A stretch of DNA of 64,000 bases from Chara braunii. Lineage: Eukaryota > Plantae > Charophyceae. The stretch is from contig BFEA01000004.1 of NCBI GenBank assembly GCA_003427395.1, positions 1,965,628 to 2,029,627 of the forward strand, in the 5' to 3' direction. This document shows positions 1 to 64,000 of the stretch, one piece after another; the first letter of the stretch is position 1, and every line of letters starts with the position of its first letter. The translations under genes were made by a program, and so were the position numbers. The notes under the pieces are model-generated. The model saw only the letters and a program-made list of their open reading frames with translations, had not been told where the DNA came from and ran no database searches.

Positions 1-2722
1 TGGGATTGCCTATGGACCATTTTGGGACCGAGTGAGACCAACTCGAGGTCGAACGCAATGATTGGAAAAGGCTTGGGCCCGTAGTTTGTTTTGGGATCTT
101 CCTTGGGGGACGTGGTGTCGTTGGGACGCCGGGATGACATAAGACTTAATTTTGAGGACATCCTTTTTTAGGTTTACCTCACTTAGGTCTCTTTGGTGAG
201 CTCAACTTCTATATGCGAACCGTCTTTCAGTGGAACGACCACAATTAAGGGAGTTGTGGACCGTATACTTTGGACTTCAACAACGATCGTCTTTTCAAAT
301 TTAAAATGTTACTCAGCTTTCTTGAGTGAGCCAGATACTTCACTCAATGACAGTTGATTGACTCAGATTTCCCTTCACACCTGTGTGAACCCACACTTTG
401 CTTGACCCTACTTGTTTTGAATGTTCAAATGAAAAGGTAGATAAGAGTTGTGCGAGTTGTGCATGTGAATGTAAATGTCAGACTTGAATTTGGGATGATA
501 CTATTTTCTTTTGAACTTGTTTTCTTTGCGTGTTGTGCATGTAGGTAGAAGGATGTTTGAAAGGAGATTGATTATGCCTATTCGAGATGAAGAAAATGAT
601 TGCCCTCTTTCTATTTTTCACTTGTCTGCATGACAAAAATACTTGAAATAATTTCAATGGGTACTTAAAAAAAAAACCTTGTGAATATAGTGAAGATGAA
701 GTCAATTGGACTTAGCCTTTTCCCGAGGATTGACCCGTTTTATCCCGAATGACCTTCAAGTTATCTGACTGTACCTGTCCAAAATGATTCTCATTCTTTA
801 TCTCCTTTGGTTTCTTTTCGTTTGAGTTACCTTGAATTTATGAGAAATGAGAATAATTGAAAATTACTCGCAGTGGGCGCATTTTCTTTCTCTAGGGAGC
901 ATCTGAGACAGGGGGTCGTGTTTTTAGGAGTTGACTCTGTTATCCACATAGAATAGACCGTTTACGAAGGGGTACCTGCCGATTCGGCGGAGACGGTCTG
1001 ACTTCTGAGATCCGAGCTTTGTGCTTGGGCGAGGAGGAGTACCCAGATCACTTCCTAAAGGGAGAGACACACAACATTTCAAGTAATGCACTTAATAAAA
1101 AATCATTCGCGAAACAATTTATCATTCAAAAAGATTATAAATGTATGAAGATGAGTGAGTGCGTGCCTAATCTTAAGTCGGCGGTAAGGTAAAATGAATG
1201 ACTTTGACAATGTGTCTCATCAAGTGAAAACTAAGACAGTCCGATTACCTTGTCGGTTGCATCATGGTTAATATCGATATCAAGTCTCTGTTGGCGATTA
1301 AGTATAATTTTTATTTATCGAGTTCGACCCGAGATGGTCGAATTTTATTTTGATATTGTATTATTGAAATATTTCATATGATGATTCAAATTCATTTAGT
1401 TATCATTTCAGTTTGAATATACATTCCTATTGACTACGCACGATTCTTTTCGATGTGGGGTTAAAATAATTTTATTTTGACTACGTATCTAAGGTACTAG
1501 GACAAGTTGGGGTTTCACGCTTGGTTGAGACCATCCTAGTCGACCGACGCTGACTTCGTACTTAGGAGATTAGCGCCCTAAGGGACGAACGACGTTTGGG
1601 TCCACTTGGCGTTAACCAAACGTATTTATACTACAGCGAACGAGCAAACGTCCTCAACTGACCTACCTCTGTGACTTCATTTTGAAGCTTCCGCACGTGG
1701 ATCAGTAGCTCGGTAGAGATACGCCCCTAAGGGTGGTGACAACCTCTTAGGCAAGTTGTGCCCCGCGGAAACCTATCCTCTCGTAGGGGACTGCGGGAAA
1801 TACAGTTGGCGCACCCGGCTAAAGCGGCGAAGGAACGACGTGACTGTGACCGCGACTGCCTCAGTGGCTCGTGGGGTTATTTTACGTCGTTCCCAAATTG
1901 TCTCTGTTTTGTTTATGTTTACTCTTGCGTAACATGGCCAAGAGGGCTCCTGCATCCTGCAAAAAGGCGGAAGCCGATGCGCTCGACACCATTTGATGGC
2001 TCGAACACTCTGGGGGGGGGTCGGAAGGAAAATTTTGTATGGGGATGAAAGCGGGAAGAAGGAGGGCGCGAAGAGTAGTGTGTAGCGGGGCCAAAATTTA
2101 GACGGAAAGAGAGGGCGAGAACCGCAAAGAGAGAGGGGGTGGAAAACAGTTACGGGTGAAAGAAAGAAGATGGCATGAAGCATAGCGGGAAGCGGGGAAA
2201 GTTTGCATGCATGACGTCGATACAAAGACAAAAAGGCATAAAAATAGGTATGTTCCGTCTATTTTAACTTTAAAACTAATTCAAGATTGAGAAATTCAAA
2301 AACGATATCTGTGCATGAGATTTGACGCGGGAAAATCCTACACCTATTCAGATCCCTACTGGAAATTCACAGAGCCTTCAAGGCCGGATTTAGGAACATT
2401 CACTTGGAAGAAAGGACACGTCGACGGGGATTGTGGCTGCAAATTTTAAAATTCATAATCGTTGAATAAAATTCCTAGAGCGATTACTAAGGCGCGAGTA
2501 AGTCCCAAGTAAATTCATGGATCGTCAAAATGAAATTGCGAAAAAGTATAAGAAAAACAACAAGTCTTAAAAGTGGGAGGGCCTCGTCGGCCATTGATTT
2601 CATGCATCATCCACCAACCAAAAAGAAGGGTACCCCTAAAGCCCGTTAAAGACCGGAAAAACACGAATAGCGAAACTCCGGGCTTCAAAAGTTCGTTCAG
2701 GTACAAAAGTTAGTACTTCACA
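1..2722 (-). mobile_element. Possible LTR-like non-coding retroelement segment, truncated by window start
   Basis: Distinct composition from the flanks, no credible ORF, ends ...TACTTCACA at 2722 (TG start on minus strand), TATAAATA on minus at ~1623-1630. Inferred only. Confidence 0.3.
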
Positions 2723-2778
2723 TGCTGGACCCAATTTCTTGCAGGTGACACTCTCCACCAATAGACATGAGTGTGTGT

Positions 2779-2849
<71 letters not shown>

Positions 2850-2900
2850 TGTGTGTGTGTGCGTGTGTGTGTGTGTGTGTGCGTGTGTGTATGTATGTGT

Positions 2901-2935
<35 letters not shown>

Positions 2936-3262
2936 GTAGCATGTCAGTGGCGGGGAGCACAAGGGCAGGCTTTGATCTCCCAAAAAAAAAAAAAAAAAAA
3001 AGTAATGTTTTATTGAAAGACAAGAGTTTTTTTTTCAAAATTTGAATAGAAAGGGTACACGTTTTATTCGAATACAACATGTATGTGGTCTATTCGAAGT
3101 GCTCTTCTATTCGGGAAAAGTGGACACGCACCGCTGCGATTTCGAAATCTTAAACCACCAGTACCTCCCCGTTGTTTTTTACAACTCGCGGCCGTTAACG
3201 CGCCGCGACTTTCGGGGGTCGGGCGGTACACCCGGTCTCTGATATTTCAAAAAAAAAAAGAA

Positions 3263-3554
3263 NNNNNNNNNNNNNNNNNNNNNNNNNNNNNNNNNNNNNN
3301 NNNNNNNNNNNNNNNNNNNNNNNNNNNNNNNNNNNNNNNNNNNNNNNNNNNNNNNNNNNNNNNNNNNNNNNNNNNNNNNNNNNNNNNNNNNNNNNNNNNN
3401 NNNNNNNNNNNNNNNNNNNNNNNNNNNNNNNNNNNNNNNNNNNNNNNNNNNNNNNNNNNNNNNNNNNNNNNNNNNNNNNNNNNNNNNNNNNNNNNNNNNN
3501 NNNNNNNNNNNNNNNNNNNNNNNNNNNNNNNNNNNNNNNNNNNNNNNNNNNNNN
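3263..3554. other. Assembly gap (N run); further gaps at 6533-6975 and 35989-36058
   Basis: N characters, all abutting microsatellites or homopolymers. Confidence 0.99.
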
Positions 3555-3636
<82 letters not shown>

Positions 3637-3775
3637 GCGTTTGGTTTTGAAAACAAGGGGAATGAATCTTCCCGCGGGCAGAGGGAAGATTCATTCCCAT
3701 TGTTTTCAAAATGAAACGCGCACACAGAGAGAGAGAGAGGGAAGATTCATTCCCCTTGTTTTCAAAACCAAACGC

Positions 3776-3838
<63 letters not shown>
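3555..3838. repeat. Foldback: (CT)n - 39-bp arm - inverted arm twice - (GA)n
   Basis: GCGCGTTTGGTTTTGAAAACAAGGGGAATGAATCTTCCC (3635-3673) is inverted at 3683-3721 and perfectly at 3739-3777. Confidence 0.8.
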
Positions 3839-3839
<1 letters not shown>

Positions 3840-3842
<3 letters not shown>

Positions 3843-5298
3843 GACGCGCAACCTCACGCCCTACGCTGTCTTTCGTTCAGAGTGTTAAAGGTGTGGAAAG
3901 AAGGCCCCGAAAAACAACAAGATGGGGTGTGCTAAGGATTTTTGGGAAATTGAGTGTGGGGACACAGACATAACTGAAATCCCCCGTGTTGGTTTGATGC
4001 AATGACTCGGAGAGAACTGGTGGATTGCGACACGGGTTTTGAAGAAGAAGCGTGCGGGGTTCGTGACGAGGGAAGTTCAAATTCAGTCCAGAAAATATTG
4101 TCGGACTTCCCACCGAGCCATGGCTCTTCGGTTGGAGTGAAAGGGGGCGGACACGTACTTAGTATCCCGCTTTCGGACTAGCTCTCGACGCCGCTTGTTA
4201 CACAATTCCGAATCTGACGCGGACGACCTTAATCGCGTGACCCTTTTCTTATGCTCGTCCTCATTCCGTGTTCGGTAGTGGAAGCCCTTGGATTGGTAGT
4301 GATTGAAGCGTTGGCAATCACTACACAACGTGTTAGGCCAATGGGGCGCCACTGCCGACCACGGGGTGACGATCAACTCGTTGAATGGTAATAGTAACGA
4401 GTAAGGCGAAAAATGTGTATCGATAATAACAAACCCTGCGCCGACAATCCCAGAACACCGATTTTTATGAGGGAAATAATATCGCTCGCCGATCTTGGCG
4501 ACGACTTCTCTTACGTCCCACTCACACACACGCGTCCTTTCCTCGTTATACGGGAAGGGGCGAGGTGGGGATACGAGAGGCCGGCGCCTGGTCGGATTGA
4601 GCCCGTCAGTCCACATGGCAATCAATGAGACGCCAAAGATATCCTCACTCCTTCATCGTAGATCAAGAGTCAAGAAATACACAACAACGCCAAAATTCCC
4701 AAAAGAAAAAAAAAAAGGAAATCGAAGAAGGAAGAGAAAGTTCAGAGAGAGAGAGGTCGAGACGAAGACTCGGGTATGATGAGGTGTGACCATTATTCAC
4801 GCGTACCGGTCGTACGTGGCTCTGAAGTCCCTCATTATTTTACGAGGGTATGCTGCATATGTTGCGCGATATAAGGCAGATGACATGTACGGTGTGTCCC
4901 GAATTACAGCATCAACAAATCCAACCATTCTTGCATCCTTGAACGAAATCCCAACAACATTGCCGCTGTCATCGATTCGTCGGATCGTGTCCTAATCAAA
5001 ACGAGTTTCTTGCCCATATGCATACATTCACTGTGGAAGGTGCGAAAGGCGGCAGCCCGTGCCCTATTGTGTCAAAAGTGAGTAATCACAATCCCTTTTG
5101 ATGGTTGTTACACGCGCATCCATCGTTCACAAGACAAGGTGATCAGATCTCAGCAGGTCCGGGGATTACCCAAAAAACTAATGGAAGAGTTCCGGAAGAA
5201 GTTATTCTGAGTATACATTCATAAGTGCTTATTCCATCACAAACCAAAAGATCGACTCTCCATACATGATCATTCACATCAGCGAGAGAAGAGAAGAG

Positions 5299-5332
<34 letters not shown>

Positions 5333-6532
5333 CGAGAATATCAAGCCAAGAGGGAGAGGTCACACTGAGATCTGGGAATGCAAGAGAAGGTCCGACTTTA
5401 CCGCCATGAGCTCACACCAAATAATGGATTTGCAACAAGGGGGCGTACTCGCCGTCAAATTCCAACATGGCCCCGGGCCAATCATTCACTCAACTCAAAT
5501 CACTCGTCTTCATTCATGCACTGACGATCCCGGCCATTGTGTTACCATCCAATACTGCGATCGTCACCCCGCCACTCTAAGCTCAACGTGGCTTGTCCGG
5601 ATCCCACAGTCCGTCGTGGCGATCTAGCGCACAACCAGCCAGTCTACAGCCGGCTCGTTAGGACTGTCCGACTTGCACTATACACACATCATCTAGCCAC
5701 TGCTTCTCGGAAGCTGGCCGACGAGTTGAGAGAGAGATTTGTGGGTGCGTCGTCGGAATTTATAGTTGCGAGAAGGGAGAGAGACGTGGGGAAAGACGAA
5801 GAGTGAGGTAGAGGAGGGTAAAGGAGGGCTTGAGAGTAATTGCCCGTCGAAAGCCATGTTAATCCTTCTCAACTCGATTTCAGCCAATCAGAATCGCCGC
5901 GCAGTAAGAACTTACACGACGCTTCTCCTTGGCTAGATGGGGAGAGAGGATCGACTGGGTTTTCGAGCGCGGATCTTAGAGCGGGAAGAAGATGAGTGCG
6001 AAGGATAGCTCGAAACGGGTCCAAGATTCAGATGATCAAGAAAGGGAAAAAGGGTGCGCGCTGGGAAGGGGAGGGAAATGCAGTTACAGGGGGAAGGAGA
6101 GAGAAAGCATGTGCGCGCGAAGGGAGGCGTTGAGAGGGGCGAAGGGAGGAAGGAGGAGGGAGCTTGCTTGCATAGCGCCGGTCGGCAAAAGGAGAATGGG
6201 CACCGAAACAGTTGTAGTTTTCCCCAATCCTATGCTAATTAAAAAATTGAAAGTACCATATCCGCGCAAAGCAGGCGCGGGAAAGAAAGAAAGTCCTTCA
6301 TCCATCCATATTCCTACAAGGATTCCTAGAGTTTTCTAGGTCGAGGCCGAGAACATTCGCGAGCGAAAGGTCGCGCGGTGTTCCATTAATTCCGGAATTC
6401 CTAACTGTCGAGCCAGATTCCGAGCGCGCTCGCTAAGGCGCGTGAAATTCCAATGCATTTTCAACAAGAAAAAAAAAGAATTGACAGATTTCAACGAGGT
6501 ACCTTTAATCGAGCAAAAACAGAGGGAGGGGG
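3840..6532 (-). mobile_element. Probable long LTR or LTR-retrotransposon non-coding segment nested in the TTAA element
   Basis: Sharp edge TGTGACG at 3840 (…GTCACA 3' end on minus strand); TATAAA at ~5759-5764 on minus followed by CT-rich leader; no coding signal; other end lost in the N gap. Confidence 0.4.
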
Positions 6533-6975
6533 NNNNNNNNNNNNNNNNNNNNNNNNNNNNNNNNNNNNNNNNNNNNNNNNNNNNNNNNNNNNNNNNNNNN
6601 NNNNNNNNNNNNNNNNNNNNNNNNNNNNNNNNNNNNNNNNNNNNNNNNNNNNNNNNNNNNNNNNNNNNNNNNNNNNNNNNNNNNNNNNNNNNNNNNNNNN
6701 NNNNNNNNNNNNNNNNNNNNNNNNNNNNNNNNNNNNNNNNNNNNNNNNNNNNNNNNNNNNNNNNNNNNNNNNNNNNNNNNNNNNNNNNNNNNNNNNNNNN
6801 NNNNNNNNNNNNNNNNNNNNNNNNNNNNNNNNNNNNNNNNNNNNNNNNNNNNNNNNNNNNNNNNNNNNNNNNNNNNNNNNNNNNNNNNNNNNNNNNNNNN
6901 NNNNNNNNNNNNNNNNNNNNNNNNNNNNNNNNNNNNNNNNNNNNNNNNNNNNNNNNNNNNNNNNNNNNNNNNNNN

Positions 6976-7039
<64 letters not shown>

Positions 7040-8512
7040 CCCCCCCCCTGGGCGCGTTCGTCAAAAGAACCGACATTGGCTTTCATTTATTTATTTTTTA
7101 TCGAGTAATTCTAGCGTTTTTATTTTTCCTTATTTTCCCCTTAGTTTTAGTTTTTTTCCCCATCTACCGGTAGGCGTAGGCTCGGCCAGGGTCGGGCAAC
7201 CGGTAGCGGGAGGGTTGGGCCTTAACAACCGGAGGGTACTGGTGGTTTAAAAACTCAATGACCGTGGCCTCCTCGGCCTCCTACGGGCAGCTACTGGTGC
7301 TTCACATGCCCCGCCCCTTGCTAAGCCCTCACCTCAAAATTGCCCACCCTCTCGAACAACCACCGACGTTGAAAGTTGAGTTGGCGTTGAAGGTCTCAAG
7401 GACATAAGACAACCCTGATGGGCTGCGAACTCGGGGGCACAAATGCAATCCTGACGGACTGCAAATGCAGGGGCATAAATGCAACCCTGACAGGCTGCGA
7501 ACTGGCCTCCCCGAGGTTTCCCCCCCCAGTTGTGGTAGGTTTTGCCTGAACCACCCCTCTTTCTACCCCCTATACCTCCCCCTGGGCTACCCATGCAGTC
7601 CCGTTATCCCGGGCCTTCCATGCTTTCCTGTCGATTTCGTGGCTATGTTCATGCTTCCCCAATGGTGCGACTTCGGGCTAAGAAAACACGAACCTGGCTA
7701 TCTATTTTGTTGCTATGTTCATGCTCTCCAATGGTGGGTCCTGGCCCTTATTGCTGAGTGAACCTCCATCGTTGCGGATGTCCGGGCTTGTCCATGCGGA
7801 TATTCAGAGGTCACACAGGGGTGGAATGGAATTTCGCTTTTTTGTCCACCGTGGCCCATCTCGGTGCGCTAACGGCTTCCCGCAAGCAGCAGGCCTACCT
7901 TCAGAGCGTCCCCTCTCGGCTGACGGACTGCCAGGCGCTCTAATCAAATCAATAACCGGAATAACACAATTTATCAGTAACACAATTTATCAGGGCTTCC
8001 TTTCTATGGGTCCGCGCTCGACGACGGAGCTGTTCCGTCTCTTGGATGGATCAGGGCATCGCTGTAAGGGTTTCAAGTTGACCCAGGCTGACCCGAATCC
8101 GAATCCGAAGCCGAGGCTCTAGGCTGTGGCAGTTCGCGGTTGCGTGCACGTATGTGCACGCGCTCTGATTCGGAGAGCTGTGCGTCATGTTTTGCGCGAG
8201 CCCGCGTGCCGCCGGCGGTCGTGATACAACGGTGATTGTACTTCGAAAAAACTTATTACTTATTACACGCTGACTGACGCAATGCAATGCAACTTCCGGG
8301 CAAAAGTTCCCCTCTGACAGTGTTTGTAAGTGGAGGGTTTCCTGCTGCTGCGTCCTCGTACACGCGACAGACCAACGTCGGGCCTCGCTAAAGCCGTGCA
8401 GGGGGGGAGTGGGCAGAGTGAGCATGCCTCTCGTTGCCATTGCAATTACGAATTACCATTACCCGAGCCAGTGAGCGAGGTGAGACGAGATGGAGAGGGA
8501 GGGAAAGCGAGA

Positions 8513-8632
8513 GGGCGTGCTCACACCAGGACCTTTCTACTTACTTGTGGACGTAATTGTGGTCGTAAACATCCAGAGGGGGCCGTAAAAGCGGTCAGAT
8601 TCATTCAGGATAGAGCTAGTGTTAGTACGCGC
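8513..8632. mobile_element. PIF/Harbinger-type MITE, family H1
   Basis: GGGCGTGCTCACAC ... GTGTTAGTACGCGC|TGA; internal GGACGTAATTG and GCGGTCAGAT motifs. Confidence 0.7.
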
Positions 8633-9909
8633 TGAGAGGGATGAGTGAGATGAGAGAAAAGTTTCACAGCGCGGTGACGTCGCGCGGGGATCGCGGAAAA
8701 ACCTGGCTCCCAAGCCACCAGTGGAGAGAACCCGTGTCGTGGAGCTCAACCCGCGCTCCACGGCGGCGACCGGTAGTTCTTGCCGACCGGTAATTGTGTT
8801 GCGTCCAACCCAAGTTTAGGTACGGTGACGCGGTCGGGCAGGAGTAGAGCTGGGGCGGGGACGCTGGCGGGGCTTCGCCGGGGAGCGCAGGGAGGGGAAC
8901 GCGCGGACACCGAGGGTAGGCGTCGGCGGGGAAGCAGTTTACCGTTCCAGGAGCGGGAAGTTTGTCGGTCCATTGCACGGCGCCATGACGCGAGGAGGGG
9001 GTGACTAGTGAGAGTGAGGAGGGGTGTTTGGGGGAAAGAGGGAGGGGGGGGGGCCGTAAGCGGAGCGGGAAGTTTGTCTGTGGGGACCAACGAGGCCAAG
9101 AAGTCAATGGAATAGTTCGTCCCTGGCGTTGTGGAATTAGCGGCCAGGATGTTGCGCGCGTTCGCGTACGCGTACGCCCGTCCCCACTCGCTCAGTCAAT
9201 CGAGGCACTTGATGTGCAGCGGAGGGGAGAAGAGGAGGAGTCGTGGGGAGCGACAGCGACGGACGATCGCCACGTGCACGAAGAGGGTAGACGTAGTACC
9301 GACTGTGCGACGGTAATCAATCAAAACGCACTTACCGCAGAGCCACCATCTCGAAGTGCAGCGGAGGGTTTAGGATTGGATTGGAGGCGTCCCGAGCGTC
9401 TCTGCTGCCGTTCAGTGTTGTTGGCAGGTAAACGCATGGGAGGGGTGAGAGAATGGGTGGGTGGGTTGGAAGGGACAAGGGGGCGGGGGGGGGGGGGGGG
9501 GGAGGGGGAAAGGGGAAAGGAGGGCGCAGGCTACGATGAGTCGTTATGACTAGCTGCCCGCGTGCGACAGGTGCAGCGGCGAAATTGAGATAGCTGCGCG
9601 CTTTGGGTCGCGCTAGCGTGCGCATCCTGCGCGAGGGTCGTCGACTCCCAGCGATCGCCGCGATCCCCTGCAGGACAGGATTCTGGTACTCGGAGGGCAG
9701 TCGACAGGGCGGATACGCTGGAGGGTAGCCTGGAGGAGGAGGAGGGGGAAGAGGTGGTGGAGTTGCTTGGGAGTGTACTGGCCGTACGGGCCTCATGAGA
9801 GTCGCGTCGCGCGCTCGGCGTCCTTCTCGTTCTCCTCCTCCTCTCCCTCCTGCAGTGCACGATGATGCTCTGATTGGTGGTAGTAGACCACGTCCGCTGG
9901 ACAGGGGAC

Positions 9910-12900
9910 ATGGATACTGACGAAGACGAGTTCTTCGAAGCGTTAGAAGAGATCCCTTCCGGGTCCGAGGAGGGGGAAGACGAGCGGTCCAAGCGTCGCC
10001 TGCCCTCTCAACAACAGCAGCAGCAGCCGCCGCCGCCGCCGCCGCAGCAGCAGCAGCAGCAGCCATTACCGCTCTCGCAGCAGCTTCGGCCGCAGCAGCA
10101 GGCGCAACAACCGCAGCAACAGAGGCAGGAGGCAAACAAAGCCTTTGGAGAGGGCGGGGGGGGGGGGGGCGTAGACTGCATTCAGGGGACGGGGCACGAT
10201 GGGTTGGGCTATCATCAACGGGGTGCGGTGGGAGGGAGTTGGGAGTGGGGCAGTTGTAAGGATGGGCAGAAAGAAAACAGGGTGGGTTATGGGAACACGG
10301 GCTTTCGTGACGGCAAGGAGGTCAAGGTGGAAGCACGCAGCATGGTGGTGTCCGGCTCTCGAGATGGCAGCAGAGGGAGGATGGCAGAAGAGAACAACAG
10401 CCGGGGGAGCAGCGGCGGCAGGAACGAGAGACAGTCCTCTCGGAATAACGGGAGTAAGACCTGGGATAGAGTGGGGGAAGATTGTACCTGGAGCGCGGAG
10501 ATGAAGAGGGGGGGGGATTACTCGATGGGATATGGGGGTGCGAGGATGAATGGCGTGACGGCAACGACGACCGTGACGACGAGAACGAGATTGTCAAAGT
10601 CCATGGCGGCGGAACTGGAAAGCGAGGCAGGGGTCGTTGGGATTGAGAGAGTCGATAGCGTCTCGAGAATGGGAGGAGGGGGGGATGTGAGCAGTGGAGT
10701 GGACAAAAGCCGAGCAGTCAGTCAGGGGAAAGTGCGCGAGAGATCATTGACACCCTCCGCGGCGCAACGGGGAGGGAGTTCCTTCTCTGAGATGGACTTG
10801 TCTGTGTGGAAGGATTTGCCGGGGACGGTGAAAGAGAGGAGGGAGAGGTTCTGGCAGAGCTTGAAAGGGAGGAATGGCAAGCTTGGATCGTCCATCGCGG
10901 CGCAGTCGCAACGATCGAGAAGTGTGTCCGTGCCAAAGTCTAACAATTACGTCCACGATTTGCGACCGATCAGAGAGAACGGGATCGGGATGGGTAGTGT
11001 GGAGCAAGGAGGGGAGGAGGAGGCGGTTCCGTCCAGGGCGAGGAGCGGGCTTGGTGGCGGCGGGAATGAAGGAGGAGTGGGGAGGACTAGAGCACTGGGC
11101 CGGAGTCGTCTGCGGCCCACGTCTGCGTCGTCGTCGTCATTGTCACCGCCGGTGGCAGATCGTTTGACGGCGCTGAGGAAAGATGGGGTTGGGGGTTTTG
11201 AACCCGCGCAGAGGGGGGCTGAGGAAGAGAGGAGTTCGATATCGAGGATTGCGAGCTTTGCTGCGAAGCCATCGAGGCCGCTTCAGTCTTGGGTGTCGTC
11301 GACCGCCAACTGGGTGAGGTGGAGGGGGGGATCAGGGGTCTCTCAGAGTCTGGATACCGGTGACGGAAGGGCAGGGTGGGAGGGGTGGGAGCGAGTCGTG
11401 TACGGAGGGGTAGGCGACGAGGGGATGCGATCATTCAGTGCAAGGAAGGAGCGACCCCGACCGGACTGGTTAGCGGACTCCCCCGAGCAGACGGCGAAGG
11501 GGGCGAGATCGGGCCCTTTGTGGGAGCCGGCGAGGACCAGTCGTTGGGATGCTTTCGGTGAAAGGGAGAGGCAGAGAGGAGGAGGAGGAGGAGGAGGGTG
11601 TCCTGACGAGGGGGCCAAAGAAGCGGGGAGCCGCTCTAGTAGTGGTTGTGCGCCCCGGTCGTTGTCCAGAGAAAACGTGGACAACGGCCGCAGAGAAGAG
11701 AAGAGAAGAGACTCGACATCCATCTTCACCACGCCGGCAAATCGGTCCTCGGGGCGGGGTTCGACTGGGGAGGGGGTAGGCGGAGGCGAAGTTGTACGCG
11801 GGACGCGGAGATCGTCGTCGAGGCAGAGACAGAGAGAGGAAGAGGAAGAGGAGGGAGAAACAGAAGAAGAAGTTTTGACGAGCGGGAGGCACAAGCGGTC
11901 GAAGAGCGACCCGAGTCTTATTGGCAGCCCGGGAGCGGAGCAGGAGGCGGAAGTTGGGCGGCAGTCGTATTCCAGGGAGGGGGGGAAGGAAGGGTCCTCG
12001 AGCGGGAGAGCGGGGGCCGGCGAGGTGAGGGCGGAATGGCGCCCGGCGGAGAGGCTAGGGTGTAGTTCGTCCAGCGGGTCAGATGGCGTGTTCGTAGAGG
12101 GGGGGAGGGAGGGGGGGAAGAACGGGGTAGGGGACGGCCGCGGAGGGGGGGGCGAGGCGGACTCTATGCTTAGGGTGCACGATTTCAAATCGGGGAAGGA
12201 GATCGAGGTCGAGATGATTTACAGAATAAGGGACCTGGACACGGGGAAAGAGTTCATTTTGGGGGAGGACTTGTGCGCGAACCCCAGGGGGGCGGGGAAG
12301 GAGGGGAATAGAGTTCACGAGGTTGTGCACGAGGTTGGAAAAGGGGGGAAGCTGGGGAAAGACATGACGCTGGACGAGTTCCAAGAGTCGCTAGGGATAT
12401 ACCCTTTGACGCGGGAGATGGCGATCAGAGAGAGAAGGGAGGGAAGAGGTGGGGGGGTTAAGGAAGAGAAGGGGGGGGATAAAAAAGAAGGAGAGGGGGG
12501 CGGGAAGAAGAAGGGTAGGTGGTTTCGCTCGATTAGAGTGTACGGCGGAGGTTCGAAAGAGAAGAAGGGGGGGAAGAGTGAAGGGGGAGGGGCGGAGACG
12601 GGGCAGGGGGGCAACACGCCGAGAAGCGACACGTCCTCGACCAAGGATTACGCCAGCTGCACGGAGGGGGAGAAGGCGGAGGGGAGGAAAGCGGGCAAGC
12701 GGAAGAAGGGGGAGCAGCAACCGTCCAGCACGGAGACCAGGGAGAAGGTTCATCATCACAGGAAGACCCACAGGGACCTTACCGACTTGAAGTTGGGCCA
12801 GGAGCTGAGGGCTCATGACGGTGCCATTTGGACGATAAAGTTCAGTCGAGACGGAAAGTACATGGCGAGCGCGGGGCAGGACAAAATCGTCAAAGTGTGG

Positions 12901-13236
12901 CTGATACTTGACCGCAAGCCCAGTTCGAACACAAGGGGTAGCGGCGCGAGCGGCGAGGGAGGAGAGGGAGAGAGGGGGAGGACTTGCCGCGCAGACGACG
13001 AATGCGAAGTGGGGAATAGCGGGCGTCTGAGCAGCAGTAGCAGTTCAGGGAGTTGCCACAGCCTGGGGAGCAATGGCAATGGGAGCAGGCTCGGGGGGGG
13101 GGGAGGAAGCGCCCCCGCTCCCCCCGGAGCGACGGCGGGGTCCTGGGGTGGCAGCTTCTACATCCAAGAGACGCCGCATCGGGTCTTCAAAGGGCATACA
13201 GGGGACGTGCTCGACATGTCGTGGTCCAAGTCTCAG
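9910..13236 (+). CDS. WDR44: WDR44-like exon 1 (1109 codons: FFAT-like N-terminus, polyQ/P tract, long G/S/R/E-rich disordered region, first WD repeats)
   Basis: ATG at 9910 ([14 protein letters not shown]); open frame to ...SWSKSQ, then donor CAG|GTAC at 13237. Confidence 0.9.
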
Positions 13237-14719
13237 GTACTACACAAGCATACAAGCATATGACCAAAAGCCTACTGGCCTCCTCCTCGTTGTTGTTGCA
13301 GTTCCACTTTCCCTCCCTTGGACGACTCTGCTCGCTTGCCTCCCCCTCTTTCCTTCCCCCCTACCAACCGTCCGTTTCCCTATTCCGTCGATCGAACCCC
13401 TTTTTTTCCCCCCCCATACCGGGTTATCAATGCACATCCTGTCCACTGGGTTTCGTAATTAAAAAAAAAAAAAAAAAAAAAGGTTTTCGCAACTTCCTGC
13501 CATGCGCCGCTTATAGTACCGCAATTGAAAAAAAAAAAAAAAAAGGTTTCGCAAATCGACCGGTTTACAAATCATCTCGCCTCGTGCAGCAGGGTCAGCT
13601 CGTCACCCCCCCCTACCGTCGTCGTTGGGCTAATCGGACTCCTCGTCTCGCGCATCCGTCTATCCATCCATTCCGTCCATTGATTATTGATTCGGTTGCT
13701 AATTCAACCAATGTCGATCTCCACCACTGCACACAGCCGACTCACGCACGACCAATCAGGTGCAGCGAATGCCAATCTACTTGATTGTATTGTTTTATGA
13801 TACCGATCAACGATCAAACGGCAGTTGTCATCATTACTAATCGACTAGTCATCATTGGGGATTGTGAACCGATGGATTTGGATTGATTGATCCGATGGCC
13901 GTTGGTGCAGATGCTTTTTGCTTCTTCCCGGGGGGCAATGACCGATGGCGATGGACATTTCTGAGGAGGAGGAGGAAGTTGACAAGAGACCAACTTTTCC
14001 TCCTGACTTTGGCGACCTAGCAGGGCCGCGAATAGACTGTATGGGTCTGGTTTGGGTTCTTCCGCGCGTTCAGCATTTGATGACGCTTCTTCCGTCTCGT
14101 CGGTTTTACATCTACGATACGAGTGAACCGTCATGTCATGGTCTTACGTTTCGATGCTACCAATAGGCATTGCAAGCTTGTCCATCTCAACGATTACCAT
14201 TTCCGTAATTCAGAGGTGGCATCCTCGGTGGGCGCGCTTTCCCCCCCCTCTTGCCCGGAGTAGATGCGCTCATAGTATATATATGTACATATGTATATAT
14301 GCACAGTGACAATTACTTAATACAGTAGATGGTAGGGGAAAAAATGCAGCAATGTGTCAGATAAACGGAAAATTTGTCGGTAGGTAGAGAGCCCCAACTG
14401 CCGCTGTTCTTACAGTACTTATGTGTTCTTTTAGCAAACTGACAAGATCTGCTCTCTTGATGATGAGGGTAACCGGTTGGATGAGGAGGGTGGATTAGTC
14501 TTTTCCACTTCGCCGGGAGAAGTACGCGGTGCGGTTTGTGAGGTGATGATAACTCCACTGCACTCCTTGGTAGTCTGAGTAGCAAAGCTGTCTCTTATAC
14601 ACATCTAGATGTGTATAAGAGACAGCCACTGCACTGCTTGGTAGTCTGAGTCTGACAGCATGTGAAGGCTGTGAGTTGTGCAGTTCAACTTTGCCCGTCC
14701 TAAGTGTACTGCCATCCGC

Positions 14720-14759
<40 letters not shown>

Positions 14760-16406
14760 CAGTTCCGCTGCGCAAAACGAATGAATGTGTATACGGGTTT
14801 GCGAGCCTCCTTAACAGATAAGCTGACCGTAGATCGCGCATTGCCGAGGAATCGACGGACGACAGCTTCTCGGTCTTGCGGGGGGCACTGCAGAGACCCC
14901 GTTCCAGTCTCTTTCTAGACCCTCGGATGTCAGTCAGAAGCATGGGACCCCGTCATGTCTATTATGGCGTATTACAGTTAACTCTTTTAGAGTTATGTAT
15001 CTGTTTCTTTGTCTCCTTCCTATGGCCATTTTTTCCGCGTTTGGAAAATGTGCGAACAGGCTCTGCAGGACTGATGGTGGTGAGCAATTCGGTCGCTGGC
15101 TTGCACTGACGCGCCCGCGAAACCAACTAGGGTCTGCACGAAGATTGAGTCGATTATGTGCTGAAAAAGACGTGTTCTCGCTGACTGATAGAGTGCTGTT
15201 CTGTTTCGGCACACAAGGGTCAGAACGCTTGTGCTGATTGGTTGACCCTTCGACCGGCTTGTTTGATTGGTGATTGGTGGGTTGGTTGATGTGTTGATTG
15301 AGGGGATGATGACTCAGCGGATTGATGGGGTTATTGATTGATTGATTGATTGATTGGCGGGTAGATTGATTGACCGATGGATTGCGTGATGAATCGACTG
15401 ATTGGATTGATTTTTATTACTAGTAGTCGTAGTAATTGAGCGAGGTGTTGATTGCCTGTCCAATCAGGGCGGTTAAGTTGTTGGTTGAGCAGATGATGGT
15501 TGGGGTTTTGCTCCTATATCACATTTGTTCGCCGAACCGTTGTGGCTCGTACTATGTCTCCATCTCGGCGAACCCTCCTGAATTTCTCCGGGCGTGCTCG
15601 CACACGACTTTTTCGATTGAACTCTGGACTTCATTGCGGTCAGATACATCCATGATGTGCTTATTGTGGCCAGATACATCCAGCAAAGTCTTAGTGTGAG
15701 TATACTCTCCTCCGTCCGGGCAACCCATCCTGTCTCTTTAGTCTATCGTGCGGAAGTGTTTCCGGTGACGTGTCGAACAACGGAGAGCGTACTCACACGA
15801 GCACTTTGCGAAACGCATCTGACTGTAATTACGTCCAATCCTGGACGAATCTGACTGCAAACACGTCCAGAGCTGTGTAGAAAAAAGTCCCTGCGATACC
15901 GCTGCCATTGATTGGCAGTGCTGCTAATGATCATCATGCTGCTTCGATCCATGATGATGACGACGACGAGTTGCCACGTGTCATTCCCGTGCCTGCTGTT
16001 CGTCGATGTCATGGATGTTGGCCCAACGGTTCGTTGACGGTGGACAACTGCCAATCAGCGCTACTAATGATCATCACGCGGCTTCGATCCATGATGATGA
16101 CGACGAGGAGTTGCCACGTGTCATTCCCGTGCCTGCTGGTCGTCGATGTCATGGATGTTGGCCCGACGGTTCGTTGACACGTGGACACGTGGGCGACGAT
16201 CCGAATTGCGGTCGACCGAGAGCGTCGGAGGTAGCGAGGGTAAGGTGTGGGAGCGAGCAACGACGTTGGGAAGGGAGGGAAGAGGGAGGGAGGGAGAGGA
16301 GAGGAGTAACTGCGAGGAGAGGCACGCCGTTGAGGAGCGGGAGAGAGGAGAGGAGAGGAGGAACTGAGCGTTCGGCTGAGGATCGCGAGAGGCAGTTGTT
16401 GGGGAG

Positions 16407-16491
<85 letters not shown>

Positions 16492-16887
16492 GATTTTGTT
16501 CCCTTATTTGTAGTGTGGTAATGGTACGGAAAACAGGAGCACAGCTGCTGCTATCGTCTCTTCACCCGGCTAAGGTCATTATCACTGTGTCTAGACTCGA
16601 AGCAACCCCAAATACCGGTGTAATGACTCGGCGTTTTATTCCGGTGAAGACGGTAGGTGCGCCCTCCCACCCTTGGGAAAATCTCCTACAGAGTAGAAGC
16701 TAGACCGGGGACGACAGTTCGACGCTTGTTTGAGAATGGAAGATTCATTCATGCAGCTGTCATAACGCGAAAGGCCAGCTCGCCGGTGTCCATCTCCACC
16801 CAATGTGTTCTCTCTCGATTCGACACGTGGCTGTCCGGGAATAGATCCGGTTTGGAAATGAAATCGTTGGACCCTGGCGGGGGGGGG

Positions 16888-16931
<44 letters not shown>

Positions 16932-16941
16932 NCGCGGGGGG

Positions 16942-17003
<62 letters not shown>

Positions 17004-20000
17004 AGACCTTGTAGTGTGGATGGGAGGGGGAAAGACCAAAGGCACAGGTGAGAAGCAAGAAGGCGCAAATGCACGGGTGGATGTTGGAACAGCAGTTAGG
17101 TGGAATGGGAGCGAAGTCGAGACTGGAAGCGGGTGGAGGGCTGAGGGGATAGTCGCCCTTGCAGTCCTCAGAATGCATCTGACCGCAATTACGGCCAGAC
17201 GTGGAATCTGACTGTCCAGAATCATCGTCGAAAATCTCCCAGTGTGAGTATGCCCTGAGGGGGAGAGGAGCTAGTTGTGCACCTAAAGTTGGGACTGCTA
17301 CTGGACGTGGATCTGCTGGAGTGGTGGAAGGCATGGAATCTGCGTAATAATGGGAAGCTATGGCTGTCGACCTTGAGGGCATGCTTACACTACTGTAGCA
17401 CTTTCGGGGATGTATATGATCGTTTTCCCGACCTGGTCAGGATGCACCTAACCGCTATTACGTCCACAGAGAAGTGAAAAAACTCCTAGGGTGAGTATGC
17501 CCTGAGCGGGTGGTTGGAGTATCGTTATCCATCCTGAGTGTGAAGGGCTTCCCGCCCCCTCCCACTGACTGAAGTATATAAATAAATAGGGCTCTCTCGT
17601 CTCGCTCTTCTTTTCGTTCATTCATCCTTTTCGCCGCCCACCCTTTCACTGTGGTATCGTCATTCATGGTCGTCCTTATCTGTCCAATCGAAGCCCCCGG
17701 GTGTTGGCCCTTGCTCCGTTACTCAACATTTGACACTTATCTGAACTGCTATGTGGACCAGATTCATTACTCTATTGAACATTTTGAACGTATTTGGACC
17801 ATGATCAGCTCCACATACATTTGGAATGCTGTGCAGTGGAGCGAGGCCCACCGAGTCTCGTCACCCAGATCACGTTGTCCTTATCCGTTCCAAGCCCGGG
17901 GATTCGGCGCCTCGCCGCTCAACTCACCAATTGTGAAAAAGACGAAAGTATGGAGGGTGTACTTCTCCACGTTCTAGCACGATATACATTTTTTTTATTT
18001 TATTTTTTTATAATTTGGTGAGAGGTCCGGCGAGGCCCTCAGTGCCGTCCGCAGATCTGCTCCCAATTTGACTGCCCCATGTGACATCATCGCCCGCGTT
18101 CTCATTTGGTCATGCGCAAGCCATCCCCGTTTGATGATACGTTTTTGCTAATGACTTAAAACACGCGAACGCAACGCACCCGCATTTTGGCTGCACCTGG
18201 CCGATTGTATACATTCGGTATCGGCGTGCTTTGTGTTCGGGAGAGGGCGGTAGTCAGCATGTTTTACCTACCGTCTTCACCCGAATAGAACGCCCGGTCA
18301 TTATAGCTGTATATTATAGCTGTATTTGGCACACCTTTCGGTCCAGGTGCGGCGATAATGACCGGGGCGTTCTATTCGGGTGAGGACGGTAGTGCGTGGT
18401 TATTAATCAACGTTCTGTTTTTTCGTTTTTGGTTACTAATCTAATCAAATCAGCGCGAAACTTCGTTCCTGTAGAGCTCTTTTTTTTTTCAACTGGTCTA
18501 ATGATGACGTAATTACAGTCAGATACATCCCGCATCCGGCTGTAATTGCGGTCAGAATACGTTGGTGAATATGTTTAGCTAATTCCTCGTCTGAGTGATT
18601 ATGGCCTTAATGAACTTGTCTGTTGCCCAATCGACTCAAACGTAGTTAGCTCGTCAATCGATTCGCAATGAATGAACCAATCAAAGTGTCATCAGTAGCT
18701 AGCTGTTAACTGTCTTGTCAATCTCGTTAATGTCTTCCGTCAATTGATGACCAACCGACCAATACATTCATTCATAATGTGATTATGTGAGTCGTGCACA
18801 TCACTGGAGCAATCAGGTCAGGCCCTCGTCAGTGTAATGAACCCATCAAATCAACGAGACGATGGCTTGAATACTAACGACGTTCCTATACTTCCTATCG
18901 AAATCAACGAGATGATATCTGAACTATTTATCGAAATCAACGAGATGATAGCTGAACTATTCACAGCCACTGCGGATTCAATTGTACGTCTGTCTTCATT
19001 GAACCTTACCGGGAAGGGTTTTGTTGGTCCATGGGAGGGATGCCGTCTATATTCGGCGGCCTTCCCCCCTCATATGCAATCCACGGGCGAGTTCATTGCG
19101 CGCCAGTTATGCAATCCACGGGCGAGTTCATTGCGCGCCATTTGCGCTGTGTGCGAGCCCTCCTTAGTAATGTGCATGTCACTCCATCAAGGCCACCACC
19201 TGTTGACAATCGCAGACTTTTTTTTTTTTTTTTCTGCCCCCCCCGCAGGGCGCATGTGATGTGTGTTGATACTCTTGGACATCTTTTAAACCCATCTTTT
19301 AAACCCTGCCCCCGCAAGTTCTTGAAAAAAAAAAAAAAAAAAAAAAAAAGAAAGAAAGAAAGAAAAAAGAAAAAAAAAGTTCAAAGTTGCTGAATTCACT
19401 TGCAGCTTGCAGTTGGGAAGAAAATATACATAACGTACATGCATGACACACATATTATTAAATTCGGAATTACGAAGAGAGAAAATGCACTCGCAGTTAA
19501 TTAAAAAACTCGCAGTGGAGCAGTTGAAAAAAAAAAACAAAAAAAAACTCGCAGTTAATTAAAAAATATGGGGTTGGGCGGGCATATACGGGGAACATGG
19601 AGGAGAGAAATCAGAGAGGCAGAGAGAGAAGTAACTGGTAAACCCACGTTAGGTAATCGGGCCGGGGGGGGTGCCTGGCTCGGCGGCAAAGCAAAGTATA
19701 CATTCGTTCTACCTTCCTTACAGTCGGCAGCTAGTGGGATGCATCTCCGGTCAATGTGAAGATACGGTAGGGGAATGCCACTGAATGGCAGATTCGACAG
19801 ATTGGGATATTGTTGTTGGGGGGGGAGGAGGAGGATTGGGGGAGGTTGGCGTAAGACTCATATCATATTTCCTCCTCGTTTAATCACGACAGAGCAATTT
19901 TTTTTATTTTTTTTTCTGTTTTTTTAATCACAACAGCGATTTTATCGTGGAAAAAAGTTTTGATTTTGTTTTTCGTTTTTCCTGTTCAATTTGGTTAACA

Positions 20001-20445
20001 GTTTCAGTTCCGAAAGATTTGTGCGGCAGTTCCGAAAGATTTGTACGGATGTACGGAGAGGCAACATTCGAATGATTGCCTGTTTGGCTTTTCCTTCTCG
20101 AGACGGGGTGCTTGCCTGCCTGCCTGCGATTCTCCCTAGCCCGATCCCGATCTCTCCCGATCTCGAGCATCGTCGTCCATGCCTGCCCTTTGTTATGCCG
20201 AGGTCATCATCTCGCTCCTTACCAGACCTGCATTTCCTTAAAACTCAGTCTCGTGGCGAGGTAAACGGCCGCGGGGCCTTATCAGACCCACCAATTCAAT
20301 AATCCGACGCCGCGCCTTCCCTTCTCTCGCATCTGATCTTCCCCCCCGCAGTTTTGTAATCATGTGGACATCGCGCAATCTTCTCTTTCCCTCGCGTGCG
20401 ATCATAAGTGTGTTTTCATAAATCTCGATACGCATGGTCGCCCTT

Positions 20446-20511
<66 letters not shown>

Positions 20512-20522
20512 TGGGGAGGGGN

Positions 20523-20557
<35 letters not shown>

Positions 20558-20912
20558 AGGGGTGAATGAAAGCGTAGTGTGTAATTTTGTACATAGTGGG
20601 AGAGTAGTCGAAAATGTTCGAGTTGTCTTTCTGCGCAGCAGAGAGAAAAGGAAGTAATTGCAGCAATCGGCTTTTGTGACGGCAATCAATCAATTAGCGG
20701 CTTCTTCATGACAGTCAAAATGAACGATCCGATGCTCGCAAGCTCGTCTCCCTGGAACTCGCCACGGGGGACGACCTGCCTTCTTCCCCCTTTCATCTCC
20801 TTCATCTCCTTCCCCTTTGCCGAACTCCATCAGGACTTGGTTCTTCAGCGCTCCTCCCTCCCTCTCGTTCGATTGGGGGGTTGTTGAGGTATTGCGTACG
20901 TCGGGTCGACGC

Positions 20913-20993
<81 letters not shown>

Positions 20994-22378
20994 GAAACCC
21001 TGTGTCTGGATGGGTGGCGAGGGTGGAGGACGATTTCCGCTCCTTTCTCCTCGTTCTGTCACGCTGGGACGAACCTCCTGTGGCCACCCCTCGTTACTCG
21101 CTGTGGAGGTGTTTACGCTCTGTTGTCTATTGATGAGATGTCAATTCACTGTCTGCGCCCCCTTGGATGTACGCGCTGGCGCGCTAACGCTGTATGGGTT
21201 TTGCAATTTGTGCTGTACATGGCGTAGGTAAGTCGCGTCGAATGGGGAATAAGGGTTGACGGTTCGCCAGGGGCAAGATTTCGCTCCGCTTGGGGGTTTG
21301 AAAATGGGCTCGTTCTTGCTGGTGTGAACTGTAGGGGGGGGACGAAGAGCCCCCACGTTTTCGTAAGGTGGAAATGGTGACAAGGTGCAGTTGTAGCCTT
21401 TCCTGCCGGGACTGGAAGGGAGGAAAGCTTTGCGACTGGCGGAGCGAGCATCTCTACCACCATCTCTATCTCTGCCCTCTCTCTGTTTGCTTTTGGCCGA
21501 CGCTCCCCGGGAAGCCGATGAGGGGAAACCTGAGGATCGGCTCCAGTAACCTGCCGGCGGAGTGGAAGGGGTGTGATCGAAGAGTGGTTTCTGGAAGTAG
21601 CCACGTCCGGGAAATGCGACGAAGAAGGGCACAGGAATCAGAGCCCTAGCCTTCTTGCGCAGAACTCTGTCGTTTTGCCGTGCCCATTCGTAGGGGTCGG
21701 GTATATTAGGAGGGTATGCACCTATCGTGATCCCAGGGGTGGTGCTGCTGCCTTTTCTGGGTGGACTTGTGACGAAAGGCTTCTTTGCAGGAGGCGGCGG
21801 CGGCGGCTGCTGCTGCGGCTGCTGCTGCTCCTGCGGCTGCGGCTGCGGCTGCTCGTGCGGCGGGTGAAGAGTGGTGGTGAGATCAGCGGCGGGCTTCACA
21901 TGCGCTTTGGAAGGGTCGTTCATGTAAATGTGCTCGAACGGAGGGCCGATGGTGCCATAGAGAGAACCGGAACCGGTACTTTTCTTGGTAGGGTTAGGTA
22001 GATGGAACGGCTTGAGCCCGCGAAGGGTATCGTTCTTGGCCTTCTCCTCTTGTTGCTGCCAATACCATGGATCACGGTACAGGTCTCCGTCGGACAGCCT
22101 ACGGACCTTCTTCTCCAGCCATGAACTGGGGATGTCCACCTTGGAAGGGTACTGGACGGAGAACTGCCGGCCCCTGTGTCTTGGTAATGAGTCGACTTTC
22201 ACCGGGTACTGGACCCCCAGGTTGATCGAACCTGACCGCCTAAAAATGCCCACTCGTTCTATATCCATCTCTCTCTCTCTCTCGCTCTCTTTCTGTGTGT
22301 GTGTGTGTGTGTGTCTTGGCTCTCTCTCCTTGTGTTTATCTGTCTGTTCTGTCGTTCTGTTTCTCGCTCTCTGTGTAA

Positions 22379-22440
<62 letters not shown>

Positions 22441-23747
22441 GTGTCTCTCTGTGCGTCTACCTGTCTCTCTCTCTCTCTCTCTCTGTGGCGGGCGGGCGTT
22501 TTTTTCCCTCTGTCGGATGGCGGACGTTTTTTCCCCTCTGTCGGATCGTTTCGAGAGTTTGGCAGCTCTGCGGAACTGCGCTATAATCAGCAGCAGCAGC
22601 CAGCTGTAGTGAGCCTCAGCAGCAGTAATCGGACGGCCAGAAGTCGGAGGAGGAGGAGGTAGGAGGAGATTTGCGTTAGGTGAAAAAAAAGAATTCAGGT
22701 ATATATTGATGATGATGTGTGTTGTGTGGATGCAATGCAATTCCTCAGGGACAGATACGACAGAGGTCAATGCTTTACGTTAGTTGTAAAAGAATTGAGC
22801 GCTGCCACGGGGGCATGCTATGCTGTCATCATAAATCGGAAGGTCCGTTTGCTGCGCGGAAATCATTCTTCGTTCGAGAAGACAAAGATACGCCCCCTCG
22901 CTCCACCACACAACACTCTATACAAGAGTCTGGAACAGGTGCATTGGGACGAGTCCCACACTAACACTTGGAATGCATTCAGTCTAGAAGGGCGTCCAAA
23001 TGCATGTCGAGTTGTGGAGCCAGGCAGGCCCACAGTGCTGTCTTCACCTCGGGTCTCTTTTGTGAACCGACATCGCACTGTCGTCAAACGCTGCTCTGGA
23101 AAAGCTGCCGGTTGAACCTACCGTCTTCACACGAATAGAACGCCTGGTCATTATCGCCGAATCTGGACTGAGAAGTGCACCAAATACGGCTATAATGACC
23201 GGGCGTTCTATTCGGTTGAAGACGGTAGTGTGCAGGGGTGGCTGCGAAGGAGCGCGCAGTCACGCGCGCGCATCATGGATCGATGATCAGATTCGTCCGT
23301 TCCTTTTGGGCAAATTCATTTCATGTCACCCTCGACGCGCTGTCGAGATTCGACACTTTCCTTAGCAAATCAAAAGCTTCCCTAACCTCTTCCTGTAACC
23401 ATAGTGCTGTTGCAGAGGGCTGCCCGCGAGTGTTGCTGAGGAAGAGAAGCTTGTGGATACGAACGCCCGCCCTGTGGAGCTGGTTGGTCTTGATGGAGAG
23501 GGAGTATCCTGCGTGCGTGATCCGACCTCTGTTTCATAGCAGCTGCCCTTTTGCCAGGAAGGCTGAATCGCGCGTTCACACGGGGGCGCGCAGGAGGCAA
23601 TGCTGTTTGCCGAACGCTGCCTCAACGAGGGAAGGAGAGAACCGACCTCTTTCCGGCGTGCAAATCGGACAGATCCTTGCATCGGATTTCAAAGAAACCG
23701 TAGGCAGGGCGTGAGCGCGTGCCTGCGCGCTGCTGCCTTCGCTCATA

Positions 23748-23797
<50 letters not shown>

Positions 23798-24913
23798 GAA
23801 GAAATGTGAGGGATTGATCGTGTCCGCAGTGGCGCTTTTCTTGGCTTGGATGATCGAGATCGGGCGCCGTTGGTTGGCTGATGGCTGATTGGTGGACGTC
23901 TCGGCCCTTGGATGCGAGAGCGTGCTGAGCGGCTGATGTATCACCACCATTCACGACCCCTTACGCTGCTTGAGGGTCACCGAATATTATGAATCTCCGA
24001 AGAGGCGTCCCTCCGCTTGAGGCGAGTCCCATATGATCCGCGTATGGATGGTCGCCGGGAGGCCAGGGAAAACCAGGGAAACCAAGAACCGCGGGTTCAT
24101 GCATGCACGTGGCAGATTATCGTTTGCGTTCGCGCGGGACCGAACCAAAGACCACTCGCGAGGAAAGACGCGCTGGAGGTGACACACGAAGAACAGAAAA
24201 CGCTTTTGATGAGACCGGCGAAGTTCCGGCGGGAAAAGCGCAAAGCGGCTCTGAAACATCGTCCGTCGTCTTTTTGCTAAGCGTGCGTGCTAATTTTGTA
24301 CCTCCCGCGTGCGTGCTAATTTTGTACCTCCCGCGTGCGTGCTAATTTTGTACCTCCCCGCGCGCCTTACCCCCCCCCCCCCCCCTTTCTTGTGTCGGGC
24401 CTCTTGGATCGGCAATTTCTGTGGCACTACGTAGCCGTTTTTTTTTTTTTTTTTTTTTTTTTTTGAAAACGTAGCCGTATTTGCTGGAGCGTGAGTGATG
24501 GTTCGGCTTGGGGCTTTCTTTGCACTCCAGACCAGAAAAAAAATCGTCTTGCATTCGCGGGCTGGCTCCTTACACTGTAGGGAGTTGCGCTATTTCAGTG
24601 GCGCTCTATAATTAGAGTCGGAGTCAGCAGAGCTGCTGCTGTGTTGTGCGAATGAGCAGATCGTCAGCGAGAAGTGTGCAAGCAGCAAACCCAGCTCCCA
24701 CCTAACCTCTAGTTTTTTTTTGTTTTTTTTGTTTTTTTTTTAATCTAACCTCTAGTTTAATTAGATGCCAGTTCAGTTTCAGACTGAGGTTGAAGATGCT
24801 TGCACCTTCAGATGCGTGCAGTAGTAATGTGCAAATCTGAGGGTGTTTTTATTTTATTTTATTTTATTTTATTTTATTTTGCCTCTTGGACCTTTTTTTT
24901 TTTCCGCCCCCTC

Positions 24914-24951
<38 letters not shown>

Positions 24952-27771
24952 CATTTCTCGAGTTAGCGTGTCATCCTTGCGCAGGGGCCATGCTAATCTT
25001 ATCTGTATCGTTCCAATTTTGACGGATGTCACGAAGGACCTCGAGTTCTTTTCATCCTTCCCTACTGGTACTTCCTTTCAAATGCGAGAAGCTTCTCAAA
25101 AGTGTACGGTTACTTTTTCTTTTTTTTTCCTTTCTTTTTCTTCCGGTTGCTTGCTTGCCGCTAGAAGGATCATTCATACCAGAAGCGTCGTTTGGTGGAG
25201 TAGCGCCTATGTCTGACATGGGGCAAGGTCTCGTTTGCACGGATTACGAGATTTCGGCCGTTAATCTTCGTTATTTACGGCCGATATCTCTGATCTAGCC
25301 CCAGAGAGTGGCTCCTATTCTTCCCCCTCGCCCCCCCCCCCCACCCCCCACCGCCCACCTCTTCTTTTTTTAAGAAGAAAACAAGCTCCTTTCCAATGGT
25401 GGGGAGCTGCCCCTGCTGGAAATTGGCTCCAGCGTCCCTGAATTGAGAGAGAACCCACTCACAAAGCTTCCCGTTGTTAGGACCTCTTCATTCTCTGTTT
25501 AAAAAGAGAAAAATATTTAAAAATCTCTATAATGGAGCATGTTAGTGCTCTCCTAACTTTTATCACCCGATATCGGAACTGTCGACCAACCTCTGAGCAG
25601 TGTCCGATCTTATCCACTCGATGATAAACTTATCCGCTCGATGATAATCGTATCCACTAGATGAGGCTTCCCATCCCAGTTGTTACGATACTCGTGGATT
25701 CCAGGATGCTGTCCTCACATCCAACGTGCTTGCACTTTCTCTGGGGCTCGTTGCACCTCTCAGTAAATGCATAAAAGACGAACTCTGGCCGTGTACCTTT
25801 CCATGTTATATCGGAAAATGCATTCTCATTTTGCACATTTGGTGAGTGCTGTGGTGAGACCCTCTAAAGCAGAACTGTGCAAAACTGGCAGGAACGGCGG
25901 ATGTACAGTACGGAATGAGAGGAGCCAGAATGACTCTACATTCTTCCCCCGAACACAGCGCACCCTCATCACGACTGTATTGGACTGGAAAGACAGCTTG
26001 TATGCGCTCATGAAGAGGGTGTGTTGTGTTCCAGGGAAGACTGTAGAGCTGACTGGGCAACAGTAGTAAATGTGTATGAATGTGTTTGGTGTGGGATAGG
26101 AGGCAGTGATTGTTTGATTGCCGAAGTGAGCAGGGGTGTAAAAGTGTCGACCTGGAGGATGCAAATGGTCTCCATGCCCAAATGTCAATTTGAGACCAAT
26201 TTTTTTTTCTTTTTCTAAAAAAATAAAAAAATCTGAGGTCATTTAAATCATGTGACCATCCAGCGCTCCTATGGATTGAAGCATACAACTCGGCGAAGTG
26301 CAGTTGCATATGCACTAGCTGTCGTTTCTATGGGATTGCAGAGTAATTCGCTGGTAGTGGGAGGCGGGGGGGGGATACTGGGGGGAGGAAATACAGGAGG
26401 AGAATGCTGGCGGGATCCAACCTGACAGAAGTGAAACTTGTCTCCAGCTCCTGTGAAGTTGCCTGAAACTTCTGTCGTCTGTGAAGTCTGCAGAATAATT
26501 TGCTGTTAGTGGGGGAAAATCAAGGAGGAGAGAGAGAGAGCGAGCCACAGCCTCGCGTTTTGTTCATGAACCATTTACGGTTGTTCGCGGCACCATGTTC
26601 TTTCTCACCTCGTGAAAGCGAGCTTACCTTGACAAGAGTGGAAATTGTCTCCAGAAGGTCCTGTGAAGATGGGGAATACCTGGAGCTTCTATCATCTGTG
26701 AAGGCTGTGGAATAATTCGCTGGTGGTGGGGGGAAATCGAGGAGGAGAGATCTAGCCACAGCCTCACGTTTTGTTCATGAACCATTTGCGGCTGCTTGCA
26801 GCATCATGTTGTCACGCCGAGAAAATCGAGCTTACCTTGACAAGAGTGGAACTTCGTCTCCAGGAGATCCTGTGAGGTTGCGGAATACCTGAAGCTTCTG
26901 TCGTCTGTGAGGTCTACATAGCATGGGTATGATTAGAACGAGCGGAGATGGGCAGATGGGAAAAGTGGTGATTAGGGCATGGACGGAGTTGAAATCGTGT
27001 CGGGGACAACGGCGAGGGAGAAAAAGTGTAGCTGAGGCTGATAAATACGGTATGGTTATAGTAATGTGTATGACAGGAGGAAGCACTGACGCGAATGGAT
27101 GGAAATGAAATGGGGCATATGGATAGGACAGGGAGCAGGGTGGGTATGAGAGAGGGAGAGCAAGGTTTGCGGAGGTTCAAGAGGCAATGGATGTGAGAGT
27201 ATTGGTGTGCACATGAGAGATGTGAAGTAGATGGCGAGAAAGTTTCTGTTTTGGCGAGAAGCTGCAGGGAAGTCTGTTTGGGCGAGAAACTGCGAGTTAG
27301 GGTACGAGGAGCTGCAACAGGGAACTGGGGTGCAGCAACAAGCACGCTAGGAAGGAGAATCAAATAAAGAGAGAGAGAGGGGTGGGAGTACTAGTGGCCC
27401 TGGGGCACAACACGGAGTTTTGGAGGATGGAAACGACGCAAAAGAGTCCAGGAAGACATGTTGGAGGATTAGGGATGAAAGGGGTTGAGAAACAGAAGGG
27501 GAAGCTCTTGTAGGGAGACGAATGTATGTGGAGGAGGCCGAAAGAAAGCCGCAGTAAGATTGTTTGTGTACATGATTGAGAATGCTTATGACGGAAGTTA
27601 TGAGGATTGCTGCTGCCCTTTCAAAAATAGTCGGGAAAAGGAGTTTTCTACATGGCGTGAAACACTACTTAAGAAGTCTTCATGCATTTGTTGCTGGCCG
27701 CAGGAAACGGCTGATGGAGAAGGTGGGAGAAGGGGGTGAAGGGGAGGCGGGAGAGATGGAAAGGGAAGAGG

Positions 27772-27830
<59 letters not shown>

Positions 27831-30692
27831 GAGAGAGAGAGAGGTTAATACACGTTGTTTCATGGAAGAGTTCAAAACCCCTTTTAGGCTGTGGCACTAC
27901 AGCTTTCTTGTAAAGATGATAAATGTGACGGCTGTGGCCTTTGAGCGTCTAGCACTTCTGCTTGCATACAAGGGCTGACCTGTTTGAGGAGTACTTGTAC
28001 TGTTGGCCAGACATCACTACTGGACTTTTGCTACGAAGAGCAAGAGGTTGCAAAGTTGTATTGTCTGCACGTGGGAATACAGAAGCTTCTCTTGGTATTA
28101 AAAGAGACTGGTCACAGTCATGTTGTGTGTGCTCTTTCTTTTGCCTCCCATTTTCGTAGTGCGTTTTCACAGTCGGTGAATTAGCTTGGTAGAGGTTAGG
28201 AGTCAATGCCCGGTCATCAATAGACTCGTTAAGAGTCATTATAGCCATGTTTGGTGCAATTTTCAGTCCAGATACAGCCATATAATGACTGGGCGTTCTA
28301 TTCTGGTGAAGACAGTGGTCTAGATTATGTAAGCCGTTGCGGGCTTGTTTGTGTCATTTGTGAAGGTGTGAATCCCAATACGTGCCATTGCAGTAGCTTC
28401 TTGGACGTTTCCCCGTGAACTTACGTGCCATTGCAACTGGAAAGTCGATAAATCTCGAGGCGCATTTCTATGTCCAGATCCAACAGAGCAAGTGCATTGA
28501 AATTTTTAATCTCTAAGAGAGCATTACATGTTCAACTTGTTTGTCAGCAACCGAGATTTGCCGCTCTTTCTTTTTTCTCCCTTCTTTTCATTCCTTTTTC
28601 CTCCTCTTCCTTTTCTTTCCTGCTCAATTTATGAGTGTCGTCCTTGCACAGGGGCCACACTAATCTTCTCCACGTTGCTCCAATTTTAACGAATGTCCTG
28701 AAGGACGCTTTGCCACTCTAGGTGGCCAAGGGAGCTTTGAATTTTTCAAATCGGCGGCTGCGCTTGCCCACAGAGCCGCAGGGCAAGAACACTGGAAACG
28801 TCGCAGTCAGTAATCTAGTATTGTGTGGGACAATTTCTGACAATGAATGGCTGGGCATCTATCTTAAGATGGCCACCGTTTTCTACAAGATTTTTCTTCT
28901 GGTGGAGGTTTCAGGGGCTACCCACAGTGTGGTTTGCGGGGCTCTGTTGTTTCGCCTGGCAAAATCTCGGTGAGCCAACAGATCCCTCCGAGAACAGACC
29001 GTCGGATGTGGACACAGAGCTCCTCTGTTCCGTGATTAGTATCAGAAGAAAACCATTCCCCTTCACTGGTAGTGGACTTTTTCCGTGGTGCCCCTTGGGA
29101 GTCCAAAAAGATCCTAGATGCATGGGATGTTGACTGGTAATTGGTTCTGATGTGGACTGCGCCTTGTTATTTGTTATCAGCCCAAATGCGGCGAACAAAT
29201 GCAGTCCATCAGCTGGTCTTTTGTTTCTTTTTCCCCCTTTCTTTGCAATGTAAAAGCAACTCCTTCCCCCAAGTAGAAGATCGGGGAGGAAGCGTAGAGC
29301 ATGTCATTCTTGTTTTTTTTGTGTGGGGGTGTGGGGTGGAGGGGTGGAGAGGGGGAGAGAGAAAGATGGGAAGTTGAGTAATGAGAAGGAAGGAATCGAG
29401 GGAGGGAGGGAGTGAGACTGACACCAGTGTGCGATGGGTTTGTTTGATTATCTTGCGCAGTTTCTCTTGACGTCATCAATGGACAATTCTGTCCGGCTTT
29501 GGCACATTTCTGTCGACCAATGCCTGCGTGTGTTTCCTCACAGTGATTTCGGTACGTGCCTCTGTCCTCCTTGGCTTACCCATCTTTGCGATGCCTACTT
29601 TTCTGCTTCCCGTTAGAGGTACTATTCGTTCCTCGTTGTTCTTGTGGTTGTGTGAACCTGGTCGGGAGAATGCTGGGAAGTGTCATGGGGTTCGAAAGCG
29701 AACTAGGTGGCTCTGATGACGAACCACTGTGTTCTCAATATGCCTATCGAGCAAAGGATTGGTAGTCCGGTGCATGCTGGCCTTTACGTGTACAGATCCG
29801 TTTTCCGACTTCCTTTGTCTTCCCGGCCCCAGCAGTCAAATTGCCTCTTTGACGAGTAACAGCGGGAAAACAATGGATCCTAATAATGTCAACGAAACGA
29901 AGAGAGTATACCTTTCTGTTTCCTGAGCTGGTATCCGATTGTGTCGAGTTCTTCCTATTTGCGCTCGAAAAAGAAATGACTGATATGTGCTAGTTTGTTT
30001 GCCATGAACTGGAGGATACTTCCCTAGAAATCGAAGGCCATGGAGCTGCCCCTCTGTGATCTGATTGCCTGTTGTTGTGGACATTGCAAATATTTATGAA
30101 CATTGTGGACATCGTCACATGTTCCCAGCTGGATGAAAAAGGTTTATTAAGGGGCGCACCACCTTTTCAGTATCAGTCCTGACAAGTTTCTGAGCGGTGG
30201 TGCTCGTCCTCCCCTTGAAATCATTGAGATCTGATCCTTCCTACCTTTTTGTTGAGATCTTAGATCTTGTTCTACCTGCCCCAAACTCGAGCAGTCAGTT
30301 CAAGATGTGTTTCTAAAACATCATAATTGAGAAGCAACCTACCTTTTTTGTCGATATTTTTTTTGTCCCTTTTTTGTCGATATTTTTTTTGTCCATCCGT
30401 CCCTCGCCTCCTTGCTCCCTTCTCCTGCCACTGTCATCTATGTCGGCATCGTTTGTGATCATCATGGTCATCGCGAGTGTCCCCCCCCTTTCCCCCCCCC
30501 CTCTCTCCCCTCTGCTCCACCAACCCACTGGACGCTGTGCATCCTTATAGTTTCTCTGAAGTCAAGAATCTTTTCTAGGGTAAACTTCACGGTCATTGTT
30601 TCCATCGTTATCATTATCATCGCCGTCCTCGGCATCGACGTCATGTCATCTCTACCCTTCTGCCAACCATTGGACACGAAGATTGGAAACCC

Positions 30693-30755
<63 letters not shown>

Positions 30756-33700
30756 GCATGAGTGAAGTGTTCTGAATGTGGCGGTTTGATTCTCTCCAAC
30801 TTGCACATGGTGTGGTTACTTCAGTTGTCAGCAGGAGCATGCTGGTAGGGGATGGATTGTTCAGCCCTGACTGCTGAGTTGGCATCAGGGCTTGTGACAG
30901 TGGAAACCGTGCTGGAGCTGATTTATGTTTAGCCTGAAGAGGGAGATATACTTTTGGGAGGAAGGAGGTCACTTGATAATCCTGTTTTGCAACAGGGGTG
31001 CTGCGGTTGTGGATTTGCAGTTCATCTTTCCCCCTGTACGTTAACGCATGTTTCTGCGTTCCTTTTGTTTTCTTTTTCTCCCTTGCGGTTCAGCTTGTGA
31101 TTTCCTGATCTGTAACAAGATGGTGATCCATATTGTGCATGTGGTGTTATGCAGTGACTTGTGTCGACTTCAATCCTGTTGATGACAAGTTCTTCATAAG
31201 TGGGTCTTTTGATGACAAGCTAAGGATCTGGAACATTCCTGACTTCTCGGTTGCGGACTGGACAGACGTTCGCGAGATTGTGACCACAGCCTGTTACACC
31301 AGGGATGGGAAGGTGAGCTAACTTGACGAACAGGAGGGTTTTCCTCTTTTTAATCGTAGGTTCGTTTTCTAAGTCATAATGCAATGGGGATGGCCGCCAA
31401 GCCTCTGGGGGAGAAGATGAACGCTCTTCACACTGTTTCTTCTCTGGGTTTCAGGGTGTTGGGGGTGAATATGGAACATTCAACACTGGATGTTGAGCTG
31501 GCGACTTTCACCGCTTCGCGCCTAATTCACCGCCTACGTGCCCTTTACGCCTAGTCATTCCGAATAACACTTGCCCCCCCCGGACAGCTTGATCGTGTTT
31601 ATGCAAACTACCTTTCAAGGTAGTGGTTGTGACACACGTGTGGACTCTTTTTGCATGTCTGTTAATGACTGTTCATGCCAGACTCTGCGCTGAGCCACAG
31701 GTGGCTCCATTTGGTGCGAAGCACAACACCCAGCTGTTGACCATTGCTGGGGAGTACTTCTGTGGGCAGTTCTGGATGCATGATGAGTGAGGGGAGTGCA
31801 TGCTCCGGGGAGTACTTTTGTGGGCAGTTCTGGATGCATGATGAGTGAGGGGAGTGCATGCTTCAGCTTTATGTTTGTCTCTCCTTGGTACCTGTAACAG
31901 ACCTAACACGACAGTGGTATTGGGAAGGTGCATCCAAAGACAGGCAGACCGGTGTCCACAGTCCATCTTGCCTGCAGTACTTGGGTGTATATAAGGACAG
32001 GAGCGAAGCTGAACATCGCTGGTTGAAGTGAAGCCAAGCTCTGTTCAAGCTGAATATGGTGCAAAGCTTAAACTATCACTACCCCCGACGGCTGAAATTC
32101 GGCTTTCCTGGGGGGCGACGACCGGCAGGCGCAGGCGGGTCCAGTCCCGAGATTTTCAAGCACCAACTTTGGTGATTTTTCACGCTCAGAAGAATTGACG
32201 AAAAATCTGAAAATTGGAGATCCTATAGATTAGGTTGTGATCTATCCAGGAAAAATATCAGAAAAATATTTATGAAAAAAAATTAGACCGCGAAATGAGT
32301 GCTGCACCGATTCGTTGCCTTTTGCATTTTTGCCAGTCTACCACGTGTTGGCCAATGGAAAAAGTACCCCAACTTCTGCATTTTTTTGCGCGCAGAAGAA
32401 TGACTCGAAAGCTCTGAAAATTGGAGGGTCTGTAGATTTGGCTGTGATCTTTCCAGGAAAAATATTAAATTAAAAATAAAAATAAAAATAGTTTCAACTG
32501 CGAAATAAATTGCTGCGGCAATTCGATGCATTTTCCATTTTTGCCACTCGGCCGGTTCTCCCCACTGTGCTACCGTTAATCCTCGTGAACCTGTGCTACC
32601 GTTCCCCCCCAATTTAGGACGGCGGGGGTAGGGGTGGTTTAACAGCCAGCTGCAGGCCATAGGTGAGGAATGCAGGCTCATCAAGCAGCGCCAAAAGCCT
32701 TGCTTTTGTCAGGGGATCTGCTTTTGATGGTGTAGAGTCTGTAGACTGATGGCCCCAACATGACGGAGCATTCATTGTCTTGTCATAAATAACTGCTGTT
32801 TTTGAGAGGCCGAAATGTCCCGCCAGGACTCCAGGGTTCGTCCAAGAGCCTAGGTCTTTTGCTTGAGCCTAGGTTTTTTGCTTTGCGAGGGGGCAATATT
32901 TGAAACTTACCCCACCTGTCACTAATCTGCCAAGGCCAAATTAAGAAAGGAGAAAATAAAAGGAGGTTTAAATTTTAAATTGAAACAGGGGAAAAAAGGT
33001 GGTGCCAACATCTACGAAATGGAAGATTGCAAGAGAGAAGACCGAAAAAGATGCACCTTGGAGAACCCAGGACAGACTCGCAGTTCAAATTTGTGCCACA
33101 GTAGTCAAAGGCTCTGTGGCGGATAAGACCAGGACTTGATGAAAGGGAGAGAGGGAGATGTATCTGATAGCCCTCGGTCATCTCTCGTTGGGACAGGGAA
33201 AGGGCAGAAAGAAAAGACAAGATAAAGAATAGTCTTATCATCACCACCAGATTCATGACAACTCAGGGCACGCTTTCGCTTGCTGCTGTCCTCCCTGGAC
33301 TATTCACATGAGGCGTTATCTCTTGGAAGTCCTATACTGCATTGGGCAGTGCTGTGAGGGTCACTCTTCTTTGGCTTTACATGGAGTCGAAGATTGACAG
33401 GGCGAGCAGCATAAGTAACCACCCACTGCAGATGTGGTGGCCCGACCATCGGCGGGTACAGGTATGAATGATGCTACGTGGGCTGGGTGGTACAATCTGG
33501 GGTACATGTGTGATGCTGTGTGGGCTGGGCTGCAGAACCTTCGTTCCCCTCCACAATCGCTAAATGAAGGAGAAGCGAAGAGGACTTTCCCGGAGAGGGG
33601 GAACTCCAGTGCATGTGATGTTGGAAGCCCTTTCCTTTTGTTTGGAAGGCCTTTTCGCTGTGTATACCCCTTTCTATAGGAAAAGGGGGTAGCCATTCAC

Positions 33701-34451
33701 AACAGATCCGGCCACAATCTGAGCTCGTGACCTGCTCTCGTCCACATGCCGCAGGTGTGTACTTGTAGTGCTCTCCAGCAACACTGTCGACTCTATTCAA
33801 ACACAGTTCCGGATAAAGAATGAAGCCCTGCAAAATGACGCAAATGAAAAACGGAAACAACAATAATGAAAGCAAAGGCAAACTACATCAGAAGAGCGGA
33901 AACAAAGGAACAACCCCTAACATTATTCCATTTGTCTGATTCCATCGTGATTCGCTCTTGCACCTGTGAAAATAAGCAGAGCAAAGGAGCAATTCAATTA
34001 ATAATGTAGCGTTCGCCCATGCAAATAAGAAATGCTAAGGAGCTTGTGACCTGCTCACTTACAGTTCCCCGTGGGAAAGTTTCCCTTGGGCCCATTAGGG
34101 CCTGTCTTCCAAGATCCACTTCTTGAAGTAGGTATTATATGGATAATAACAGGGTTGCACCCCTGCCGACCGCCGACCCCGACCGCCGATCGTATTGCAG
34201 CCGACCAGTAGGACCGATTGGTCGGCGGTCTGCCGACCAGTCAGAAAACAACCATCCACTGATTTTTAAAAAAATCTGAGTTGGGGGCTGTGCTGCGCTT
34301 GCCGAGTACAGCCCAAATCCGCTGAGAAACATTTGGGGATTTGGGGGGGTATGGGGGGGTTGGGGTTGGATCATACCTGCGGCGCAAGTGTGCTGGTCAC
34401 CAATGCGAAAAAAGAAAAGAAAAAGCGGCTGTTATGTGTGAGAACACGCGC

Positions 34452-34525
<74 letters not shown>

Positions 34526-35891
34526 AAACAAATAGCTCCTTTTAGCATTTATTTGAAAATGGGTTGGAGTATAGGGGAAGTATAGGGATGATATAGGGGA
34601 TATTGGGGAGGTTAATAAGGGTGTTGGAGGCGGTTTGGGTGTGTTGGGGTGATGTATGGGGGTATTGGGGGCCGCTATTAGGTGTTGGTGGTGTTATTAG
34701 GGTTTCTGGNCCCCCCCCCCCCCCAAAAAAAAAAAAAAAAAAAAAAAGTGCGAGGTGCCGATGACCCCCGAGCGGTAGGTGCCGACCAGCCGATCGGTCG
34801 GCGGGTCGGCAGCCGACCAGTCAAGGGCCGCCGGCCGTCGGCGGGTCCAACACTGGATAATAATGTGATAACATACTAGCCTACTGATAGTTTGGTTGTG
34901 GGGACCGATAACTGTCAGGTTGTCTTTTGGCCGATCATAAGCCTCTCCCATGAGATGCAGCTCATACAATTTGAGCCCTCTGGCCGTCATTGCAATGCTC
35001 CCTGTGGAAATAAGTCCTATAGAGTGATGATGATCAAGCCGGAGGCGGCCTCTTGGTTGCAGGTACGATTTGGCTGGCTATTAACATTGAGAAGGCTCTG
35101 CACGAATTGTGAGTACTGAATCGAAGTGATCGGTCTTTTCTTCAGATTTTGGGCGGTGGCCACATCCTAATGTAATCTATTATCTATGGCTCTGGGAGGT
35201 TGATGAATGTTGTTGCAAAACCATCTATTGGCCAGGCATGGTCTTGTTAAAGAGACTGCATTGCTCCCTCCCTGTCTCCTTTTTGTTTTTCCCTTTCCCT
35301 GTTCTCTCACTTCGTTTGTTCAAAGGGTGTGCAAACTCTCTGCTGTTTAAGCCCTTTCTTTCTCCTGCCTCCTTTTAATGATATTCCTTAACCTTGTGTG
35401 CACAGGGGGCAATTGTTGGATCTCATAAGGGCATTTGCAGATTCTACAGCATTACAGGTGTGTATAGCGGGAACACTTGATGGTTGTTTTATATCCGCCT
35501 TTGGTTGGTTTCCCCCTTTCTGTTGAGTGGCAGGATGGAAACTTCTCGCGGCTTTGCACTGCTATCTGTTCCTGTGCTGTTTGTGTCGCTTCGTTATGAC
35601 CTTCCTCTAGATTTAACTTCAGCTCATGGTCGTGGAGAGATCATTGATCAAGCAGGGCAAGGCTTGCCGTTTGTTGAAATAGAACGGATGGAATCTATGC
35701 ACGGACGGATGGCATCATATCTTGGTGGCATTGGCTTGATGGCATGTTAGTGATGGAACGCTAAATTCACATGGCAGGAGAGGTAATGTATGAAATGTCC
35801 GGATGAAATGATAAATTCATGGCGGGCTTTGCTAGCTGCAGGAATTGGGAAAGGTGTCCTTTCGGTGGTGCATGAGCAAGGGGGGAGAGGG

Positions 35892-35946
<55 letters not shown>

Positions 35947-35953
35947 CACACAC

Positions 35954-35988
<35 letters not shown>

Positions 35989-36058
35989 NNNNNNNNNNNN
36001 NNNNNNNNNNNNNNNNNNNNNNNNNNNNNNNNNNNNNNNNNNNNNNNNNNNNNNNNNN

Positions 36059-36116
<58 letters not shown>

Positions 36117-39100
36117 AGGTCGCTACCTTGCAGAGGCCAGTGATCTGGTTACTGGTGCGAGCTTAGCCTTTGTAAGGATTTTGAGGGAGCCAAGCGGTTT
36201 GATGCTTGTACACTAGCTGAAGTCATTTGCATGCTTGGTTGGAAACCGATGGCCACTTCTTCACTGGGGAAAATGCATGGAAGGCTTCCCAAATCAAGAC
36301 TGCAGTTCGGGAGGGAACTCGTCAGGGGTTCGGAGATGGAGATTCCGGCAAGAGTCAGAGAACCTAAATCAAGGGGAAGTAATTTTCTGCAATGAACGAC
36401 TAGTGGGAGAGGACTGAAGCTCGTGGAACCGCAACCCCAAGGAGATCAGACGGGGATTAGGGCTGGAGAAAGAAGTGTGGCAACTGTTTGGAATGAAACA
36501 GGCATTGATTAGAAGCCACCAACTGAGCTTAGAGAATCCCTAAGAGTGTGCAACAAATGATCGCGTCAGTCTCATCAGAATGGATAGATCTCACCAAGCC
36601 CATTTGGTGGAATGGAACACCCATGAACTGTTGATGTACAGACCTGAGTTTGGATCCTGATGGAAGGAAATGAGTAGTATAACAATTCGGAAAGGGTATC
36701 AATTATCTGGGTCCGATCAGTTCGACAATGATACGTCAAGGCCAAAAGGAACGGACCAATCTTCCAAAAGCGGACACAGTGGCTAAGAAGGGAATGGTCA
36801 GTCCTCAAGCCACAAGTAATCCCAGATGAGGGTATGGCTTTGTGGGACTACAAGGCGGCAGGAGAGAGTGAATCAGATTCATCTTGCACACCCTTGAAGA
36901 GCCAGGACCAGAAATTAGTGAGAGAGGGTAAGGAAAGACTTGATGAGAAAGCTTCAGCGCCTGGAACAGGCATGGAATCTCATAAGCTGAAGAAACGACA
37001 TTAGCATTAGATGGTTTTAGTCCTAACCTAGCAGCGTATTCCACAGGGTTAGGTTACACACTGAGAAGCATGTCCGTAGGAGCTCCGGACTCAATCCTAG
37101 CCCGGAAATGGTGTGATCTCCTCAATGCAGGTCCAGCGGAGCTTGAAGAAAATCCCCCCACAAAAGATCCCCTTACTGAAGATCTTCCCGTGGCATAAAA
37201 GCCCATGCTCAGGCTGCCCTACCCTGCTTCAGAAATCTTCAACGTCCACTGCTGTACATAGCAGTGCCGGTCCACAAATGGACGAATAAAAAGTCCACTG
37301 AAGGAGCTTTGAGGATACTGCCGAGAGGGTCGAGCAGCTAATCTTTTCTTCACCATCGTCCATGGTTTCTTGGAGTGTGAGCATGTTGTGCCACTCGGGG
37401 ACAAGACGGAACAAACCTGGGAAAAGATAATGGGCAAGCGATTCCCATCAGAGATGCTCTACTATTTCTGATAGGCTTCAATGCAGCACGAATTGGCTGG
37501 TCTTCAAGAATGACCTTTACCGAATTTGAGTGACACGCATACTGTCGACAACATGGAAGAAGAGGTGCCAAGAAACCATGGACGGAAGACCCATCTGTGC
37601 ACCGGAGGCCTGGGCCCTAGCCCAAGACGATTTGGCAGAGGACCAGACACAGTATGGAAAATGTGCCAGAGAAGCAGCATTCATTCAGAAGAACGGCCAG
37701 AACCTCTTTGCAGACGGCAAAATGGGCTCAGTAAGAGACAAAACATTGATCCATCAACGGAGGGAAGGGATTATCGAGGGAGGATAGTAAATCAAGCAGG
37801 ACAGTCTGCACCGACGGCGGGACTTAAGAAATTCGCACGTGTGGGGCCTAGGAAAGGAATGCAAGATGCCATTGAGTTCAAAATTGAGGGCCCCAAGGAG
37901 AAGTACAGAACCGGTTCTGGAAGAAGAAAGCTGCACCAGCGCACAGAGGCCCGCTTGGGTACTTTACAAAGGCAACTCTGGAGACGATGTTTTCCTTCCT
38001 TCCCCCGCTCCCCTCCCCCCCTCCTCTCCCCCCCCCGGGGATGGTCCCAGGCGCAGAGCACGAAGCCAGAGAGAATACACCAGAAATGTACTCCAGTCGG
38101 CGGAGAAAGATGAACAATGGTTAAGGAGGCAGGTCGAGGGCTCCATTGGGGCAAAACGCGAGGCAGCTCAACGAACTTTGGAGCAGAGATGGTTTAAAAC
38201 ATGGTATGCCCCAGCATTAGGCAGAATGTGCATCCGGGAAGCTCACTACCCAATCAAGGGGCCAATAGTTGCATTGCTCTAGGTTTCGTAGAGGTTCCTG
38301 GCAGCCTGCAATTACAGACTAGCGGACAAGTTCTCAGCCTGTTTCTTAGGCAGAGTAGAAAACAGCATGGAGAGAAGGGCTGTGATCTACTGTATGGCCA
38401 TATCCGACAGCCAATCCTCACACATGGGAACAATCAATGCTGTTGGAGAATCCTAGCCGTGATGGGAGGAAGCGGGTAATTGTGTATGTTTTGGGACTTA
38501 CTGCCGTTACCGGTGGAAAAGGCACTGCACTGATGCCCCCTGCACTCCCCCCACATAGAAAGGCCCAATACCATGAGCGTCCTCAGACGTGCTCACGTAA
38601 TCACCGCCATGCGAAAGATGTCACCGAAAAAGACTGGATATCTACCGAGTACAAGGCATTGAAGGCAACTATGGCGGCACGCCTGGCAATATCGCTTCGC
38701 CATTTCCTCCCAACTTCACAGCGAAAATTGATAACCTGCTACTCGTTCTTATTTTTCTTGATCTGCCTCACTAGTGGTATGCGTAATGGCCTGCCAATAT
38801 GCCACAACTGGTTGAAAGGTCTAGGGTATGGGAAATGTGCAGTGGGCTCATAAGACCCAGTCCCGGGTTCAAATCCTGGCTCTGCCAACCAGCGAAACCG
38901 CGATCTATAGCCCTACGGCGCCTGGTATCAGATCCCAGTGCCAAGAAAAATGGCATTTGACTGATAGTACAGTCCCTGCCAATGTGCAACAGCTGGTTGA
39001 AAGGTCTATGGTACAGGAAATGTGCACTGGGTTCATAAGACCCAGTCCCGGGTTCAATCTTTTTTTTTTCGTTCCAGCTATACATGACAAGTTGTCAGTT

Positions 39101-42100
39101 GTTAATGACTGGGGCCCTTGCTGGTGGGAATGCTAGGTTCTTATGTTGAATTCCTTCTTCTTCATTGGATCAGTCTATATTCCAGTTAATGACTGGGGGG
39201 CTTGCGTTTTTATTCACCGCGTTCCATCTGGTTTTGAACTCAGGCCTGTATGCCAGCAGTTCATGGGTGTGCCGACTGAGCTAGTTAATGACTGGGGACC
39301 TCGCTGGTTTCCGACGGTACCCGGAATTGCTTCGTTAATGACTGGGGGCCTTGCTGAGCATGTAATAGTGTTTGGAATGTCTTTGGTTTCGACTTGATGT
39401 CATTTGGCTGCTCCACTGCTCAGATGAACTTGTAGACAACTTAGTCCCTTGTTATCTGGCTCATCTCTCTCAGGCAACCATCTGAAACTTGAAGACAGTG
39501 TGGAGGTTCGAAGTAGCCGTGGAAAGAATGCCCGAAGTAAGAAGATAACAGGAGTACAGGTGCGCTTCCTGTCCTATCAGAATACCTCCCCCTCCACTAT
39601 GGCAGTGCATCCAAGGCATGTATCTAATGTTTTCTCCCCATCCCCATTGTGTCTCAGTGGCTGTCAAATTGCTTGCACTGTGTTAGTAGGTGTTCTCGTC
39701 TCGGTGACTGTGTTGTCCAGTGTTCCTGTGGCTGAACATATGTTGTCAATTGATTCTATGACATGCTCTGGGATCTTAGCTATAAGGGGACTCCCACAAA
39801 ATCCCACCCTGTAACTGCTACTGGGTTGCTGCACACCACCGCCTTGTTCCTGTAATCCTGGTACATGACTTAAATCCTGTGTTCATTGTTATGCAATGCT
39901 GATCTGGGGCAAGGGGGGGGGGGCGGGGATTGCCACGTTTATTTTCTGTTTGCGAGTTTTCTAGACTAGTTTTTCTCAGTTGACATCTGGTGCACCCGCA
40001 GCTTGCAAGTGGTTCAGAAACTGCAGGCACAGGGTCAGCTGTATCAAGGTGTGAGCCACCCGGAAACACGTTGTTGTCTGCCCTCGTCCCAGTCAAATTG
40101 TGCTAGCTGAACCACAGCACTAGCTTCCCATTAGGTAGGCTAGAAACACCTTCCTTTGTTTCCCTGTGTGTTTTCTGTTGTTGTTTCGCTTTGCACCTTT
40201 GCACCTTGATCTAAGTTCGCTTTGCCCTCCAGGGCCACAACCACCACGGAAGTGCGGCTTGCAATCGTACCTGCTGTCCAGAACGCATTCTCTTGTTTGC
40301 ACGACAGTTGATTAGGCATGCATGATAAGCCTCCATACATGTTTGCGGTGCTTGGTTCCGCCTGCCTGTGCATGTCATGTATCTTACCTCAAGCCGATTT
40401 ACAAGCCTTTTTGTGCTGGAAGGGTGTGAAGTGCAACTTTGAACTCATAATGCTGACCAGTTTGTCATTGTTTGGTAGCTCTTCACCCCCAAGGATTAAA
40501 GAAACAGGGTGGTAAGGGGCCACCGAGGGTTAAAGAAACAGGGTGGGTTAAAGAATCAGGGTGACAAGGGGGCGTGAAACCCCACACCCAGCATGATATG
40601 CAGGATCTCCTCTCCCTGTGACCAGTCTAGACTTTTTGGGTTGCACAATTCACTCTGTAGTTTTTCATTTGCGAAAACTTGTCAGGGTACGGATGGAATC
40701 GGTTGGATATAGATCCTGATATCTGTTGGTCCTGGGCTCTTTCTGTTAAAACTCGTTCGGAATGAATAATGCAGCACATGCCAGGGGACGGGAGGAAGGT
40801 CCTAATCACATCAAATGACTCACGGTTGCGGTTGTATGATGGTATGAAGCTGGAATGCAAGTACAAAGGTGAGAAACGTCAGTCATTTTCTGTGACTGGG
40901 GATGTGATGCTTCCAGACTGGTTTTGCTGATATGCAGTCCCTTCCATTTGTTTTATAGGCTCAGAGGTAGTGAGGGCCTCCGTAGCGGATGAGTTGCGGA
41001 TCTGATCGATTAAATACACACTTTTCTTTAACAATCATGGAGCACCAGTTGAATGAGTGGCCATGTCTATTTTAGAATGGTTGGGTTTTCCGAAAACAAA
41101 AAAAAAGCATGGCTGATTTTTCAAGACATCTTGTAAAAGGTGGAATGATACAGACAACATTAGCATGGCCGGTGCTCAGCTCTTGTTTTTGGTGCTCAGC
41201 TCTTGTTTTTGGTGTGTACGCTGTCGGTATCATACGCGGAGTCTCTGAGGAACTGGAATCACATTTCTTCTTTTCAAAGGGTGACGGCCTTAAGGTATTG
41301 TCGTGGAACTTACCAGCCCCAGGTAATTCAGAGTTGTTTCACTCACCCACTTCCATCAGGATACGAAGTTGGGCCTGTTTATCAACAGCTCACAGGTGTA
41401 CCATTGAGCCACACGAGTTTGGTACGGAAATCACATTCGTCATTCATTGATGATGTAAACGAAGTTCTATTACAACACATCTGATTCATCCTTTCTTTCA
41501 ATTTCAGATTGGTGTCATGTAACTTTCTGGTGGTTCACTGTCACATTACTCTCACACACACTACCGTCTTCACCCGATTATAACGCCCGGTCATTATGGC
41601 CACATTTGGCTCACATTTCTGTCCAGATGCAGCGAAAATGACTGTACAACGTGTATGATCTATTCGGGGGAAGAAGGAAGTGCTTCCTAACATGTATCTG
41701 ACTGCAAGTACAGCCATACCTGGATGGATCTGACTGCGATGGTGTCCAGAGCTTACTAGAAGTCCTAGTGGGGGTATGTCCTCACTGTCTGTTACATGCT
41801 GAGCCTGCAAACGAGGGCCTTTTTAAGGCCCTGTGTTGTTTTCAGCCTAAAAGCCTGAAGACAAGGGCCTACAGGTCCTGTGTCGTTTTCAGCCTAAAAG
41901 CCTGAAAACAAGGGCCTACAGGCCCTGTGTCGTTTCAGCCTGAAAGCCTGAAAACAAGGGCCTACAGACCCTGTGTCGTTTCAGCATAAAACAGGGCCCT
42001 CCAGGCCCTGAGTCTTTTCAGCCTGAAACGGAGGGCCATTTTCAGGCCCTCATATGATCGACCTGCCCTGAAACTTAGGCACCAGACCAGGGTTTTAGCA

Positions 42101-42528
42101 CAGGCCATTTCGGGCCTGTTTTCAAGACCACCTTTGTTTGAACTTCAACGCCAGGGTCTGCACTATATAAGACTGGTCCGCACTACAGGCAAGAGCAGCC
42201 TCCTGGACGGGCCAGCACTATATAAGACTGGCTCGCCCTGCAGGCTGCAGGTAGTTCATAGGGACTTCCCAGGCACTTCATGTGCAGTTCAGGAGGCAGG
42301 AGGTAGTCTTCAGGATTCGGCAGCAGCACTCTGGGGGAGCGCTGCAGTAGTAGTAGTAGCGTTAGCAGTAGTCTTCAGCACTGGGCGCTAGTAGTAGGAG
42401 CTAGAGTAGTACTGGAGGGAGAGAGAGATTGGGCGGAGGCCAGGGAGACTTACCTGCAGCGCCATAGCTCCAGCTCGTCTCGAGGTACCTGCAGTACAGC
42501 GCCATCTTCACAGGTTAGTACCTGGCAC

Positions 42529-42574
<46 letters not shown>

Positions 42575-45500
42575 GAGTTCTTATTCTTCCTCTTCTCAGT
42601 CCACCATCTCCCCCTCACCCTCTCGCTACCTGACTTCACTGCATCAGCAGACTATGAGAGAGAGGGATTGGTGACATTTGGATCCAGACTCGACATTGGG
42701 CTTCAGACATTTGACGAGGGATTATCTGGGACTTGTACCGAAGAGTTGGTGTTGACGACATTTCCATCTTCCCCCTCTTCTTCGTCTGATCCCCTCCTCT
42801 TCGTCTGTGTATGGTCTGAACCTGGCGCACTCTTCCTGTGTGTAGCGTCAGGCCCCCTTCACACCTTGTGATGAGGATGATGTATGTTTCCTCTCACCTC
42901 TATACTTGCACCACACCATCTGCAAGCAAAATTTGCAAATGTTGCTTCCTCCTTTTGGTGTGCATGCGACGAATAGTCAAAGAAATACTAGGCCCCCAGC
43001 GGTGATGTCCGGCCCGCTTTTGTTAGCCAACCTACATAGCCATCCAAAGCACATAGCCAACGAAGGCACGCAGTCAAGCAACATGACCAGCCAAGCCACA
43101 TAGCTGGCCAGGCCATAGCCAACGAAGGCATGCAGTCAAGCCACATGACCAGCCAAGCCACATAGCTGGCCAGGCCGTATAGTCAGTGAAGCGACAGGGC
43201 CAGCTAGCCATGTAGCCAAGCCCCTAGGCAGGACAAGCCACATCGCCACCCACATGGCCAAGCCACAGCCAGCCAAGGCACATAGTGAATGTGCCTGGCC
43301 AGCTAAGCCACATAGGGCAGCAACATACCCAGCCAATGCAAATGATCCGGTGGTCCACGTAGCCAGCCAAGCCGCATAGCAAACTAACCATATAGCCAGG
43401 GCAAATGGTCAGCGAAGCTACATAGCCAAGCCACACTTGCATCACAGGTACATACCTAAAAGCCACATAGCGAACCCAGACAAGCCAAAAGCCACATAGC
43501 CAACCAAGGACATGGCTAGGGACATAAGGCACATAGCCAAGCTAGGCACATAAGGCACACAGCCAAGCTACATCTACTACATTATATCGACACTGATATG
43601 TCTGTTGACTGGCTACATAGCCAGTTTAGCCGGATTTCCAAGCCACACAGCCAAATCATAAGGCCAGTGAACCTACATAGCCAGGCCACATAGCCAGTCA
43701 AGCCACATAACGCGCAGAGCCACGTGGTCAACCAACAGAGACAAAAAAAGTACTGTGGACCTGATATCGCAAGCCCACCAAACTCCTCCCTGGTGTGCTG
43801 GATTGTTCTCCTCCAATGCTTCCCCGAAATCACGAGTGCCTTTATAACTCCTTCAATTCACTCTTTCAAAGTGGACGCATTTCAATTGCCTCTTCCTCCC
43901 TTCTTCCTCATTGGCTGAAGCGCTTATTCTTGTCGGTGAAGCAGTGCTGGCTCTGCTTTCCTTTCTGTATATCCCCTTTCCCTTTTGTTCGCCAATCTCA
44001 TGACACAGTATACTTTGCTGGGCATCCAGTGGAGTTCCGTCTCTCATCTTTGTTGGAGCTGAGCTTTGCAACCAGATATGTACTGAGAGTGCGGGTAAGT
44101 CTGCACATTCAAAACTCAAACGAACTCAATTGTTGTGTAGGCGAGCACTTGACTTCATCAGAAAGTCTGGATGAAGTTCCAAGGATAAAAAATGGTGTGG
44201 AGCAACCGGACTGTTGCCTCTCTTTTGTGTAAAAGAAAAGGGAAGAAAAAGGAAAATGGAGTGTGGTTTGAGCAGGAGAGAAGTTGTCGAGGATGAGATC
44301 ATGGGTTCTTGAAAATTTTGGTAGGAAATGGGACGTATTGTGCCTTACAATTGCATGTCTTTTTCATGCTAATGGGCATTGTTTTAATCGCTCTCTGCTG
44401 GGCTGTTAGTTGCAGAAATTCTGGGCTGTGTCAGTGCTAGTGTTCTTCACCCGAATAGAATGCCCGGTCATTATAGCTGTATTTGGCACAAGTCTTTGTC
44501 CAGACGGAGGGATAACAACGGGGCGTTCTATTCGGGTGAAGACGGTAGTGCTAGGATGCTTCTATGCGCACAGGTGACCGCACTCGCTCTGCTCAGTGAA
44601 GATTCTTCGATGTAAGTTTGGGCAAGTCGTAGATGATGATGATGGGTTTTGGGGCTGCAATGGGTTTCCAATGGAGTGAAATTGAGCAGACGAAGCAAAC
44701 GGTTTGACAGGTCATGACCATTATGGGAGGAGGGAGAGCTTTAACCACTGACCAGATGCATTTATTTTTGTGACCATTGGCCTGCTTGCATTTTGTTTTA
44801 TTTGTTTTACCGCTTCCCCAGGACATCGGAATGCTAGCAGTCTGGCGGCGTCGTTCAGTGCAAACGGAGACTTCCTGATCTGTGCCAGTGAATGCTCGCA
44901 TGTGTTCGTTTGGAACACAGTCAACTCGTATGTGCCTTCAAACCTCATGTATACAAGTTACAAAAAGGTGCGTGCTCTATTTAACGCCAAACTTTCCCAT
45001 CAGCGATGTTTTAAGGCACACTAACAACCTTGATATGGTGTGCCGATTTCTGGTCGTGTGCTTGATTCAGTGCAAATGGAGAGTTTTTCTTATATGTGCT
45101 AGGGAATGTTCATTTGATGGACCCAACTTGTGTACCCTCAAATTTCAAGTTACAGGTACACCTCTGACTAGGTTCATGCAATGATAACTTTGCCCTCCTG
45201 TAAATTGTCAAACTCCAAGCCTACGAACCAACAACGGCGGTCACCGGTGGTCCCGACTGCACAGATTGCGGGAACTGGGGAAATAACTCGACGGTCTTCA
45301 CATAAGAATTGTCCTGTGCGGGGCCTTCAATCACCACTCCAAGGCGTTGCTGGTTTTGACCAACAGCAGGCAGAGGGCTCAAGGCCAGCGTGCATTTGCA
45401 TACTTCCCCAAGTGCACAAGGCCGAAGGGCTGCAGGGTATGCTTCCCTGAAAACGGCCGCTCTTCGAGCTTGCATCACAGCTCCAGGCACGAAGTGCAGC

Positions 45501-46657
45501 AAGAAATGCTGGACACGAAGTGCAGAGTCTGCAGACACGAAAATCTACAGTGCCCAGGCCCAGTAGAGGTTTGGTGGGGAAGGGTAGCACAATTATTTTT
45601 CCTCATGGCAGCACCCTATATTTTACGCTTGGAGAAATGCAACTTCTGGTTCGTCAAAACAGGTCCGGATGGAGTGGTGGTTTAAGGGGATCAGCCTAAG
45701 ACCGTTCTGTTCTGACACCGAGTGAGGTCTCGAACAATCAACATGATCAAGATTCCAATCTAATGCTCGATTGGTCGGACCGGACGGACCGTGTTCGTAT
45801 CGCATTCAAGGGAACACATGGAAGCCTGCAACATCACTCTCCACTGACTGACAACAAGAAAAGAGTCAAAATACTAATTTGCCCCTGGTTCGGGTAGCAG
45901 GGGAAGAAAAGGAAGGCTATTTTGCCTATGAAATAGACAAGCCAGTCTTCCAACTACCATTTGACCCAGAGGAATGGGCTCAGGCAGACAAGGAGATGAA
46001 CATGACATGGCACAGCATGGTCAGAGGTGGCTATAGGATTGCACCATACATGCGGCGCATCACGTGCGTGCAAGTTGCGCATGTGCGCCACATAGCGCAT
46101 GCGCGCACGTCCGCATGGATATGATGCGATGCAATTACGGAAAAAAAAAAAAAAATCGAATACAGCAGGTTGTGGTAACCAAATGTGTGCCTCCTTTTTG
46201 AAAATTGTAAGTGCAGTGCGCACAGCAGAAAAAAACAATTCGGCACCACATCGTAATCATTGGATCTAGTCTCTTTTCCAAAAGGATCCCCTGAAAAGAT
46301 TAGCAGGGATCCCACGCATTTGAAAGGACGTTCATCGAACTGCAAGAGGATCACGAGCAGGCCAGCATTATATTCTGGATTCAGATTCAGGTCTGTGTTC
46401 CATGAGTTATGGGTTACGAACAAACTCTACAGTAGCTGTCTCGTTTTTTTGTTTTTCCTTTTCTTACGAGCAGTGCCCCTCAGGGCCTCTCGTCAGCACT
46501 CGCACAAAAGAAAAACGTATGGCTTGTATGGTTCCAGTTTCGAGGAGAGATTCATTCTAGTTTTGCACATTTGGTGAGTAGTGGAGTGAAGCCCTGAAAA
46601 TCGCATGCCAAGTTAGTCAGTCAGTAACCCATAACTGCTGAAACACGCGCCAAAGGA

Positions 46658-46731
<74 letters not shown>

Positions 46732-49700
46732 GCGTGTATACACGCATCAGGGTTGCTTTTTTTTTTTGCGCATCTGCAATCAGCGCACCACGCAGCGCGC
46801 AACGCACTGTGCAGCGCACCTCACGTATGCACTGCAAGTATGGGTTGCACATCGAGATATACCCTGTGACTAAGAAATTTGTATCTAGGTGAGAAAGGGG
46901 ACTCACCCCCCCCACCCTGGAGAACCGGGATGTGATAGCCTTTTCGCGGAACCCGTCTAGAAGGTCATCGCTAACTTCCTCCGATAGAAAGGGCTGTCCG
47001 ATGACAGATTAATCACATCTGCTTGCAGACCCCGTATTGTATCGTGTTAAGGACTGACCTCAAACAAAAGGGGCGATCCACTCACCTATTTGTTCGTTTC
47101 TTTCTCATTTTTCTCCCTTACGGTTGAACCACTACTACCTTTCACAGGCAACCTCGGAACATCAAAATGCCATGCATCGCAGTCTTCGGAGGCCAAGTGA
47201 CCCCCCCCCCTGGAGAACCGGGATGTGGTAGCCTTTTCGCGGAACCCGTCTAGAAGGTCATCGCTAACTTCCTCCGATAGAAAGGGCTGTCCGATGGCAG
47301 ATTAATCACATCTGCTTGCATACCCCATATTGTACCGTGTTAAGGACTGACCTCAAACAAAAGGGGCACTCACCTATTTGTTCGTTTCTTTCTCATTTTT
47401 CTCCCTCACGGTTGAACCACTACTACCTTTCGCAGGCAACCTCGGAACATCACAATGCCATGCATCGCAGTCTTCAGAGGCCCAGTGACCAAAATGTCTG
47501 GTGGCCCCAGCCAAAGGAAGAAAAAGAAGTCGCGCTGGGTCTTGGCAAAGCTTGGCGCGCAGTTCTTTTCCACCTTGCTAAAAGGAGGATCGCAGGTAGT
47601 GGTAGTTTATTAAAAAAGGGCGACGGGCTCGAGACATCATCGCTGAACTGACAGTCCCAGGTAAATTCATAATTAGCTGAGGTTCAAACTTTGGACTGTA
47701 TTTCAACAGTTCATGGGTGTACCAAGTATTTGCCTGGAGATGTAATCTTCAAAGTGACCGGCCCATGTAAGTCCGGAGTTATTTACCCGTCTGAGTTGGT
47801 TGGGGTCCGAACTGAGGTCTGTATTTCAACAATTCATAGGTGGTGTACCAACTGAGTATTTGCAGCTATTGCGGGGTTAGCTCCCAAAGGTCCACAGCGA
47901 CCCTGGAAACGATGCCTCCTGGCCTGTTCGACACCAATTCAAATATGGTGGTGGTGGGATGCAGAATTGATCTACCTAACTGGCAGGCTGGCACACAACG
48001 CCCCTGCAATTTGAATCATCTCTCATTTGACAGACTGGAAGATTTCCTAACAATTGGAGGCACATATGAGCACCTGTTCTGTACCACAAGACTACCTTCT
48101 TCCCCCGAGTAGAACGTACGGGCATTATCCCTGTCTCTGGATGGAAAGTTGCCTCAAATACAGCTGAAAGATTTATAGATTTTTAGACTGTAAGTGGGGA
48201 TTCTTTTGTGGCTTTGGGGAGCCAGATGTAACTTCGAAAGAAAACAGCACGCCTATAGTTATCACCCCTGGATTGGTCTGCGACCGACCAGCCGACCATT
48301 CGACCGGTCGGCAAGAACTGGCGGCTGTCGGTTGGCACCCTGCAAATTTTTATTTATTTTATTTTATTTTATTTTTTTCAGGTTGCGGGCTCCATAACTC
48401 TCAATAACGCCTTTATACACCCCCCCCGACACTCCCATACGCCGGCCCAACACCCCCATACAGCCCCTCCAACACCCCCATACCTGTCCCCAACACCCTC
48501 ATACACCCCTCCATAGCCCCTTATACCACCCCTATACCCCCCCCATGTCACCTCCCCAATCCCAAAAGTTTCTTAGCGGATTTGGGCTGTATTCAGCAAG
48601 TGCAGTACAGCCCAGAACACAGCATTGAAACAAAATCAGTGGATGGCCCTCTAATGGAATGCAGCATTGTGGATGGCCCTCTAATGACTGGTCGGCAGCC
48701 GCCTATGGGTTGGCCCAGACGGTAGGCAAGAAAACCATTGGCCGTAGGTGTCGGCGGTAGGCAGTCTAACAACCCTGGAGAGACGGGGGATAAAAAGAAA
48801 ACACTGATAGGAAGAGACGAAACAACAGCACAGAAGAGAGAAATGAAATAGACTCGGGGCAACAGAGAGGCCGGCCCTGGGGTGGGCACCCGAAAATAGG
48901 ATCGAGCTAGATGCGAGGTAAGGTGCCAATCCAGAGGGTTCTCTCTCAATACAGGCACAGTGGATTTGTCCTGGGGAAGCTGGATCTGGTTTCCAGCCAT
49001 TGCCGAAGTTGGCTGATGGCTCCAGTACATACTGGTTAGAATTGTGAGGTCCATGGCCTGGATTGGAACTTCACACTGTGTGTGGTGGGGGGGGTGGGGG
49101 GGGGGGGGGGGGGGGGGCGGAAAGAACATGGAGGCTCTGTCGACCTTGTCGTTATCGATGGAGGCCGATCATAAAAAAAATAGATGCCATTCAGATGGGG
49201 GAGCTGATGGGAAAGGAAGTAGAGCTCCAGGAAAAAGGGGCAATGACGGGGTTATGAATGGGCTAAGTACAAAGGATGTTGACAAAGAATAAAAAAGGAG
49301 GCGGTCCAAGGAGGAATAATGGGGAACTTGCCACGAGCACCAATGCACAGCTCTTTCATCGCGCATATGAAACAGTACTAAAAGGTTGGTGGCGGACTGT
49401 GTGATGATTCGTCATGTTCTATTTCTGCAGGATAAACACCAGTCCTACGAGTACTTTTACTCTCCGAATGTTACAGTCGCAAAATTCTGGCCCCTCCGGA
49501 TGAATGTCAATGGACAAACAAGCTCCAACTCGGCTGCAGGTGGCCACTCAAAAAGTTCTGCACCCAGTTTCAACAGCAGCATCCGGCAGTCATCGTCTCA
49601 GAAATCAACGTCAGGTAAATCCATTCACGAGGATAGGATTGATTCACGCAGACAAGGGAGTTCGAGCGACTTTCTGAACCCTGCTGCAAGGGAAGCAGAT

Positions 49701-57806: not shown

Positions 57807-57979
57807 TAGGAACGTGTGTTCGTGATTTCTCAGTGGTCTTGCCTTAGGTACTTGTGGAAGTATTCACGTGACTATTAGCCAGGCCCTGTCGGCCCCAGAA
57901 AATCTCGAGCCCTTGGGCACAGGCCAAATTCGGAGAGTTGAGGGCCACGCGACCCTCACAAGGAAAATGCTAAAACACT

Positions 57980-58800
57980 TGAAGGCCAGGGCCCCAGTCC
58001 AGAAGCTTCCAGTCCAATTTAGAGGTCCAGTCCCGTTAGAAGTCAGCAGGGTCCAGTTTGGGGCACTTGCAGGCCCAAGTCAAGAAAGGTCTAGAGGTCG
58101 AAGTCTACCTATTGGGCCTAAAGAGTCCAGAAGTCGAGCCGTTACTGGTTGGACCTGGTACCAAAGGAAAAGTCCGAAAGTCGAAAGTCCAACCTTTCTG
58201 CTGCAGCACCTTCCGGAAGGCACCGGTACCCAAGAAACATGCAGTCCACTGCAGACAGGCCCAAGCGGCGGGTACCGGTCCAGACAGACCAACCCAGTCC
58301 ATGCAGCTATATAAGCAAGCACAGTGCCTTGGCGATTCATTCAGAGTTGGATGTTGTGGAAGCACTGCGCGGCTTGTGCGACCATCGCGACCCTGTGCCC
58401 TGTGGTAAAGAGGAGGACGACGTGAAGCAAGTTGGAGGCGACTAAGAGGAAGGCGGCCATAGCCACTGGAGACCAAGGAGGCGGCTGTATTCAGGGATAG
58501 ATCCAGGCATAGAGAACGTGAGGCAGAGGGGGAGAGGAGAGGGAAGAGATCGTGTACATACTAGAGGAAGAGAGGGAGATCATGTACATACGGAGAGAGG
58601 AGAGAGAGGGAGAGACTAGTGAGACACATATCTGAAGCTGTTGCCGGATGCAGGTTGCTGGGCCGTAGGAGTAGCAGCTAGATTTTTCAGCTGTGTAAAT
58701 TCTTGAAATAAAACAAGTTGGTTGTCCTCTTGGTACTCGCTACTCGTGCGTAATTGGAAACCTGTTGAACATTCTCTTCTGAGCTTGTTTGATGACAACT
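57980..58800 (+). mobile_element. Possible solo-LTR-like segment
   Basis: CCAGTCC-rich U3-like block, CTATATAAG at ~58307, then GAGA-rich tract; similar style at 42135-42530. No TSD verified. Confidence 0.25.
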
Positions 58801-58953
58801 GTATGTGAGATCATTGCACTAGCAGCAGTAGCTGCAGTACTGTTTCTTTTGTTTTTTATTTCTCAACTGTTTCAAATGTGAATCTGACTGATTGTAATCT
58901 GTTATGGTCCAAATGCGAGAATCTCCACGCAAGCGTTCCTTGAACTGTTCGAA

Positions 58954-59113
58954 TTCTTTCTTTTTTTATTTCTTTTTTTTTCGGTCACACACAGGCCCTT
59001 CCATCCTGGGGGGCAGCAGTCCGGTTACTTATCCCCGGCAAGCATGTTTGTACAAAGACAGTGGGGGAGAAAAGAAGATAGAAGAAGAATCAGCCTAACC
59101 CTTGTGGCACTAG

Positions 59114-59149
<36 letters not shown>

Positions 59150-62100
59150 CATCTATGCACCCCACCTCTAAACCTTTGCCCCCCCCCCGGTGGATCGCCC
59201 TACGGCCGGGAGGCTTACTACCAGCACCCAGACACACAGTAGGGCAATCCCAGGGGGGCTTGGCGCGGGGGGGAGCGTTCAGGGCATTCCCTGAGGGCGT
59301 TTACCAATCATCAACTGTTTGCCTTGCCTAGTATCTGCCTACTGCTGTCCTGCACAGGTCTACCTCACACATACAGCCTACCCTCTTCCCATGTAAGCCT
59401 TTGACAACCTTTACCATCCCTGAAGCCCCATCCAATCGCCTGTACCCTTCGCCTAGATTCTATTGCAAGCCTGTTATTGTCCTACCGACGAGACATTCAT
59501 TTCTAATTATAGTGGCTCCAGCGTGCCTCTCATCCCCTCGTCCTGTCTCCAACAGCTTCCTGTGTTTTCTGCGTTTCAATACAAAAATCCCTCTCTAAAC
59601 AGGTTCTTCTCTTCCCCTCCCCCCACCGGCCCTAGCCTATGGTGTCTTCTACGGTATGTACCTACCTACCTATTGTACATCTACCTTTCTCACAATCACT
59701 CTCCTTTCTGTTCTACCTGCCCGAAAAACCTAGCTATATTTCACACCGCCTTCTTTCATGAGGATCTGTCCCCCTCTTCCTACTCATCCCCGACTTCCCC
59801 TTCTAGGTCAGCCCCAGGCATTTGACGCAGCAAAGCTGGGTCCAGCTGCATTAGGCCCATCTGGGGGTGCCGGGTGAGTAGCTGCAGGTACGGCCTCCAT
59901 TTTGTGCAGAATCCTCTCTTTCTATTCACCCATATGCGTGCATCGATGCAGATCTGCCGAGAGGGCAATTCTGATGTTCTCCAGCACCCTTTCTTGATAC
60001 GTCGCAGCGGCCGTGGAGTTCCCTGTCTACATCGCTCGAAGTCCACAGAGCCCAAAGCACCGACCCGGATAATCTCTGAAGCCATCAGGTCCTCCAGCTG
60101 TGATCTATCCACCTTCGACAAAGCATCAAGGAGGATAGCTGCGTCATCCGCCTCCGCTCAAAGTCCACAGAGCCCACAGCACCGCCGCCCGGATAATATC
60201 TGAAGCCATCAGGTCCTCCAGCTGTGATCTATCCACCTTCGCCAAAGCACCAAGGAGGATAGCTGCGTCATCCGCCTCTGTGACTCCCAGAGGGGTTTTG
60301 TCCGTCATCTCCTGCGCCCACCATTCCCAGAAGGCCCGGACTACCGGACATCTCACAAAAAGACGAGAGACGGAGGGCAGCCAAGATGGCGCTTTGCTCA
60401 TTCTGTCTGCGGTGAGTCCATCTGCTGACATAGGCATCCGGGATCCAGTCCCTCTTGGCCCATCGGCCTTTCAATTCTCTGCATCCAGGTCCACTAAAGA
60501 GTTTTATATGCTCTTTGTGGCAAGACACTAGAGCTGCACCGCCTTTCTCTGCGTCCTTTGAGCCGACCACTCCCACTCCACCGGGTCCCAGACCAGGTCC
60601 CATCTTTGAGCCGCAATTCGGAATGGCAGGTACTGTCCTTTCCCCTTTGGACTCCCTTCACACACCGCCACTGTTTGCATCATGCACCTATCCATCATTT
60701 TTCGGGGGTTTCCCTCTTGCTCACCAGATTCCTGCAGGGGCTCCCCCAGTCGTCCATAACCTGAGTTCACCTGCCATCCCATCACTTCCAGGTTGCCGTC
60801 TTCCATCACTTGCTCAACCTTGTAGACTCTGTCCGGTCTCAGGCTTCCTCTCACCTTCAGCCATTCCCCCGGAGTTATTTCATCTCTTCTTAACATCTCA
60901 GTCCACTGGGGGGGGATGGCTTCCCACAATTCTTGAAGTCTTTGCCTTCGCATCCGTCCCTGCAGCGATTCCAGCACGTCGTTATCAGGGCGCCAATCCT
61001 TCCGATCTTCATCCCATAGATGTCGCACTTTGTAAATGCCCTGATCCGCCCATTTCCAGCCTTATGCTCCTCGCGGGCCGTTCCACAGGAAGGATTTGCC
61101 AGCCTCGTCACAGATGAATCTGTTGTCGAACAACAGCTGGTTGTAAACTGCCTCCGCTGTTTCCGGTAGGCGGCAGCAGCTTAAACGTGCCTTTTTCTAC
61201 AGTGCCACCTTTGTGGACCATATGGTGTCCCTGCGAATGTGGCCTATGGCTTTGTGGCGAAGGAGGCACAGATCCACCAGTTTCCTAGGCACGTGGAGTG
61301 CATATGCCAGGTGGGTCGTGGTGATTTCTTGCCATGCTTCCCCCACTGTGCCGAACAGATGCCATACCAACTTGCGCATCTGCAGAGCAATTATCTGCCT
61401 CCGCAGATCCAGCAGTCCCAGGCCTCCGAAGCGCCTTGGTTGGATGAGCTTGTTACAGGCCACTCTGCATATGGAGTCCTAAGCCTGCGAGTTGCTCGAC
61501 CATAAGTGTGCACGGATCCCCTTTCTGATGTATCTGAAGTTGCACTTTTCTGGCATATGCACCGCACCTGCATACCACAAGGTCGCAAGCACCGAGTTCT
61601 TAATTACCAGGGCCTTCCCAAAGACGCCCATGTTCCTCCTTGCACTCCATGCTTTGAGTCGGGCTACCGCCACTGTGGCTCGGACTGCCATCTGTTCGAC
61701 CCCGCTGTAGCTGGGCGTCATTTTCGCCCCCAAGAAGGCCATTTGTTCACATTCAGTTACCGTGGGGACGGCCCATCCCTCTGGCGGGTCAACCCTAGGA
61801 TGGCTTTTGATTTCTGCCAGTTGACCCTCACTCCAGAGTATTTACAGAATATTTGGAGGTCATCCTTGAGAAAGGCCAGCTGCTGGGTCGCGGGGGGGAG
61901 CACTGCTCCCAAATGATCTGCAAACGTCGTCAGGTCACCTTGATTACATTGGACAAATGCCATCAGGTCGCCTTGATTACATTGGACAGAATCTGGCGGC
62001 CCGATACGAAGCCTGTCTGGGTGCAATCAATGATGCGCGGCCGTACCTCTCTCAGGCAGGTCGCATTACTTTAGCCAAGATCTTGTATGGTGCATTAAAC

Positions 62101-63832
62101 CACCAGTACTTGGCCCAGCTAGCGACGCTTTCCCGTTAATGCGCCGCGCCTTTAGGTCTTCGGGGTACCGGACCACAATGGCTGGAAGTGCCAGCCAAAA
62201 AAAAATTGAAACGGTACCCCGGCGCTTCGACGAAAATTGGCGTGCAGGGGCATTCCAGGCTCGGCATCGATAGCTGGGCCAAGTACTGGTGGTTTAAGGA
62301 TGGATATCGATCGGCCTCCAGTTTCACACGTCCTCCTTTGCCCCCTTCTTATAAAGCAAGACCACATATGCTTCCGCAAAGCCGTGCGGAAAAGATCCAT
62401 GCTTAAGTGCCTTGTTATACGTAGCGGTCAGTAAGGTCACGAAGAAGTTGCGGATGTCTTTGTATAATTCGACCGTCATCCCGATCCAGGCCCGGTGCCT
62501 TGAGGCAGGGGCGGTCCACAATGGATCTCTCCACCTCCTCTGCCTTAATCTCTTCATCTAGTGCACAGGTACTTGCCAGGTCCAACCGATTGCGGATATG
62601 CCTCCACACTACTCGCTCCGGCTACTTTGCCATATCCTGCGGAGTCCATTCCTCCTCTTCGGTTAGCAGCTGGCAGTAGAAATATGTGACGCATTGCAGG
62701 ATCCCCCTCGTGCTGCGCTGCTTTACCTGATTATCGTCGAAAGGGGGGTGGGGGTCCATTGCTGTCATCAACGGTGCCACCTTGCGAGTGCCTGCTGTGG
62801 CAAAGAACTATCGTGCCATTCGTTCCGCCACTGCAATCCAAACCTCCTTAGTGCGCCTCCCCCAGTCAACCACTTCCTCCAGGCTCCCGCTGCCATTCTG
62901 TCCATCCTCGTGCTGCCTCCACCCACTCGGCCCCCCATTCGCCTTCCATTTACTCCCCCGCTGGACCGCTGTTCAATTCCTCCATTCTTTGGCCGTATTC
63001 CTCCCCCGTTTGTTGATGCACCAGGTAGCTGCAGCACAGCTGTTTGACCAGCCGTTCCCGCAGCTGCCGGACTGCCGGTGCAATGTGAGCTAGCAAGTTT
63101 TCCTGTGGGCAGTCATTTATCCATTCCTCCCAAAACCGGGCCACCTCGGGCCGAAACTCCGTACTCTTAAAGATCCTTGCCCGGATCGCCTTCGGGGGGT
63201 GACCCATCTACAGCTGTCCCACCGGATAGCTTGCTATCGACGCTGAATGGTCCGACGTTGCCTTGCTTGCTGTTGACACTGAATGGTCCGACGTTGCCTA
63301 ACTTGCTATTGACGCTGAATGGTCCGAGTCGCCTAACTTGTTATTGGCGCTGAATGGTCCGACATCGCCATCGGGGAAATGTGGGCCTGCTCTAGCAACC
63401 TCCTTGTCGCATCATTGCATTGCGAAGTGTGAAGGAGTCGGTTCCGGCATGCCTTGCTATGGCAGAGTCCAGCGGAATGTCCACAACCGAGTTGAAATCC
63501 CCTGCTAGTATGATCTTGTTGAGATCTCGGGTCAGGGTCTGCAGCTGCTCCCACATCCTGCATCGCAGCCCAGTCTCCGTCGGGCCATACACTGTGACCG
63601 TGGCCCCTTGGGTCAAAGTATCAGTCTTGAACTTCCCCTCTGAAATGGGGTAGACCAAGATGCAGACCCCCCTTTTTGTTCCTCGTGCCGGCGTCCATAC
63701 TTGGTGACTCTTCCACCATAGCACCGGCTCTGCTATCTTGTCGCCATCCAGCTTGGTCTCTTGCCAGCCGATGACGTCAATCTGTTTCTGTCTGACCTTC
63801 TCCACTGCAATCAGACTCGCTTTCAAACACAC
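58954..63832 (-). mobile_element. Degenerate L1-clade LINE (ORF2: APE endonuclease plus reverse transcriptase; frameshifted)
   Basis: Endonuclease motifs VIGWQETKL, IILAGDFNSV, SDHSAPI; RT motifs KAPGLD, VVLLYKKG, SILNAPYKILAK, FADHL, FCKYSGVRVNWQKS, GKALVIKNSVL, GGLGLLDL; A-rich tail on the minus strand at ~58954-58981. Confidence 0.9.
62099..62293. mobile_element. 195-bp MITE with TTAA TSD (piggyBac/Kolobok-like target) inserted in the LINE RT
   Basis: 23-bp perfect TIR ACCACCAGTACTTGGCCCAGCTA; TTAA at 62095-62098 and 62294-62297; removing it restores the RT peptide SILNAPYKILAK. Confidence 0.9.
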
Positions 63833-64000
63833 TTTTCACACATGTAAACAGTACGCAGCACACTGGCGACATGCGCCCACTCAAAACTCAGAGATGTGGC
63901 TTCAGATACGAGTTCACTCTCAAATGGCTATGGCGACTTCAGCGCCCAAACATCTCACTATTCACATGCACTGGATCACCCTGGATATCCCACACGCATC

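Follow-up and report, generated by a model that had tools for sequence, protein, structure and literature searches.

How does a gene for a ciliary protein come to lie, without a single coding intron and in antisense orientation, inside the first intron of a WD40 gene, and does this position carry any meaning for the formation of cilia? The question is raised by a stretch of 64,000 nt from Chara braunii (contig BFEA01000004.1 of assembly GCA_003427395.1, positions 1,965,628 to 2,029,627 of the forward strand), which is called the window here; all coordinates refer to it. A comparison of the window with this contig over 60,270 nt gave 0 mismatches. Chara braunii is a streptophyte alga with flagella only on its sperm, which are biflagellate. 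A preliminary description of this DNA, made from the letters alone, had supposed a streptophyte with cilia only in sperm, and the species agrees with that supposition.

A CFAP96-family gene absent from the public annotation

The open reading frame (ORF) in question occupies positions 21141..22268 of the minus strand, where the ORF listing of the window gives an ATG start and an intact frame of 375 aa plus a stop codon in a single exon; the coordinates in the preliminary description proved correct to the base. Based on the ORF list, the Pfam search, and the alignment, the ORF is a complete gene of the CFAP96 family. The Pfam profile CFAP96-like (PF15239; formerly named DUF4586, with the synonyms CFAP96, C4orf47, and FAP96) matched it with an E value of 1.9e-35 and 123.9 bits at a gathering cutoff of 27, and residues 2-337 of the ORF aligned with profile positions 2-290 of 296, both termini being covered. 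This score, which far exceeds what chance would give, and the expected order of the motifs confirmed the earlier assignment to DUF4586/C4orf47. NCBIfam returned no match to the ORF, as expected for a eukaryotic protein.

In alignment A1, which comprised 25 sequences with the Chara protein as the first row, the conserved blocks GIF, RHRGRQF, GDxYxDP, and KKSxGxGSxYGT, as well as the further blocks TSPxKKG…TIG, DPY, PSSPxxKGYN, and FKPxSGxKSxP, were all kept in the same order. The Chara protein matched 49 of the 68 columns (72%) that were conserved at ≥60% in the other members, and all six invariant family columns were kept. Retention of conserved columns ranged from 66% to 91% across the accepted family members, and Chara was on a par with Mesostigma, Sanguina, and Polytomella. 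Two low-complexity insertions were specific to Chara in this alignment. The first, a poly-Q/P stretch at approximately residues 120-165 (21700..21910, minus strand), is encoded by a repeat of the GGCTGC/GCT type and includes a tandem repeat at 21793-21861 in its coding region, while the second is S/R-rich. The sparing of the core despite fast evolution argues for continuing constraint on the Chara protein.

The A1 profile matched chain 8otz_W among the solved structures with an E value of 2e-77, as well as 9cpc_6C and 8snb_1A, and chains named CFAP96, C4orf47, FAP96B, and FAP96C were matched in the entries 8otz, 9cpb, 9fqr, 9cpc, 8snb, 9e78, 9y6s, 9e2g, and 9e5c. Used without the profile, the Chara sequence reached only the FAP96B chain 9e2g_4K, with an E value of 1e-3. 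Cryo-EM models of doublet microtubules from cilia and sperm contain relatives of CFAP96 as resolved chains; 8otz and 8snb are models from sperm, of cattle and sea urchin, respectively. A GFP fusion of human C4orf47 was found on cytoplasmic microtubules and cilia (10.1101/153437), and a full-text literature search returned no paper giving the position of CFAP96 in the axoneme. The solved chains together with this localization indicate that CFAP96 is a structural microtubule/axoneme protein. In Chara, the protein is presumably used in the sperm flagella only.

When 1.84 billion cluster representatives were searched exhaustively with HMMER, 57 relatives were obtained, the best with 38% identity and 101 bits, and no cluster above 40% identity that held the Chara ORF or a close paralogue. 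A word-indexed search of 5.8 billion proteins returned neither the ORF itself nor any match to it, and the word search seeded with the family alignment returned 17 proteins, mostly from animals, which were uninformative on land plants. The public annotation has one gene in the 60-kb locus and no gene call at the ORF, and an exact look-up of the ORF product gave no gene call on record. Chara CFAP96 is absent from public gene calls and protein sets. The exhaustive search found no second Chara member of the family in the protein sets, and judged by these public sets, Chara braunii has no detectable CFAP96 gene other than this ORF.

The nearest named relatives were green algae (Mesostigma viride, Bryopsis, Sanguina, Polytomella, Pyramimonas, and a pedinophyte), followed by flagellate protists (Acrasis, Pharyngomonas, Diphylleia, Ancoracysta, and Pigoraptor) and then by animals. 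In a maximum-likelihood tree, Chara CFAP96 fell inside a clade of Mesostigma and chlorophytes (support 94/87), which agrees with vertical descent. The terminal branch leading to it was very long, 2.03 compared with a median of 0.84, and could mean relaxed constraint. None of the 30 named family matches came from a land plant, a count that is not proof of absence. Bryophytes and ferns do make motile sperm, and two explanations come into question: loss of the family in embryophytes, or members there that are too divergent or unannotated.

Transcription was assessed with three raw oligo-dT RNA-Seq runs from 2026 (X17, X18, and X19), which are bulk libraries and were sampled at 6-13% of each run. 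The reads were mapped over a 5,001-nt stretch, in which the microsatellites flanking the ORF on both sides were skipped. The depth over 21103-22271 was 0.1-2.4, corresponding to roughly 2, 8, and 1 read pairs in the three runs. About 5 of the approximately 11 pairs over the ORF had the first mate on the plus strand, which is the orientation expected of minus-strand RNA if the libraries are of the dUTP type. Pairs of this kind were found only within 21103-22104, in all three runs, and this confinement has a chance of about 0.001 if the pairs were spread evenly. The flanks were empty outside the repeats in X17 and X19, while those in X18 were covered 0.6- to 1.7-fold, entirely by pairs with the first mate on the minus strand, and the ORF had reads in this run as well. 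This handful of reads is suggestive of a discrete minus-strand CFAP96 transcript. Another 16 sequencing runs (X1-X16) contain the ORF, none of which is on record as RNA. Run X1 was rejected as expression evidence, since its even 3-7x depth over the ORF and the flanking intron looks like low-coverage DNA. A contig join in X1 (19915→24367) was likewise rejected as an excision, since it sits in poly-T tracts and represents a repeat artefact.

The very long branch, the two low-complexity insertions, the very low read depth in the three RNA runs, and the failure of the genome annotators to call the ORF would all suit a non-functional or decaying retrocopy that is still open by chance, in which case a working CFAP96 gene, if any, would lie elsewhere in the genome of roughly 2 Gb or in an assembly gap. 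However, the frame is open over 375 codons and complete at both termini, and the conserved columns are retained to the same degree as in three of the green algae; at an identity of only about 30-38% to every relative, this indicates constraint over the whole time since divergence. Furthermore, the exhaustive search gave no other Chara protein of the family, and a gene used only in sperm would be expected to show little expression in bulk tissue. We consider a decaying copy improbable; the Chara CFAP96 gene is real and probably functional.

The host gene and the antisense arrangement

The gene surrounding the ORF is CBR_g38417, which spans 9910-50270 on the plus strand according to the public annotation and tblastn. 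Its 1597-aa product (P0001) carries the UniRef name "WD repeat-containing protein 44" and was the best database match, with 100% identity, to the long plus-strand ORF at 9874-13263. The host exons were placed by tblastn of the reference protein P0001, exon by exon. Exon 1 (9910..13237) codes for a long N-terminal part of low complexity and for the first WD40 repeats, and ends at the donor CAG/GTACTA at 13237/13238; the plus-strand ORF 9874-13263 carries a WD40 repeat (Pfam WD40). Intron 1 comprises 16,222 nt (13238..29459) with GT..AG borders, as supported by the splice sites, the annotation, and the alignments of land-plant WDR44 proteins, and exon 2 starts at 29460 after the acceptor, TTGCGCAG/TT. 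The exons downstream of this intron were located by tblastn at 29460-29562, 31154-~31340, 35400-35459, 39476-39559, 40769-40912, 44821-44967, and 49407-50270.

The WDR44-named proteins of Riccia and Acacia aligned contiguously across the junction of exons 1 and 2, with the WD40 exons, and also at 12217-12906, upstream of the WD40 repeats. Since the homology extends outside the propeller, it is reasonable to label the product of CBR_g38417 a WDR44-like WD40 protein with a predicted C-terminal WD40 propeller. A PDB search for a WDR44 structure returned generic WD40 proteins only. The N-terminal extension of the Chara protein measures about 950 aa, is low-complexity and G/E/R/S-rich, and lies within one 3.3-kb exon; the total length of 1597 aa far exceeds the 940-1087 aa of the land-plant homologues.

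The whole CFAP96 gene lies antisense within host intron 1. This intron contains single-N positions at 16932 and 20522, and since the ORF and exon 2 are located on one gap-free stretch (20523-34709), these joins cannot undo the nesting. The nesting put forward in the preliminary description was thus upheld, with exact borders. A further single-N join of the window is at 34710, and its assembly gaps are N runs at 3263-3554 (292), 6533-6975 (443), and 35989-36058 (70). Several of these gaps and joins adjoin long homopolymer or microsatellite tracts, which are probably what broke the assembly.

CFAP96 shares the intron with other sequences. Rfam identified two U6 snRNA copies on the minus strand, one of full length (86.5 bits) and one weaker (51.1 bits), at 24940-25039 and 28606-28706. 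At 23116-23229, a palindromic element that resembles a MITE spans about 113 bp and ends in inverted repeats of about 35 nt. It occurs in very many copies (summed contig depth in run X1: about 6000) and gives rise to "opposite strands" joints at 23136/23217; in the RNA-Seq data, both of its strands are abundant. This element was ruled out as an RNA gene, since it had no Rfam or tRNA match. None of the 8 other ORFs of at least 130 aa in the intron had a Pfam match, and the intron is also rich in microsatellites.

The preliminary description had proposed that the two genes form a sense-antisense switch, in which antisense transcription of CFAP96 during spermatogenesis would interfere with WDR44 and lower a brake on ciliogenesis as the flagella form. 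The antisense arrangement within intron 1 is real, and the brake itself is documented in mammals, where WDR44 holds back the initiation of ciliogenesis via Rab11 (PMC10774338, PMC9808001). However, CFAP96 is a structural axoneme protein and not a regulator, while genes of the WDR44 family persist in flowering plants such as Acacia, which lack cilia; the role of the plant protein is accordingly not cilium-specific. The RNA reads, too few for a firm comparison, show no anticorrelation: in X18, the one run with a measurable signal, they are located on the ORF as well as on the flanking intron, and in X17 and X19 on the ORF only. Moreover, introns make up about half of the window, so that landing in one of them needs no special explanation, and the intron with its two U6 copies and the MITE looks like a general landing area. 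On these grounds the switch was not sustained, and we regard it as very improbable.

Intron history and origin of the nested gene

Coding introns were found in the CFAP96 genes of three chlorophytes, namely Sanguina (gene of 4,343 bp, 307 aa, at least 5 introns), Bryopsis (1,665 bp, 227 aa, at least 5), and a pedinophyte (1,639 bp, 306 aa, at least 3), as well as in two animals, the aphid Melanaphis (3,201 bp, 318 aa, 5) and the turtle Chelonia (23,091 bp, 299 aa, 5). The genes of Acrasis (933 bp, 310 aa) and of an ENA eukaryote (855 bp, 284 aa), both from intron-poor genomes, had 0 coding introns. Chara CFAP96 also has 0, a figure that refers to the coding sequence and not to untranslated regions. 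The absence of coding introns noted in the preliminary description was borne out and is strengthened by the at least 3-5 introns of the chlorophyte and animal genes.

When the intron positions were mapped onto the Chara protein by alignment, which is approximate within 1-2 residues because the positions were taken from tblastn segment ends, an intron near Chara residue 26 was common to Sanguina, Bryopsis, the aphid, and the turtle. Another near residue 201 was common to Sanguina, Bryopsis, and the turtle, and one near residue 143 was found in both animals. The comparison was made without Mesostigma, whose gene structure is not on record. Since intron positions are common to green algae and animals, the ancestral CFAP96 gene had introns, and Chara lost all of the coding ones. 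Judged by these alignments, the intronless coding state of Chara CFAP96 is derived.

This wholesale loss points to an RNA intermediate, and an RNA-mediated origin, whether as an orphan retrogene or by cDNA-mediated intron loss, is plausible from the gene structure. Under the explanation that we favor, the spliced mRNA of a CFAP96 ancestor with several coding introns would have been reverse-transcribed in the germ line, and the cDNA copy would have entered the long intron 1 of CBR_g38417 in antisense orientation. The intron-bearing parent would afterwards have been lost, leaving the copy as an "orphan retrogene". After insertion, the copy would have evolved fast and gained its two low-complexity insertions while keeping the conserved core, and the nesting would most likely be incidental to its landing site. 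We assign a probability of roughly 0.62 to this explanation as a whole, in which a probably functional CFAP96 gene became intronless by retroposition into the host intron and lost its parent.

No poly(A) relic or target-site duplication was seen beside the ORF, whose flanks are dinucleotide microsatellites, and a repeat search found microsatellites only, with no LTRs, terminal inverted repeats, or target-site duplications around it. The nearest A-rich tract in sense orientation is located about 1.2 kb 3′ of CFAP96. The hallmarks of retroposition decay with age, and their absence is therefore weak evidence. The retrogene origin suggested in the preliminary description is favored by the intronless and derived state of the gene; with neither a poly(A) relic nor a target-site duplication, it is plausible only.

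A microsatellite tract that is GA-rich in sense orientation lies directly 5′ of the ATG (22269..22500, minus strand; identified from the sequence and its tandem repeats) and is presumed to be the 5′ UTR or core promoter region of CFAP96. On the other side, 146 nt 3′ of the stop codon, the repeat search identified a compound (CA)14(AG)27 microsatellite at 20913..20995, which is the reverse complement of (TC)13(TG)10 at 22268-22314, so that the pair brackets CFAP96. The inverted arms measure 62 nt, are 87% complementary, and lie 1271 nt apart. These microsatellites could mark the ends of an inserted unit; the 64-kb window contains 43 dinucleotide runs of at least 8 units, and the bracketing may therefore be due to chance.

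The missing poly(A) tail and target-site duplication, as well as the absence of a second copy from every protein set, would also be in keeping with a gene that has long resided at this locus and lost all of its coding introns there, via recombination with its own cDNA or by stepwise deletions, with no move. By contrast, the disappearance of at least 5 introns from one short gene combined with an intronic position gives the classic picture of an inserted retrocopy, and the missing hallmarks weigh little since they decay. We regard loss in place as possible and on the whole somewhat unlikely, and its cDNA-mediated form is a serious rival to retroposition.

Significance and comparison with known systems

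A nested gene and complete intron loss both represent known processes, and retroposition of CFAP96 into a host intron would involve no new mechanism. What is new is the unannotated CFAP96 gene, its derived intronless state, and its grouping with green algae on a very long branch. Chara braunii is the main charophycean model alga, and its reference annotation gains a missing CFAP96 gene. A conserved protein of the axonemal doublet microtubule persists in a streptophyte whose sole flagellated cells are sperm. Since the 30 named relatives include no land plants, Chara may also help to date the retention or loss of CFAP96 toward the land plants.

A wider interpretation, which we consider unlikely, is that germline (antheridial) mRNAs were reverse-transcribed and that the sperm-flagellum genes of Chara systematically lost their introns in this way, with CFAP96 as one instance. 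If this were true, it would amount to a genome-wide, cell-type-biased, RNA-mediated remodelling in an otherwise intron-rich genome with long introns, and annotation pipelines may also tend to miss genes of this kind.

Opposite-strand nested intronic genes are common in animals and plants. Chara CFAP96 resembles them in that the whole gene lies antisense in one host intron, and the Chara pair is structurally ordinary compared with known nested genes, while the pairing of an axoneme protein with a WDR44-like protein is suggestive by mammalian analogy only.

Orphan retrogenes are retrocopies that have outlived their parent gene (PMC3548309). Chara CFAP96 is similar to these in lacking the introns that the ancestral gene had, with a new-looking context in the intron of another gene and no parent visible in the protein sets. 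It differs from them in that poly(A) and target-site duplications are undetectable and the loss of the parent from the genome is putative.

Within the CFAP96/C4orf47/FAP96 family, the Chara protein stands apart through its very long branch, an identity of at most 38% to any relative, and a length of 375 aa compared with about 290-320 aa in its relatives, which is due to the poly-Q/P and S/R-rich insertions. In profile score, full-length coverage, and motif order, it is like the other members of the family.
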